Part shown: positions 1 through 64,000 of the stretch, one piece after another | How the letters are laid out: every line of letters begins with the position of its first letter | How positions within the stretch are numbered: position 1 is the stretch's first letter | Source: Antedon mediterranea | Lineage: Eukaryota > Animalia > Echinodermata | Assembly: GCF_964355755.1 (NCBI RefSeq) | Contig: NC_092673.1 | Location: 28,145,648-28,209,647 of the forward strand | Direction of reading: 5' to 3' | DNA length: 64,000 nt | The notes under the pieces: model-generated | What the model saw: only the letters and a program-made list of their open reading frames with translations | Database searches by the model: none | Told to the model about the DNA's origin: nothing | Made by a program: the position numbers and the translations under genes

Positions 1-602
1 GGTGTGAGTTTAAAATAGGCTTACATAATAACTAAATACAATAGTGAAACAAAAGTTTCAAATCCTGACTTTTTTTCAGACTTTTTCTCATGTAGGGCAT
101 CTTTTGACTGTCCTGTTATTCAAATTCAAATTCAAATAAACATTTATTTCTTTCATTCATATTTGAGTAAAAAACATTATAATTTCTGATATTTTATATA
201 TAAATATTTTTTTTTTTAGAGATATAATACAGTAAATCATAATGTATAAAAAAAAAGATGATTCAGTTATATACAAAATGAAAGAGGCAAAAAAACCCAA
301 GAAAGTATCGATCAATGGAAACAAAAATCCATTTGAAACTTGTATGTTAGGAAGCCATTTAAGAAGATTATATACTTATATATATATATAAATGTAAACA
401 TATAACTACACATACACAAACATATAGATCAACAGACACACACACACACACCCACCCACACCAACAGTAACATGATTGAATTCGCTTAGTAAATGAATTC
501 GCTTATGGTTATTCGTGGATGTTTGCATAAGTAAAAAGAAAAACCAATCCACTATTATTTTAGACCAGGCGTAGTGTACATTTTATTTCTGCCTTCTTGC
601 AG

Positions 603-3600
603 CTTGTCGACTGCATCTGTACATCAGCATGGTCTGGTGCGGACTGTTCTGAGGACTTTGATGCTTGTAGTGATGACCCATGTCACCCTGGGGTCACATG
701 TAAAGATAACTTAACACCAGAAGTCGGCAACACATGCGGGAATTGTCCCTCGGGACTTATTGGAGATGGATTTAAATGCTATGGTGAGTTCGCTAATCAG
801 GACACAATTAACACTAAGTTGAATCATTAAAATGTATTACTATTTTCTGATGTGACTGACTTCTGCACAAAAGTAAAAGAAACAGTAACTTACTCACCAG
901 CAAGTAAAAGACTTGGATTACTGAATGGCTTAAGAATGTATTTTGGAAAAAAAAGTTGGAGCAAGGACATTTTAAGAACAATAAGCTGTGAAATTGTATA
1001 GAAATTTCAAATTTTATAATCAATCTTGAGATGATGATTAATCTAAAATCATTGAAGCATTACATTGTTTTTATTCAGATTATGATGAATGTGCCTCTAA
1101 GATGGACAATGACAATCAACCGTTCTGTGATCATGAGGAGTTGTGTACCAACACGCTTGGTAGTTACACGTGTGCTTGCCGTTCTGGTTTCAGTCTTCAC
1201 CCTAATGGCAAATTTTGCCTTGGTATGTGTGATGTACACCAATAGAAACACTCAACAGTATGTTGTATCGGTACACAAGTCCTTTTCGAATTAACCTTAC
1301 TGTACCATAAGAAGAATCTGTTACAATGAACTATCTCTAAATACAAAATAAGTCATAGCAAATAAGTAAAGTTTACATCATCCTCAAGTTAAAATAATTA
1401 AGGTACAAAATTATTTTATAGTAGTATGCACAACTATATCTTTTTTTCCACTGCAGACGTTGATGAATGTGATCTGGATATTGATAACTGTGACGTCAAC
1501 GCACAATGTAACAACACCATGGGTTCCTTTGTCTGTACTTGTGATAATGGCTACAGCGGAGATGGCTCACAATGCATCGGTAATTATAGATGCCTATTCA
1601 ATAACTTTATATAGACTGTAAAATACAGTTTAGCAGATCATTAAGCCATTAAGTTTCTTTGCATTGATCATTGATTTTGTGCAAATTATGGTGACAACTG
1701 TGGAAAAAAATTTCTATTTCTTTCCTTACTTTGTAAGGTTGTATTTTCAAATCCAAAACAATGAACAGAAGCCATTTTAATTACCTTCATGCTGTTTATT
1801 TTTGTATTTTTCAGATGTTGATGAATGTTCTCAGTCACTGTGCAGTGAGTACACTGATTGTATGAACACAATCGGTTCATTTGTATGCACGTGTCAAGAA
1901 GGATTTAGGATGGATGAATCCATCTGCAAAGGTGCATAGTAAAGTAGTTGACGTCATAGTCTGGGTTCCAGACGGAGTTTTGTCTTAATATTAGTAAAAA
2001 TATAAATATTTTGGCACATTTGGTGTTTCATACATATAGTACTTGAGGTTGGAATTTCAGACAAAAATCGAAATAAAATCAAATAAATACAGACTTGGGG
2101 CAAGTCTAGTGACGTCATTATCTTATCTTCACCAATATTATCAGCATCACCTTCATCGTCACCAAACTCTATGTAATCATAATCATATATGTTCATTGTT
2201 GTCTCATTGATTAAATTGGCTACTTTGGATAAAAAGAACTTTAGTTTATAGCAGTATAATGGTAATCATTAGCAAACTTTCGGTTTAGGACCGTACGAAA
2301 ACTTTCTAGTTTATTTACAAATTTTCTTTAAAACTTTTCTAGATATTGATGAATGTGGGCTACAAACATCTAACTGCCAACAAACCTGTGAAAACGATAT
2401 AGGGTCATACAATTGTAGCTGTTATGACGGCTTTGAAATTGAAGCTGATCAAACAACTTGTAATGGTAAGTTTATTTGTTTAAAAAAAATAATAAAGTAC
2501 TAATTAATTATGATGGCGCTATTTACACCCGTTATGCTTGATTAATATGTATGAATGACGTAATGCATAAACGGTAATAAACAGGAATTATTTTAAGTCT
2601 GTTCTAAGAAAGTATTTGACACCGAAATGTATATTTTTGTATAGTTGTTTGTTTTTTTCATATTTGTTTGTTGTGTATGCTTATATGAGGACCTCACACG
2701 TGCTGTTTAAAATTAAAAATAGAAAGGATTTCATACTATTGCAAGAGATACTGTGTAAAGAAAAAGAAAGAACGACAAAATTGTCAATACCTTTAACTAT
2801 AAATGTTGGGAAATTAAATGAACGAAATATCCATAAATGTTTTAATTGAATTTGCAAATTCATTATCTTATCAGCTGTTTCAAGTTGTGTGGCAGATTCC
2901 TGTACAAATGCTGACTGTTTCTTCGATGAACAACCACACTGTGTTTGCTTCAGTGGTTTTGCAATGGAAATTGAAGATAACACTACATGCATAGGTAAAT
3001 ATAGAGAGATCTTTCCTGTAGAATTGACATATTCCCAGAATAATTTGTAGCATCTCTGCTGTCATTTCTTGTTTATTTGTTTGTGACCAATCACACGTAA
3101 CTGGCGCTGCGCGGCTCTGATGTCTTAAAACAAGGTTTTGAACAAATTCCCAGAGTGTAAAACTTTTAGAGAAACCTTTAGAACAAAAATGGCGGAAGGA
3201 ATGAAGAATAATATTTTTAATTTCATTATTTATTCGGTCTATTTCAGTATATACATAACAAAAAACTTAAATTGAGGAGACCAGGGTCAACCTAAGTGAA
3301 CTTTATCACTGTAGCTGAGCCGGTTGACCCAACCCCAAAGTCAGTTTCCACATAAAAGACACAAATACAGTTAAAGCCAATCAAAATGAATGTCAACTTT
3401 TCTAATGAAGGCTGATGGGCTTTCTGGGACTACAGCATCTGTCAATGATCTGACAATCACAATGGTATCCGCCAAGTGCGGATAACCATAAAATTAGGTT
3501 AAGTTCATATCATTTTCAGGAACCTATTTCAAAATTCTGAATCAGCACTTTACTAAGCTAAGAATTATTTAAAATGGTTTTTTTTTACAGATGTCAATGA

Positions 3601-6600
3601 ATGCAGTAATATCAGCCTTAATTTCTGTGATATGGATAATGGTATCTGCCACAACACTATAGGAGGTTATAATTGTTCCTGTACTGACGGGTTCACGTTA
3701 GATAATGATCTTCGTACATGTACTGGTAAGAGAATACTTTATGAAATGCAACAAAAGTTTATAACAAAAGTTTAGTTTTCATATTGGAATAATATTCAAA
3801 TAATCCAATGAAAAGCACACAATTGAAATATTTGAATTGTATTATGAACTAATTTACATAATTTCTCATTAATTGACAATGCCTGTATTCATCTTGTACC
3901 ATGTCCATCATGTCCATATTTTTTTTTACAAATACGGTTTAGGATGACAATGCCTAACTTTTGTTTTTTTTAAAGATATTGATGAATGTCTTGTGAACAG
4001 CTGCCAAGCTAATTCAGAATGTACAAACACACGTGGTTCCTACACCTGTACATGTCTTAGTGGATTTAGATCAAGTGAACAGTTATGTATAGGTAAGAGT
4101 AATAAACATCTATAGCATTGTCAAGATGTGTTATAGACAGGTCTTGGTAGAGAGTTGTCAAATCAATAGACTATCTGATAAATTAACCACATGCAACGAC
4201 TAAAAAATAGGAAGCCTTTTGCCATTTTCCCCTGAGTGTAGAGTGGAGTGGTTTGGATGCTCGGCTACCAATCCCTTGGTCCTTGCGTCAAATTCTCTCG
4301 CGACATATTCAAATCCATTTTCCAAGTCTTTGTGTAGACATATTGTTTAGTTTATTGTATAGTCCTGATTTTACAGTAATGCAACTTGGTTATAAGATGC
4401 CCAATAAGATGTTTATACTCGCTAGATAGAATTCACCTTTAAAACTGTTTCTATTTTAGATGTAAACGAGTGTGAAGGTGATTCCAACAACTGCGATGAA
4501 AACGCATCTTGTGTAAACACATATGGTTCATTTGTTTGTACCTGTAATACTGGATATGTTAGCATTGACGATGGAAACGGACGGACTGGAACATGCCAAG
4601 GTATTTATTAACTAACGTTGTAAATACATTTTTTACAGAACACCTATGCAAAAAATAGGCCTACATGTAATACAAGATCAACTTTATATTTAATTGATTG
4701 CTACATTTAATTTATAAAACCACACACGTATGTTTTCTACTAGATTATGATGAATGTCTGTATAACTTGGACAACTGTGCCACTACTGCCAGTTGCAATA
4801 ACACTATTGGTTCTTTTGTTTGTACTTGTAACCATGGTTATACAGGTGATGGAGTCACATGCCAAGGTAACTTTCTGCTCTGACTTGTTTAGTCTCACAT
4901 GCCCATAATCAGGATTATTAAGAAAGAGAGAGAGTGGGTCAGGATAGTAGAGACAGTGTTTGCTATCTTTAGGGTACAACATGAATTCTGTGCAAGATGA
5001 ATATATATACTGAAGCATATTTAAAACGATCAATACGGCAATTTTGTTGATTTTTCTAGATATAAATGAATGTGAGCAAGATCCTTGTGCAGAGAATGAA
5101 AACCGGCAATGTGTGAACCAACAAGGATCGTATACATGTCCCTGTGATTACGATTCATTCCAAGAACAAGGAACATGTATAGGTATAGAAAATACTGTGA
5201 AACACACTAACAAACACCACATTTCATACAAATATTTACATATTTTATTTTCCAATGGGGTATCATTTATAGTGAAAATGAAATATTATAGGAGCTGTAA
5301 AGGAGGTGTGGAGACACTAATGAAGTCATGACAACCCAGAACAGTATTTAGTCCTTGATAACCGATCATTTTTTTTAATTTTTTTTTTATTTTTCTTTTA
5401 GCGGTTGAGACTGTTATGTTGAGAGTTGTGTTTACCGATTTACTTGGTTGGAAAGTTGATACTTTCTTTCATCTCTTTGACTTTGAACAAGACTCTGATG
5501 AAATCCAAAACCAGGTACGCTTTTATACAATGTCTACACTATCAAACTTTATGTGACAACAAAATGTGATGTGCCCATATATGGACATGATGATGTAATA
5601 TTACTACCGTATTTCTGTATATCATTACCATATTTGGACACATCAATAGTGTAGACAGAGCTTAATAAAATGTCCTTTACATTGATTGTGGCAGTTAGTA
5701 TAAGCAGTGAAGAGTGACTTCTCTGGTATGAGATTCCATTTGCTTTCATTTTGAAGGATGTTTTTTTAACTATACAAAATGTTTTGTTTTATAGATGAAT
5801 GCACACTTCAACAAATCCGAGTTGTCTAATAGTTTTTTGGAGGTGGTTGCTACAAGTTTTTCCAACACGACAGGAGGAATTGAGACATCGTTTGCTGTAA
5901 AGTTCCGTGAAGGTTCGGATATTAGTGAGGAGAAGCTGTTGAAAGTTTTCTTGGATAACTTGACGGGTAGAAATAAAGACTTTGTAGAGCCATATAACAG
6001 AGTTGATGTAGCAGATACAGCCTCACAACTTCCAGGTAAGGTTTCAGTTTTGCAACTAATAATAAAATAAACCTTATTTCAAACAAGGAAATCTAAGAAC
6101 AGGATACTGAGCTCGCCAAGATATTAACTCGTAACATTACTTTGTAGTAGGGTACTTTAAGGGGACAAATTATTGATCTAATGTCTGGCTGCGACAAATA
6201 CCACTATTTTTGGACCATGTACATATTCTCCGTGACGCGCGGTGTTTGTTAAACTGATTGCGTTGTAGCCGCAGATAAACCCTTTGATCTCCAGAGCTCG
6301 AGCATCCTGTTGGTAGATTGCCTGGTTTCAACAAATAAAGTTCTCCACTAAATACTGAATTTGTTTTATAATAGTGGATCCCTGTGAGACGGAGACAGAC
6401 AACTGTTCTGAGAGATTCTTTGTCAACTGCGTGTACATTGAAAACAGTACTTACACGTGTAATACATGCGTTGATGGATATCAGCTTGTCCATGATTCCT
6501 GTGTTGGTAAGTATATAATTTTGAGAATTATGAATTCATTTTCACGCCATTTCCCAGCCACTAACATAAGTATGATTATTGTAATAATTGTTATATGTAA

Positions 6601-9600
6601 ATATGCCTACTTTTTAACTACTTGTTAACTTGTAACAATCTTAGTAATATACAACAGAAATAGAAATATTCATACAAATAATTAATTGCTACAATGTACC
6701 TTTATTTTATATATAATATATATACATATAAATCTGAGAATTATAATAAAAGTGGGAAGACCCCACACAAGACAAAAAAAAAAAAAGTATGATTATTTCG
6801 TATTCAGTCAAATGTATTGATAGAAAATGATTTTTCTTACAGATATTGATGAATGTGAAACAGGAACCCATGATTGCACTGGTGTAAAAGAACTGTGTTC
6901 TAACACAGGGGGAGGATATGCATGCCAATGTGAATCTGGCTACAGTTATAATAGTAATCAGGTTTGTGAAGGTGAGAAAACATCATTTTTGTATTCAACT
7001 TCTCACTAAGATCTTCATTAGTGAAGGATGGGACCAAACACCCTTAAAACAAACCAGTCCAAATTGCACGAGACCATGTGGCTATGTTTGTGGGTGTGTA
7101 CTAGTACACACACACAAACCAATGTAACCAATTACTCGCTCAAATCATCAAGAGAATCTTTGGTTGAATTTCTTTTTAAAAGGAGATTTGAAATTAGTAG
7201 CGCCATACGGTACATCAGGTTTTAGTAGGAGATAGATTGAATATTTTATGTACTTTTTTCATTTAGATATAAATGAGTGTAACAATAATTCCTTGTGTAC
7301 TACTGGTAACGAAGTTTGCATCAATCTGCCTGGAAACTATGCATGTGATTGTGATTCAGGCTACACTCGCATCGAACAAGTCTGCCAAGGTAATGGCATT
7401 GCCATGAGATATTCTAGGACTACTATTTTTACTTTGTTTTAAAAAAATTGTTGAATAAAGCTATTGTATAAGTTTATTCAAGTATTACCTTTTTATTTAT
7501 TGTAATAATGTATTCGTTTTAGATGTGAATGAGTGCTTGTATTCATCTACAATATGCAGCAATGAAAATGAAGTTTGTACAAACACACCTGGAAGCTATC
7601 TTTGTGAATGTGAACCCACCTTTATTCGTTCTAATGGGGAATGCTTAAGTAAGTTGAGTGTTAGTTAGCATTTGCTAACTTGTTCCTAATGTACTAACAT
7701 TTTGAAGCTTTCGACTTAGGAACAATTAAATTAATCATTAAATCCAAACGATTGAAATTTGTATTTTGTTGATTAGCATCAAGACGGTTCAGAGGTCAGA
7801 TACGTGTCATTGAGGTCAATAGATCAGCAGAACTTGCAGAATGGGACAACGACCTACTTGACAACACTAGTGACAAATATCAGACATACGCAACGCATAT
7901 ATGTATCATTGTAAGTTTTCAAACGTTATTTAATATCGAAAGTCTCTATATTACGGGGCGCCATCTGGCACTACTTCATTCTGTCCAGAATAAATAGTGT
8001 GTCGAACGGTGCTATGCTCTCCATTCGCCAGCACCTCAAAGTTTTCTTCTGGAGTAAAGCTTTGTAATATGGAGGATTCGTTTGCTGCTCGAGTACAAAA
8101 GCCATGTGTATGTGCGTATGCGTTTCTGAATTACCTTTTTACATAACCAAAGCTGCGTCAAACGGAGCGTCATGTTTTTGTAGACCTATTGAAAGTCGTG
8201 CATTATTCTAAAAGGTGATTTCAACAATTTTATTCATGGTTTGTTTACAATTGACATTTTATAATAGGTCGATGATATTTATGCAGAATCTTTACAAACA
8301 ACCGCTACTTTCTACACGTGCAGTATCATAGGATTCAGTGAGGGCAGTATAATATCGGTGTATGAGATTCAGTTTTATGCCAATTCAACAGAGACAGCGA
8401 ACAATCTTGTAGAGTTACTACTTAATGAAACAGATTTTGAGGATCGGTTGCATAGCATTGATAACATGAGAAGTGTGCGTATTGATCCAACCCAGGTTAC
8501 TATCCAAGGTTTGTCAACGTTCAACATTATTAATATTTTTTTTCTATTGGTGAATATTATTTTTCTTTCGAGACTATATTTTCCGTTACACGCTCCGACA
8601 AATGTTATAATGCAAATCAAAACAGCTACACTGAATATCATAGATATGTGTCTGAATAATGTAATATACAAAATAATGAATGTTTATGAGTTGAATGGTG
8701 ATAGTATTTCGTGAGTTGAAAGATTTAAAGGCTCTATTTGACTCGGCGTTTGTGCATCGTACATTAGTGCAAAATAATGAACAATGAATGCGCAATTAAC
8801 CAATGTATTGACGAGAATACAAGCAGGTATGTTATAATAAAGGATAACCTATGAATAATGTTTGCTATTTATTCTAGAGTTCCCGATTGTCTGTGAAGAT
8901 GACTACTGTAAAAATGGAGGAACGTGTCAAATTAACAATTTATTTGATCAATCATGCAGGTTAGTTATTCACCATTAGTTGCACATTGTCTATTTGTTAG
9001 TGCGATTTACCTGGTTGACCTTTCACCTATTCTCATTTCTGTTTGTTGCATTTTTAACATTACTATTCAAATGTAATATGTTTAAAACAATCGCATCTTA
9101 AAAGAGAAGATTTTACTATTATCCTTTTCTCGAACTTTTTTTCAAATACAGTTGCGTAGATGGTTACAGTGGTGACAACTGTGATCTTAAAGGTAAACTA
9201 CAGTAATTTATATAGTAATAATTGAATTGTTTAAGTCCGTGTCACTATAAAATGTATTAATAAATTAAGACCAGGATTATTGCAATGTGCGTGTTCATAT
9301 TGAACAGGGGAATGAGAGAACATAACTGGATGACAGTGGCCGTATAAAAAAATATTTTCCATAACAGAAATCTTTAAATTTATTTTGTTAAACAATTTGA
9401 ATTTGGTTTCTTTTTTCAGCAAATAGCAGTGATTCTCTTCTCTGGATCTTGTTGGTTGTGTTGGGGCTTGTGTTCATAATTGTACTATTAGCTTGTTTCT
9501 GCTGTTTATTCTTCATCATTAAACGACAAAGGCGTGATACTCTACCTGCTAGGAAATCATGGCCAAATTTCCAATACCCAGCCGTCTGGAATCCAGCCAG

Positions 9601-10895
9601 AAACCAAAGCATGTCTGATTCATCTATTTCTACGTATCCAAGAGCTAGTGACTCCAGTCAAATGGCACATGTTGCACGTGCTATCGACGCTATGTCTCAT
9701 CGTCAAGTAAGTCTCATGCGTCTGTGCAAGGCAATCTAACAACAGGACACTGAGCTCGCCTTCCCCTTTGATCTTATGTCTGGCTGCGAAAAATACCAAC
9801 AATACTGTACTATGTACATGGGCGTGGGACTGATCGTGTCGTAGCAACAGATAAACCCTTTGATCTCCGGGGCTTAGCATCCTGTTGTTAGATTCCCTTT
9901 GTCTGTGTGTAACACAGATACTAGAATTATTATTGGAGGCCAGGAAGCCTAGAATCAATCGACGAAGAATAATAGATTGGTCCCACAATACCGTTGATTT
10001 TACGACCATTAACAGTTAAAGTATTAACTATTAAGTCAACTCTCTCAATAATGAACTTTTCTGGAAAATATGTTTTTGGAAAAGTTTACAGTTTTCAGAG
10101 AGCCCGGTATATAGTAATATTTATGATAAATTGTGAATATATCAGTATTCTGAAACTAGTATATCGTTGTATTTCTTTAATGTAATGTAGAATCATGTAT
10201 TTGATTTGCAAGACGACGCGTTGTCCAGCAACACGAGCGACTTCATCAGACCTTACGTAGCAACTGGTATGGAGAGTGCTGAACAACAGGTATGTTTAGT
10301 GATTATGAGGTAATTATTAATGTATTACATTCTAACCAGGATATCTGTAATAGATTGTTATATTGTAGTACAGGAAAACTGAACATGTCCACTTAATTCA
10401 TTCATTCGTTTTTATTTCACAGTGCATCACACTTGATAAGTTATTATAGATTAATTCAAAGGGATAAATAAAAGCCTAGAAAAGACCAAAAAGCTCAAGA
10501 TAGCTTTAAGCCTGGTTTCACCAGAACAAAATAACTACTATAAAACTACTAACTAACTACAAAATACTACTACTAATAATAATAATTGGATTATATTGTA
10601 TTTAAAATGTGAATTATTGACTGTAAATGTTTACGGTGATAACAACAAAAATCCGATGTGTAGTATTTAAAAGAATGTTCTTGAATTTCATCCAGAATTA
10701 CTAAAGCAACATTCTGTTGTCGTTTCCTTTTGTTTATCTTTCTCTCAGCAGACCTTACAAGATCAGCATGTACCATTTAGCTACTTACACAACCCCCGTC
10801 AAAGTGCATTTGTTGGATTTGCAAACCGAGGCTTCAGAACTAACCACAGATACGACGACTCGGATTCCGATGACCATTATAATTATCTTAACTAA
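603..10895 (+). CDS. 3' portion of a multi-exon EGF/cbEGF + 2x SEA single-pass transmembrane mucin-like protein (MUC4/VWDE/fibrillin-like); 5' end lies outside the window
   Basis: Many phase-1 GT-AG exons encoding D-x-D/N-E-C calcium-binding EGF repeats (e.g. ~1079, 1457, 1815, 2343, 3591, 3976, 4460, 4744, 5060, 6843, 7267, 7522). SEA-like exons at ~5402-6036 and ~7778-8508 (GFSEGSII motif). TM segment [23 protein letters not shown] followed by KRQRR at ~9450-9535. Tail exons at ~10213-10289 and 10749-10895 (TAA). Confidence 0.85.
1957..2108 (-). mobile_element. 152-bp non-autonomous Academ-like element (deletion derivative of the 49406-54973 element)
   Basis: TAG...CTA termini and near-perfect 9-bp TSD (ttgacgtca/gtgacgtca). 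Its reverse complement matches both ends of the 49406-54973 element. Confidence 0.75.
6091..6318. mobile_element. MITE, family shared with 9734-9893
   Basis: Imperfect TIR atctaagaacaggatactgagc / gctcgagcatcctgttggtagat. Internal motifs atgtctggctgcga and cagataaaccctttgatctcc are shared with the 9.8 kb copy. Confidence 0.65.
9734..9893. mobile_element. MITE, second copy of the 6091-6318 family
   Basis: TIR atctaacaacagga / tcctgttgttagat and the same internal motifs. Confidence 0.65.
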
Positions 10896-10996
10896 TAGTT
10901 AGTGTTTTTCGCTTTATTTTCATTTCATCATTTATTTAATGTTCACAACAATGTTTACAAGTACAGTATTAAAAATTACAGTACTACAGGCAGTGA

Positions 10997-11210
10997 CAAA
11001 TAGTTGCCCGTTCCTTTCTGGTCAATAAGTTGCCCGTTCCTTTCTGGTCAAATAGTTGCCCATTTGTTACTAGTCAGATTGTTACCCGTTTCTTTCTGGT
11101 CAAATAGTTTCACATTCCTTTCTGGTCAAATAGTTGTTCATCCATTTCTGGTCAAATAGTTGCCCGTTCCTTTCTGGTCAAATAGTTGTCCATTCCTTTC
11201 TGGTCAAAAT
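10997..11210. repeat. 26-bp minisatellite, ~8 copies, just 3' of the mucin-like stop
   Basis: Unit caaatagttgcccgttcctttctggt repeated in tandem with substitutions. Confidence 0.9.
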
Positions 11211-12699
11211 AGAACTATATGCGAGCAGAGAGCATGTTTCTTTGTTCTTATTGATGTCTAGTTGGCACATCGTTATGCCAAAATTACTACTTTACTAAAA
11301 GTTTGTAAGAGTTTCTTATCTTTGTGTGTTTGCAAAAATAGCACTAGGCTACACTATATCAAATGCTAGGTGTGAGAAAAAAATTTCATTGTATGTTTAT
11401 TTTTTATTTATTCATATTAATTGGTTCAGTGCTTTTTCTAATTGCTTATATTCTAATTACCGTTGTGTTTTTATTTATTTACGATTTTTGATGTAAGTGG
11501 CCTGGAATCAAATGTACATTTTGTTATTTTTTTATTTTTCATATAAAACATTTAGTGTTGTTTAGCTGAACACACTGTAATCAGTATAGTAGGGACAACA
11601 ACAACAACGCAAATTATATTTTGCAGCTATCCGCATAGAAACAACAAATTCATATTTAATTTTGAACAAGTTTTATAATTGATAATAATAATACATTTTA
11701 GTCCAAATTTTATGGTATTTTAGGATCCGTCCAAATTGGTATTATATTCGACAATAAACTTTTTTTATTTTACTTTCATGTATATATTAAAATAATGTAT
11801 TTTTATATAAATGTTAAAACTTATTTATAAACAAATAGGTATTTTTTATACAGTGTTGAACTTGAAACTTGTATTTTGTTTTTAAACATCAAAGCAATTT
11901 ATTATTCTATAGAATATATTACAATTTGAAAAAAACATGTCTTTTTAAAGCGATCAACTTTGTAAATTTAAACTTTGACATTTTATTTTTAATTCAGGCT
12001 TTTAGGAATACATTTTAAATAAAGAGTATGAAAATTTAAACAAATCTCTGCCCATTAGCAAATTTTATTCTTCAAAAAATGGCCAAAATATTATGCAAAT
12101 AATACTGCTATATATCTGCAATGCAGTATCATCATCATACGAACAAGTTATTTTGAAAAATAAAAAGGTCGAATTTGGGAATGTTTTGAAAAAAATCTTT
12201 TTTTTTAAATATCTATTGAGGCAACATACCCAAAACACATTAATGTGATACTGTGCATCTCGCAATATGATATATATTGGCATTTTGTCGAAAAACGGAC
12301 AAATATCGATTTGTTAACACAGAAATGGAGAAATTTGGCATTTTTTCGACAAATTGCCAAAATTTCTACTTTTAAAATACTGTACAGGTTTTTTTTTGAA
12401 AAATAGCTAAAATATCCACTTTTTTTTAATTCAATAATTATGCGATAATATGGACATATATGCGCATATATTGTGTTATCATCATCATATAGAGCCATTG
12501 TAAATACTTATGTCAAAAAATAAAAGGGTCGAAATTTGGCCAATTTCCCTGTAAATACCGGCACCGAAAATTTTTCTAAATATGGCCAAAATACGCACTT
12601 TTTAAAATACTGTTATATGCAATATTATTGCTATATATGTGCATATATTACGTTATAATCATCTGATAGACGTATAGTCCCCAGTTATGTCAACAAATA

Positions 12700-15600
12700 A
12701 AAACTAGTACAGGGTAATTTTCGAAAAATGGCCATTTTCTTACCCTTTTATTTTTTGATATAAATAGTTACTATATCAAAATAAACATGCGCAGAGTCGA
12801 ATATTGGGTTCTGCGCATGTCAATTATGCTATAGTAACTAGTTTTATTGGAAAATAAAAAGGTCAAAATTTTGCCATTTTTTGAAAAAATCCCCGTACTA
12901 TAGTACAGGGAAATTTTCGAAAAATGGCCATTTTCGACCCTTTTATTTTTTGATATAAATAGTTACTATAGCATAATAAACATGCGCAGAGTCTAATATT
13001 AGGTTCTACTCATGTCTATTATGCTATAGTAACCAGTTTTATCTATTTTTTGACATAAGGGGTTACTATATCCAAATAAATATGCGCAGAGTCGAATATT
13101 GGGGTCTGCGCATGTCAATTATGCTATAGTAACTAGTTTTATCGGAAAATAAAAAGGTCGAAATTTTGCTATTTTTTGAAAAAATCTCTGTACTATAGTA
13201 CAGGGAAATTTTCGAAAAATGGCAATTTTTCGACCCTTTTATTTTTTGATATAAATAGTTACTATTAGGTTCTGCGCATGTCTATTATGCTATAGTAACC
13301 AATTTTATCTATTTTTTGACATAAGGGGTTACTATATCCAAATAAATATGCGCAGAGTCGAATATTGGGGTCTGCGCATATCAATTATGCTATAGTAACT
13401 AGTTTTATTGGAAAATAAAAAGGTCAACATTTTGCCATTTTTTGAAAAAATCCCCGTACTATAGTAAAGGGAAATTTTCGAAAAATGGCCATTTTCGACC
13501 CTTTTATTTTTTGATATAAATAGTTACTATAGCATAATAAACATGCGCAGAGTCTTATATTAGGTCTGCGCATGTCTATTATGCTATAGTAACCAGTTTT
13601 ATCTATTTTTTGACATAAGGGGTTACTATATCCAAATAAATATGCGCAGAGTCGAATATTGGGGTCTGCGCATATCAATTATGCTATAGTAACTAGTTTT
13701 ATCGGAAAATAAAAAGGTCGAAATTTTGCTATTTTTTGAAAAAATCTCTGTACTATAGTATAGGGAAATTTTCGAAAAATAGCCATTTTTCGACCCTTTT
13801 ATTTTTTGATATAAATAGTTACTATAGCATAATAAACATGCGCAGAGTCGAATATTATCTACTACGCATGTTAATTATGCTATAGTAACCATTTTTATCT
13901 ATTTTTTGACATAAGGGGTTACTATATCAAAATAAATATGCGCAGAGTCGAATATTGGGGTCTGCGCATGTCAATTATGCTATAGTGACTAGTTTTATCG
14001 GAAAATAAAAAGGTCGAAATTTTGCTATTTTTTGAAAAAATCTCTGTACTATAGTTCAGGGAAATTTTCGAAAAATGGCAATTTTTCGACTCTTTTATTT
14101 TTTGATATAAATAGTTACTATAGCATAATAAACATGCGCAGAGTCTAATATTAGGTTCTGCGCATGTCTATTATGCTATAGTAAACAGTTTTATCTATTT
14201 TTTGACATAAGGGGTTACTATATCCAAATAAATATGCGCAGAGTCGAATATTGGGGTCTGCGCATGTCAATTATGCTATAGTAACTAGTTTTATCGGAAA
14301 ATAAAAAGGTCGAAATTTTGCCATTTTTATGAAAAAATCCCCGTACTATAGTACAGGGAAATTTTCGAAAAATGGCCATTTTCGACCCTTTTATTTTTTT
14401 ATATATATAGTTACTATAGCATAATAAACATGCGCAGAGTCGAATATTGGGTTATGCGCATGTCAATTATGCTATAGTAACTAGTTTTATCGGAAAATAA
14501 AAAGGTCGAAATTTTGCTATTTTTTGAAAAAAATCTCTGTACTATAGTATAGGGAAATTTTCGAAAAATAGCCATTTTTCGATCCTTTTATTTTTTGATA
14601 TAAATAGTTATTATAGCATAATAAACATGTGCAGAGTCGAATATTATCTACTGCGCATGTTAATTATGCTATAGTAACCAGTTTTATCTATTTTTTGACA
14701 TAAATGGTTACTATATCAAAATAAACATGCGCAGAGTCGAATATTGGGTTCTGCGCATGTCAATTATGCTATAGTAACTAGTTTTATTGGAAAATAAAAA
14801 GGTCAACATTTTGCCATTTTTTGAAAAAATCCCCGTACTATAGTACAGGGAAATTTTTGAAAAATGGCCATTTTCGACCCTTTTATTTTTTGATATAAAT
14901 AGTTACTATAGCATAATAAACATGCGCAGAGTCTTATATTAGGGTCTGCGCATGTCTATTGTGCTATAGTAACCAGTTTTATCTATTTTTTGACATAAGC
15001 GGTTACTATATCAAAATAAATATGCGCAGAGTCGAATATTGGAGTCTGCGCATGTCAATTATGCTATAGTAACTAGTTTTATCGGAAAATAAAAAGGTCG
15101 AAATTTTGCTATTTTTTGAAAAAATCTCTGTACTATAGTACAGGGAAATTTTCGAAAAATAGCCATTTTTTGACCCTTTTATTTTTTGATATAAATAGTT
15201 ACTATAGCATAATAAACATGCGCAGAGTCTAATATTAGGTTCTGCGCATGTCTATTATGCTATAGTAACCAGTTTTATCTATTTTTTGACATAAGGGGTT
15301 ACTATATCCAAATAAATATGCGCTGAGTCGAATATTGGGGTCTGCGCATGTCAATTATGCTATAGTAACTAGTTTTATCGGAAAATAAAAAGGTCGAAAT
15401 TTTGCTATTTTTTGAAAAAATCTCTGTACTATAGTACTGTACAGGGAAATTTTTGAAAAATAGCCATTTTTCGACCCTTTTATTTTTTGATATAAATAGT
15501 TACTATAGCATAATAAACATGTGCAGAGTCGAATATTATCTACTGCGCATGTCAATTATGCTATAGTAACCAGTTTTATCTATTTTTTGACATAAATGGT

Positions 15601-18600
15601 TACTATATGAAAATAAACATGCGCAGAGTCGAATATTGGGTTCTGCGCATGTCAATTATGCTATAGTAACTAGTTTTTTCGGAAAATAAAAAGGTCGAAA
15701 TTTTGCCATTTTTTGAAAAAATCTCTGTACTATAGTACAGGGAAATTTTCGAAAAATGGCCATTTTCGACCCTTTTATTTTTTGATATAAATAGTTACTA
15801 TAGCATAATAAACATGCGCAGAGTCTAATATTAGGTTCTGCGCATGTCTATTATGCTATAGTAACCAGTTTTATCTATTTTTTGACATAAGGGGTTACTA
15901 TATCCAAATAAATATGCGCAGAGTTGAATATTGGGGTCTGCGCATGTCTATTATGCTATAGTAACCAGTTTTATCTATTTTTTTACATAAGGGGTTACTA
16001 TATCAAAATAAATATGCGCAGAGTCGAATATTGGAGTCTGCGCATGTCAATTATGCTATAGTAACTAGTTTTATCGGAAAATAAAAAGGTCGAAATTTTG
16101 CTATTTTTTGAAAAAATCTCTGTACTATAGTACAGGTAAATTTTCGAAAAATAGCAATTTTTTGACCCTTTTATTTTTTGATATAAATAGTTACTATAGC
16201 ATAATAAACATGCGCAGAGTCTAATATTAGGTTCTGCGCATGTCTATTATGCTATAGTAACCAGTTTTATCTATTTTTTGACATAAGGGGTTACTATATC
16301 CAAATAAATATGCACTGAGTCGAATATTGGGGTCTGCGCATGTCAATTATGCTATAGTAACTAGTTTTATCGGAAAATAAAAAGGTCGAAATTTTGCTAT
16401 TTTTTGAAAAAATCTCTGTACTATAGTACAGGAAAATTTTTGAAAAATAGCCATTTTTCGACCCTTTTCTTTTTTGATATAAATAGTTACTATAGCATAA
16501 TAAACATGTGCAGAGTCGAATATTATCTATTATATAACACCTAAATAAATTCCTGTCATTTGATTGGACGAATGTGGGTCACATGGCGTGCAATAGTACG
16601 CACTATTCAACGATCGTTAAATAGTACTTTTTGAAACATTTTTGTGTACGAAAAAAAAAACGTCTCGCGGATGAAAAAAAATCTAGTACACAAATTATCC
16701 TATGATATGTACTGTGAAATACAACAGCGCCACCTGTCGTCCAAACCACCGCGAGATATGCAACAGCAGCAGATATTTGTGTACGATTTGGACATTATGT
16801 ACTAATTTCATTCAAAAAGGCATTGAAATTAGCTTTAGATCGTTTTTAGGATTTTGATTAATTAATGGGGACATCCCTACAAGACGTGGAATTGTTGGAA
16901 AAACCATAATTAGCTTAGATAAGTTCCAATTGTCTGTCGAAGTTTTGCCTTTCAGCCAAGCTAGTACTAGGCTACTAGGTCTAGCCTAGTAGGCCATGCT
17001 AGTATTAGGCTAGGCCTAGCCTAGGCGTTTTAGCCTTGCTAGGCCTAGGATTGTTTGGTCGTTTGTTGACATAATTAACACAGAAGTAGGTGTGTTTACG
17101 AAATCCATATAAATATAACATTTAATATAACATTATTAAAAACCAAATGTTACTGTTTTTAATCAAATGTGTGTGAATGAAATGTAGTAAGCTTTGGCTA
17201 GGGCTACCTTTTATTTGATTCAAATAACTAGAATTTATTTAGATGTTATATAAAACAAATAATGAATGTTTTGTATTCGTGTAATGGTACAAATAATGGC
17301 ACTTGGTGAATGATGAAAGGTTATATCAACTCGGCTTTGCCTCGTTGATATAACCTTTCATCATTCACCTCGTGCCATTATTTGTACCATTGCACTCATA
17401 AACATTCATTATTTGTATACTGTGCATGTCAATTATGCTATAGTAACCAGTTTTATCTATTTTTTGACATAAATGGTTACTATATCAAAATAAATATGCG
17501 CAGAGTCGAATATTGGGTTATGCGCTTGTCAATTATGCTATAGTAACTAGTTTTATCAGAAAATAAAAAGGTCGAAATTTTGCTATTTTTTGAAAAAATC
17601 TCTGTACTATAGTACAGGGAAATTTTCGAAAAATAGCCATTTTTTGACCCTTTTATTTTTTGATATAAATAGTTACTATAGCATAATAACCATGCACAGA
17701 GTCTAATATTAGGTTCTGCGCATGTCTATTATGCTATAGTAAACAGTTTTATCTATTTTTTTACATAAGGGGTTACTATATCCAAATAAATATGCGCAGA
17801 GTCGAATATTGGGGTCTGCGCATGTCAATTATGCTATAGTAACTAGTTTTATCGGAAAATAAAAAGGTCGAAATTTTGCCATTTTTATGAAAAAATCCCC
17901 GTACTATAGTACAGGGAAATTTTCGAAAAATGGCCATTTTCGACCCTTTTATTTTTTTATATAATTAGTTACTATAGCATAATAAACCTGCGCAGAGTCG
18001 AATATTGGGTTCTGCGCATGTCAATTATGCTATAGTAACTAGTTTTATCGGAAAATAAAAAGGTCGAAATTTTGCTATTTTTTGAAAAAAATCTCTGTAC
18101 TATAGTAAAGGGAAATTTTCGAAAAATAGCCATTTTTCGATCCTTTTATTTTTTGATATAAATAGTTATTATAGCATAATAAACATGTGCAGAGTCGAAT
18201 ATTATCTACTGCGCATGTTAATTATGCTATAGTAACCAGTTTTATCTATTTTTTGACATAAATGGTTACTATATCAAAATAAACATGCGCAGAGTCGAAT
18301 ATTGGGTTCTGCGCATGTCAATTATGCTATAGTAACTAGTTTTATTGGAAAATAAAAAGGTCAACATTTTGCCATTTTTTGAAAAAATCCCCGTACTATA
18401 GTACAGGGAAATTTTCGAAAAATGGCCATTTTCGACCCTTTTATTTTTTGATATAAATAGTTACTATAGCATAATAAACATGCGCAGAGTCTTATATTAG
18501 GGTCTGCGCATGTCTATTATGCTATAGTAACCAGTTTTATCTATTTTTTGACATAAGCGGTTACTATATCAAAATAAATATGCGCAGAGTCGAATATTGG

Positions 18601-21560
18601 AGTCTGCGCATGTCAATTATGCTATAGTAACTAGTTTTATCGGAAAATAAAAAGGTCGAAATTTTGCTATTTTTTGAAAAAATCTCTGTACTATAGTACA
18701 GGGGAATTTTCGAAAAATAGCCATTTTTTGACCCTTTTATTTTTTGATATAAATAGTTACTATAGCATAATAAAACATGCGCAGAGTCTAATATTAGGTT
18801 CTGCGCATGTCTATTATGCTATAGTAACCAGTTTTATCTATTTTTTGACATAAGGGGTTACTATATCCAAATAAATATGCGCTGAGTCGAATATTGGGGT
18901 CTGCGCATGTCAATTATGCTATAGTAACTAGTTTTATCGGAAAATAAAAAGGTCGAAATTTTGCTATTTTTTGAAAAAATCTCTGTACTATAGTACTGTA
19001 CAGGGAAATTTTTGAAAAATAGCCATTTTTCGACCCTTTTATTTTTTGATATAAATAGTTACTATAGCATAATAAACATGTGCAGAGTCGAATATTATCT
19101 ACTGCGCATGTCAATTATGCTATAGTAACCAGTTTTATCTATTTTTTGACATAAATGGTTACTATATCAAAATAAACATGCGCAGAGTCGAATATTGGGT
19201 TCTGCGCATGTCAATTATGCTATAGTAACTAGTTTTTTTGGAAAATAAAAAGGTCGAAATTTTGCCATTTTTTGAAAAAATCTCTGTACTATAGTACAGG
19301 GAAATTTTCGAAAAATGGCCATTTTCGACCCTATTATTTTTTGATATAAATAGTTACTATAGCATAATAAACATGCGCAGAGTCTAATATTAGGTTCTGC
19401 GCATGTCTATTATGCTATAGTAACCAGTTTTATCTATTTTTTTGACATAAGGGGTTACTATATCAAAATAAATATGCGCAGAGTCGAATATTGGGGTCTG
19501 CGCATGTCTATTATGCTATAGTAACCAGTTTTATCTATTTTTTTACATAAGGGGTTACTATATCAAAATAAATATGCGCAGAGTCGAATATTGGAGTCTG
19601 CGCATGTCAATTATGCTATAGTAACTAGTTTTATCGGAAAATAAAAAGGTCGAAATTTTGCCATTTTTATGAAAAAATCCCCGTACTATAGGACAGGGAA
19701 ATTTTCGAAAAATGGCCATTTTCGACCCTTTTATTTTTTGATATAAATAGTTACTATAGCATAATAAACATGCGCAGAGTCGAATATTGGGTTCTGCGCA
19801 TGTCAATTATGCTATAGTAACTAGTTTTATCGGAAAATAAAAAGGTCGAAATATTGCTATTTTTTGAAAAAATCTCTGTACTTTTATTTTTTGATATAAA
19901 TAGTTACTATAGCATAATAAACATGTGCAGAGTCGAATATTATCTACTGCGCATGTTAATTATGCTATAGTAACCAGTTTTATCTATTTTTTGACATAAA
20001 TAGTTACTATATCAAAATAAACATGCGCAGAGTCGAATATTGGGTTCTGCGCATGTCAATTATGCTATAGTAACTAGTTTTATTGGAAAATAAAAAGGTC
20101 GAAATTTTGCTATTTTTTGAAAAAATTCCCGTACTATAGTACAGGGAAATTTTCGAAAAATAGCCATTTTTCGATCCTTTTATTTTTTGATATAAATAGT
20201 TACTATAGCATAATAAACATGTGCAGAGTCGAATATTATCTACTGCGCATGTCAATTATGCTATAGTAACCAGTTTTATCTATTTTTTGACATAAATGGT
20301 TACTATATCAAAATAAACATGCGCAGAGTCGAATATTGAGTTCTGCGCATGTCAATTATGCTATAGTAACTAGCTTTATCGGAAATTAAAAAGGTCGAAA
20401 TTTTGCTATTTTCTGAAAAAATCTCTGTACTATAGTACAGGGAAATTTTCGAAAAATGGCCATTTTCGACCCTTTTATTTTTTGATATAAATAGTTACTA
20501 TAGCATAATAAACATGCGCAGAGTCTAATATTAGGTTCTGCGCATGTCTATTATGCTATAGTAACCAGTTTTATCTATTTTATGACATAAGGGGTTACTA
20601 TATCCAAATAAATATGCGCAGAGTCGAATATTGGGGTCTGCGCATGTCAATTATGGGTTGGTAACCAGTTTTATCTATTTTTTGACATAAGCGGTTACTA
20701 TATCAAAATAAATATGCGCAGAGTCGAATATTGGAGTCTGCGCATGTCAATTATGCTATAGTAACTAGTTTTATCGGAAAATAAAAAGGTCGAAATTTTG
20801 CTATTTTTTGAAAAAATCTCTGTACTATAGTACAGGGAAATTTTCGAAAAATAGCCATTTTTTGACCCTTTTATTTTTTGATATAAATAGTTACTATAGC
20901 ATAATAAACATGCGCAGAGTCTAATATTAGGTTCTGCGCATGTCTATTATGCTATAGTAACCAGTTTTATCTATTTTTTGACATAAGGGGTTACTATATC
21001 CAAATAAATATGCGCTGAGTCGAATATTGGGGTCTGCGCATGTCAATTATGCTATAGTAACTAGTTTTATCGGAAAATAAAAAGGTCGAAATTTTGCTAT
21101 TTTTTGAAAAAATCTCTGTACTATAGTACTGTACAGGGAAATTTTTGAAAAATAGCCATTTTTCGACCCTTTTATTTTTTGATATAAATAGTTACTATAG
21201 CATAATAAACATGTGCAGAGTCGAATATTATCTACTGCGCATGTCAATTATGCTATAGTAACCAGTTTTATCTATTTTTTGACATAAATGGTTACTATAT
21301 GAAAATAAACATGCGCAGAGTCGAATATTGGGTTCTGCGCATGTCAATTATGCTATAGTAACTAGTTTTTTCGGAAAATAAAAAGGTCGAAATTTTGCCA
21401 TTTTTTGAAAAAATCTCTGTACTATAGTACAGGGAAATTTTCGAAAAATGGCCATTTTCGACCCTTTTATTTTTTGATATAAATAGTTACTATAGCATAA
21501 TAAACATGCGCAGAGTCGAATATTACGTTCTGTGCATGTTAATTATGCTATAGTAATATT
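12700..21560. repeat. Satellite array of mostly alternating ~195-bp and ~100-bp palindromic units (~295-bp composite) with higher-order duplications
   Basis: Core (c/t)atgcgcagagtc recurs at e.g. 14726, 14921, 15021, 15217, 15317, 15518 and 15618 (spacing ~195/100). A diagnostic variant tagtactgtacagg occurs at ~15432, ~18991 and ~21123. Degenerate copies flank both edges. Confidence 0.95.
16530..17417. mobile_element. 888-bp non-autonomous element inserted in the satellite, with asymmetric inverted repeat and long 3' hairpin
   Basis: It interrupts the satellite motif tattatcTA|ctgcgcatg with TA duplicated (16528-29, 17418-19). The 5' end ttatataacacctaaataaattc is inverted at ~17231-17253. 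A hairpin with ~75-bp arms spans ~17255-17416. Confidence 0.8.
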
Positions 21561-21898
21561 GGGTTATGAAAAAAATCCCTGTTGGCCTACTATAGTATAG
21601 GGATGTTTTCAAAAAATGGTTTTCTACATAACTTGTTAATAAGTCTAGATAATAGTGACATTATCCCATCATAAATGCATAACTTAAAATACCTGAATAA
21701 AATATATTTAATTTAATTAAAAATTATTCCAAAATGTAATATTATTAAAAGGTTTGAAAGAGTGTGTTAATTGGTCCAAAGTGCAAGGAATTATGTATAA
21801 TATTTATACATTTCTTATAAAGTAAATAGTTTTTTTATTTGTAAGGCAATAATTGGGTTTAATAATTAAAAGAACTGTTTGTTTATCCTTATATTATA

Positions 21899-22350
21899 AA
21901 CATATGTTTTAAAACCCAACACCACCATTCCAGCCGATTCAGCAGCAGCTGTCTCTAAATAGAATCTAACTGATTCAGCAGCAGCTGTCTCTAAATAGAA
22001 TCTAACTGACTATTGCAAGTCATCTAGAAAGGAGTCTAGCTGTATTAAAGATGCAGCAAGTTTTATATCTGAAACATATGTTTTAAAACTCAACACCACC
22101 ATTGCAGCCGATTCAGCAGCAGCTGTCACTAAATAGAATCTAACTGACTATTGCAAGTCATCTAGAAACGAGTCGAGCTGTATTAAAGATGCAGCAAGTT
22201 ATATAACTGAAACATATGCTTTAAAACTTAACACCACCATAGCAGCCGATTCAGCAGCAGCAGTCACTAAATAGAATCTAATTGACTATTACAAGTCATC
22301 TAGAAACGAGTCTAGCTGCATTAAAGATGCAGCAAGTTATATATCTAAAA
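21899..22350. repeat. ~138-bp tandem repeat, 3 copies, with an internal ~37-bp duplication in copy 1
   Basis: acatatgttttaaaac...cagccgattcagcagcagctgtc...gatgcagcaagtt at ~21900, ~22074 and ~22212. Confidence 0.9.
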
Positions 22351-22666
22351 TTAATTGTTTTATTTACTTCATAAGAAATTGGTTAAAGCTTCTTTAAATT
22401 CTAGCATTGAAAATTAAGTGTATCTTAATTTACTACATTTTACTGCTTACCTTAAATTGGAAATTATACAAGAAAAGCCCTTCGATGTGGACAACATGCA
22501 ATTCTATTCTAAGTCATCACATAGGGGTTGCGAACACAAATGTGTTATGGCGCTCTGTTGCTGTCGCAACCCCTGGACCGCTTGTTGTCGAATAAAAAAT
22601 AGCAAATACATTTAATACAGATTATTTCAATCCTTATGTACTACTTTATGTCAAGTTTGATATGTT

Positions 22667-25600
22667 CTATACAGCAATGGTTTTCATTTTTGATGGTTCA
22701 TTGAAAACTCGTGCACACTCGGAATTCTCATCTGATTTTCCGCAACATGACCAGTGCGGTTTACCCGGATGACCTTCATGTCCATGCCCACAACCTTTGA
22801 ACCCACCTGAAAAGGTCAAAACAAATTATTTAAATTAAAAATACAAAATACCATGTATTAAACAAATATTTAAATTAAGTTAATCAACAAAAATTCTAAA
22901 TAGAAATGTATTGATTTATGATCTTGACTGACTGATGATTGACTAATTAGTATATTGATTTTAATTGTAACAAAAAGCTTAAGAAAAAAATAACTTAAAA
23001 ATATTATATTTTAAATAGAAATCAAGATATACTACTACTATTGTGACTAAGGTATGTAAAGCTCTGTCTACACTATCAAACTTTATGTGACAAGAAAAAT
23101 GTGATTTGCCCATATATGGACATGATAATGATGTCATATCACTACCATATTTGTGCACATGACACTTTTTTGGTCAAACTAGTTTGATAGTGTAGTTTAA
23201 AATCAATAATTACAAATATACATAATATATAATTAATAGGAAAAGAAATATTTTGGTTGTCTAATTAGAGTTTTGTCACAGTCAAAATGCCGAGCATGAT
23301 TCACAAAGCTTTTTTTTTGTTGGGTAAGTTAAGTTTGGTAAAGGGCATGGATTAAGGCCATTAAGAAATAATCAAAACTAAATTGTTTGTTTGATCCAAC
23401 AGAAGTACACTCTGCTAACATTAGAATAATTTGTAGCAGACTCTCTATTAAAAATTGGCAAACCACTTTTAATGACCTACCTGGCATGGTCGCGCCACAG
23501 GCACAAGTCACATCCTTACGACCTTCACTTGAGCAGAAAGTACAACAGTGAAATTTCCCAGAATGCTCTTTCCATGCACTTCGAACGTTTACCACAAAAG
23601 GGCTTCCCTACAATAGATCAAATATTTATCATTTAAAATCAGTGATATATATCGTAATAATAATAATACTAATTTATATAGCGCACATATCTACTAAAAG
23701 TGCTCAAGGCGCTAAAAGATCACCATTATTGCTTTGATGGTCCTCGTCGGTTGATACTCCACTACAATCTTTCTAAATGTCTCTACTACAATCTTTCTAA
23801 ATGTCTCTACTACAATCTTTCTAAATGTCTCTACTACAATCTTTCTAAATGAAAATATGTAGGAAATATAAATAAATATAGCAACATCCCTCCCTACCCA
23901 TTCTGATTTCCATCCCTCTCTAATCACCTAAAACAAATAGTTTTTATTTTCTTCTTCGTTCAAAAGGTAGTTTTCTAAATTATCTAATTATTTGTTGACC
24001 TCACTTGAAATATCAGTTATATATACTTTTTGAATTCTTTTTTTTTTCTGGTGGAACTAGCCTTAAGCCCTTCTGGGCTTGTTTAAGTTTCTCCAGCATA
24101 AGTGCATTCAACTTTTAAAAAAAATCTCTCATGTTATTACATAATGATCTTATGAAAATAAAATTGAATTGAATTGAAAAAAGATTGCTATATATGGCTC
24201 CTATAGTAGCAAACTTCACATTTTTTATTCAGTAATAACAAAGCAGTAAAATAGTTATTTTCATTGGTCAAAAAAAGAAAAAAAAAGTAAATTTACCTGA
24301 ATATGTTGCGTATGAATAAAGACGCTAATGAAGTACTGTCCTGGTATGTCAGGCGTATAATATACTTTATGTGATCCGTCTTCCTCATCCTCAATATCAA
24401 CAATAACATGCTCTCTAAAAACAAATAATGAATATTATAGTTAACTAAGTGTATTTATTTTATTTTATTTATTTCACCTTATTTATAGAGGGTGACCCTA
24501 AACAGTGTATGCTGACAATCAAGGGGCCCTCATGATAAGTGTCTGTGTGTGACAGTGGCTGTGTGAATAATATTACACCGGGGTAACCCCCTACTTGTCT
24601 CGTAAGATGTACTAGTGTACACTGGACCTATGTTTTATAGTCCTTATATCCAAGAAAAGAATGGAAAGGCACCACAGTTGTTTACCAAACATATGGTTAT
24701 GAAAACAACATTTCTTGACAAGTTTTTTGGTATTCAGGCCTTTGACTGGACTATGTTACACAACTTTTCTTAATTTTGTCATTTTTGGATGTGGTTTTGT
24801 AACAAGGTTTGAAGCCCAGGGGTGTATCAATATGGTACACATGAAATCAATACCTAGAAAATAGTATCAGGCAATCTATTTGCAAAATAAAGTCAATTAT
24901 TTCTCAGGCTGCTGAGTCAATTTAAATTTTCAACAAGAGGCAAAATTAACAAAAGGCTATTAGCTTACAAGATTAGGATCAGCTTTATGACATGGGGCTA
25001 TTCATAGAAGCTACTCAAGCGAAACCTACAGTACATTTACAATTTAAACCTTTTATTCAAATTCTAAGGGTAGCTGTTTCGGAATTTCTTTGAAACTTCG
25101 GAACTATTTTGTACAGTTTTTCTCAACTGAAAAAGAATTTTCACTTGCTTAATGTTAAAAGTAAGCTCTACATATTTTAATCTTGTTGAATTACTGTAAA
25201 TATATTAGAAGAGAAAGTTGTTACCTTATCTTTTAAAGTGTCATAAAATATCTGTAGTTCCTATTCTATTTTTTATATGATATTTTTCTTTTCTCTTTGG
25301 TTGAATAAAATTAATGAAATGAAATTCAACATTCAATTTTTACAATTGGATACTATAAATAACATGCCTATGTCCAATTTGTAACCATCATAAACATTTT
25401 TTTGTAGATAGCATTACTCAATGTTTCACCTTTCTCCCCAACACAAAATTCTACATAGTTTTACCAATAATCTTACCCATTTCGTCTTCCTCTCTGAATG
25501 ATTTCAATATTTATGTCTTCTGCCCCTTGGGGGCATTCCTTGCCCTCATTGTCTCGGACAACAACACAAAACTCAGCCTCTTCTGCTTCTCTAGCAACGT

Positions 25601-27037
25601 ACAACCCTGAAGATTAACAAATAATAAGACAAATTAATATCTATAGATCTTATAGAGTTCATTATGCTAAACTACCAACTTTTAAAAGAACTCTCCCAAA
25701 ACCAGAAATCTTCTAACAATCTTAAAAAAACAATTTGGGAAAGCCTACGGTTTTAGGAAAGTTGACTGTACTCGAAAAAAGATGCACCTACCATCTCCAC
25801 TTGCGCTACACTTCTGAGGGTCAATTATCTTTGACTTAATATCTCCAAAAACTTCTAAAGAATCTATTTCCCCCGCAGAAACATCTGGCAAAAACTTTAA
25901 AAAAGCATCAGCTCTCGGGGAAGAATGAATCTGGAGTCGACTGAAGTTTCCCATTCGCTGCGTCAATAACGGTTTAAGCGATAAAAACTCATCATTATTT
26001 CCGTCAGTGAGAGCTCTCTTCGCAACGGCGCAGCTGTGTTGCACGTCCTCAAGTGTCTGTTTCATGTAGAATTGTTGCGCTTTCAAAGCTTGTTTTTTCT
26101 CTTCACAAACTTTGTCAACTTTTACAAACAGCTGTTCCTTGTGCTTTTGTAATGCGGACATATAAGATTGCATATACAAATCGATCTCCTGCTTCACGGA
26201 TTCCTTCTTATTTTCAATCTCTGCGTCAAGTTCGTTAATCTTCTTAAGCGTACCCTGCAAAGTCAAAATATGTGGCTCGCTTTTAGAAATAAGTTTCAAA
26301 AGTAACGTCCTACTTTCATCTACAATGTCATCATTAAATTCTATCACATGATCACGATGTTCCACGATGCAGCAATCACGGCAGATTGTTTTATCGCAAG
26401 TCTCGCAAAATAAACGTTGCTCTTCTCGTAGATGTGACTGACACTTGAGGGGGCTATACAGTCCATCAACACCTTCTTTGCGAACCTCTTCCAAGCTTAT
26501 GACTTTATGAGACGCAGTTTTTCGTTGGCGATTATGAGCTTGCGAACAGAAATTGCATAAATTGACAGTACATTCCATACACCTGGAAATGGCGTCCGAT
26601 TCCTCACACAGATCACAATGAACGTTATTTTCATTTGGATTCAGAGCTTTTTGTAAGATTTCTTTTCGTATCATGAAATTTACCGGTAGTTCGTAAACAC
26701 CACGCCTCGGTAGATCGACCTCGGATTCGCACGTTGGACACATCAACGTGACGACAGTGTTGGATATACTTGACAGACTGTTCATTGAGATTGACAAATT
26801 TGGATTTCTATCGTCACTGCTGATGATGTACGGCTCAAACGAACGTATACACTCTGCGCAGAATGTATGAAGACAAGGAAGTAATCGTGGGTCATTATAC
26901 CGCTTGTGACATGATTTGCAATCTAAGTCAATTAACTCAGTCCTACTGGAAACATTGTCAGCAGCAGCCGAAGATCCATTACAATTTCCAGAACACTGGT
27001 TCTCAATTTCACCTTCAACAATCATTTGTTCAGACAT
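22667..27037 (-). CDS. TRIM45: TRIM45-like E3 ligase (RING, 2 B-boxes, coiled coil, filamin repeat, Cys/His-rich C-terminus); exons ~27037-25792, 25606-25477, 24414-24297, ~23608-23481, ~22806-22667
   Basis: RING C-x2-C...LPCLHTFC...CPTC and two B-boxes in the 442-aa ORF. Filamin exons (EDGSHKVYYTP, GSPFVV). The C-terminus FHCCTFCSS...CACGATMPGGFKGCGHGHEGHPGKPHWSCCGK is characteristic of TRIM45. Confidence 0.9.
23757..23851. repeat. 24-bp minisatellite, ~4 copies, in a TRIM45 intron
   Basis: Unit ctactacaatctttctaaatgtct in tandem. Confidence 0.9.
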
Positions 27038-28318
27038 TTCCAACAAAATTAAATTAAATATATTAACAAACAATTAAATGTAAATGAAAATATTCTATAT
27101 TTATACCATTACTAGCTAGTCTAGGCCTATATTCTGCTGTCGTTGCTTACATGACAGCCAACCTGAGTGGCCGACCTCGTCCCGCGGTAGGTAGTTCAAG
27201 AACAAAAGTTTTTAAGGCTAGATAATAATAAATAGAGGCCTATAGGCCTAGCTAGCCTAGCCAGCTTCTTAGCTAGACTTTTAATATCTCCAAAACCTGA
27301 TGATGGATGTGTCGCAATCCTTCAGGTTTATATTTCATCACGTCTAAACAGACTTCGGAATATTCGTCGTAGGTTGTTTGGTGAAATAAAACCCAAACTC
27401 TACAGTAAAAATTAATCTATCTTTTCTAGGCTAGGCCTCCGTTTTTGACAGCGAAGTTACTGAAAACTTTTCTTCCGTCTTTTCCGCTTGAGCAAACACA
27501 ATGAGCCTAGAGAGGGCGCACTTCAATTTATTACCATCTTCACACAATTAACAAAGCAGTATGTATTGTTCATTGAAACAATATATCTGCTGGTTCCAAA
27601 ATATTTCTGTTGAATTTATTTTTCACTAAGCTAACCCATACTTCCTTAACGTTTATTGATTCCACATAAAACTGAGAAATATCTCCCAATTTTGTTTCTA
27701 AAATATGTTGGATACAGTACTATATATGTAAAAAGTGATCACATAACTGTGACGATTTTTTGAGAAATATGACGATTCTTGATCTTATAAATGTATTATA
27801 CAACTGTATTGTGATGATGGAAAACTTGGGTGGGGGAGGTGAGGGTACTTGAACGCTGTCGTGTTTCTTCAAACTAACAGATCCAATTGGTACATTTGTA
27901 TAACCATGTAGCATCACATTTGATATGGTGTTTGGTTTTCTTTGAATTTGTTTACCACTAAGATGCAACACAATATTGTAACGCAAATTGATTTGGCCAA
28001 TCACAAGTGATGGATCATTCAAATTGTCGCTCGTGATTGGTCTACTTGCTTGCGTTGCATCCTAGTGGGAACCAAGCTTTAGAGTTTTAATGTCTAATAC
28101 TTTAATAACTACTTTTACAAACATACGGAACAAACAATATATGTTTACATTTCTGCTTTATTTGTCAGATTGTGCAGTTCACACTTGTATTAAATTTAAA
28201 GATAGTTTTGTATGTATGTTATATTTAGTAAGGCTTCATTTTTAATTGCCTCACATCGTGATCACATCAGTGTGTCTGTACCAAGTGGTGGTCCTTATTT
28301 ATAGTTTATTTTGTTTGT

Positions 28319-30364
<2,046 letters not shown>

Positions 30365-30388
30365 GGTCGATTTGGATTCACCACCACC

Positions 30389-30397
30389 GGAAAAGAA
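30389..30397 (-). promoter_or_regulatory. TCT initiator / 5'TOP pyrimidine tract of RPS18
   Basis: Minus strand reads TTCTTTTCC ~30 nt upstream of the ATG, matching the YYCTTTYY ribosomal-protein initiator. Confidence 0.75.
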
Positions 30398-30692
30398 CGT
30401 TTCCCAGAAGGCTCCATCACATTTTCCGAACTAATTTGAAAGAGCTTCATCCATTGGCTAGCACAAAATATTCTAGTACGACAGAACAAATCAAAAGTGC
30501 TAACTTATACGTGGTCGGGACTACACATAAAATTCTTCCACATTTCACAATGCGTCAATGCTCGTTTGAAACGCGTTACACTTTTATTACTTCAACAAGG
30601 GCCAACATTAATACAATACAAGTTAAATTAGACTAGGCCTAGGCTAGGCCCTTACTTTCTTTTTTGCTTTTTAGAGTGTTAAAATTAATAAA

Positions 30693-33600
30693 ATGACTGA
30701 GGCAGCGGACGAGGTAAATTATTAATATCCTTTTCAATTGCCATTTCTCAAAATTACATTTTAAGAACACTACAATATAGTAAAACAGTGTGTTTAAAAT
30801 AAGCTCTAGGTAGGCCTAGGCCTAGGCCCTAGATTTTTGTAAAATTCTCGATTTGGACGGGACGATGGACGAATGTTTGTAGGCGTGGTATAAGAGAAAG
30901 AATGGGTCGCCCATCACTAGTACTAACCTACTAGGCCTTGACTAAGTCCTACTTCAGTTCTCGGCTTAAATGCATGTGTGTGAAAATGTTTAGAATTTAT
31001 TATTGCATATATATTAAGTTTAATATAAAAAATATTATTATTTTAATTATTTTAAAAATTCTCTTTGATAGGTAAATGATTTTTCTGATCTTGATCTTGG
31101 AGTTCTTGATTTGACATCCGAGGAGTTTGCTTTAGAAGAAGTTGACCTACATATCCAGGAAAACCTTGGCGATGACCTTGTTAAACAGGCCCTACAAGAG
31201 GTAAAAAATAAAATCATTCATTTAAAAATGAGAGCTATTGTGGACATCTGTCCACAGTACAACACATCATTTCATTTATTTGTTTCACAAAAACATCTGG
31301 GGCTTCTAAAGAGAGATGAAGCTCTATCTCGTATGCTCATGATCATGTGATCAATTAGTTATATAAATCGAACAATAGACCATATTAAATTATCAATTAG
31401 TTATATCAATTGAAAAATAAATTATGATTGATTACTATAGACCAGATGAAATTATCAATTAGTTATATAAATTGAACAATCAATTATGATTGGTTACTAT
31501 AGACCAGATGAAATTATTTTTAAATTAACATATATAGTCATAATAGTGTTTTAACTACTAGTTGATTTACATCCATGGCTTTTTATAAATAAAATCCTAT
31601 TTCACATTTCTTTTTGTAAATAAAATAATTTTTTAGGGTGTTGACTTGCGACAATATTCTAAACAGATAGAAGCAGAATTACAACAAGTGGAAAATGAAT
31701 CCATTCAAGACTGTATCCTTCAATTATTTTAAAGACCCCTTCCCTGCAATTTTGGACGTTTTTTGGAAAATAATACATATATATCACTTTAAAAACATTA
31801 AACCATGTCATTCCTTGTCTTAAATGTACGTTTTATGGTAAATTATGATAAAAAGTGAAAAACAATGCACTACCTAAGTAGCTCGCGGCGATCGACCTCT
31901 TGTGGACGGTCTTAGGCCTAGCCTAGCTAGGCTTAGTTTTGTAGGCCTAGCTGGTAAACATCGGTAACGTACGAACATCGTACGCTAGCTATATACCTAG
32001 CCTGATGTTGTATAGTTGCTGCATTAATTGTCTTTCTATTTTTGCCAGACTCCGTTGATACAAATTGGGGAAAACCCGGTATTTTCGCTGAAAAGTTAGG
32101 AGTCTTCCATTTGTTTTGGCCTCACGATCGATCGAAAAGTGGGCGAATTACAGGTGAAAAACAAAAATATCAATCCGCGCGCAATGCATTTTGGGATTTA
32201 TAGCGGGCCGCTATAATTATTAGAATCGACTTATTTTTCACATTTTTAACCGTTTAAAGACGAAAAAAGTTATCGCAATAGGACCATATAGTATTATTTT
32301 TACATTAAATATAGTTTGTGATCTTAAATTAGATCTAAAAAACGTAGGGAATGGGGCTTTAACAATATTTTACGAGGGTGGTCCATCGAGCCGAAGCTGA
32401 TCATTAGGGACCCTCCAGAAAAATATAATATGATGAGACATAACAATAAAAATAACATCCATAATGCATTAAAAATATATAATAATGAATAATTAGAAGT
32501 ACATTTGATTTTATTTTTATTTTTTTCCTCAACATAACTATTTAACAGATATCAAAGAAAGTAAAAATATAGCAAGCCTACATAACCAGATAACAGCGTG
32601 TGACACTATTCTAGAGGTAGGTAAAGCCAGCTATAATGCTGCTTCTCATCCTACCCTTGATTCTTGAAACTTAAACCATTACCATACCAGTACAAATGAG
32701 GTTATTCTGGTCCTCAAACTGAGAAAATTAGGCCTACATTTATAGTAAAACAGTGTGTTTAAATAAGCTAAACTTTAGGCCCTTGATTTTTGTGCACGGC
32801 AGCCAGCAGTGCAGTACCTACCAGCACACCGGGAGACGATCCCCCATTATGAGTACAGTACATTCAACTTTTTTTGCTATTGTTTAATTTAATTGTTTGA
32901 ATTTCTTGACAGCGTATGGAGGATATGTTAAGTGGGTTTCAGTCAGCACTTGGTAGCATTAGTCTTGAAATACAAAATCTACAAGAACAGTCAATTGCAA
33001 TGAACATAAAGCTACAAAACCGACAAGCTGTACGTGGAGAGCTAAGTCAGTTTGTGGATGAGATGGCGGTAACAGAATCTATGATACGGTACGGTCATCT
33101 ATTCTGTGCTTGCCATTTGTAGGTTGGGTTTTCACAATTTCATCAGGAATACCTCTCCTTTAGAACTTGAATTATTGGTTATGATGCTTGGCTACCAAGT
33201 CCTGGTTTCAAGACCTGTTTGTGTTAGGATTTCTGATGACAATTTATAACTCCACTCCCAAAGACTTTGTTTTTGTAGAGCATCTTTTTTATATGTTTGT
33301 CTTGTGAACAGGATTGCCACCTTTAAGAAGGATAGTGAATGAATTCACTTATGGTTATCTTTAGCAATTTGCCTAAATATAATAAAAACACACAAAAAAT
33401 ACCACAGTGGGTTATAATGCATACAATAGGTGGTTAACCCCCAGGGATCCGTGCATGCCAACCACCCACTTGAATTGATTGATATACATTTAAATTTGGT
33501 GTTTTTTTTTGTTCATGTAGTCATATCTTGGAAACACCAGTTACAGAAAGGAAGTTTCTTGAACAACTTCATGAACTGAATCACAAGATAAACTTTGTAA

Positions 33601-36600
33601 AGGAGCAATCTTTTAAGGACGCACTCGCATGTCGCGACGTGCAAGACGTACTTGAAAAACTAAAAATTAAGGTGATTTATTTGCCATGTCTTAAACTTCA
33701 ACTTTAGAAACTGTTTTTGACTAAAGCTCTGTCTACACTATCAAACTTTATGTGACAAAAAGTGTGATGTGCCCATGGACATGATGATGTCATATCACTA
33801 CCATATTTGGGCATATCACTACCATATTTGGGCACATCACACTTTTTTTGTCAAACTAGTTCAGATAGTGTAGACTCAAATCTAACCCCTAGCCATCAGC
33901 GAAAGCTCGGTGGTCTAGAGGTATGAACGCCAGGCTAGTGATCTGGAGGTCATAGGTTCGAGTCCCAGCCGAGAATGTATTCTAAATGTACTTATATATG
34001 TATAAAGTGCGTCGTCAGAGTAGAACAAAAAATCTGACGAATTTCTCAACACCCTGACGCAAAGCTACTCCATAGTAGTTACAAACAATTACAATGATGG
34101 CTTAGTTATAACAATAGTTGAAATGATAAATTCAGTAAATAAACAAACACAGTGTAACAAAAGATATTTTCATAACTTTTAGGCAATTGCAAAGATTCGA
34201 GAATATCTACTACAGAAGATCAATCATTTCAAAAAACCAATGACTAACTATCAAGTTCCCCAGAATGCATTGCTGAAGTCGAGGTTAGCTTTGAAGTTAT
34301 ATTTTCAGCAATCTATCTGCTCCCACTCATGGTTATTATTTAATGGTGGTAAAATAAATACAGTACAACCAGTTGGTGAACACCCCTTTATTTAGAGGAC
34401 ACACCCCCATAGTGTCCAATCATGGAGCTAGCTCCATGGTCCAATCCTAGGAGTACTACTGTATTATAATAATTGGCTTTTATTTCAATTCTTTTGTTTA
34501 GGTTTTTCTATGAGTTTTTGTTGGGAAATGAACGGCATATTGCGAAGGAAGTCCGCGACGAGTACGTTGACACCATGAGTAAGATGAAGTTTTCTTATTT
34601 CAAGGGATACACTAACAGGCTAATGAAGTTACAGGTGTGTACATGTATATCACATTTTTACAATGATAATCTTTTAAAGCATGAGTGTATAAAAAGACAT
34701 TGCTTGTGGACACAGTGTGTTCACATTGACTCCAGTGGTTGGAGAAAAATCTGTGCTGTGTTACGTTTTTTGATGCATGCATTGGTACAGAATGTGGTTC
34801 TGGCCAATAAACGCTACAGTACACCCATTTTTCATGGTTTTAATCCGGCGGTCAGACCTGAATCTAGTGTGAACATAACTTTGTTTAATTTGTATTCCAT
34901 AGTACGATGAGGTTGCTGATAAAGATGACCTAATGGGAATAGAGGACAACGCTAAAAAAGGTAAAGTGACCTTAAAGCTCTGTCCACACTATCAAACTAG
35001 TTTGCCCTGTTTATTGTGTGATACAGTATACCCAAATATGGTAGTGATAGATGTACATGGGCACATCACATTTTGTTATCACATAAAGTCTGATAGTGTA
35101 GACTGAGCTTTAGATTCAACTATAGAAATAATAATGCTACTTCTACAAGAAATAAACAACATGGCAACTGCCAAGCTATGACTTTTTACATTTGATGGAT
35201 CAGGGGGAGGGGCAGAGGGTATGAAAAGGAGTCGATCTGCCCCTGTGCATACATGTTGGTATAACGCATCATTTCAATCTTTTGTAGGCTTTTTTTCATC
35301 AAAAGTATCTTTCAAGAATCGTTCAACTGTCTTTACAATCGGAAACAGAAACAGCGTTTTAACAACAGAATTGGAAGCGCCAATCATTGTGCCGCATGCC
35401 GCTCAGAAGGCTGAAACAAAGGTTTGCTCTCTCAAATTACAAATGTTTTTAAATATGTATTGTCACCAAAAAATGAAAAATAAAGATAAATGAAGATGAA
35501 TAAAATCAAATTTTTAACAGATTATTTTGTAGTTAACAATTTAAAAAAATACAAAATAAATGATTAAATTTAACCAAAAACTTTCAGTCTCAAAACTAAT
35601 TTTTTTATCTAGTTTTTGTGAATATCATGTGAATGACTATCATGTGACATTAATGGGCTATTCAACAAAAACGTGTGATTTTATTATTATTAGGGTAATG
35701 TACATAGTAACTGATATGCTATAAAATGAAAAATACATATATAGTCCGTGTAAACACATCCTTAGTATCTACAGTAGCTGTAAAGCCTTGTCCACACTAT
35801 CAAACTTTATGTGACAAAAAAATGTGATGTGCCCATATATAGACATGATGATGTCATATCACTACCATATTTGACCATATCACTACCATATTTGGGCACA
35901 TTCCCCTTTTTTTTGGTCAAACTAGTTTGATAGTGTAGACAGAGCTTAACACCCTTTTCACATAACAATGATATAATTGTAATATGCACTCAAATTTTAC
36001 CTTCTCACAGCATACATTTGAGAGTTTGTTTCGCAGCCAGCATTATGCTCTTGTTGATAATTGCTGTAGAGAGTATTTATTCATTTGTGACTTCTTTATG
36101 GTGTCTGGCAACAGTGCACAAGACTTGTTCAACAGCATTATGGGAAAGACTCTCTCCATGTTCCTTGTAAGTATCACAAATAATGTACCAAGAAAAGTAA
36201 CAGGGCTCGATATTTCACAACTCTGGTGTACTAAGTCAGTAACTAAAATTCCTGAGTAAATGATAATCCATATCAGGCTATTTCTCAGTCCAGGTACAAC
36301 AAAAACATTGTTATATTATGTTTTATTTACAGAAACACATGGACGTGTACAGTAGCGACTGCTTTGACTCCATCGCTGTTTATCTTTGTATTCACATTAT
36401 ATTCCGATTTCAACTAATGATGCACAAGAGAGCGGTCCCTGCCCTAGATAAGTAAGTCACTCACTTTGCTGTCCTTGCAGATGCTGTCTTCCTTTCAGAT
36501 GTCATCTTTATTTTTATTTTTTTCATACACATCCAAATCGAAGTAACTTGCCAATTACAAGATGGATACATTATTTTATAATTTATCATGCTTATAAACT

Positions 36601-38628
36601 AAGTCTCATTTGAGGCTTAGGGAGTGACGTTGAAAGAGTTCCAGCGTTTTAAACCTTTTGGATTGGAAGGCAAGCATGTTAACCACCAAACTACAGCTCC
36701 ATTCAATTGTAACATGAAATTCCTTTATTTTCAGATATTGGGAGACGATGCTTGAGATGTTATGGCCACGGTTTCAGTACATACTTGAGTTGAATATTGC
36801 CAATATCCGAGATACAGACCCCCAAAAACTAGGATCAGTGGATTATCGACCTCATTATGTAAGCCTACAAGTGAAAGTTAATTAATCATTAAACTCTGTC
36901 TACACTATCAAACTTGATGTTACAAAAAAATGTGATTTTCCCATATATGATCATGATGATGTCATATCACTCCCACATCATTACCATCACACATTTTTTT
37001 GTCAAACTAGTTTGATAGTGTAGTCAGAGCTTTACTGTATTATGGTGTCCCAGTTAAACACTGTATTATATTTGTTTAAATCGTATTATCCAGTATATGA
37101 TCAAGTTCTGGCTGGTCTGGGTACCTCAAAATTATGAGGTGGGATTATACTCAGATTGCAATAACAATGGAATTGACCAAATTCTTGTTTCCATATTTAG
37201 CCTAGATTAATACTAAATCAAACCCTGTCAGACAGTCCTTACATTTTCCAATTTCAAAAGCATTTGAAAATGCAATGGCACTTTTACTGTTGTTTTGGTG
37301 ACATTTTTTGGAACAGATCACACGACGTTACGCAGAATTCTCTGGCGCCCTTGTAAGTCTAAATGAAACATTCCCAGATGAGCGTGTGAACCAGTGTCTG
37401 GCACGGTTACAAATGGAAGTTGAAAACTTCATTCTACGTCTTGCAGCCGAGTTCCCTCAACGCAAGGAACAACTCATCTTCCTGATTAATAATTATGATA
37501 TGATGCTTTCTGTTATAACGGTGAGTAGGTTTTTATTGAAAATGATAATGATACTAACAACATCATTATTAAATTTACCTTTTAAGTTGACTGGTTAAGT
37601 TGACAACCCTGGCACTAGATCAGGATTGAACCCTGGCACTAGGTCAGGATTGAACCCTGGACGTTGTGATTTAAGGCCACCAAGCTACAGCCCCACTACA
37701 ATACTCCTACATTACTTGTACACAAATCCTATTTTTAAATAGACAATAAGTTAACTCTACTCCTAAGTTTCAAGTGAGACTTGGTAAACACGATAAATTA
37801 TGTACTGTATTATAAAATGTGCCTTTGAATACGTATGAAATTTTTTTAAATTAATGAATTAACTTTATAGGAGCGTACATCCGAAGACTCTAGAGAAGGT
37901 GAAAGTTTCCGAAAGCTTCTGCAGGAGCGAACACAGGAATTCATTGAAGAAGTTTTAAGTCCGTACTTTGGAGGCATGATGACTTTTGTCAAAGAAGCCG
38001 AGAGTGCCGTTGAGAAGGGTCAAGCCGATCAAATGAAATACCAGGAACGTAAGTTTTATGTGAATACAGTAATGTCAGCCTAAAAATAATATTACAGTAG
38101 TTCATTCTTATATAGTGTATATAAGAAAGCTCTTAATGCGCTGCACATTATTACCATGGTCATTTTTTTTATCAAACACGTATGGAAACCTACTCCCATA
38201 ATGCAGCTAGTAATCAGCACAACGTTGTGTCTTGACCTAACGTTGTGTCTTGACCTAACCCAGTACCCATACCCTCACAAGTGTGGTAGCTTGACTTTAC
38301 TAAAGTGTAACTGGCTAGTAAGCGGTTTAGATAATTAATAAACAAACATCTTTATTTTTTAGAGAGAATTCAGAAGTTAGTAAGAGATTTCGTGGCCGAG
38401 TGGAAGCAAGCGATTGAAAACGTGAATCAGGAAGTAATGAAGTCTTTCACTAACTTCAAAAATGGCACCAGTATTTTGCAGGGCGCCCTCACTCAACTAA
38501 TTCAGTACTATCATCGATTCAAGGAAGTGCTATCAAAGCCGCCATTTAAAACGATGGCCGTACGAAGTCAACTCATAAATATTCATCACATCATGGTCGA
38601 AGTGAAGAAATATAAGCCTAACTTTTAA
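30693..38628 (+). CDS. VPS52: Vacuolar protein sorting-associated protein 52 (GARP/EARP subunit); ~16 coding exons
   Basis: Exons at ~30693-30713, 31072-31200, 31637-31712, 32549-32616, 32913-33088, 33521-33671, 34183-34283, 34502-34634, 34903-34960, 35289-35421, 36011-36166, 36333-36451, 36735-36858, 37317-37520, 37871-38048 and 38363-38628. They encode GVDLRQYSKQIE, IASLHNQITACD, RPHYITRRYAEFS, FLINNYD and C-terminal MVEVKKYKPNF*. Confidence 0.95.
31713..32548 (+). other. U12-type (minor spliceosome) GT-AG intron in VPS52
   Basis: 5' splice site GTATCCTT. Branch-site-like TTCCTCAAC lies ~15 nt before the AG, with no polypyrimidine tract between them. Splicing here restores ...IQD-Y-IKES. 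Confidence 0.85.
31733..32358. mobile_element. Non-autonomous TTAA-targeting DNA transposon (Kolobok-like AG...CT ends)
   Basis: TTAA on both sides; imperfect TIR agaccccttccct / agggaatggggct. Confidence 0.6.
33170..33380 (+). mobile_element. SINE-like repeat, family shared with 48662-48900
   Basis: Shared motifs ggttatgatgct.ggctacca, aactccactcccaaagact and ttgccacctttaa..ggatagtgaatgaattcac. Confidence 0.65.
33905..34060 (+). mobile_element. tRNA-derived SINE head
   Basis: Pol III A box tggtctagagg and B box ggttcgagtcc, without an intact cloverleaf. Confidence 0.55.
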
Positions 38629-38642
38629 TGAACACGCCCCTT

Positions 38643-38773
38643 AAGCTCTGTCTACACTATCAAACTGTATGTGACAAAAATAATGACAACACTACCATTT
38701 TTTTAAGCATATCACTACCATATATGGGCACATCACACTTTTTTGTCACACGTGTGATAGTGTAGACAGAGCT
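38643..38773. mobile_element. Representative of a high-copy ~130-165 bp MITE family (about 18 copies in the window)
   Basis: TIR aagctctgtctacactatca(aac) / (gttt)gatagtgtagacagagctt, with internal ~20-bp tandem atatcactaccatatttggg. Other copies at ~5531, 23059, 28649, 33724, 34975, 35782, 36891, 42255, 42673, 43562, 44223, 48299, 49158, 55032, 57430, 58109 and 62020. Confidence 0.9.
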
Positions 38774-40187
38774 TTATCACTAATTCACATTCCAACGGGT
38801 AGAAGGTAAAAACTCGAATTTTGTAAAGTGAAATTGTTGGGCTTTGTGGGTTGAATTCCTGATGGCTACTTTATACTATGTCACTAGATAGTTAAGCCGT
38901 TTTTTATCGTTGTGCGGTGGTTTCACGAAATACACTGATACACAATGCTTTATTACCTGGGATTTTGAAAGTCTATACACAAGCCTCACCCTTCAAGACA
39001 CTAATGACTCCATCCATTCAAAATGCATGCAAACTCTTAAATTTAAACGAAATTATATCTTACCAAATTAAATGAACAGTTCTGATTGGTTGTGCAAGAC
39101 CAGAAATTGAATGAATGTACTGTACATACCCATAAACTGACATTATTCAAATTACCTGCGAGTAAACTTCACCATGTCCATTCAGTTTATACAACCAATC
39201 GCCACCACCATACTAAGTTGTATATGTCTACATTTCTTTGGTAAACATTACCATTGTATTGTAAAATTATGGTATAAATGTGCTAATATTATGTATAATT
39301 ATGTATTTATTGTTATATACAGGTATTTCAATTCTATTGCATACAGTAAATAAAATCCCAGAATAGTGAATGTTATGTTATTATTTTTTATTAGTTTTTA
39401 TGACATTGTTTATACATTTTTACTAGGCCTAAATACATTTTTACTTGCTATCCCTTTCACATCGCCTTGTACACACCAGGGAATCCACTGCCAAGCAATG
39501 AGAACAAAATCTGTTAATATGGCTCTACATTCCCTCCTGCCCCAATAAAGTTGCAGCGTAACATTTATCATTTAAAATATACAGTATGCAGATACCAGTT
39601 GCAGGCCTAACAATTTTTAGTTTTGTTACTCAAGCCTGAAACGATAAAAAATTCAATCAAATCTAGGGATTATTTGTTTGTAATTCATCAATATTTCAAT
39701 TGGAATTAAAGTAATGCATAAATGAGTTTTCTATAACACCCACTTTTTATTATCGTCTGTTTGGGCAACATAACACTTTGTTAGCATTTTATGAACAAGT
39801 GATCATTTTTGACTAGGACAACAGAGGAGGGCACTTCGAACACATAAATACATTATTAACTTTTCCAAAACCTGGAGATGGAAACTGAACACAAATTACT
39901 GTTTTAGGAATACGAAGTCATATAAAAATGTTAAAGTAAAGGTATAATATATATTTAATACTGTATGTTCATCAAGATCCCCCCCCCCCCCACCACCATC
40001 ATTTGTCAATTTTCTTTGCCTTATATATATTTAAATAACTGTATACACATTGTTTTTTCAACTGCATACAAATAATGGTGTCAAAATTAACACCTAAATC
40101 TATAATACTGCTAAACCCAAACAATAATCTTTTGTCTGTAATTACTCAACTGCAAAAATATTTTGTGCTATTATTGATATTATTTTG

Positions 40188-43100
40188 TCATATTACATTT
40201 TTTTCTATTAACGGTGTACCATCCCATAGTCTGTCAAAGCCCATTTTAGTTAAATCTATGGAAACCGTGCAGCCATTTATTATAAGTTCTGTAACCGCTT
40301 GACCAACGGCCGGAGACTGTTGGATGCCATGACCGCTAAACCCTGTTGCTACCACCAAATTCGGGTAAGCTGGGTGATAACCAATAATACCATTTTGGTC
40401 AAAAGTGTTGTAATCATAATATCCCGCCCAAGCATTTTTAATCTGTGAAAAAGAATGAAGATTCCATGTTTAATTAACTTTATTTTCTGTGAAACCCTAC
40501 AAAGCATTCATACTATAGTATAGTACTAGTTGTAAACTTAAAGATGTATTGTCCCCCAAAAACATGAACATTTGAAGATTAATTTTAAATAAGACTTTGC
40601 ATAGGGGATTTTGTAGAAAAAAAAATAATGCTTGCACTTATTATATGGTTAAATTCAACCAAGATCCCATTGGCTGGCAGCAAATTTTACTATTTTTTGC
40701 TTTAAATTACATTTTTTTCGGGGAAATAGACTTTTTTTTCAATCCAATTTTTGGTCAAAGTGGATGATTTGATTGCATATTAAACAACAAAATTATTTCT
40801 TTCAGGGGGACAATACATCATTAAGCATGAATTTAGACTGTCAAATATATTTAACATTCATCAAATACAAATGAAAAGTATACTTACTTTAAGACATTCA
40901 AATGCTTTAACCCGATTGGCCAGATTTGGCCAAATCTGGTCGTTAAACCATTCATAATCAACTGACAAGTCTTCACAGCTAGGCTCCTGGTCCTGTTGTT
41001 AATATAAAAAAGACTATTAAGCATTGTGCATGTGTTAATTTTGTAAAGGCCTTTCAGGAAAACCAGAAGTTTTGGACCATCCTGAGACTTGGTTCCCACG
41101 ACGTGGGTGCAACACAAAAATGATCCATGGCGATTATTCACATTACTGAATATCACCTATGTTATATATGCAATTCATTCATTACAGTTTATACATTTAC
41201 CATACTTATTCGAATATATGCCCGGGGGAATTTACTGTTCAGGAGGGTTCTTATGGGGGGGGGGGGGCGTTTTCTCGAGGTAGGCATTCATTGGGAGGGA
41301 GGTGTTTATTTTTTTGGGTGTAAATAAATAAAGGCTCTGTGGCGTTTAATCAAAATGATGTTCTATGGGGAAGAGGGAGGGGGCGTTTATTCGGTGGTGG
41401 TGTTTATTTGAATAATACGGTATTTATCGTTAGATTATGACAGAACATTACCTCTGGAGGACTTTTTCCCGCTATATACATTCCTCCGAATCCTTCCCGT
41501 CGGAAATAAGATCCATCCGGCATTATAACAAATGGACAATCTAAAGTAGGGCCCTCTGGAGCATGGCACACATAGACATAGCGTTTTCGTGGTTCCACTG
41601 GGATCATTAAATCCAATAAACCATCTGCAGGGCCGCATCCGATGTCCGCCAACATTCCAACTTCTTTTGAGGTAGGACCAGCGGCCATGACAACATATGA
41701 ACAATTTACAACATTTGTTTCTGGACTGTTTAACATTCGAACCTACAAAAAAGTCACAGTTCAAAATAAAATGGACAGCCCATTCTTGGTACGGTATCTA
41801 TTTCCGAAGTATCATAGAAATATTTGGTAATACAACATCACATGTATCTAGTATTAGCCAAACCCTTAACCTAACATGATACAGGCAGTACATGTGATAT
41901 AAATGAGATTCTGTATTACCAAATATTCCTTTGATTCTTCGGAAATAGTATGTGGAGATACAGCACTAGGAATCGGGTGAGATGGGAAGAAGTTGTTCAC
42001 AAAAAATAGTAATATGTATTAATTACACTCACCTTGACGCCAGTGATCCTACGACCGCATCCTCCATATGCCATACTTTCATTTGGCTTCACCTCACTAT
42101 ACTGAAACCCGCTGACCTCACCGTCTACGTATTTAGCTCCAAGGGAAATAGCTTTTTTACGAAAGGCGGACAGCAATGACCACGGATCAAACCAACCTTC
42201 ATTCTCATAACCTAGAACAAAAATTATCAAATTCACTTTACATTTTACTTTCCTAAGCTCTGTCTACACTATCAAACTTTATGACAAAAAAATGTGATGG
42301 GCCTATATGGACATGATGATGTCATATCACTACCATATTTGACCATATCACACTTTTTTTGTAAAATTAGTTCAATAGTGCAGACAGGTTAATACTTTTT
42401 AGTTTTCCTTATTTTTTATACTGGGTGACCTCTCTCTCCCATTTATGATCAGTAGCTGTTAGTGACATACCATATGAGGCAAGCGCTATATCATCTGTGT
42501 TCATCCATGGGTGCCTTTCCTTAAGCATTGTTGGTGATAACAACTCAACTTTTGCTCCTAATTCCCTGAAATATACAAATAAATTTCACACAATCAATTT
42601 ATAATAATATAATACTGTACTAGCAAAAGTTCAAGAAGTATACTTCATGTATCAGACAGAAAATCTCATCAAAAGCTCTGTCTACACTATCAAGCTTTAT
42701 GCGACAAAAAAATGTGATGTGCCCATATATTTTATTTCATACTAGACAGAGCTTTAGTCCATAATACTAATACTAATTTAATTTCATTTTTTTATTATTT
42801 TGTACACAAAAGTAAGAAACTTGCTAAATATAGGATGAATAAACTAAAATTTACCGGTCATATAAACTAATAAAGTCTCATTTGAGGCTTAGGGGATGGT
42901 GTAGAAAGAGGCATGAACTTTGACACCCTTTCATGAGAAACGTAGTACAGGGAGAAAGTATCCTTTTCAGACCTCAAAATTTGGAGAGAGAAAAACGAAA
43001 TATCACAAGGTTTTATGAAACCATGTAAAACTCTAGGGTGCTATGATACTATGTCGAGAAAGGTTGAAAATGCATTATTTCACATAATAATGAATAAATT

Positions 43101-45045
43101 TATCAAAAACGTTATGGACCAATATTAGTAGGTGTTTTCTACTCTCAAATTATTAATTATACATTATAAGGGTATTTTATTTGTATATTTTATATTACCG
43201 TATATATTACTAAAAATCTTGAGAAATTGTATTTTAGAGAAAGAGCGAGAGATGACACAAATAATCATGACAGTTGATAGTCTGCCTTTGTAATTTGAAT
43301 ACTTTACTTGCTGACCTTTGTATTTTGTGATTTTCCTGCAGGATATGTGCCCCTCGTTCCGTGGCAAGAAACAAGTAGCCATGCTCATTGAACTGAACGT
43401 CTGGTGGGTCTTCATCCGCCACACACAAATTCTCTTTAATATTATGTAAGAACTCAGCACTATACATTGACATCTGTATGTTCTCTGCATTTGAAAACTG
43501 TTGACGTATGCCACCAGCTGCCAGTGTGCTTGCACACCTAGTGTACTAAAACAAATGAGTAAACTCTGTCTACACTATCAAAATGTGATGTGCCCATATA
43601 TGGACATGATGATGTCATATCACTACCGTATTTGGTTATATCACTACCATATTTGGGCACATCATTTTGTCAAACTATTTTGATATTGTAGACATTCATA
43701 CTACTGTACTAGCAAGTATACCTTCCCCAGAGTGTGATTAAAGAAATTCAAGAGTTTTGAGATTTTACCTTGACCTTTAACGACCTAACAAATGCAAGAT
43801 CGTCCAAGTTTGAAGACTAGTCTCTGAATAAAGCCGGACAGATACGCAGAGATTTAGTGAATTATAGCATTTATAAACATTTTGTAGAAAAGTTTTCTGG
43901 ATTATTAAAGATCTTTTAACTTGATTTGATGCAAAAAAAGGTTATGAGTTACTCTTGGACAAGTTTTATTAAAGTAAGTCTGACCTTTATCTCAATACAA
44001 ATTAAATTGACAAAAACTACTGTACTTGTGAAGCGGAAAGAAGCTATTGTATAAAAGAAGTCAATATTTAGAAATCAAGGCCCCTTGTGGTTAATCAATG
44101 CAGACTGTTTATTGTGCAAGACAAGGAGAGTGGTAGGTAGAGAAATTAAATACAATCTTTTGTTACCTCCGAGAAGTTAAAAGGTAGATCAGTTTTGTGC
44201 GAGTTTCTTTATTTGTTAGTTAAATTCTGTCTACACTATCAAACGTTATGTGACAACAAAAATGCGATGTGCCCACATGTTATAGGACATGATAACACAT
44301 CATTACAATATTTGGGCATATCACTACCATATTTGGGCACATCACATTTTGTTGACACATAAAGTTTAATAGTGTAGACAGCTGAGCTTTAGAAGGATTA
44401 CTCAAAAAGTTTTTGCCAGATTTTCATAAGATTTTAAAGAATGGTTTCATACCTCTCTATAATATAGTCTATAGACTTGATTAGAATATTGAACAGATGG
44501 TAAATAAAATATTAAAGATGTATTAACCCTAAAAAAACATGAAAAATGAAGGTTAAAGAAATCAGACTTTGAATAGGCCATTTTGCATTATTCACTTCTT
44601 TTTCGATCCAATTTTTTTATCAAACTATTATTATGTGACATTAATAAATGGCATATTAAAAAAAAACTTGAAAACAATAGATTTAATCGTTACAAAAAAA
44701 AAGTTCCTGCAATAAATTTAAATATTTAAATAAAAATACACAAACCTGTGAATCTTTCTCAACAACCAGAACAGACATGTTATAATTGTGTTTCTTTAAA
44801 AAGTATGCTATGCTAGAACCCATCACCGCACCACCGATAACCACAACGTCCACATCAGGGGGAGGTCGATTGTTATGCGGCGAGTCAGTGTTCAGACTCC
44901 TCGTCCTTGTTAGGCCTAGGCCTAGACAATTACGGTGCCTAGAACCGATAAAAGAACCGGATACATGTTTACGCAAACTTATGCTTATCGTTTGTTCTAC
45001 TGCAGCATTACCAAATAGTCTTGGAAATAGCCGAATAGTGGCCAT
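40188..45045 (-). CDS. FOXRED1: FAD-dependent oxidoreductase domain-containing protein 1 (complex I assembly factor); 7 exons
   Basis: Exons ~45045-44746, 43545-43316, 42565-42471, 42211-42033, 41741-41452, 40992-40888 and 40443-40188. Arg-rich mitochondrial-type presequence, Rossmann VVVIGGAVMGSS, GGIRQQFS, NEGWFDPWSLL, PVEPRKRYVY, AWAGYYDYNTFDQNG and GFSGHGIQQSPAVG. Confidence 0.93.
40542..40820. mobile_element. TTAA-flanked MITE (Kolobok-like) in a FOXRED1 intron
   Basis: TTAA|agatgtattgtccccc ... gggggacaatacatca|TTAA. Confidence 0.7.
41198..41421. mobile_element. MITE with G-rich internal repeats
   Basis: Imperfect TIR taccatacttattcgaata / tatttgaataatacggta with repeated ggggcgtttatt. 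Confidence 0.5.
41799..41947. mobile_element. Foldback MITE
   Basis: Arms tatttccgaag...aatatttggtaataca / tgtattaccaaatatt...cttcggaaata, with central aacccttaacctaac. Confidence 0.6.
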
Positions 45046-45824
45046 TGAAATAAATTAACAACCAACAACAGTGCACAGTTGTTCAATTATCACGACTGGT
45101 CCATACTGGATTTGTTTTTATATAAAAACATAGTAAACAAAAAAAACAGTAAACAAACTTCCCTCGTATGATATGATAATCATCTCGACCAGGGAGTTGC
45201 ATCGACCATGTGGCAACCTCTTCTTCTTGAAGGACGGACAGACCTAGCCTAGGCCTAGTTCGTACCATAAGTACGATTTTTAATACGGGTACCCTTTTTG
45301 CGAAGGCGAACCCGACACACAAAATGAAAGTTGACTAAAAGAAAATATAATTATGAATTTTGCCTACTTGCAAATATTATTATTGGATCCATTACTATTA
45401 TTATTAGTTTCCACATTTTTACAGATTCATGTAAGCCGCGCACATGTGGTGGTTGCGCAATCAATCAACGCAAAAGTAGTACGAATCGAATTATTTTACT
45501 GTATTATAGAGGGCAGCAGTAAAAAAAATGAAATTAAAAACCGAAGTTGGACGGATAAATTGCGTTCACACTTAAGGTTACTGACGCAATTGTAACGCGC
45601 TACGACATTAGGGAGAATGATTAGGGAGGAAGAAAAGAAGGATCGGGTTCGGAAGATATAGTAGTGTGAGCGAGCCGCATGGTTTTTTCTTTAGCGATTA
45701 TATTGTTCATATGGTAGGCTTAAACGTAAGTAAATTACAAAATCCATTTACTAATATGTACACCTTATATGCTTAATAAAGGATTTGTGTAATGACCGAA
45801 ATATTTTTACTTGCTTAGATAAAA

Positions 45825-48800
45825 ATGAACAGCAAAAGTTGGGCCGATCAAGTCGAAGAGGAACGACGTAAGTAGACCGAGCAGACTGGCCTTCTGCCGT
45901 TGGCCAACTGTGTTTTGTTGGTTGGCTTGTGCTTATACTTCGCTTTGTTTGAACCTAATTCTAATGACGTTACTTTATTTACCTTTTTATTTGATATTTA
46001 ATAACCTAGGCCTATAGGCTATGATGTGGACTAATTAATCATATTTATAAAAAAAAATCTGTTTATTAGACGTTCCTCAAAATGAAGAAATAATTAAAGG
46101 AAACACAAAGAAATTGATTGAATACAGACGGGAAGAAAATGGAAAACTACAAAAGGTAAATTTATTTTATTTTTTTAATTGTTCAATACCTCAAACACAA
46201 CCTAAAAGAAATGATTTTAAAAGATTATTTCTTCTCTTGTATCTTGCATTATCTCTTGCATTCTCTTTAAGGAACACAGGTTTTATCCAAACAACTTTTT
46301 TTACTTGATTTACTTGATGTTGAGACTTATAAAGCCGAAGCTTGTGTGTCCCTCGACGTGTTCCTATATATTATCTTGTCTACTATAGGGGGAAAACTTG
46401 CAGAAAGAAGTAGACAAGTGTTTTTCAAGCCTTGACTTGAACTGGTTGATTGAGTCAGATTCTATGACGGTTGACGGTAATTTGTTCCAGACATTGCATA
46501 GGTTTTGAGTAAAGAACTTTTGTCTAATTCTATTCTCTTGTATTTATTTTATTTTAGGTTATACGAACCTTCAATATAGAACAAAGAAAAGCTTCTAAAA
46601 CGGTTGCAACAAGAAAGGTAACTATTTAATCTATCTTCAATTGACAATACGCAAGACAAATGAAGTAACGAGTGAGTGGCTAAAGAGTGGAGACCGTGAA
46701 ACCATAATTATGTAGCCATAATATCGGCTAGGGTTCAAGGCTCACTCGCTCCATGGTTCTACCGGATAATCTTCTCGGATAATGACTATAAACCATAGGT
46801 CAAGTGTTCACATCTAGCTCATGTGCACTTTAAAGAACCTACTACATCTTTCGAGTAGGGGGTTACCCCGGTGTACTAGAACACACACAGCCACTCTTCA
46901 TAAGTGGGCGCTGGGAGAACAGTCTGTGACTGAAAAATCCACTCAGTATAAAGAATAAATAATAATACAATAAAAATATACACATAAAGTCTAAATACAA
47001 AATGAGTAGTATTATATGAATATGATATGATTTCTTGCAGGCTTGGCCTAAGTTTGGTTCAGCTAGCCAAGATGGTTCAGGACCTAACCCAGTTACAACT
47101 ACAATCTCTGACGATATCTTTATGCAGTTCATCACGGCCAAAGATGTAAGCCAGATAATTTTTGAAAATCCAATCAACAACATTTATTTAGAAAGACAGA
47201 TATCATCAAGATAAAGCTGCTTTCACATCACTGTCCAATCAGCAGTGAGCATGAATAACTACGCATGATAACGCATAACCGAATTTGTGGTCGATGTGAA
47301 AGCAGCTTAAATTGAAGAAAAAATACAGTAAATGAATGCCAATTGAATGGGATGGATTGACAAATATTTTGTGTTTATTTATAAAATTTATTCTTGTTTT
47401 CAGGAGTTGAATGCAACCAATGAGAATGATGACCCAATCAAGCGTATCGCCGCTGCGCAAAAGATGGTAATGTGCCGTGTCTGTAAAGGAGACCATTGGA
47501 CAACAAAATGTCCATATAAGGATACATTGGAACCACTGCAGAAGGAGCTAGCAGCAGCTGACAAGCCACCTGAGGAGAACGGAAGTAGGTTGGTCATCGG
47601 GGTGGGGTAGCCTAGGACCTAAACCATCTTTTTGTATTGCAATTTGGTTTGGATCTGCCTATGTTGCTAGTAGTGCATAACTTTATTATTAAATGATACT
47701 ATGTTGGTGGTTACATATTAAAAGATGTGTTAACAAAATGTATTTAACGTTTCTTTCAAGTTAATGTTTAACTAATGTTTATAATCTTATTTATTTGAAG
47801 CTGCCGAGCCTGGGTCTACTGGAGCCTCCACTGGCAAGTACATTCCACCTGGCAAGAGGAAGGGAGCAGAAGCAGCCAGAGGGGGTGATCGTGATAACAA
47901 AAGAGGTAAGATAAATGTTTCTAATCTAATGTATTAATTAAAACAGAATGCATGTTGTCCTTTGAAAATTGCTACATCCAGGGGGTCCAGGTGTAGGTAT
48001 ATCCAGGGGTTTAGGTCCATCCAGAGTTGTAGCTTTATCCAGGGTGTAAGTTTGTATCTTGGTGTGTAGAGCATTTTAGGCTTGTGTTAGGCAAGTTACA
48101 GTTTTGACCAAATAAAAAGGGTTAAATGAATACGGTTATTTTGTTAGATGATGGAGCAACTATTAGAGTTACCAATTTATCAGAAGACACCAGGGAGCCT
48201 GACCTTCAAGAATTATTCCGACCTTTTGGAGCAATTCAGAGGATATACCTCGCAATGGACAAAAATACAGGCATGTCAAAGGTAAATAAAAAAATCTAAA
48301 GCTCTGTCTACACTATCAAACGAATGTGATGTGACCATATATGGACATGTTGATGTCATATCACTACCATATTTGGGCTTATTTTTTTTTTTCAAACTAG
48401 TTTGATGGTGTAGACAGAGCTTTATACACTGTTGATATCAAATATTAAAACACTGAAAATAGTAAAACCCACATACAGTAATAATACAGATATCGTTTAT
48501 GGATACATTGTTAATATTTCAGGGATTTGCTTTTATTAATTTTCATCACCGAGAGGACGCCGCTCGAGCTATTGCTGGAGTCTCTGGTTATGGTTACGAT
48601 CATTTAATTCTGAAAGTTGAATGGGCAAAGTAAGTAGAAATCTTTGTAATACAGTATTTTTAGTTTAGTGGAGTTGAGGGTTGGTGGTTATGATGCTCGG
48701 CTACCAAACCAAGGGTCCTGGGTCCAAGTCCTGTCATGATTTTTTCTAATGACAATTTACAACTCCACTCCCAAAGACTAGTAATAAGACTTTGTTTATG

Positions 48801-48953
48801 AAGAGCATCTTGTGTATAATGTATGCGAACAGTATTGCCACCTTTAAGGATAGTGAATGAATTCACGTATGGTTATCCTTGGCAATTTGTCTCAACAAAC
48901 CAAAAACTAATACAAATGTTTTGTTTTTTTACAGGCCGTCTGGGAGTACTTAA
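45825..48953 (+). CDS. EIF3G: Eukaryotic translation initiation factor 3 subunit G; possible in-frame upstream ATG exon at 45711-45725
   Basis: Exons ~45819-45867, 46070-46155, 46558-46617, 47041-47145, 47404-47586, 47801-47905, 48148-48281, 48523-48630 and 48935-48953. They encode SWADQVEE, zinc knuckle [20 protein letters not shown] and [16 protein letters not shown]...KGFAFINF...[15 protein letters not shown]. Confidence 0.95.
46667..46960 (+). mobile_element. tRNA-derived SINE-like repeat in an EIF3G intron
   Basis: A/B-box-like head (tggctaaagagtgg ... ggttcaaggc). The body gtagggggttaccccggtgt also occurs inverted at ~24576-24596. Confidence 0.5.
47214..47308. mobile_element. Short MITE
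   Basis: Perfect TIR aagctgctttcacatc / gatgtgaaagcagctt. Confidence 0.7.
48662..48900 (+). mobile_element. SINE-like repeat in the last EIF3G intron
   Basis: tRNA-like head (gttggtggttatgatgctcggctacc...gggtccaagtcc) and body shared with 33170-33380. Confidence 0.65.
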
Positions 48954-49591
48954 TTGTGGACATTCTTCACCAGTGACCATCATCACCAACCTAATAATGT
49001 ACACTTTAAATTCTGTATACAGCAAATAATAGCGTTATTTGCTTTCTCTTTTCATACTCCCAGATTGTAATCTAATGTGTACACATAGTTATTAAATTCT
49101 GTATACAGCAACTACTGTAATTTCATTTCTCTTTTCATACTCCCACATTGTAATTTATAGCTCTGTCTACTGATGATGTCGTATCACTACCATATTTAAG
49201 CATATCATAATTGTTTGATAGTGTAGATGGAGCTTAATATGTACAGCTATTCAATTCTGTATACAGCAGCAATGCTGATTGTAGTTTTGTTTCTTATAAT
49301 GAATCGTACTTGCAGAATAGTATAGTACAATTCTGTATACAGTGTATTGCATTACAACCAGTAGTAATATATCACATTAAATTCTGTATACTGTAACTAA
49401 TAATATAGACTTGCCCCAAGTCTGTATTTATTGTCTTTTTTTTATTTGTTTTTATTTCGACCGCGATTTTTGTCTGAAAATACAGACTTGTGAAACACGT
49501 ATAGAAATCGATTTGTAGACCGCAAACATCCGATAAGAATGACGTAGGTTATCATACCGTATTTGGCTATATGGGGCGGGCGGTATGTAAA

Positions 49592-50167
49592 TGTTATGCG
49601 CGATTTGAACGATTTGCGCAATTTGAAATTGCGCAAAAAAATCCTTGCGCAATTTCAAATTGCGCAAGAAAATCTTTGCGCAATTTTAAATTGCGCTGCA
49701 CAATTTATTATATAAATAAGACCATTTCAATGAAGATAATGTTTAATACTCACTTTTTAAGTTTTTAATATTAGTTTAAGCTAGGCCATGTAACCTAGTC
49801 AGTATCAGTAGTTCAGACCCTAGCTAGGCTAGAGTAGTATAGCCGGCCGCCCGCCTGGTGGAACACCACCGCTTCGTTTTCCTTCATCGGTTCTTCAACG
49901 GTATGCTAACTTATAACAATATTTGCACTACTAAAATAAGGAAATGCGATATTTATCTTTAATTTTGAATCATTCTTAGAAATTACTATAAAAATATGGG
50001 TGTGCATGATTTCACAATCTGTCGAAAAACCTTGCGCAATTTGCAGATTACTTGCGCAATTTAATACGTTGCTTGCGCAATTTGAAACACATGTTTCAAT
50101 TCAAATTGCGCAAGGATTTTTTTTGCGCAATTTCAAATTGCGCAAATCGTTCAAATCGCGCATAACA
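49592..50167. mobile_element. 576-bp non-autonomous TIR element (Ginger-like TGT...ACA ends, 4-bp TSD)
   Basis: TIR of ~50 bp tgttatgcgcgatttgaacgatttgcgcaatttgaaattgcgcaaaaaaa, TSD taaa on both sides, many ttgcgcaa motifs. Confidence 0.75.
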
Positions 50168-50773
50168 TAAATATGGATTTCGAATCAACCAGTGATCATT
50201 TTGTTTCAAAATGAAAAAGATCGAGTACTAGTACAGTGCTGAATGTACGATCGAGACTGAACAACTGTTGAAATATAAAATCGTGTTGCCAAGTTGTTTT
50301 GTTTATTAATTGTTTAGTCCTGGCCTAGGCCTCCTTCGTAGGCCTACTCAACTCGTACGTATGACCTGCCAAATAAAACGCCAATAAGGTAGGCCTCATA
50401 CCACCACCGGCACACAACAGGGCTACACCACCACACAGGACAGGGTCTGGGTGGGAATTACATCAAATTATCTCCGCATAATAAATGATCCATTCAATGT
50501 TTGATTTGCGGAGAAGCTATAGCCTATCATATCAAGACGAGTTTTCATGTTCTTGGGGAAAATACCATTAAATGTTTACCAGACTACTACTAGGCATATA
50601 AAATCATTTCTAGCCTTCAGAAACTTTCATCAATGTACCCAAAGTACACATTGTCTAAACGTAACATAGCGCATGCGCATCATCTTAGTTGTCGAGTCTT
50701 TGAAATTCTGAAATATGAATATTAAAACAGCGTACGAGTGAGTAGCCAATGGCATGCGGCTGAAACCAGTTAA

Positions 50774-53700
50774 GAGCCATTGTCTGTAAGAATCAAAGAA
50801 ATATCAAAAAGAGTGGCAGACTCAAAAAAATGGATTTCTTTCAAATTTTGCACATGGCTATATATGTGTTGAGAGAAATCAAATATGAAGTATTTTTTAT
50901 TTCACACGTATATTTCCATGGCAACGGCCAAATTTGTGTTTTTGACAAATTTTGTCCTTTTTTAAGGTTTTTTAAAATGGATATTGGTACTACTTTGATG
51001 AACGATATTTTTGTTTTGTTCATTTAATTATAAAAAATAATTAGTGTATGCATAATAACAATGCATTGTGCACCTGTTTCAAATTTTTTTATTTTTTTTT
51101 ATTTCATACTTTGGGAGATACCATTTATTTAAAAAGGGGTGTTTTTCACTTTTTTTTAATTGTTCAATGCAACTAAACTTTACTTCACCATAACGCCCAA
51201 AGTGGTGTATTTTTTTAGCTGATTTATTACAAATAGGTAGTTCCAATGTTTAATAATTGATTTCTAAAATAAAATACTGGGATAAATTTAAAATCTGCAA
51301 GCAGTGTTGCGAGAAACATAGGCATTTTTATATTAAAAAAAACATGGTATATTAGTAAAAACATTTTATTTTCTTTGATTATTTGATTTGAAACTCATTG
51401 GTCAGAAAAATTCTTAATGTTTTATATAGTTCTAGTTGTGTTGTGAGAAATTATTATAGATTCTGTAATTCCCAGTTTTAATGTCATTTTATAGGTTATA
51501 TCCTCTGGAAATTTGAATAAATTATCAGATCGTTGTGAATTTTAATCTTTGCAACAGATTACTCCTCTCTTATTTTGAAGCTCCTCTTTCATTTGTTTAC
51601 TTGTTTTATTTGCTAACCTAAGCAGATCCCACATGCCCATCAACCACCATTTTCGACTACCATCCCTCCCCCCCCCCCCCCCCCCCCCACCCCGACTATA
51701 ACCACAAAAAGATAAACTGCAACACTTTGGTCGATCATCCACTATAGAGTGTCAAATGCATGCATTCAAGCACCACCCACACTGCCGCTACTATCGCCCC
51801 AATGAATAGACAGATTCAAACTCCTCCATCCCACCCCCTCCCCCTTTCTCCAAGCCCCACCCACCCCAAGTTAACAATTGCAATGCAAAAGATAGAACAT
51901 AAAGTTAAGTTTTTAGACCCTCGCCTTCAACCTCCTAACTATTTAAAAGTCCTGGATCCACCACTTTTCCCTCCCCAAAATAGAACCAATCAAAAGTCAA
52001 TGATATACTCAGGTATGTTAATGCTACATAACAAATATAGAAGCCCTGATTTGAAATTTCATTTCATTTAAGGTCAGCATGTAAAATATCACACTTTATT
52101 ATTAAATATTGGTTTTAAATTCTATATTTTTTTAACGGTGTGTTTGGATTCAGTATTAATTATTAATTAATAATTATCTGATAATTATTTAATTTCCCTT
52201 AGTTATGCATAGCAACAGTTACTATGGTAACTAAAATTGAGATATTCTTTAGATTTTGCATATTTATCTTATACAAATTTAATTTTAATTTGTAGATTAT
52301 TAGCAGGCAATGCCTTATTTGCATTTTTAAATTACCGTTTCACAAGGTCATATTCGTAAGCACTTTCTTCTGTGATTATTTTTATTCATGAAAACGCCAT
52401 ATTTTATTTACAGCGGCCACCTCCCTTAACGGACGCACTTTGAAAAGCCTGTTTGTTCTTCCTATCTAATTAGTGCATTTGGTGCTTACCGTAAGCAGCT
52501 GCGGGCACCTTTTTATACAAAAAATGAGATTTTTAGTAAGCGGCCAATCGAAAAAAATGTGATACTTATTGCATGGACCTATGAATTAGAGGTGCATGTT
52601 TATTATATTTCTTTATATATTAGCTTTATTTTGAAGAGGTTTTAAAAACATTACTGTGAAGAGATGAGAAAACTACACTGATTTTGACCGACCATTTTTC
52701 ATATGATAAAAGTTTTTAAAATTTGTCTGAAAATGCTAAAAAATACTAAACCACCTGATTATAAATAATAATAGGCCTACAATTATAAGCGGCCACTTTT
52801 CCAGGTCCCGAGGGTGGCCACTTACGGGAGGTTCTTGAACTGTATTTAAACAAGAATATTTCTTACAAAAAACGCTGCTTGCTTATTGTTATTGCTAAGG
52901 TCAAGTCTGGGGTCACTTCATCAAGCCTAGATACTTCAGGTATCCTATTACAAACAAAAACTTCAATGGACTGTTTTGATAATAATTCAATGATTATCTG
53001 ACAGTGAATTATAGTAATATCATGGGACTCATAAATACCAGAAATGCTTTATGATTTGTCATTAGACTCTTTTCTCAGCCGTTTTTTGGATTCAACAGGT
53101 GGTACCTATAAATTATAGTCGAGTTTCCATTTTAACAAAAATGTCAAAGTGTAGTACTATACTGCTGCTTGATTTCATCTAATGAATGAGTCATCTCGTG
53201 TGACGTAGCGGGTTAGAGCAGCAATTATCCTTAGTTATGCATAGAAACAGGTTCTAAGATAACATAAATAATACATTTTGACATAACTTGACCCAACAAA
53301 TAACCCTTTCACAAGGTCAGACATTTTCTGGGATTCAGTAGATAAGTAAATTTGGGAAAAGGTAGTAAAGCTATGTAATCAAATATTTGTAGTCATGAAA
53401 CCCCATATTAAAAATATTGTAATTAGTTAGTATAGAAACAGTTGCTACAATCAATACACTATAGGTAAAATGTTGATGTCATTTGACCTCAATATGTAAT
53501 TTTTTTTTTCATGAAAACTCCATATTTTATTTTTTTTTACATTTATTCATATTTCTTTCTGAGATTATTAGGATTCAGTATTTAAAGTAAATTTGGCAAA
53601 AAGTAGAAATGTAAAACTATGTAGAAAAAATGTTTTGTATTTATGAAAAACCCCTTTTCGCATAGAAACAGTTGCTATGGTAAAATGTTGACCTAAAATG

Positions 53701-54798
53701 AATGAATTTACAAGGTCAAGTTTGTCATTAATGGAATGCAGTAGAAGTAAAATTGAGAAAAATTACAAATGCAATCAATTCTTTGTATTTATAAAAACGC
53801 CATTTTTTACATTTTTTTAAAAATTACTTTCCTTAGTTACACATAGAAATGGTTGCTAAGGTAACACATTAGGTAAAATATGAAAATTGTTGAGAATTGT
53901 TATGAACTATCTTGTAAATGTTGATCAAACATTAATAGTTGTAGTAAAGTGGGGACCTGTCCTGTTTTGCATTCTGACCCCTTTTGACCTTAAATGACCT
54001 ATTTCAAGGTCAGATTTTTTGGGAGGTCTTTCTGTATCTCTTTACACAAAATAGATTTAAAAATTTATAAAAACCATTGACGCAATTATTTCCAAGTTTA
54101 ACATTATTTTCCATCAACTAAATATTTCAATGCAAAATACTGTTTTTCTGGCAATTAATTGAAATAAACCTGGCAACACATTCTCCTATTTTATCTAAAC
54201 TATTCGTATGACTCTAGTAGCATTATGACAAGCCACATATACATTTTATTATTGGATTAGCCATATTTAAATTGTGTTTCATGTGTTTTGTTTGTTGATA
54301 TTTTATTATATTTTTTGTATTTTTCGTATTTTCCTGGCAACACAAAACCTATGTACGAAATTTACCCCAGTGTTTTTTCCGTGATTATTGTTGACAAACC
54401 TATTGACTATCAAATTAAAAAACCTCATTGATTTAAAAACACCCCTTTTTAAAATAATGGTATCAACCAAACTCCATTTTGTATTTTTTTTTTTTTTACA
54501 TTAAATGGAACTCAATACATGTTGTTTACACTGCTACAAACAAAAACTGTATACTGTAAGTATTTTTGGTTAAAATAAGTATACAAGTTTGTACTTTTTC
54601 ACTATAGAAAATCTGTGAAAAATGGCAAAAACATCAAAATTTGGATAATTGACCGTTGTCATGGCAACGGAGGCTAAAAATTCAAATGAATGATGTAGAT
54701 ATGCTTTTTAGTGAAATGTCTATTCATGGTAAAAATTTGAGAGAAATCCATTTTTTTACATCTGCCACCAAATCTTTTATTTTTACAGACAATGGCTC
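50774..54798. mobile_element. ~4-kb non-autonomous Kolobok-like element with long imperfect TIRs
   Basis: TTAA|gagccattgtctgtaa ... ttacagacaatggctc|TTAA. Subterminal similarity continues (gtggcaga...aaatggatttct / agaaatccattt...tctgccac). No transposase ORF. Confidence 0.8.
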
Positions 54799-56037
54799 TT
54801 AACTGGATAATCGTATGCACCAAGAATTCTTGGTGTCAAACCACGTGACTTGTGCGTGTTTCCCCAGACGGAGTATCCAAACTCAAGTAATACACGTATG
54901 AAACGCCATTATGTGCAAAAATATTTATATTTTTACTAATATTAAGACAAAACTCCGTCTGGAGCCCAGACTACTAATAATACAGTAGTTATTAAATTCT
55001 ATATTAAGCATTATGTTTTTGTACACACTAAAGCTCAGTCTTGACAAAAAAGTGATGTGCCCAAATGTTTCCCCCTATAATGTTGGATAGCGTAGACAGA
55101 GCTTTACAAATTGTTATGTAACACAGTGTAAAGGCTAATTTACAGACAAGCGGAAACCATTTACACAGAGCGTGTAATTTGTCTACAGTGTGCTACATAC
55201 ACATGCTGTACAGCTTTTATACATACATTGGTCAGTTAGTCCTATCTCATGGAAAAGGGTTTCTGCAAACATTTTGAGAATGTTTGCCACGTAACGTCGA
55301 CTGATCACGTTTGAAAACAAACTTCCCGTGTGTTTTGTATTTGTTGTCGATCGAACAAGGCTGACTCAATTTTTCAACTCGTGAAAAATTCTCAAATCAC
55401 TAGGAATGGAAGAATTATATAGATCTAGCAATACAGTACTGCAATTCTCGCTTGAACTCCTTGTGGTTGACCAGATAAAAGTGACACTTCTAAACAAGAG
55501 CAACACAAAAATATTACAAACTACAATCAAAATACAGTCTCTTTTTTACATTTTTTATTTCAAAATTGACAAATTCAACAGTGGCGCCACGTGAAGGCTT
55601 CAACATGGCCCCGGGGCTGGGAGTGACAAAAAGGCATTGCCTAAGAGTGCTTGTCGGCTGTTTTATTTCAATGCGTCAGGAATAGCATGGAAAAAGGGAA
55701 TAAACAATGCAAATGGAATGCTGGTGCTTGTATCTTGAACGTGGGGTGGGTGGCGCCAACATTATGTAGGCCTCTATATGTCACATTGGTGCAGGTTTAT
55801 TTATGCATTAGGCTTGCAGTATTATTCTACTACATTACAAGCTATCATATGTGTTTTCATATTTATACAAGGAAGGTTCTTGTTTTCATATTTATTTGAA
55901 TATACAACACTGCGGATAATATATCTGGAGTAGCCATCCCCACAACACAAACAGCAGCTTTCTACGAGTCTGTAAAATAAAATAAAAATATTAACTTCTC
56001 GTTATTTTATGGTTTTATATATAGTAGTAGTATTCTA

Positions 56038-56106
56038 AGACATCAGAACTAAGCGTTCTCTTCAACAAATTTCAGCGAGAGAGTTAAATGTTCTCATCAA
56101 ATGTCT
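56038..56106 (-). ncRNA. SNORD81: Box C/D snoRNA, SNORD81-like
   Basis: C box TTGATGA; D' guide TTTAACTCTCTCG-CTGA (complementary to 28S GAGAGAGUU); D box CTGA; terminal stem agacat/atgtct. It sits in the last intron, like U81 in GAS5. Confidence 0.75.
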
Positions 56107-56351
56107 TTCTGCAACAGAACAAGCATTTCGGATATAACAATTTGATCTACACTAAATTTACTAATTAATTAAACCACTGTTAAAATAGAATAAAAGATAT
56201 AGAAAATACTTGCCACCACAATTTCTTTTTTTTTAAGTCCTGGAAATAAACATGGTTTTTAAGCTCTGGAAAGAAAATGGATAAGATTATTTAATAATAT
56301 ATTTTATCGATCTACGTTATCAATCAAATCTGGTCTGCTTTAAGAGTTGAT

Positions 56352-56424
56352 TGACCTCAGTGAACGGAATGTTGCTATCATCGAATTACTCTTGATGGCA
56401 GAATTAGTTTTGCATCATTGGTCA
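56352..56424 (-). ncRNA. SNORD47: Box C/D snoRNA, SNORD47-like
   Basis: tgacc-AATGATG...ATTCTGCCA...CCGTTCA-CTGA-ggtca. It shares ACCAATGATG, ATTCTGCCA and CCGTTC with recalled U47; targets are 28S UGGCAGAAU / GAACGG. Confidence 0.75.
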
Positions 56425-56616
56425 AAGGGCAAACGCATCAATGCAAGTTATTACCTTAAACAATGCAGGTGAACAGCCAACAGTATCGTACACCTATCTG
56501 AAAAAAATCCAAATACAATATTACTGAATTGTTTTTATTTACATCACAAACCATACAATGAGCTAAAAGGATAAGTTATTCTCAATCCTAATAAAGAAAT
56601 CTATTTGACTTGTGTC

Positions 56617-56684
56617 TGCATCAGTCCACTACTTAAAATCTTCATTTATAATTCAGTGAGATTCCTCACATAGTCATCATTTGA
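56617..56684 (-). ncRNA. Box C/D snoRNA with SNORD79-like D' guide and SNORD75-like D guide
   Basis: ATGATGA...GGAATCTCA-CTGA...ATGAAGA...AAGTAGTGGA-CTGA. Guides are complementary to 28S GAGAUUCC and CCACUACU. Confidence 0.8.
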
Positions 56685-57540
56685 AGACACAAATCATTAT
56701 CAACACATAAATTAAATGGCAACTCCAGGTTAAAAAAGTTATAAACATTGGCAACAAGGATAATAACCCTGGTTTTTTTTTATTGCTAAAGTAAGCCCCT
56801 TTTTAAAAAGAAGTGCTGCTACAGAACTTCTTTCAAAATGTTGGTGCAAAGGTTACTAACTGTGGAAATAAATTATAAGCTGATTGTAAGCTGATTTAGC
56901 TTTGGATGAAGGGTTCAACATGGCCCCGGGGCTGGGAGGCATAGGGCATTGCCAAAGAGTGCTTGTTGGAATAAAACAGGACTGAATTGCATCAAAATTG
57001 AAATCACGGTGGTCGAAATGATACATTGATTTCGAACGATGGATTAATGATTATAGAAAATGACTATGCTGAAGGCTGTTCATGTGATCCCATACAAGAT
57101 TGATGTTGTAAAAGATGGACTGCTCTTTCAGCAATATAATAAAGTAACTATGACTCATGCATTCTGGAATCAGCTGGCCAGATGTAAACAAGAAAAAGGC
57201 AGAGTGAATGGCAGAGTATGAAATGAAAGAATGAGGCAGTTAATACCGGACAAGTTTGTACGTCAGCTGACAGAAAAGCTGTCTATTGCTGGTCAGATCG
57301 GAGCGGGACTGTTCTCAGTGTCGTTCCGGTGCAATCGAGAGCTTTTCTATCGTACCAATAAATGCTTGTTCATCTGAAACAAAAAAAGAATGCTTGGTAC
57401 AGATTGTGTTGAAATGTTTCAGATACACGTGTCTACACTATCAAACCAGTTTTGACATGCCCAAATATGGTAGTGATATGCCCAAATATGGTAGTGATAT
57501 GACATCATCGTGTCCATATATGGGCACATCACATAGTGAT

Positions 57541-57611
57541 TCACCTCAGGTTGCAAGATACATGTAATCATTCCTTTCATCTGGATCACTCAGATTGTTC
57601 ATCATTGGTGA
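57541..57611 (-). ncRNA. Box C/D snoRNA with 5.8S-complementary guide (SNORD71 paralogue-like)
   Basis: tcacc stem, ATGATGA, guide CTGAGTGATCCA (complementary to 5.8S UGGAUCACUCGG), D' ATGA, D CTGA, ggtga stem. Confidence 0.75.
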
Positions 57612-57894
57612 GTTTACAAGAAACTACATTGACCTATTACCTTAATGGAGATAAGCATGTATACTAACCTGGCTCAAAGATGGTGGTTACACCGTGCCAA
57701 CCAATAACATCACAAATCTGTAAAACATGTGGATGTTTTGTCAATATCAATTAATTATGTAAATTTGGTACTACTGGAAATATTATCAATACAAAAGGAA
57801 ACCGAACAAGCTAGCTAAATGCAGATTACTTCTACCAACTTACATTTTGTAAGCATAGATTTACATAGACAGGAACAAAAGAAAAACAACTTTT

Positions 57895-57966
57895 CATCTC
57901 AGATTCAGAAGAGAAATCATAAGATATCATTTAGTGGATCACTCTGATACAAAATCATCATCGATG
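57895..57966 (-). ncRNA. SNORD71: Box C/D snoRNA, SNORD71-like (5.8S Um14 guide)
   Basis: catc stem, ATGATGA, guide GAGTGATCCACTAA-ATGA, D box CTGA. The fifth nt upstream of D' pairs with U14 of 5.8S GGUGGAUCACUC. Confidence 0.7.
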
Positions 57967-58238
57967 CAATTAACATAACTGATTAAAGTTAGTTTACTTA
58001 CATGGTAACAATTAGTTTCTAAACCAACATGTAGATATATTCAGTATCTAGTCAATCTGAAAAAATAATTTTGTTAATTATACAGGTTATTAATATTGTA
58101 TTGGCCTAAAGCTCTGTCTAGACTATCAAACCAGTTTGAAAAAAAAGTGCGATGTGCCCAAATAGGGTAATGATATGCCCAAATATGGGAGCTGGTGATA
58201 TGACATTATCATGTCCATACATGGGCACAACAGCAAGT

Positions 58239-58310
58239 ACCTGCTCAGACTAAGTAAAGATGGTCACATATAAAATCCCTAGCAGCGATTCTTGAGTCAT
58301 CATAACAGGT
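58239..58310 (-). ncRNA. Box C/D snoRNA, target unassigned
   Basis: acctg...ATGATGA...CTGA...caggt: canonical C and D boxes and a 5-bp terminal stem in an intron of the host. Confidence 0.7.
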
Positions 58311-58537
58311 ATATTCTATAGGCAATTGTAGAATGAACATTTCATTGTTTAAAGGCCTATTGTTTCACCACTAGGAATACTTTATCTTAGGCGTGGAAAT
58401 CTTAAATCAATATTTAAAACGTACCTTTATGGATAGCTCAGTCGTACCAATTTCCCATTGTTCTGTAGAGAAATGAAAAATCCTTCATTTTCTTTGTTTA
58501 AATTGTTAAAAAATCTATTTTTTTTAATGGTTTGATT

Positions 58538-58608
58538 TGCCTCCGAGATCTTGGTGGTAGGGTACTATCACACAACAGTCAAAAGTAGCAATGTTTTCTT
58601 CCTCGGCA
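58538..58608 (-). ncRNA. SNORD76: SNORD76/SNORD24-like C/D snoRNA, copy 1 (variant boxes)
   Basis: Guides ATTGCTACT and CTACCACCAAGATCT are complementary to 28S AGAUCUUGGUGGUAGUAGCAA. Boxes AGGAAGA / CGGA; stem tgcc/ggca. Confidence 0.7.
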
Positions 58609-58640
58609 TATCTTTGTAAAAATGATCACAACACACCTTT

Positions 58641-58806
58641 AAGGCCAAGTTACACAGACGAGCAGCGTACCTTGCCCCACAGAGAATGTGCATCTAACCC
58701 GAGCATAAACCGCCTATCCAGTCTGCGTTGTGTGTAAATGATTATAAGGAATAACAGATTCTATTTTAGTATTACGGTTAACGCTTATCTGTGTAAATTG
58801 GCCTTT
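58641..58806. mobile_element. MITE in a snoRNA-host intron
   Basis: TIR aaggccaagttacacaga / tctgtgtaaattggcctt. Confidence 0.65.
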
Positions 58807-58993
58807 GTATGATAAAGGTAATCAGTGCTTAACTAGGACATTGTGATAACATAGTTTGATTCGTTATTCTAGAATGTGCTTTACCTTATATGGTATATAT
58901 TGGACACCAGCCGTTTCTGCTAAAATAAGAAATAATACAGATTAATAAAATATGAAAAGAACGTTTTTCTATGGATCAGCTGAATACAGATTT

Positions 58994-59071
58994 GCCACAT
59001 CAGGTCTACTACTATTGGTTGTTATAATCATTGTAAATCGTTTGTCCCTATCTAGTGTCATCATTTATGGC
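58994..59071 (-). ncRNA. SNORD74: Box C/D snoRNA, SNORD74-like
   Basis: ATGATGA, guide TAGATAGGGACA (complementary to 28S UGUCCCUAUCUA), D CTGA, stem gcca/tggc. Confidence 0.75.
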
Positions 59072-59477
59072 AAAATCTAATGATCTTTAAAGAAATTTCT
59101 GTAACTATCCTGCTGTAGAAGCAGTGTGAAACAGCATCTCTTTCAACAATCAACATATTTTGGAAGGAAAAGGGTCCTATTGAAACGAGATTATTTACTT
59201 ACCAAATTGTGGCAGTATCCAAATTTGCACTTGGTGAAACTATCCCCCGTCGGACACCATCTCGATGTTTCTAGAATAATAATTTTCATATTCAGGAAAT
59301 AATTTCGCCAGTGTAGCATAGCAAAAAGATATACAAAACAAACTTATTGCTACACATTTCTAAAATTGTGTAGAAAAAAATACAATACAAAATTATGTTT
59401 CTCAACTCAAAAATCAGTTTGATTAGCAATATTGATAAACAAAATTTTTCCATGATATGCTATTGATAAAATGAATT

Positions 59478-59554
59478 TGCATCAGATCGCCCTAGTTGAA
59501 GTCGTGGGTCAGTCACTGTCCATCAGACAATTTAGTCTTCAATCATCACTTGCA
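59478..59554 (-). ncRNA. Box C/D snoRNA copy 1 (18S CGCCCUAGUU guide; weak SNORD78-like element)
   Basis: tgca stem, GTGATGA, AAATTGTCTGA, AACTAGGGCG-AT-CTGA. Identical to 61173-61249. Confidence 0.75.
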
Positions 59555-60265
59555 AATTATAATATTAATTTATTGCATCCTTACCCATTATCAAAAGACA
59601 ATCTTGAGAAAGCAGACTTGTTGCCACGAAGCAGTGCCACCAAAAATGTATGCAAAATTCCGCCATCAGATACAACCAGCAAGTTGCGTTTAGGTTCATA
59701 ATTTTTCCTCAAACTTCACGCAATGACAGACAGCAATTTTCATTTCACTATGAAAAAATTTCCAAAAACAAATTGAATCAAAAAATAGTCAGCAATACTT
59801 ACACAGATACATATAATCAAACATATATAATTTTCAGTTGCATCAGTCCTATCGATCCAAAGTTAGTTTAATCATGTTACTCATGACTTTCTGATGTCAT
59901 CATTTGCAACAATATAATCTTTAAAAATAAATTAAAATAATAATTAAAATAAATTATTCTTACCACTTGGTGCGATTGCAATGTCCGTCTTACTCCTTAG
60001 TGAGACTTCCTGAAATTTATATAAAACCGAAACAATTCAACTATGTCATTCAACAGGAACAAAATGCTTACAAAAATACAGAACATAGTTTATAGGCATA
60101 TATATTCATTAGAAGGGGAGAAATAGGCTGTGCATATAATCAACAAATCTAGTTCATCCCAACTACATGCTATTTATTTCATGGGAATAGCTAACTGCAA
60201 GAAATTTGTGAGTAACTAATCAAATACATCTTTTTGTTAGATTAATTACAAAATGAAGGAAATAA

Positions 60266-60405
60266 AATTGTGTCGAACCGGGTGCCTGAAAAGCAGCGGA
60301 AATCTGCTATCAGCGAATATGGAAAGACTAGGGTTTAATGTCCGAGACTTTAAGCACCGGTCGTTTCATGTACGTTCGTATCAACGACAGTGACTCTAGA
60401 ATCGG
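60266..60405 (-). ncRNA. SNORA3: Box H/ACA snoRNA, SNORA3/SNORA45 (snR11)-like, copy 1
   Basis: Two hairpins, H box ACATTA, terminal ACA-NNN. The 5' pocket (CTAGAGTC / GCTTAA) pairs with 28S UUGAGC-UU-GACUCUAG; the 3' pocket (TATTC / CACC) pairs with 28S GGUG-UA-GAAUA. Confidence 0.75.
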
Positions 60406-60612
60406 TAAAGTTTTAAGTGTATGTCAATGTATTTAACTTACTTATTTTAAGTGCATGAATTGTTGCTGTGCATGTTCCAACACATTTAATGTAGGCATCA
60501 TCTAATAATGAAACGGTGCATTTTAACAAAAAGTTTATGAGAAACCGACAATAAATCTTTTAAATGAAGATTATGTACGTTCAAAACATTCAATCCAGAT
60601 ATATTTAGTACA

Positions 60613-60752
60613 AATTGTGTCGAACCGGGTGCCTGAAAAGCAGCGGATATCTGCCATCAGCGAATATGGAAAGACTGAGGTTTATTGTCCGAGACTTTAA
60701 GCACCGGTCGTTTCATGTACGTATGTATCAACGACAGTGACTCTAGAATCGG
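60613..60752 (-). ncRNA. SNORA3: Box H/ACA snoRNA, SNORA3-like, copy 2
   Basis: Near-identical to 60266-60405; H box ACAATA; pockets unchanged. Confidence 0.75.
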
Positions 60753-60920
60753 GACACAACATATATACCAGAAAAAACACAAAAATATCCATTTTACTTA
60801 CATACTTCCTTCATAGAACATCCATTCTGCAATTTAGTAAACCTACAAAAATTTAGATTTCAAAAGCTTAATTTTTATTTTTAAATGACATTTTTACTAA
60901 ATACATTTTATTTATTGATT

Positions 60921-60991
60921 TGCCTCCGAGATCTTGGTGGTAGGGTACTATCATACGACAGTCAAAAGTAGCAATGTTTTCTTCCTCGACA
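60921..60991 (-). ncRNA. SNORD76: SNORD76/SNORD24-like C/D snoRNA, copy 2
   Basis: Near-identical to 58538-58608, with the same guides and variant boxes. Confidence 0.7.
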
Positions 60992-61172
60992 AATCTTTGT
61001 AAAAATTAAAAATTGTCAAAAAAGTAAAAGCTTGCATACAAAACTAGAACATTTACCTCATTTCAATGGCCATATCATGCTACAACATCTCAAGTCCTAC
61101 AAAATAAAAAAAATAATTATAAACACAATGACAAATTTAAAATGTAAAGCAACTATCAACTTTCAATTTTTT

Positions 61173-61249
61173 TGCATCAGATCGCCCTAGTTGAAGTCGT
61201 GGGTCAGTCACTGTCCATCAGACAATTTAGTCTTCAATCATCACTTGCA
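61173..61249 (-). ncRNA. Box C/D snoRNA copy 2 (identical to 59478-59554)
   Basis: 77-nt identity confined to the snoRNA; GTGATGA/CTGA boxes and tgca stem. Confidence 0.75.
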
Positions 61250-62169
61250 AAAAATTAAACTTGAGTGGCACGCCTAATCGGTGATAGAAGCTATTGGAAT
61301 CTTTTGCCACTCCTTGGCGCAATCTAGCTATTTTGTCTTGTTTTGTATTAATGTGTTTTGGCAAAATAAATGAAATGATAAACAAAATATAACTTACTTT
61401 TCTTCTCAATAATATCTTGCCAAGTATCATATTTAGTGCCTAAAAAATGAAATAAAATAATTAACAAGAAATATTTCTTACAAAAAACGCCGCGTAACTT
61501 TTTGACTGGACAGTTGTTGTAAGAACAGTCTTCATTAATCTAATATAATAGGTCGGCCAATCAAAACGCAAGTGAACAATTGGGACTTTACTTGTGATTT
61601 ATGTCATTGGCCTGTCAGCACAGTCGTTTCTTTCTACTGTAGAATTAAACGCACAAATTTGTATTGGGAATAATGTATGTGGTTATTACTATCGCATTTA
61701 GGTATTGATAATAATAATAATATGGCTTTTGAATATATAATTACTGTCTGTAGAATAACATTTATACATTTTCGGTTCGCGATGAAAAGTTATATGAATG
61801 GATTTGTAATAGGTATTTATAATAATAGTATATGGGTTGTATTATTGCTAAGCTATCACCAAATCGCGTTATAACATTATTTCTCAGGGTTTTTTGCACC
61901 ATTGATCAATACCAAACGCGTATCGGTATTATAGTTTTTAATGAATCATTACATTAATAAAAATACCCAATTAAATCAATCGCGTCAGTCCAATTCCGAC
62001 TTATGTTTCGATCACATAGTTCTGTGTCTACACTGTCCCAACTAGTTTAACAAAAAAAGTGTGATGTGCCCAAATATGGTAGTGATATGCCCGATTATCG
62101 TAGTGATATGACATCATATTTAGTTTGATAGTATAGACAGAGCTTAAGGATTATATTTAAAAAATGTTT

Positions 62170-63265
62170 TCTTACATTTTGAACGGAAGTATTTATTTGT
62201 TTATAAGCCCAATTTTCCAGTCTTAATTTTACATTTTTAAAAAAAGTATTTATTTGTTTATAAGCCCAATTTTCCAGTCTTAATTTTACATTTTGAAAAA
62301 AAAAAGGATTTTATTTGTTGATAAGCCCAATTGTGCAGTTTTATTTTACATTTTAAACGAAAGTATTTATTTGTTGATAAGCCGAATTTTCCAGTTTAAT
62401 AATAATGACCCCTTCCACAGTGCTTATACCATATACATTTTACATGATATTGACCGTGGGTTCTTTACGCCTCTGATGCATTTGTTTTTATTGTACCTTT
62501 TTAATAAATTATTATATGTTTAGGCCTAATCAAACCCAATTTAATGAAACGGTCAGATTCCGATTTCAATTGAACGAAAGTAGTACTGTATTTATTATTC
62601 ATTGATAAGCCAAGGGTCCCATGGCGTTAGCCGATATCTTGAGCATTTGACTCTTGTGTCAACCTGTAACACAAATCATTCTTCAAAATCTAAAGAAAGA
62701 ACCTCACACGTCTTTTTTGTGAGTGATACACTATGGATATGCCCACGGAAATAATATGTGGACATTGCAAACAATCATAGGCCTACAGTAACAAACATAA
62801 CATGGCTAATAAGCATAACATTCAGACTTGTTTGTTTTCTAGTGGATTTTTATTTACTTTAGCATGTAGAATAAAACTAGTAACAGTGGCTATATTAATA
62901 ATTATACTGATTATCCTTGAGATGTTATCGCGTCTAATAATAAAATATTTTGTTGCTGATAAGCCCAATTTTTCAGCCTTGATTTTACATTTTGAACGAA
63001 AGTATTTATTTGTTGATAAGCCCAATTTTGCAGTCTTAATAATGACCCTTCCACAGTGCATTTTACATGATATTGACCGAGGGTTTTTACGCCTCTATAG
63101 CCACTGATCAATACCATAATAATGTACTTTTTTAAATGAATATTGAAATGTTTCAACATACCCAATTAAAAAAAAAACGGTCCGTTTTCGAGTTCAATCT
63201 TTTGATTAGAGAGGTTGGAGTTTCATTTTGAACGAAAGTATTTATTTGATTGATAAGCCAAATTT
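62170..63265. repeat. Degenerate ~60-bp tandem/dispersed repeat with a duplicated ~140-bp block
   Basis: tttgaacgaaagtatttatttgttgataagcccaatttt repeated. aataatgaccc..ccacagtgc..ttttacatgatattgaccg occurs at ~62400 and ~63040. Confidence 0.75.
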
Positions 63266-63572
63266 CTAGTCCTAATGATTTGAGATTCAACGGGTTTTGC
63301 TTTCAATTGTATAATAATATAATGATATATATATATATATATATATATAAATATAATATTAAGTATAATTATGAATTCACCAACACTTTCAGGCCCGGGG
63401 CCGAGTTTGTGTAGACCAGACTTCCATGCACAGCCACATGTTAAGGAATATGAATCTCTTTATGATTTTAATATGGTTCGAAATGATATTACACAACAAC
63501 GATTAGACAGCAACTGTGCAAGAGTCCAACTAATAAAATCGGAATGATCAATTAATTGAACATTTACAGCAT

Positions 63573-63936
63573 AAGGCCCATACACTAGGACGATAACGAT
63601 CAACGATAAATAGACAAATGTGCATTTTTAATACATAAACCAAAAGAAATATAAACAATTCCTTTGATGAAAATTATATTTTCACACGTCCAATCAAATG
63701 ACGTCATGATTAGTAAGACCAATAATATCGTGACAATACAGCGATTATATTGTTTTTATTTATCATGACGTCATTTGATTGGAATTTGAAAAACATTATT
63801 TTTATCAAAGACAGCATAAATGATTATCCTATAGGTCTAGAACGAAAACCTTTCTAATTTCTTTTGGTTTATGTAAAAAAAATGCATGCTATATATTTAT
63901 CGTCCGTCGTTATCGTCATAGTGTAATTGGGCCTTT
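63573..63936. mobile_element. Foldback MITE
   Basis: TIR aaggcccatacactaggacgataacga / tcgttatcgtcatagtgtaattgggcctt. Internal inverted ccaatcaaatgacgtcatgat / atcatgacgtcatttgattgg. A fragment of the family is at ~29058-29090. Confidence 0.75.
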
Positions 63937-64000
63937 ATACAAAAAAAATAAATTGATTACGAAGTTACATGTCATTTTTACCTATCACCAAAAAACTAAC

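Follow-up and report, generated by a model that had tools for sequence, protein, structure and literature searches.

Multi-snoRNA host genes are a well-known architecture. In the GAS5 and UHG genes, the host is transcribed by Pol II and each intron is spliced out, debranched and then trimmed until only the snoRNA shielded by its proteins remains; the joined exons form a by-product RNA that is likely cleared by nonsense-mediated decay (NMD). Long non-coding genes are rarely traceable past the vertebrates, and snoRNAs are thought to switch hosts freely over such time spans. GAS5 (SNHG2), for which the parts of the literature that we searched give a range of jawed vertebrates, has short exons and one C/D snoRNA per intron (chicken cluster 26; PMC2653536). 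In human and mouse, it is located between DARS2 and ZBTB37 (PMC6789762), and a GAS5 orthologue has been defined by homologous snoRNAs in the introns, with gains and losses allowed (PMC4408788). According to the accessible text of PMC4430873, Drosophila Uhg1-8 are invertebrate non-coding hosts with up to 16 introns and one snoRNA each; in that text, guides to the U74 and U79 sites occur in different hosts (Uhg3 and Uhg7), and no GAS5-like order is noted for flies. A Drosophila scaRNA is termed 'GAS5-origined', after a 2009 paper, in the accessible text of PMC6458620. An invertebrate GAS5 was not described in the literature searched, which was mostly without subscription papers and does not establish absence from print.

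We analyzed a window of 64,000 bases of Antedon mediterranea and found 12 box C/D and 2 H/ACA candidates on the minus strand between 55970 and 61400 (Table 1). All 14 snoRNA-like candidates are on this strand and span 56036-61251, and exactly one is located in each of 14 of the 15 predicted introns, the remaining intron being empty. A strict C/D scan for box C, box D and a terminal stem returned eight candidates on the minus strand and none on the plus strand within 55600-61636, two and none within bases 1-55599, and a mean of 0.13 (maximum, 2) in 500 dinucleotide shuffles. The four C/D candidates outside the strict scan, two with variant boxes and two with an offset stem, were taken from Rfam alignments. 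The earlier note had claimed at least 13 intronic C/D or H/ACA RNAs on the minus strand, and the 14 candidates, far above chance, agree with it.

Rfam at gathering scores yielded no matches in the 64,000 bases. In E-value mode, snoRNA families accounted for 25 of the 28 matches within 52000-64000 and for 0 of the 44 within bases 1-52000; 23 of these 25 sub-threshold matches were on the minus strand at 56032-61244 and touched 12 of the 14 candidates. The Rfam search proposed earlier thus returned snoRNA matches, but all were sub-threshold and SNORD74 and SNORD76 were not listed by name; this locus escapes ORF-based annotation as well as Rfam searches with standard cut-offs. Three C/D-like matches elsewhere in the window were inside or opposite coding sequence and were rejected, and a 14-letter 28S match at 57143-57156, which had no boxes (E 3.9), was attributed to chance. 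The 38-mer at 57296-57333 had no clear match among 107 rRNA loci, and neither the empty intron (58884-58723) nor 60040-60180 folded better than shuffles.

Table 1. Predicted features of the candidate snoRNA host on the minus strand (positions in the window).
Feature	Position	Strand	Description
Promoter and first exon	61482..61620	-	predicted from motif scan, sequence and inference
Exon chain	55600..61439	-	16 predicted exons, 18-163 nt plus the last
Exons a	61439-61398, 61096-61057, 60842-60802, 60501-60442	-	predicted
Exons b	60009-59964, 59747-59585, 59270-59203, 58919-58885	-	predicted
Exons c	58722-58671, 58462-58425, 58056-58002, 57717-57669	-	predicted
Exons d	57373-57356, 56497-56455, 56265-56214, 55969-end	-	predicted
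Poly(A) signals	55896, 55801, 55667	-	
c1, C/D	61171..61251	-	D guide predicted against 18S and shared with Rfam snoU43; also a weak U78-type element; sequence identical to c6
c2, C/D	60921..60991	-	dual guide: D' U76-type, D U24-type
h3, H/ACA	60612..60752	-	SNORA3/ACA3-like; no Rfam match of its own
h4, H/ACA	60265..60405	-	SNORA3/ACA3-like; first pocket fits 28S in 3/3 proxy rRNAs
c5, C/D	59837..59910	-	D guide, 11 bp with 28S in 3/3 proxies
c6, C/D	59476..59556	-	identical copy of c1, unrelated flanks
c7, C/D	58996..59070	-	U74-type; D' guide, 12 bp with U74 site
c8, C/D	58538..58608	-	second U76/U24 dual guide
c9, C/D	58238..58311	-	canonical boxes, 7-bp stem; not a GAS5 type
c10, C/D	57892..57968	-	element pairs with 5.8S 5' end
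c11, C/D	57539..57612	-	5.8S element in common with c10; box D preceded by another 5.8S match
c12, C/D	56614..56688	-	dual guide: D' U79-type, D U75-type
c13, C/D	56352..56424	-	U47-type
c14, C/D	56036..56108	-	U81-type; last predicted intron

The 14 units comprise 11 distinct sequences, including three duplicated pairs. Identity between copies was 68/68, 62/64 and, for h3 and h4, 131/138, and only 8-13 of 30 flanking letters were alike; that is, sequence was kept in the copies and not in their flanks. Unit duplication has also been reported in vertebrate GAS5. The c2/c8 pair resembles SNORD24 (RF00069) in its 15 bp D guide to the U24 site, and chicken U76 in its D' guide, D' box UUGA and target A. 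Unlike SNORD24 and U76, however, both guides are on a single RNA, in two copies, with the variant boxes AGGAAGA and CGGA; vertebrate U24 is located in RPL7A and has a D' target two bases away. The best Rfam match of c8 was SNORD24 (38.5 bits vs. 41 for gathering; E 0.00013). Similarly, c12 matched SNORD79 (33.9 vs. 47 bits; E 0.0033) and c14 matched SNORD81 (31.7 vs. 50 bits; E 0.0086). SNORD47 and chicken GGgCD56 have the same two internal motifs and the same kind of terminal stem as c13, for which Rfam scored SNORD115 above SNORD47. The target site of c5, which is not a GAS5 type, is missing from the chicken table. A 10-11 bp 28S match precedes a degenerate D' box in c9, which had no Rfam snoRNA match, and the 5.8S site of c10 is U14 under one D' choice. 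h3 and h4 share the hairpin-hinge-hairpin-ACA layout and first pocket of SNORA3/ACA3 (RF00334), but the score was 20.7 bits vs. 51, and the host of SNORA3 in chicken and human is RPL27A.

Some of these features would also be expected if the units were in part decayed copies, or box matches arising by chance in AT-rich introns, and if the exon chain were over-read: every Rfam score is sub-threshold, c2/c8 have variant C and D boxes, the H/ACA candidates gain no folding advantage over shuffles (z -1.4 and -1.1), and the small RNAs are predicted. The shuffle control, the guides in D+5 register, the conserved cores within diverged flanks and a spliced contig argue against this reading, which we regard as very improbable.

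The predicted exons are separated by 14 GT-AG introns and one GC-AG intron. In run X1, which we guessed to be probably RNA, a 372-letter contig contained exon 59747-59585 exactly, as an internal piece. It departed from the genomic sequence at this exon's AG and GT, and its flanks of ~105 and ~103 letters did not follow the genomic introns. This exon, spliced at both ends in the contig, is the sole exon directly seen, and the rest of the chain is predicted. Five predicted exons sum to 372 letters, matching the contig, although this sum is not unique, with ~55-60% of lengths being reachable with relaxed splice sites; the acceptor at 59271 is weak and was picked after the contig was known. The comparison with X1 reads covered 54800-59800, that is, the gene without its 5' third, and the X1 joints listed, which were filled by a repeat, included no splice joint. 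X1 cover was absent in bins 55301-55467, 57806-57972 and 58975-59141, and depth on the last exon was 259.6 vs. 41-62 alongside; bin cover and depth do not rank parts of the gene and were not counted as evidence.

At the 5' end, opposed CCAAT/NF-Y boxes (61612 and 61563), a TATA-like element (61550) and a donor (61481) were identified. A short pyrimidine run near 61525 is ~27 nt behind the TATA-like element; the motif scan found no strict TCT/TOP motif and no clear 5'TOP start. The 5' boundary placed earlier at 61636 was unsupported, the promoter-like motifs lying downstream of it.

In the predicted chain, the longest ORF that opens with ATG has 101 codons (start, 59699), a length reached by just 1.1% of 1000 shuffles, as may be the case if the host encodes a small protein or is a decayed protein-coding host, with the snoRNAs riding a coding gene. 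However, the ORF has 14 upstream ATGs, its stop is ~220 nt before the last junction, exon phases are mixed and the frame hinges on predicted junctions. The homology search covered 38 of the 101 residues, those in one exon: these 38 had no Pfam match, and their one match among 1.84 billion proteins was a tandem-repeat sequence, not a credible homologue. We consider a coding host improbable, and the gene is very probably a real non-coding snoRNA host.

Next to vertebrate GAS5, the guides match the U74, U75, U76 (two copies), U79, U47 and U81 sites, and U78 weakly. Complementarity was assessed on three proxy rRNAs and not on Antedon's own; the region's best match to the U74, U75, U76, U79 and U81 sites was at D+5 of a candidate's D or D' box, and U47 was assigned from Rfam and chicken sequence, the proxies being without the chicken letters at that site. 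By guide and register, 6 of the 10 GAS5 snoRNA types are present, all under Rfam gathering scores, and U47 and U81 occupy the last two introns, as in GAS5. The region yielded no guides for U44 and U77/U80, and the whole window none that had a D-like box. GAS5 sites are the predicted targets of 6 of the 8 guides mappable to a chicken site (hypergeometric P 3e-5 to 3e-6; the count left out four guides without a chicken site). The U79, U74 and U47 targets lie in one ~60-nt stretch of 28S, and a single RNA, Rfam snoR44_J54, combines a U74 with a U79 guide, so these are not independent draws; the U76, U75 and U81 sites are far apart on 28S.

The locus differs from GAS5 in having 14 units instead of 10, an uncertain and out-of-order U78, two H/ACA RNAs, four other C/D types, different neighbors and no evident TOP start. 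The U75 guide is on the U79 RNA and the U24 guide on the U76 RNA, whereas vertebrates keep each of these pairs split. All six guide types listed earlier (74, 75, 76, 79, 47 and 81) were recovered, although not each on its own RNA; the 'U76' RNAs score best as SNORD24. U74-U76-U79-U47-U81 are collinear with vertebrate GAS5 (1.4% of orderings; 8% when the weak U78-type copies are included, and 17% when U75 is also a separate item). The terminal run 79-47-81, which the earlier note had described as retained, is formed by c12, c13 and c14 (0.3-0.8% of orderings). The nearest downstream coding gene is eIF3g and not DARS2, and the human GAS5 neighbors were not seen in the window, which extends ~2.4 kb upstream. 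VPS52 is ~17 kb from the locus; in human this gene is part of the MHC, and 1q21-25, the home of GAS5, is one of the regions paralogous to the MHC.

Alternatively, a real non-coding host may have formed on its own within the crinoid or echinoderm line, much as the Drosophila Uhg genes did, through the movement and duplication of snoRNAs, and its overlap with GAS5 would reflect ancient target-neighboring guides and chance. SnoRNAs change hosts, according to the accessible text of PMC2655684, and the flies divide their U74 and U79 guides between hosts; here, 5 of the 11 distinct RNAs belong to no GAS5 type, including the ACA3-like H/ACA, units were recently copied between introns, and micro-synteny with GAS5 was not found. 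Against this, six GAS5 sites are represented, three of them distant on 28S, and the terminal run is the same; we judge independent assembly rather unlikely. Homologues of GAS5 snoRNAs, by which orthologues were recognized in PMC4408788, are present in the introns, and the full C/D-only set with U44 and U77/U80 is not. The locus is probably orthologous to vertebrate GAS5. The earlier identification of an orthologue is supported, as probable, by guides and terminal order, but tempered by the sub-threshold Rfam scores, the missing U44, U77 and U80, and the micro-synteny and 5'TOP that were not found. The larger payload holds as a count, but three units arose by local duplication, and H/ACA and non-GAS5 guides contribute.

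We thus favor, with fair assurance, a spliced non-coding carrier with one snoRNA-like unit per predicted intron, sharing an ancestral gene with vertebrate GAS5. By analogy with GAS5 and UHG, the Antedon gene would be transcribed by Pol II, its introns would be trimmed to small RNAs with predicted guide roles in the methylation or pseudouridylation of rRNA, and its exon RNA would likely be an NMD target. After the two lineages diverged, three units would have been duplicated in the feather-star gene and five non-GAS5 RNAs gained or kept there, without U44 and U77/U80, and vertebrates would have split the dual guides U24/U76 and U79/U75. A fuller joint reading is only slightly favored: GAS5 would be at least as old as the echinoderm-chordate common ancestor, an ordered cassette kept for more than half a billion years in the MHC-paralogon linkage group with no exon similarity. 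In this joint reading, the ancestral dual guides U24+U76 and U79+U75 were retained here and split in vertebrates, where genome duplication left U24 and U76 on separate, paralogous segments of two chromosomes; the U47 RNA would have a second guide still in register, and the U24/U76 copies would work via a changed k-turn, with A.G replacing U.U.

If common descent is confirmed, GAS5 would be older than the vertebrates, and one of the best-studied human lncRNAs would be dated to early deuterostomes. The oldest job of GAS5 would then be snoRNA delivery and not its mammalian exon functions, and snoRNA content and order would provide a cheap test of deep lncRNA orthology.

The earlier note had proposed a GAS5-like polycistronic host gene with at least 13 snoRNAs on the minus strand. 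We found 14 candidate units, corresponding to 11 distinct sequences owing to three duplicated pairs, and they comprised box C/D candidates (c1, c2 and c5–c14) and H/ACA candidates (h3 and h4), numbered 5' to 3'. Comparison with Rfam, which had been named as a check, gave a divided answer: at gathering scores no match was obtained in the whole window, whereas in E-value mode snoRNA families accounted for 25 of 28 matches in 52000–64000 (E up to 5) and for none of 44 matches in 1–52000 (E up to 1). The minus strand carried 23 snoRNA-family matches, at 56032–61244, which touched 12 of the 14 candidates. A strict C/D scan (box C, box D and a stem of at least 4 bp) detected eight units on the minus strand of 55600–61636, none on the plus strand and two in the preceding 55.6 kb; shuffled controls (n = 500) gave a mean of 0.13 and a maximum of 2. 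The duplicated pairs were identical at 68/68 (c1/c6), 62/64 (c2/c8) and 131/138 (h3/h4) letters, and only 8–13 of 30 letters were alike in the flanks 10–40 nt away. Because the similarity is limited to the RNA, it points to selection or copying of the RNA unit itself.

Features of the window, with predicted guide duplexes where computed
Feature	Positions	Strand	Basis or remark
c1 and c6, weak U78-type	61171–61251; 59476–59556	minus	
c2 and c8, U76/U24 dual guides	60921–60991; 58538–58608	minus	U76 8 bp; U24 15 bp
c7, U74-type	58996–59070	minus	12 bp
c12, U79/U75-type	56614–56688	minus	U75 (D) 9 bp; U79 (D') 9 bp
c13, U47-type	56352–56424	minus	
c14, U81-type	56036–56108	minus	11 bp
CCAAT boxes, two, opposed	61612; 61563		motif scan
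TATA-like element	61550		motif scan
TRIM45-like ORF	25748–27037		100% identical over 97% of length to Antedon mediterranea protein
Vps52_C	37302–37595		Pfam
FAD oxidoreductase	40191–45018		Pfam
eIF3g	47347–48630	plus	Pfam
Exons of EGF-containing, probably membrane-bound protein	5014–9739	plus	
MITE-like high-copy repeats	57439–57534; 58107–58232; 62048–62117; 59309–59475		in snoRNA introns, between RNA and acceptor
Repeat fragment, two copies	55592–55657; 56907–56969		one in long intron, one at end of last exon
Tandem repeat, ~57 nt	62130–62400; 62928–63100		upstream of gene
Long inverted repeat	63668–63803		
Many spaced hairpin repeats	12849–20964		spurious microRNA-family matches

Using a splice-site scan and reading by eye, we predicted 16 exons from 61439 downward. 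Exactly one unit lay in 14 of the 15 predicted introns, and the C/D units ended 73–211 nt upstream of the intron acceptor. Four of five candidate sequencing runs (X1–X4, X1 being RNA only by guess) were examined over 54800–59800. Only letters 106–269 of a 372-letter X1 contig aligned, at 59585–59748, and this piece was bounded by an AG acceptor and a GT donor predicted from sequence; unlike it, contigs of X2, X3 and X4 continued through the flanking introns. The 372 letters equal the summed length of five predicted exons around 59585–59748, with 106 before and 103 after. However, relaxed splice sites made 80 of 131 lengths reachable upstream and 72 of 131 downstream, and the low-scoring 59271 acceptor was chosen after the contig had been seen; therefore, the sum is agreeable and is not proof. 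The chain of small exons with one snoRNA in almost every intron, described in the earlier note, was recovered by prediction, and one exon has both splice ends in a contig.

The joined chain contained 12–23 stops per frame and one 101-codon ORF, a length reached by 1.1% of shuffles (n = 1000). This ORF was preceded by 14 ATGs, and its stop lay ~220 nt before the last junction. Its first 38 residues matched no Pfam family and a single entry in 1.84 billion proteins, a tandem-repeat protein. We consider it very probable that the locus belongs to the class of non-coding multi-snoRNA hosts, working like GAS5. The two CCAAT boxes and the TATA-like element suggest a transcription start near 61523, instead of upstream of 61636 as had been expected; a motif scan did not find a strict TCT motif at the 5' end of the gene. 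Between the predicted start region and the first 5' splice site of the prediction, an inverted repeat (61474–61528) allows 9–10 bp of pairing; the intron beginning at this site would span only 42 nt.

A 38-letter piece at 57296–57333 (within 57270–57350) also occurs in a high-copy GC-rich sequence, and contigs of both X1 and X2 break off from the window sequence on either side of this piece, their loose ends matching. The piece is enclosed in a hairpin whose terminal stem has 9 bp (z −2.9); on the minus strand, CUGA comes after it. It may be the antisense of a variable 28S segment, an identity not confirmed in 107 proxy rRNA loci, and so may represent either an additional, 15th RNA or a fragment captured from rDNA.

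Vertebrate target sites and the GAS5 order were taken from the accessible part of a chicken study, in which U74, U75, U76, U44, U78, U79, U80, U47 and U81 occupy introns 1, 2, 3, 5, 6, 8, 9, 10 and 11, respectively (PMC2653536). Guide pairing was computed on three metagenome proxy rRNAs, not on Antedon's own; a 15-letter guide had matched 108 metagenome loci, of which four were scanned and three were complete for 18S, 5.8S and 28S. At the U74, U75, U76, U79 and U81 sites, the best minus-strand match in the region had the modified base paired with the fifth letter upstream of the D or D' box of a candidate, consistent with the guides named in the earlier note. Chance matches of 8–12 bp were also present elsewhere in the window; therefore, the weight rests on the register with boxes inside stemmed units. 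The U47-like guide claimed in the earlier note is probably c13, which, like chicken U47, contains AUUCUGCCA and UUCCGUUC; its sub-threshold SNORD47 score (24.9 bits) was below that of SNORD115 (26.6 bits). The D' box UUGA and target A of c2/c8 are those of U76 and differ from those of chicken U24, and a remnant of the U24 motif is retained in chicken U76. The c1/c6 pair matched the U78 site over 10 letters, with a poor in-register box (GGAC); its D guide, identical to that of Rfam snoU43, formed 10 bp with 18S of the proxy L035, which appears animal-like. U44 and both U80 guides had no box-associated match in the region or the rest of the window, and c5, c9, c10, c11 and the SNORA3-like h3/h4 pair are of non-GAS5 types.

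In both U24/U76 copies, box C is AGGAAGA and box D is CGGA, and the k-turn U.U pair is replaced by A.G. One X1 contig carried canonical CUGA at 58544, either as an allelic variant or because it derives from a third copy located elsewhere. At 56076, X1 and X4 showed a variant of the unpaired base directly before the D' box of c14, turning it into the chicken letter.

GAS5 sites were the predicted targets of six of the eight guides assignable to a chicken site (hypergeometric P = 3e-5, 1e-5 and 3e-6 for 73, 86 and 110 sites, 86 being the published count (PMC2653536) and the others our own bounds); the true odds are weaker, because four guides without a chicken site and the H/ACA pair are left out and the U79, U74 and U47 sites lie close together on 28S. 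The order 74-76-79-47-81 was collinear with GAS5 (a share of 1.4% of orderings, which rises to 8% once both U78-type copies are included and to 17% with U75 as a separate item). The terminal 79-47-81, said to be kept at the 3' end, was indeed found (0.3–0.8% of orderings). Orthology is favored by six GAS5 sites and the collinear five, but the full GAS5 payload was not found and, within the window, the downstream micro-synteny shows eIF3g and not DARS2.

After the feather star Antedon mediterranea itself, the TRIM45-like ORF best matched Anneissia japonica (71%). The FAD oxidoreductase is presumably FOXRED1, whose human gene lies at 11q24, outside the MHC-paralogous regions; human EIF3G lies at 19p13, TRIM45 at 1p13 and RPL7A, host of U24, at 9q34. 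According to the accessible parts of the sources, VPS52 is a human extended-MHC gene, the paralogous human regions are 6p21.3, 9q33-34, 1q21-25/1p11-32 and 19p13 (PMC1309616), and human GAS5 lies at 1q25 (PMC6789762). This macro-synteny lends soft support to orthology.

The available text of PMC4408788 describes GAS5 as conserved throughout the gnathostomes at least, with homologues recognised by their snoRNAs and a payload altered by duplication and deletion. Term searches of PMC13736004 and PMC11405852 returned no mention of invertebrates, PMC6458620 mentions a Drosophila 'GAS5-origined' scaRNA with no support visible alongside, and a literature search of limited reach returned no description of an echinoderm GAS5. 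For Drosophila, C2645a, the guide for the U74 site, is listed under Uhg3, and A2634c, the guide for the U79 site, under Uhg7 (PMC4430873); the host of Trichoplax U76 is one that human has not conserved (PMC2655684). Both count against easy inheritance. We nevertheless regard the locus as a probable GAS5 orthologue. Its architecture is ordinary; what is new is an ordered GAS5-type cassette outside chordates, with dual guides and a variant k-turn.

What the first reader, a model, noticed from the sequence alone, without database searches (positions are those of the whole stretch)
56617..56684. One snoRNA carries the guides of both human SNORD79 and SNORD75
Seen: D' guide GGAATCTCA and D guide AAGTAGTGGA in one RNA. 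Known (recalled): U79 uses GGGAATCTC (28S Am3809) and U75 uses AGTAGTGGA (28S Cm4032), and these are separate GAS5 introns in humans. Inference: an ancestral double guide later split by duplication and subfunctionalisation, or a lineage-specific fusion.
Basis: partly seen in the sequence, partly recalled or inferred. Interest (0 to 1): 0.7.

Follow-up and report, generated by a model that had tools for sequence, protein, structure and literature searches.

The report
Feather-star snoRNA carrying two rRNA guides
A small RNA gene in a feather star carries, in one molecule, matches to two ribosomal-RNA methylation guides that vertebrates keep in separate genes (SNORD79 and SNORD75); it likely directs both marks, and such regrouping of guides is already known in other organisms.

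Summary
On the minus strand at 56694-56608 lies a well-formed box C/D snoRNA gene of a crinoid (a neighbouring protein is 100% identical to an Antedon mediterranea record). It sits in an ORF-poor cluster of 12 C/D candidates that resembles GAS5. Its D' element pairs with the human SNORD79 site (A3809 at +5) and its D element with the SNORD75 site (C4032 at +5). Each gives 8 contiguous pairs against vertebrate rRNA; the chance is about 1e-5 per site. Human, chicken and zebrafish SNORD75 carry this guide before box D', not box D, so duplication plus degeneration alone cannot produce them. The U79-site guide also has other partners elsewhere (U74 site in plants, U3797-equivalent in Dictyostelium) or none (fly, Neurospora). 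Guide-half shuffling on the echinoderm side is more economical. Not shown: expression, crinoid 28S pairing, methylation, or any second species with this pairing. An 8-bp duplex failed in one in-vitro study. Merging and splitting of guides is published for chicken, zebrafish and fungi. The new part is this combination, plus a hint that Cm4032 guidance, tabulated so far only in vertebrates, predates them. Interest 0.3.

The parts
56608..56694 (-). Box C/D snoRNA gene with terminal stem arms (SNORD79-type, two guide elements)
   Evidence: sequence; fold; Rfam SNORD79 33.9 bits over 56614-56688
56674..56680 (-). Box C (ATGATGA)
56657..56665 (-). D' antisense element, U79 type; predicted target is the 28S A3809 equivalent at +5
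   Evidence: vertebrate SNORD79
56653..56656 (-). Box D' (CTGA)
56639..56645 (-). Box C' (ATGAAGA)
56625..56638 (-). D antisense element, U75 type (core 56633-56626); predicted target is the 28S C4032 equivalent at +5
   Evidence: vertebrate SNORD75
56621..56624 (-). Box D (CTGA)
55585..61250 (-). Inferred non-coding multi-snoRNA host region, GAS5-like: 12 C/D candidates, 2 H/ACA-like copies, longest ATG ORF 67 codons
   Evidence: exon structure inferred from splice motifs only
58996..59070 (-). Neighbour: U74-type C/D unit
   Evidence: Rfam snoMe28S-Cm2645 and TtnuCD23, below gathering score; element shared with SNORD74
58538..58608 (-). Neighbour: U24/U76-type C/D unit (second copy at 60921-60991)
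   Evidence: Rfam SNORD24 38.5 bits; compared by eye with SNORD76
56352..56424 (-). Neighbour: U47-type C/D unit
   Evidence: Rfam SNORD47 24.9 bits, E 0.041
56036..56108 (-). Neighbour: U81-type C/D unit
   Evidence: Rfam SNORD81 31.7 bits, E 7e-4

Best explanation
This is a box C/D snoRNA gene with two guide elements that is predicted to direct 2'-O-methylation at the crinoid equivalents of human 28S A3809 (via box D') and C4032 (via box D), and the pairing likely arose when a U75-type box-plus-guide half was moved into the 3' half of a U79-type RNA on the echinoderm side. Shown: the boxes, stem, both elements, their register against vertebrate rRNA, and the GAS5-like neighbours. Inferred from established C/D biology: release from an intron, loading of fibrillarin, NOP56, NOP58 and 15.5K (names recalled), and methylation opposite the fifth base upstream of each D/D' box, the two halves working independently. 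Inferred history: recombination between neighbouring snoRNA units of the duplicating cluster.
For: Both elements pair 8/8 in exact +5 register with sites guided from GAS5 in vertebrates. The match lies in a cluster that also holds U74-, U76-, U47- and U81-type units. The crinoid C'-to-D half equals the human SNORD75 C-to-D' half between the boxes except for a 2-nt gap and one extra T (by eye), and shares the unpaired A before the box. No other copy of the U75 element in front of a D-like box lies in the window, and no unit was found between the U74-type and U76-type units where vertebrates keep U75. The two halves of a C/D RNA are functionally independent and halfmers work (PMC7229835). The U79 element sits before D in plant snoR44 and before D' in animals, so slot changes happen. 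The cluster shows recent duplications of whole units.
Against: The crinoid 28S was not seen. Against human or zebrafish rRNA the D duplex is only 8 bp, versus 12-13 in zebrafish and chicken U75. An 8-bp substrate was not modified by reconstituted thermophile RNPs at 50-70 C. No expression or methylation data. No second species with this pairing was found, so the direction of the event is not fixed. Two neighbours (U74-type, U24/U76-type) look like retained old double guides, which makes retention plausible for this one too. The bases upstream of the core differ among human, chicken and zebrafish U75, so the extended likeness to human may be partly chance.
Confidence: 0.45

Rival explanations
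1. Only the D' (U79) guide works. The D element is a chance likeness, a decayed remnant, or an accessory pairing that does not methylate C4032.
For: The duplex is 8 bp against vertebrate targets, and 8 bp failed in vitro. Cm4032 is listed only for human, mouse and Xenopus and is blank for fly, yeast, Arabidopsis and Dictyostelium (zebrafish also has it). An 8-nt match somewhere in about 6000 nt of rRNA has probability 0.06-0.13. Over about 24 elements of the cluster and about 110 known sites (round figure, recalled) the chance rises to about 0.06 (hand arithmetic). Non-functional and accessory elements are discussed in PMC8522698. An 11-nt identity to an unrelated chicken snoRNA, GGgCD53a, shows such likenesses occur (by eye).
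Against: The match is to a GAS5-guided site, in exact register, inside a GAS5-like cluster: about 1-2e-4 per element for 11 sites, about 6e-3 over 24 elements (plus hand arithmetic). The clear U79 element also gives only 8 contiguous pairs against human rRNA, so crinoid rRNA may simply differ at position 10. Predicted duplexes of 7-15 bp are reported for mapped sites in Dictyostelium.
Confidence: 0.25
2. The U79+U75 double guide is ancestral to deuterostomes. Vertebrate U75 arose by duplication plus a half swap (the C'-guide-D half became a C-guide-D' half), and vertebrate U79 lost its D guide.
For: Neighbouring units keep second elements that vertebrate orthologues lack or have degraded: the U74-type unit shares its D element with fly Me28S-Cm2645 and Tetrahymena TtnuCD23. 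A trend to single guides in vertebrates is proposed in PMC7668251 (83 of 86 single). U75 and U79 lie in one host gene in vertebrates.
Against: It needs a slot change on top of duplication and two losses. All three vertebrate U75 use D'. The plant snoR21 element that matches the same rRNA stretch one base shifted is also before D' (link to Arabidopsis Um2494 is my inference). The fly U79-type consensus has no such D element.
Confidence: 0.2
3. The crinoid lineage gained a C4032 guide independently by point mutation of the free D spacer of U79; the likeness to U75 reflects the shared target only.
For: Different slot from vertebrate U75; no Rfam SNORD75 match. Lineage-specific second guides are common in fungal families.
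Against: A new guide hitting precisely a GAS5-guided nucleotide from within a GAS5-like cluster is unlikely without shared history.
Confidence: 0.1

Closest known systems
SNORD79 / U79 (Rfam RF00152; GAS5 intron in human, chicken, zebrafish); fly Me28S-A2634; Neurospora Nc CD14
   Same: Box C/D layout, D' element for the A3809-equivalent site, best Rfam match, GAS5-type neighbours.
   Different: Score below the gathering cut-off; carries a second, U75-type element before box D that the human, chicken and zebrafish sequences and the fly consensus lack.
SNORD75 / U75 (GAS5 intron 2)
   Same: 8-nt core plus the unpaired A before the box; same +5 target C4032.
   Different: Element before D, not D'; shorter complementarity to vertebrate rRNA (8 vs 12-13); no Rfam match.
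Merged or split guides: chicken GGgCD18 (= human U36A + U36C), zebrafish SNORD52/SNORD202, Neurospora CD5 (= yeast snR72 + snR78), plant snoR44 (U74 + U79 elements)
   Same: One RNA in one lineage holds guides that are separate genes in another; both fusion and split are discussed in print.
   Different: The U79 + U75 pairing was not found in the papers and Rfam alignments seen here, and it involves a D/D' slot difference.
GAS5 (SNHG2) multi-snoRNA non-coding host gene
   Same: ORF-poor region with many snoRNA units; U74-, U76-, U79-, U47- and U81-type units in the human relative order.
   Different: No separate U75 and no clear U44, U77 or U78 unit; extra units not in GAS5; transcript, 5'TOP and flanking synteny not shown.

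Membership tests
Box C/D snoRNA | Box C (RUGAUGA) and box D (CUGA) near the ends, closed by a terminal stem | tested here: met
Box C/D snoRNA | Internal C'/D' boxes with antisense elements upstream of D' and D | tested here: met
   D' is consensus, C' has one mismatch
Box C/D snoRNA | Lies in an intron of a host transcript | tested here: inconclusive
   Acceptor-like AGs 58 and 123 nt downstream of box D (56563, 56498); upstream donor not resolved; no spliced joint among the 15 of 227 joints shown
Box C/D snoRNA | Expressed as a stable small RNA bound by core proteins | not testable with these tools
   Only contigs of runs not recorded as RNA were available
SNORD79 (RF00152) | D' element that places A3809 at +5 | tested here: met
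   8 Watson-Crick pairs against the human sequence; crinoid rRNA not seen
SNORD79 (RF00152) | Rfam gathering score 47 bits | tested here: not met
   33.9 bits, E 2.1e-4; filed as U79-type functional homologue, not as a formal family member
SNORD75 | Element that places C4032 at +5 | tested here: met
   8 Watson-Crick pairs against the human sequence
SNORD75 | Element sits upstream of box D' | tested here: not met
   Crinoid element is upstream of box D; D' in human, chicken, zebrafish
SNORD75 | Match to the Rfam family model | tested here: not met
   Not among 29 listed matches at E<=10
Double-guide C/D snoRNA | Both elements pair with the organism's own rRNA and both sites are methylated | not testable with these tools
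   No crinoid 28S obtained; no methylation map
GAS5 orthologue | Non-coding host carrying the U74-U81 set | tested here: inconclusive
   Five types present in human relative order, all below Rfam gathering scores; longest ATG ORF 67 codons
GAS5 orthologue | 5'TOP start and conserved flanking genes | not tested
   Transcription start not mapped; flanking synteny not compared

The most novel reading that the evidence does not exclude
A GAS5-type snoRNA host and methylation of 28S C4032 both date to the last common ancestor of deuterostomes, and vertebrate SNORD75 was born from an ancestral U79/U75 double guide by a half swap that turned its C'-guide-D half into a C-guide-D' half, a traceable case of permutation of C/D snoRNA halves.
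Probability: 0.2. Interest if true: 0.5.

Novelty: new variant of a known kind. Interest (0 to 1): 0.3.

Why it matters
If the D guide works, a methylation tabulated so far only in vertebrates (Cm4032/4054) also exists in an echinoderm, and the GAS5 snoRNA set is older than vertebrates. The D versus D' difference gives a concrete case for testing whether C/D snoRNAs evolve by moving box-plus-guide halves, which a comparison of amphioxus, hemichordate and echinoderm genomes could settle. It does not change how snoRNAs are thought to work, and guide reshuffling is already documented.

Tried and rejected
Whole genome: none held, so a separate U75 elsewhere in this genome could not be sought. Rfam at gathering thresholds: 0 matches in the window. 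Homologue scans with double-guide or U79 patterns: viral contigs 0, GTDB contigs 0, metagenomes 2. Both metagenome hits were rejected as chance: no box C within one mismatch upstream, no Rfam match at the site, L002 reads as bacterial coding DNA by eye, and about 0.5-1 chance hits are expected per 1e11 bases. These collections hold little animal DNA, so the blanks say nothing about distribution. A eukaryotic 28S pattern found 0 loci in viral and GTDB contigs; paper searches for the 28S stretch or echinoderm LSU alignments (listings only) gave nothing usable. Sequencing runs: no RNA holder listed; run X1 is only guessed to be RNA, and its contigs showed no spliced joint among those displayed. 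A shared C' box with the SNORD79 consensus was considered as evidence of whole-length homology and dropped, because the U81-type neighbour has the same C'. My first C/D scan missed the query because of its stem rule. Literature searches for a prior report of this pairing or of an invertebrate GAS5 (listings, then the passages named in the full report) found none; the library lacks most subscription papers.

Full report
Organism and setting. The large exon at 25748-27061 is 100% identical over 95% of the query to a TRIM45-like protein recorded for Antedon mediterranea; the next hit is Anneissia japonica at 71%. The window is therefore from a feather star (crinoid echinoderm). No whole genome is held. 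The finding lies on the minus strand in a region (55.5-61.7 kb) whose longest ATG-started minus-strand frame is 67 codons.

The observation. The unit has box C at 56680-56674, a D' element ending at 56657, box D' 56656-56653, box C' 56645-56639, a D element 56638-56625 and box D 56624-56621. Folding closes it with a 10-pair terminal stem (z -1.99; 5 of 200 shuffles as good). Rfam finds nothing in the window at gathering thresholds. At E-value level the best match is SNORD79 (33.9 bits, cut-off 47, E 2.1e-4), with fly Me28S-Am2634 and sn2429 matching the same D' element; SNORD75 is not among the 29 listed. Contigs from 3 of 3 runs laid (2 samples, 2 studies; 3 of the 5 runs listed) cover the unit with no listed difference inside it.

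Targets. Human primers printed in PMC6856654 (passages) span both sites. The D' element pairs at positions 2-9 with A3809 at +5, plus three pairs beyond a bulged A (-17.0 kcal/mol). The D element pairs at positions 2-9 with C4032 at +5 (-12.5); swapped controls give -3.2 and -7.8. Chance of 8/8 in register is 9.5e-6 per site (2.1e-5 with G-U), about 1-2e-4 for 11 sites, 1-2e-3 for 110 sites, and 0.06-0.13 for anywhere in 6000 nt (site numbers are round figures of mine). 1 of 343 CTGA motifs in the window carries the element, and 24 of 5000 shuffles reach the energy. Over about 24 elements in the cluster this is about 6e-3 for GAS5-guided sites and about 0.06 for any known site (hand arithmetic). 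So the match is probably not chance, but that is not excluded. The crinoid 28S could not be obtained. Both elements mismatch human rRNA at position 10; the fly and sn2429 consensus lines share that A in the D' element, so invertebrate rRNA may pair there (inference).

Function, for and against. PMC7229835 (abstract, sections 15 and 16) shows the two halves of a C/D RNA act independently and halfmers work, but an 8-bp substrate was not modified by thermophile RNPs at 50-70 C. PMC8817022 (passages) gives predicted duplexes of 7-15 bp for mapped sites. PMC8522698 (passages) discusses non-functional and accessory antisense elements. Table S4 of PMC11014333 (supplement rows and one part; main-text passages) lists Am3809 in fly, human, Arabidopsis, Xenopus and Dictyostelium, but Cm4032 only in human, mouse and Xenopus. 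Zebrafish has it too (PMC7668251 supplement; 5 of 17 files not searched), and PMC8797249 supplement rows agree for Xenopus. Arabidopsis methylates the next base (Um2494). I put the chance that the D guide is active at about 0.75.

History. Human (supplementary file 6 of PMC6856654, read whole), chicken (PMC2653536 passages and supplement passages) and zebrafish all carry the U75 guide before box D'. The crinoid has it before box D. Duplication followed by loss of one guide per copy keeps slots, so it cannot by itself give vertebrate U75. Between the boxes, the crinoid C'-D half matches the human U75 C-D' half except for a 2-nt gap and one extra T (by eye), which suggests a box-plus-guide half moved; the bases upstream of the core vary among the three vertebrates, so part of this may be chance. 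The U79-site guide has changing partners: the U74 element in the plant snoR44 consensus, where it sits before D; Um2580 in Dictyostelium CD34; none listed in Neurospora CD14 (PMC2780460 passages) or fly. The plant snoR21 consensus carries a D' element matching the U75 stretch one base shifted. Parsimony favours one move on the echinoderm side (0.45) over an ancestral double guide plus duplication, slot change and two losses (0.2). Against that, the U74-type neighbour keeps a D element shared with fly and Tetrahymena RNAs, and the U24/U76-type neighbour has two elements, so this cluster does keep old double guides. Independent gain gets 0.1 and an inactive D element 0.25.

Host cluster. Twelve C/D candidates, two SNORA3-like copies and two copies of an unidentified element lie on the same strand. 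U74-, U76-, U79-, U47- and U81-type units follow the human GAS5 relative order (order), with an extra U76-type copy upstream; zebrafish gas5 has a different order, so order is labile. No unit was found between the U74- and U76-type units, the vertebrate U75 position, and no second U75 element before a D-like box occurs in the window. All family assignments are below Rfam cut-offs. Splicing and expression are inferred, not seen.

Comparison with what is known. Merged and split guides are published: chicken GGgCD18 equals human U36A plus U36C, zebrafish SNORD52/SNORD202 (section 12 of PMC7668251), Neurospora CD5 versus yeast snR72/snR78 with both fusion and split discussed (section 10), and fungal rearrangements (PMC5824354 passages). 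I found no report of a U79+U75 RNA or of an echinoderm GAS5 in searches (listings) or in passages of PMC8704543 and PMC5006418; the library lacks most subscription papers, and supplements of papers I did not open could bear on this. Homologue scans gave 0 hits in viral and GTDB contigs and 2 chance-like hits in metagenomes. Earlier AI notes mention an octopus GAS5-like pair and a fungal U79-type RNA with another second guide; these are unchecked leads, not support.

Verdict. A real, ordinary-looking box C/D snoRNA of U79 type with a probable second guide for the U75 site. It is a new combination within a known pattern; function and history are untested. Novelty: new variant of a known kind. 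Interest 0.3.

Noticed in passing
window 55585-61250, minus strand: GAS5-like non-coding snoRNA cluster in an echinoderm, with U74-, U76-, U79-, U47- and U81-type units in the human relative order; may be the more interesting finding.
   Followed up: partly
window 58538-58608 and 60921-60991, minus strand: Two U24/U76-type units with both guide elements but non-consensus boxes (box C reads GAGGAAGA, box D reads CGGA), the same in both copies.
   Followed up: no
window 58996-59070, minus strand: U74-type unit keeps a D element shared with fly Me28S-Cm2645 (two listed sites) and Tetrahymena TtnuCD23.
   Followed up: partly
window 56036-56108, minus strand: U81-type unit whose D element resembles that of plant snoR16: another possible double guide.
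   Followed up: no
window 57296-57333: 38-nt stretch shared with very high-depth contigs that run on into GC-rich sequence (28S-like by recall only). On the minus strand it lies in a strong hairpin (z -4.2) and ends at a CTGA; its 3' part resembles the U80-type D element. Could be an rDNA insert or an odd antisense RNA.
   Followed up: partly
window 57892-57968 and 57539-57612, minus strand: Two C/D units sharing a 10-nt element with zebrafish SNORD71 (by eye).
   Followed up: no
window 55592-55657 and 56907-56969: Two copies of a conserved two-block element 1.3 kb apart in the cluster, no Rfam match; possibly an H/ACA RNA.
   Followed up: partly
window 60265-60405 and 60612-60752; 59476-59556 and 61171-61251: Duplicated SNORA3-like units (95% alike) and duplicated C/D units (100% alike): recent copying inside the cluster.
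   Followed up: no
window about 13400-21000: Long repeat array, seen as recurring near-identical ORF translations.
   Followed up: no
window 31000-47600: Exons that read like VPS52, FOXRED1 and eIF3g (names recalled from the translations, not tested); TRIM45-like gene at 25745-27073.
   Followed up: no
Rfam consensus lines: Plant snoR21 matches the U75 target stretch shifted by one base, consistent with Arabidopsis Um2494 next to the human Cm4054 position; the link is my inference.
   Followed up: partly
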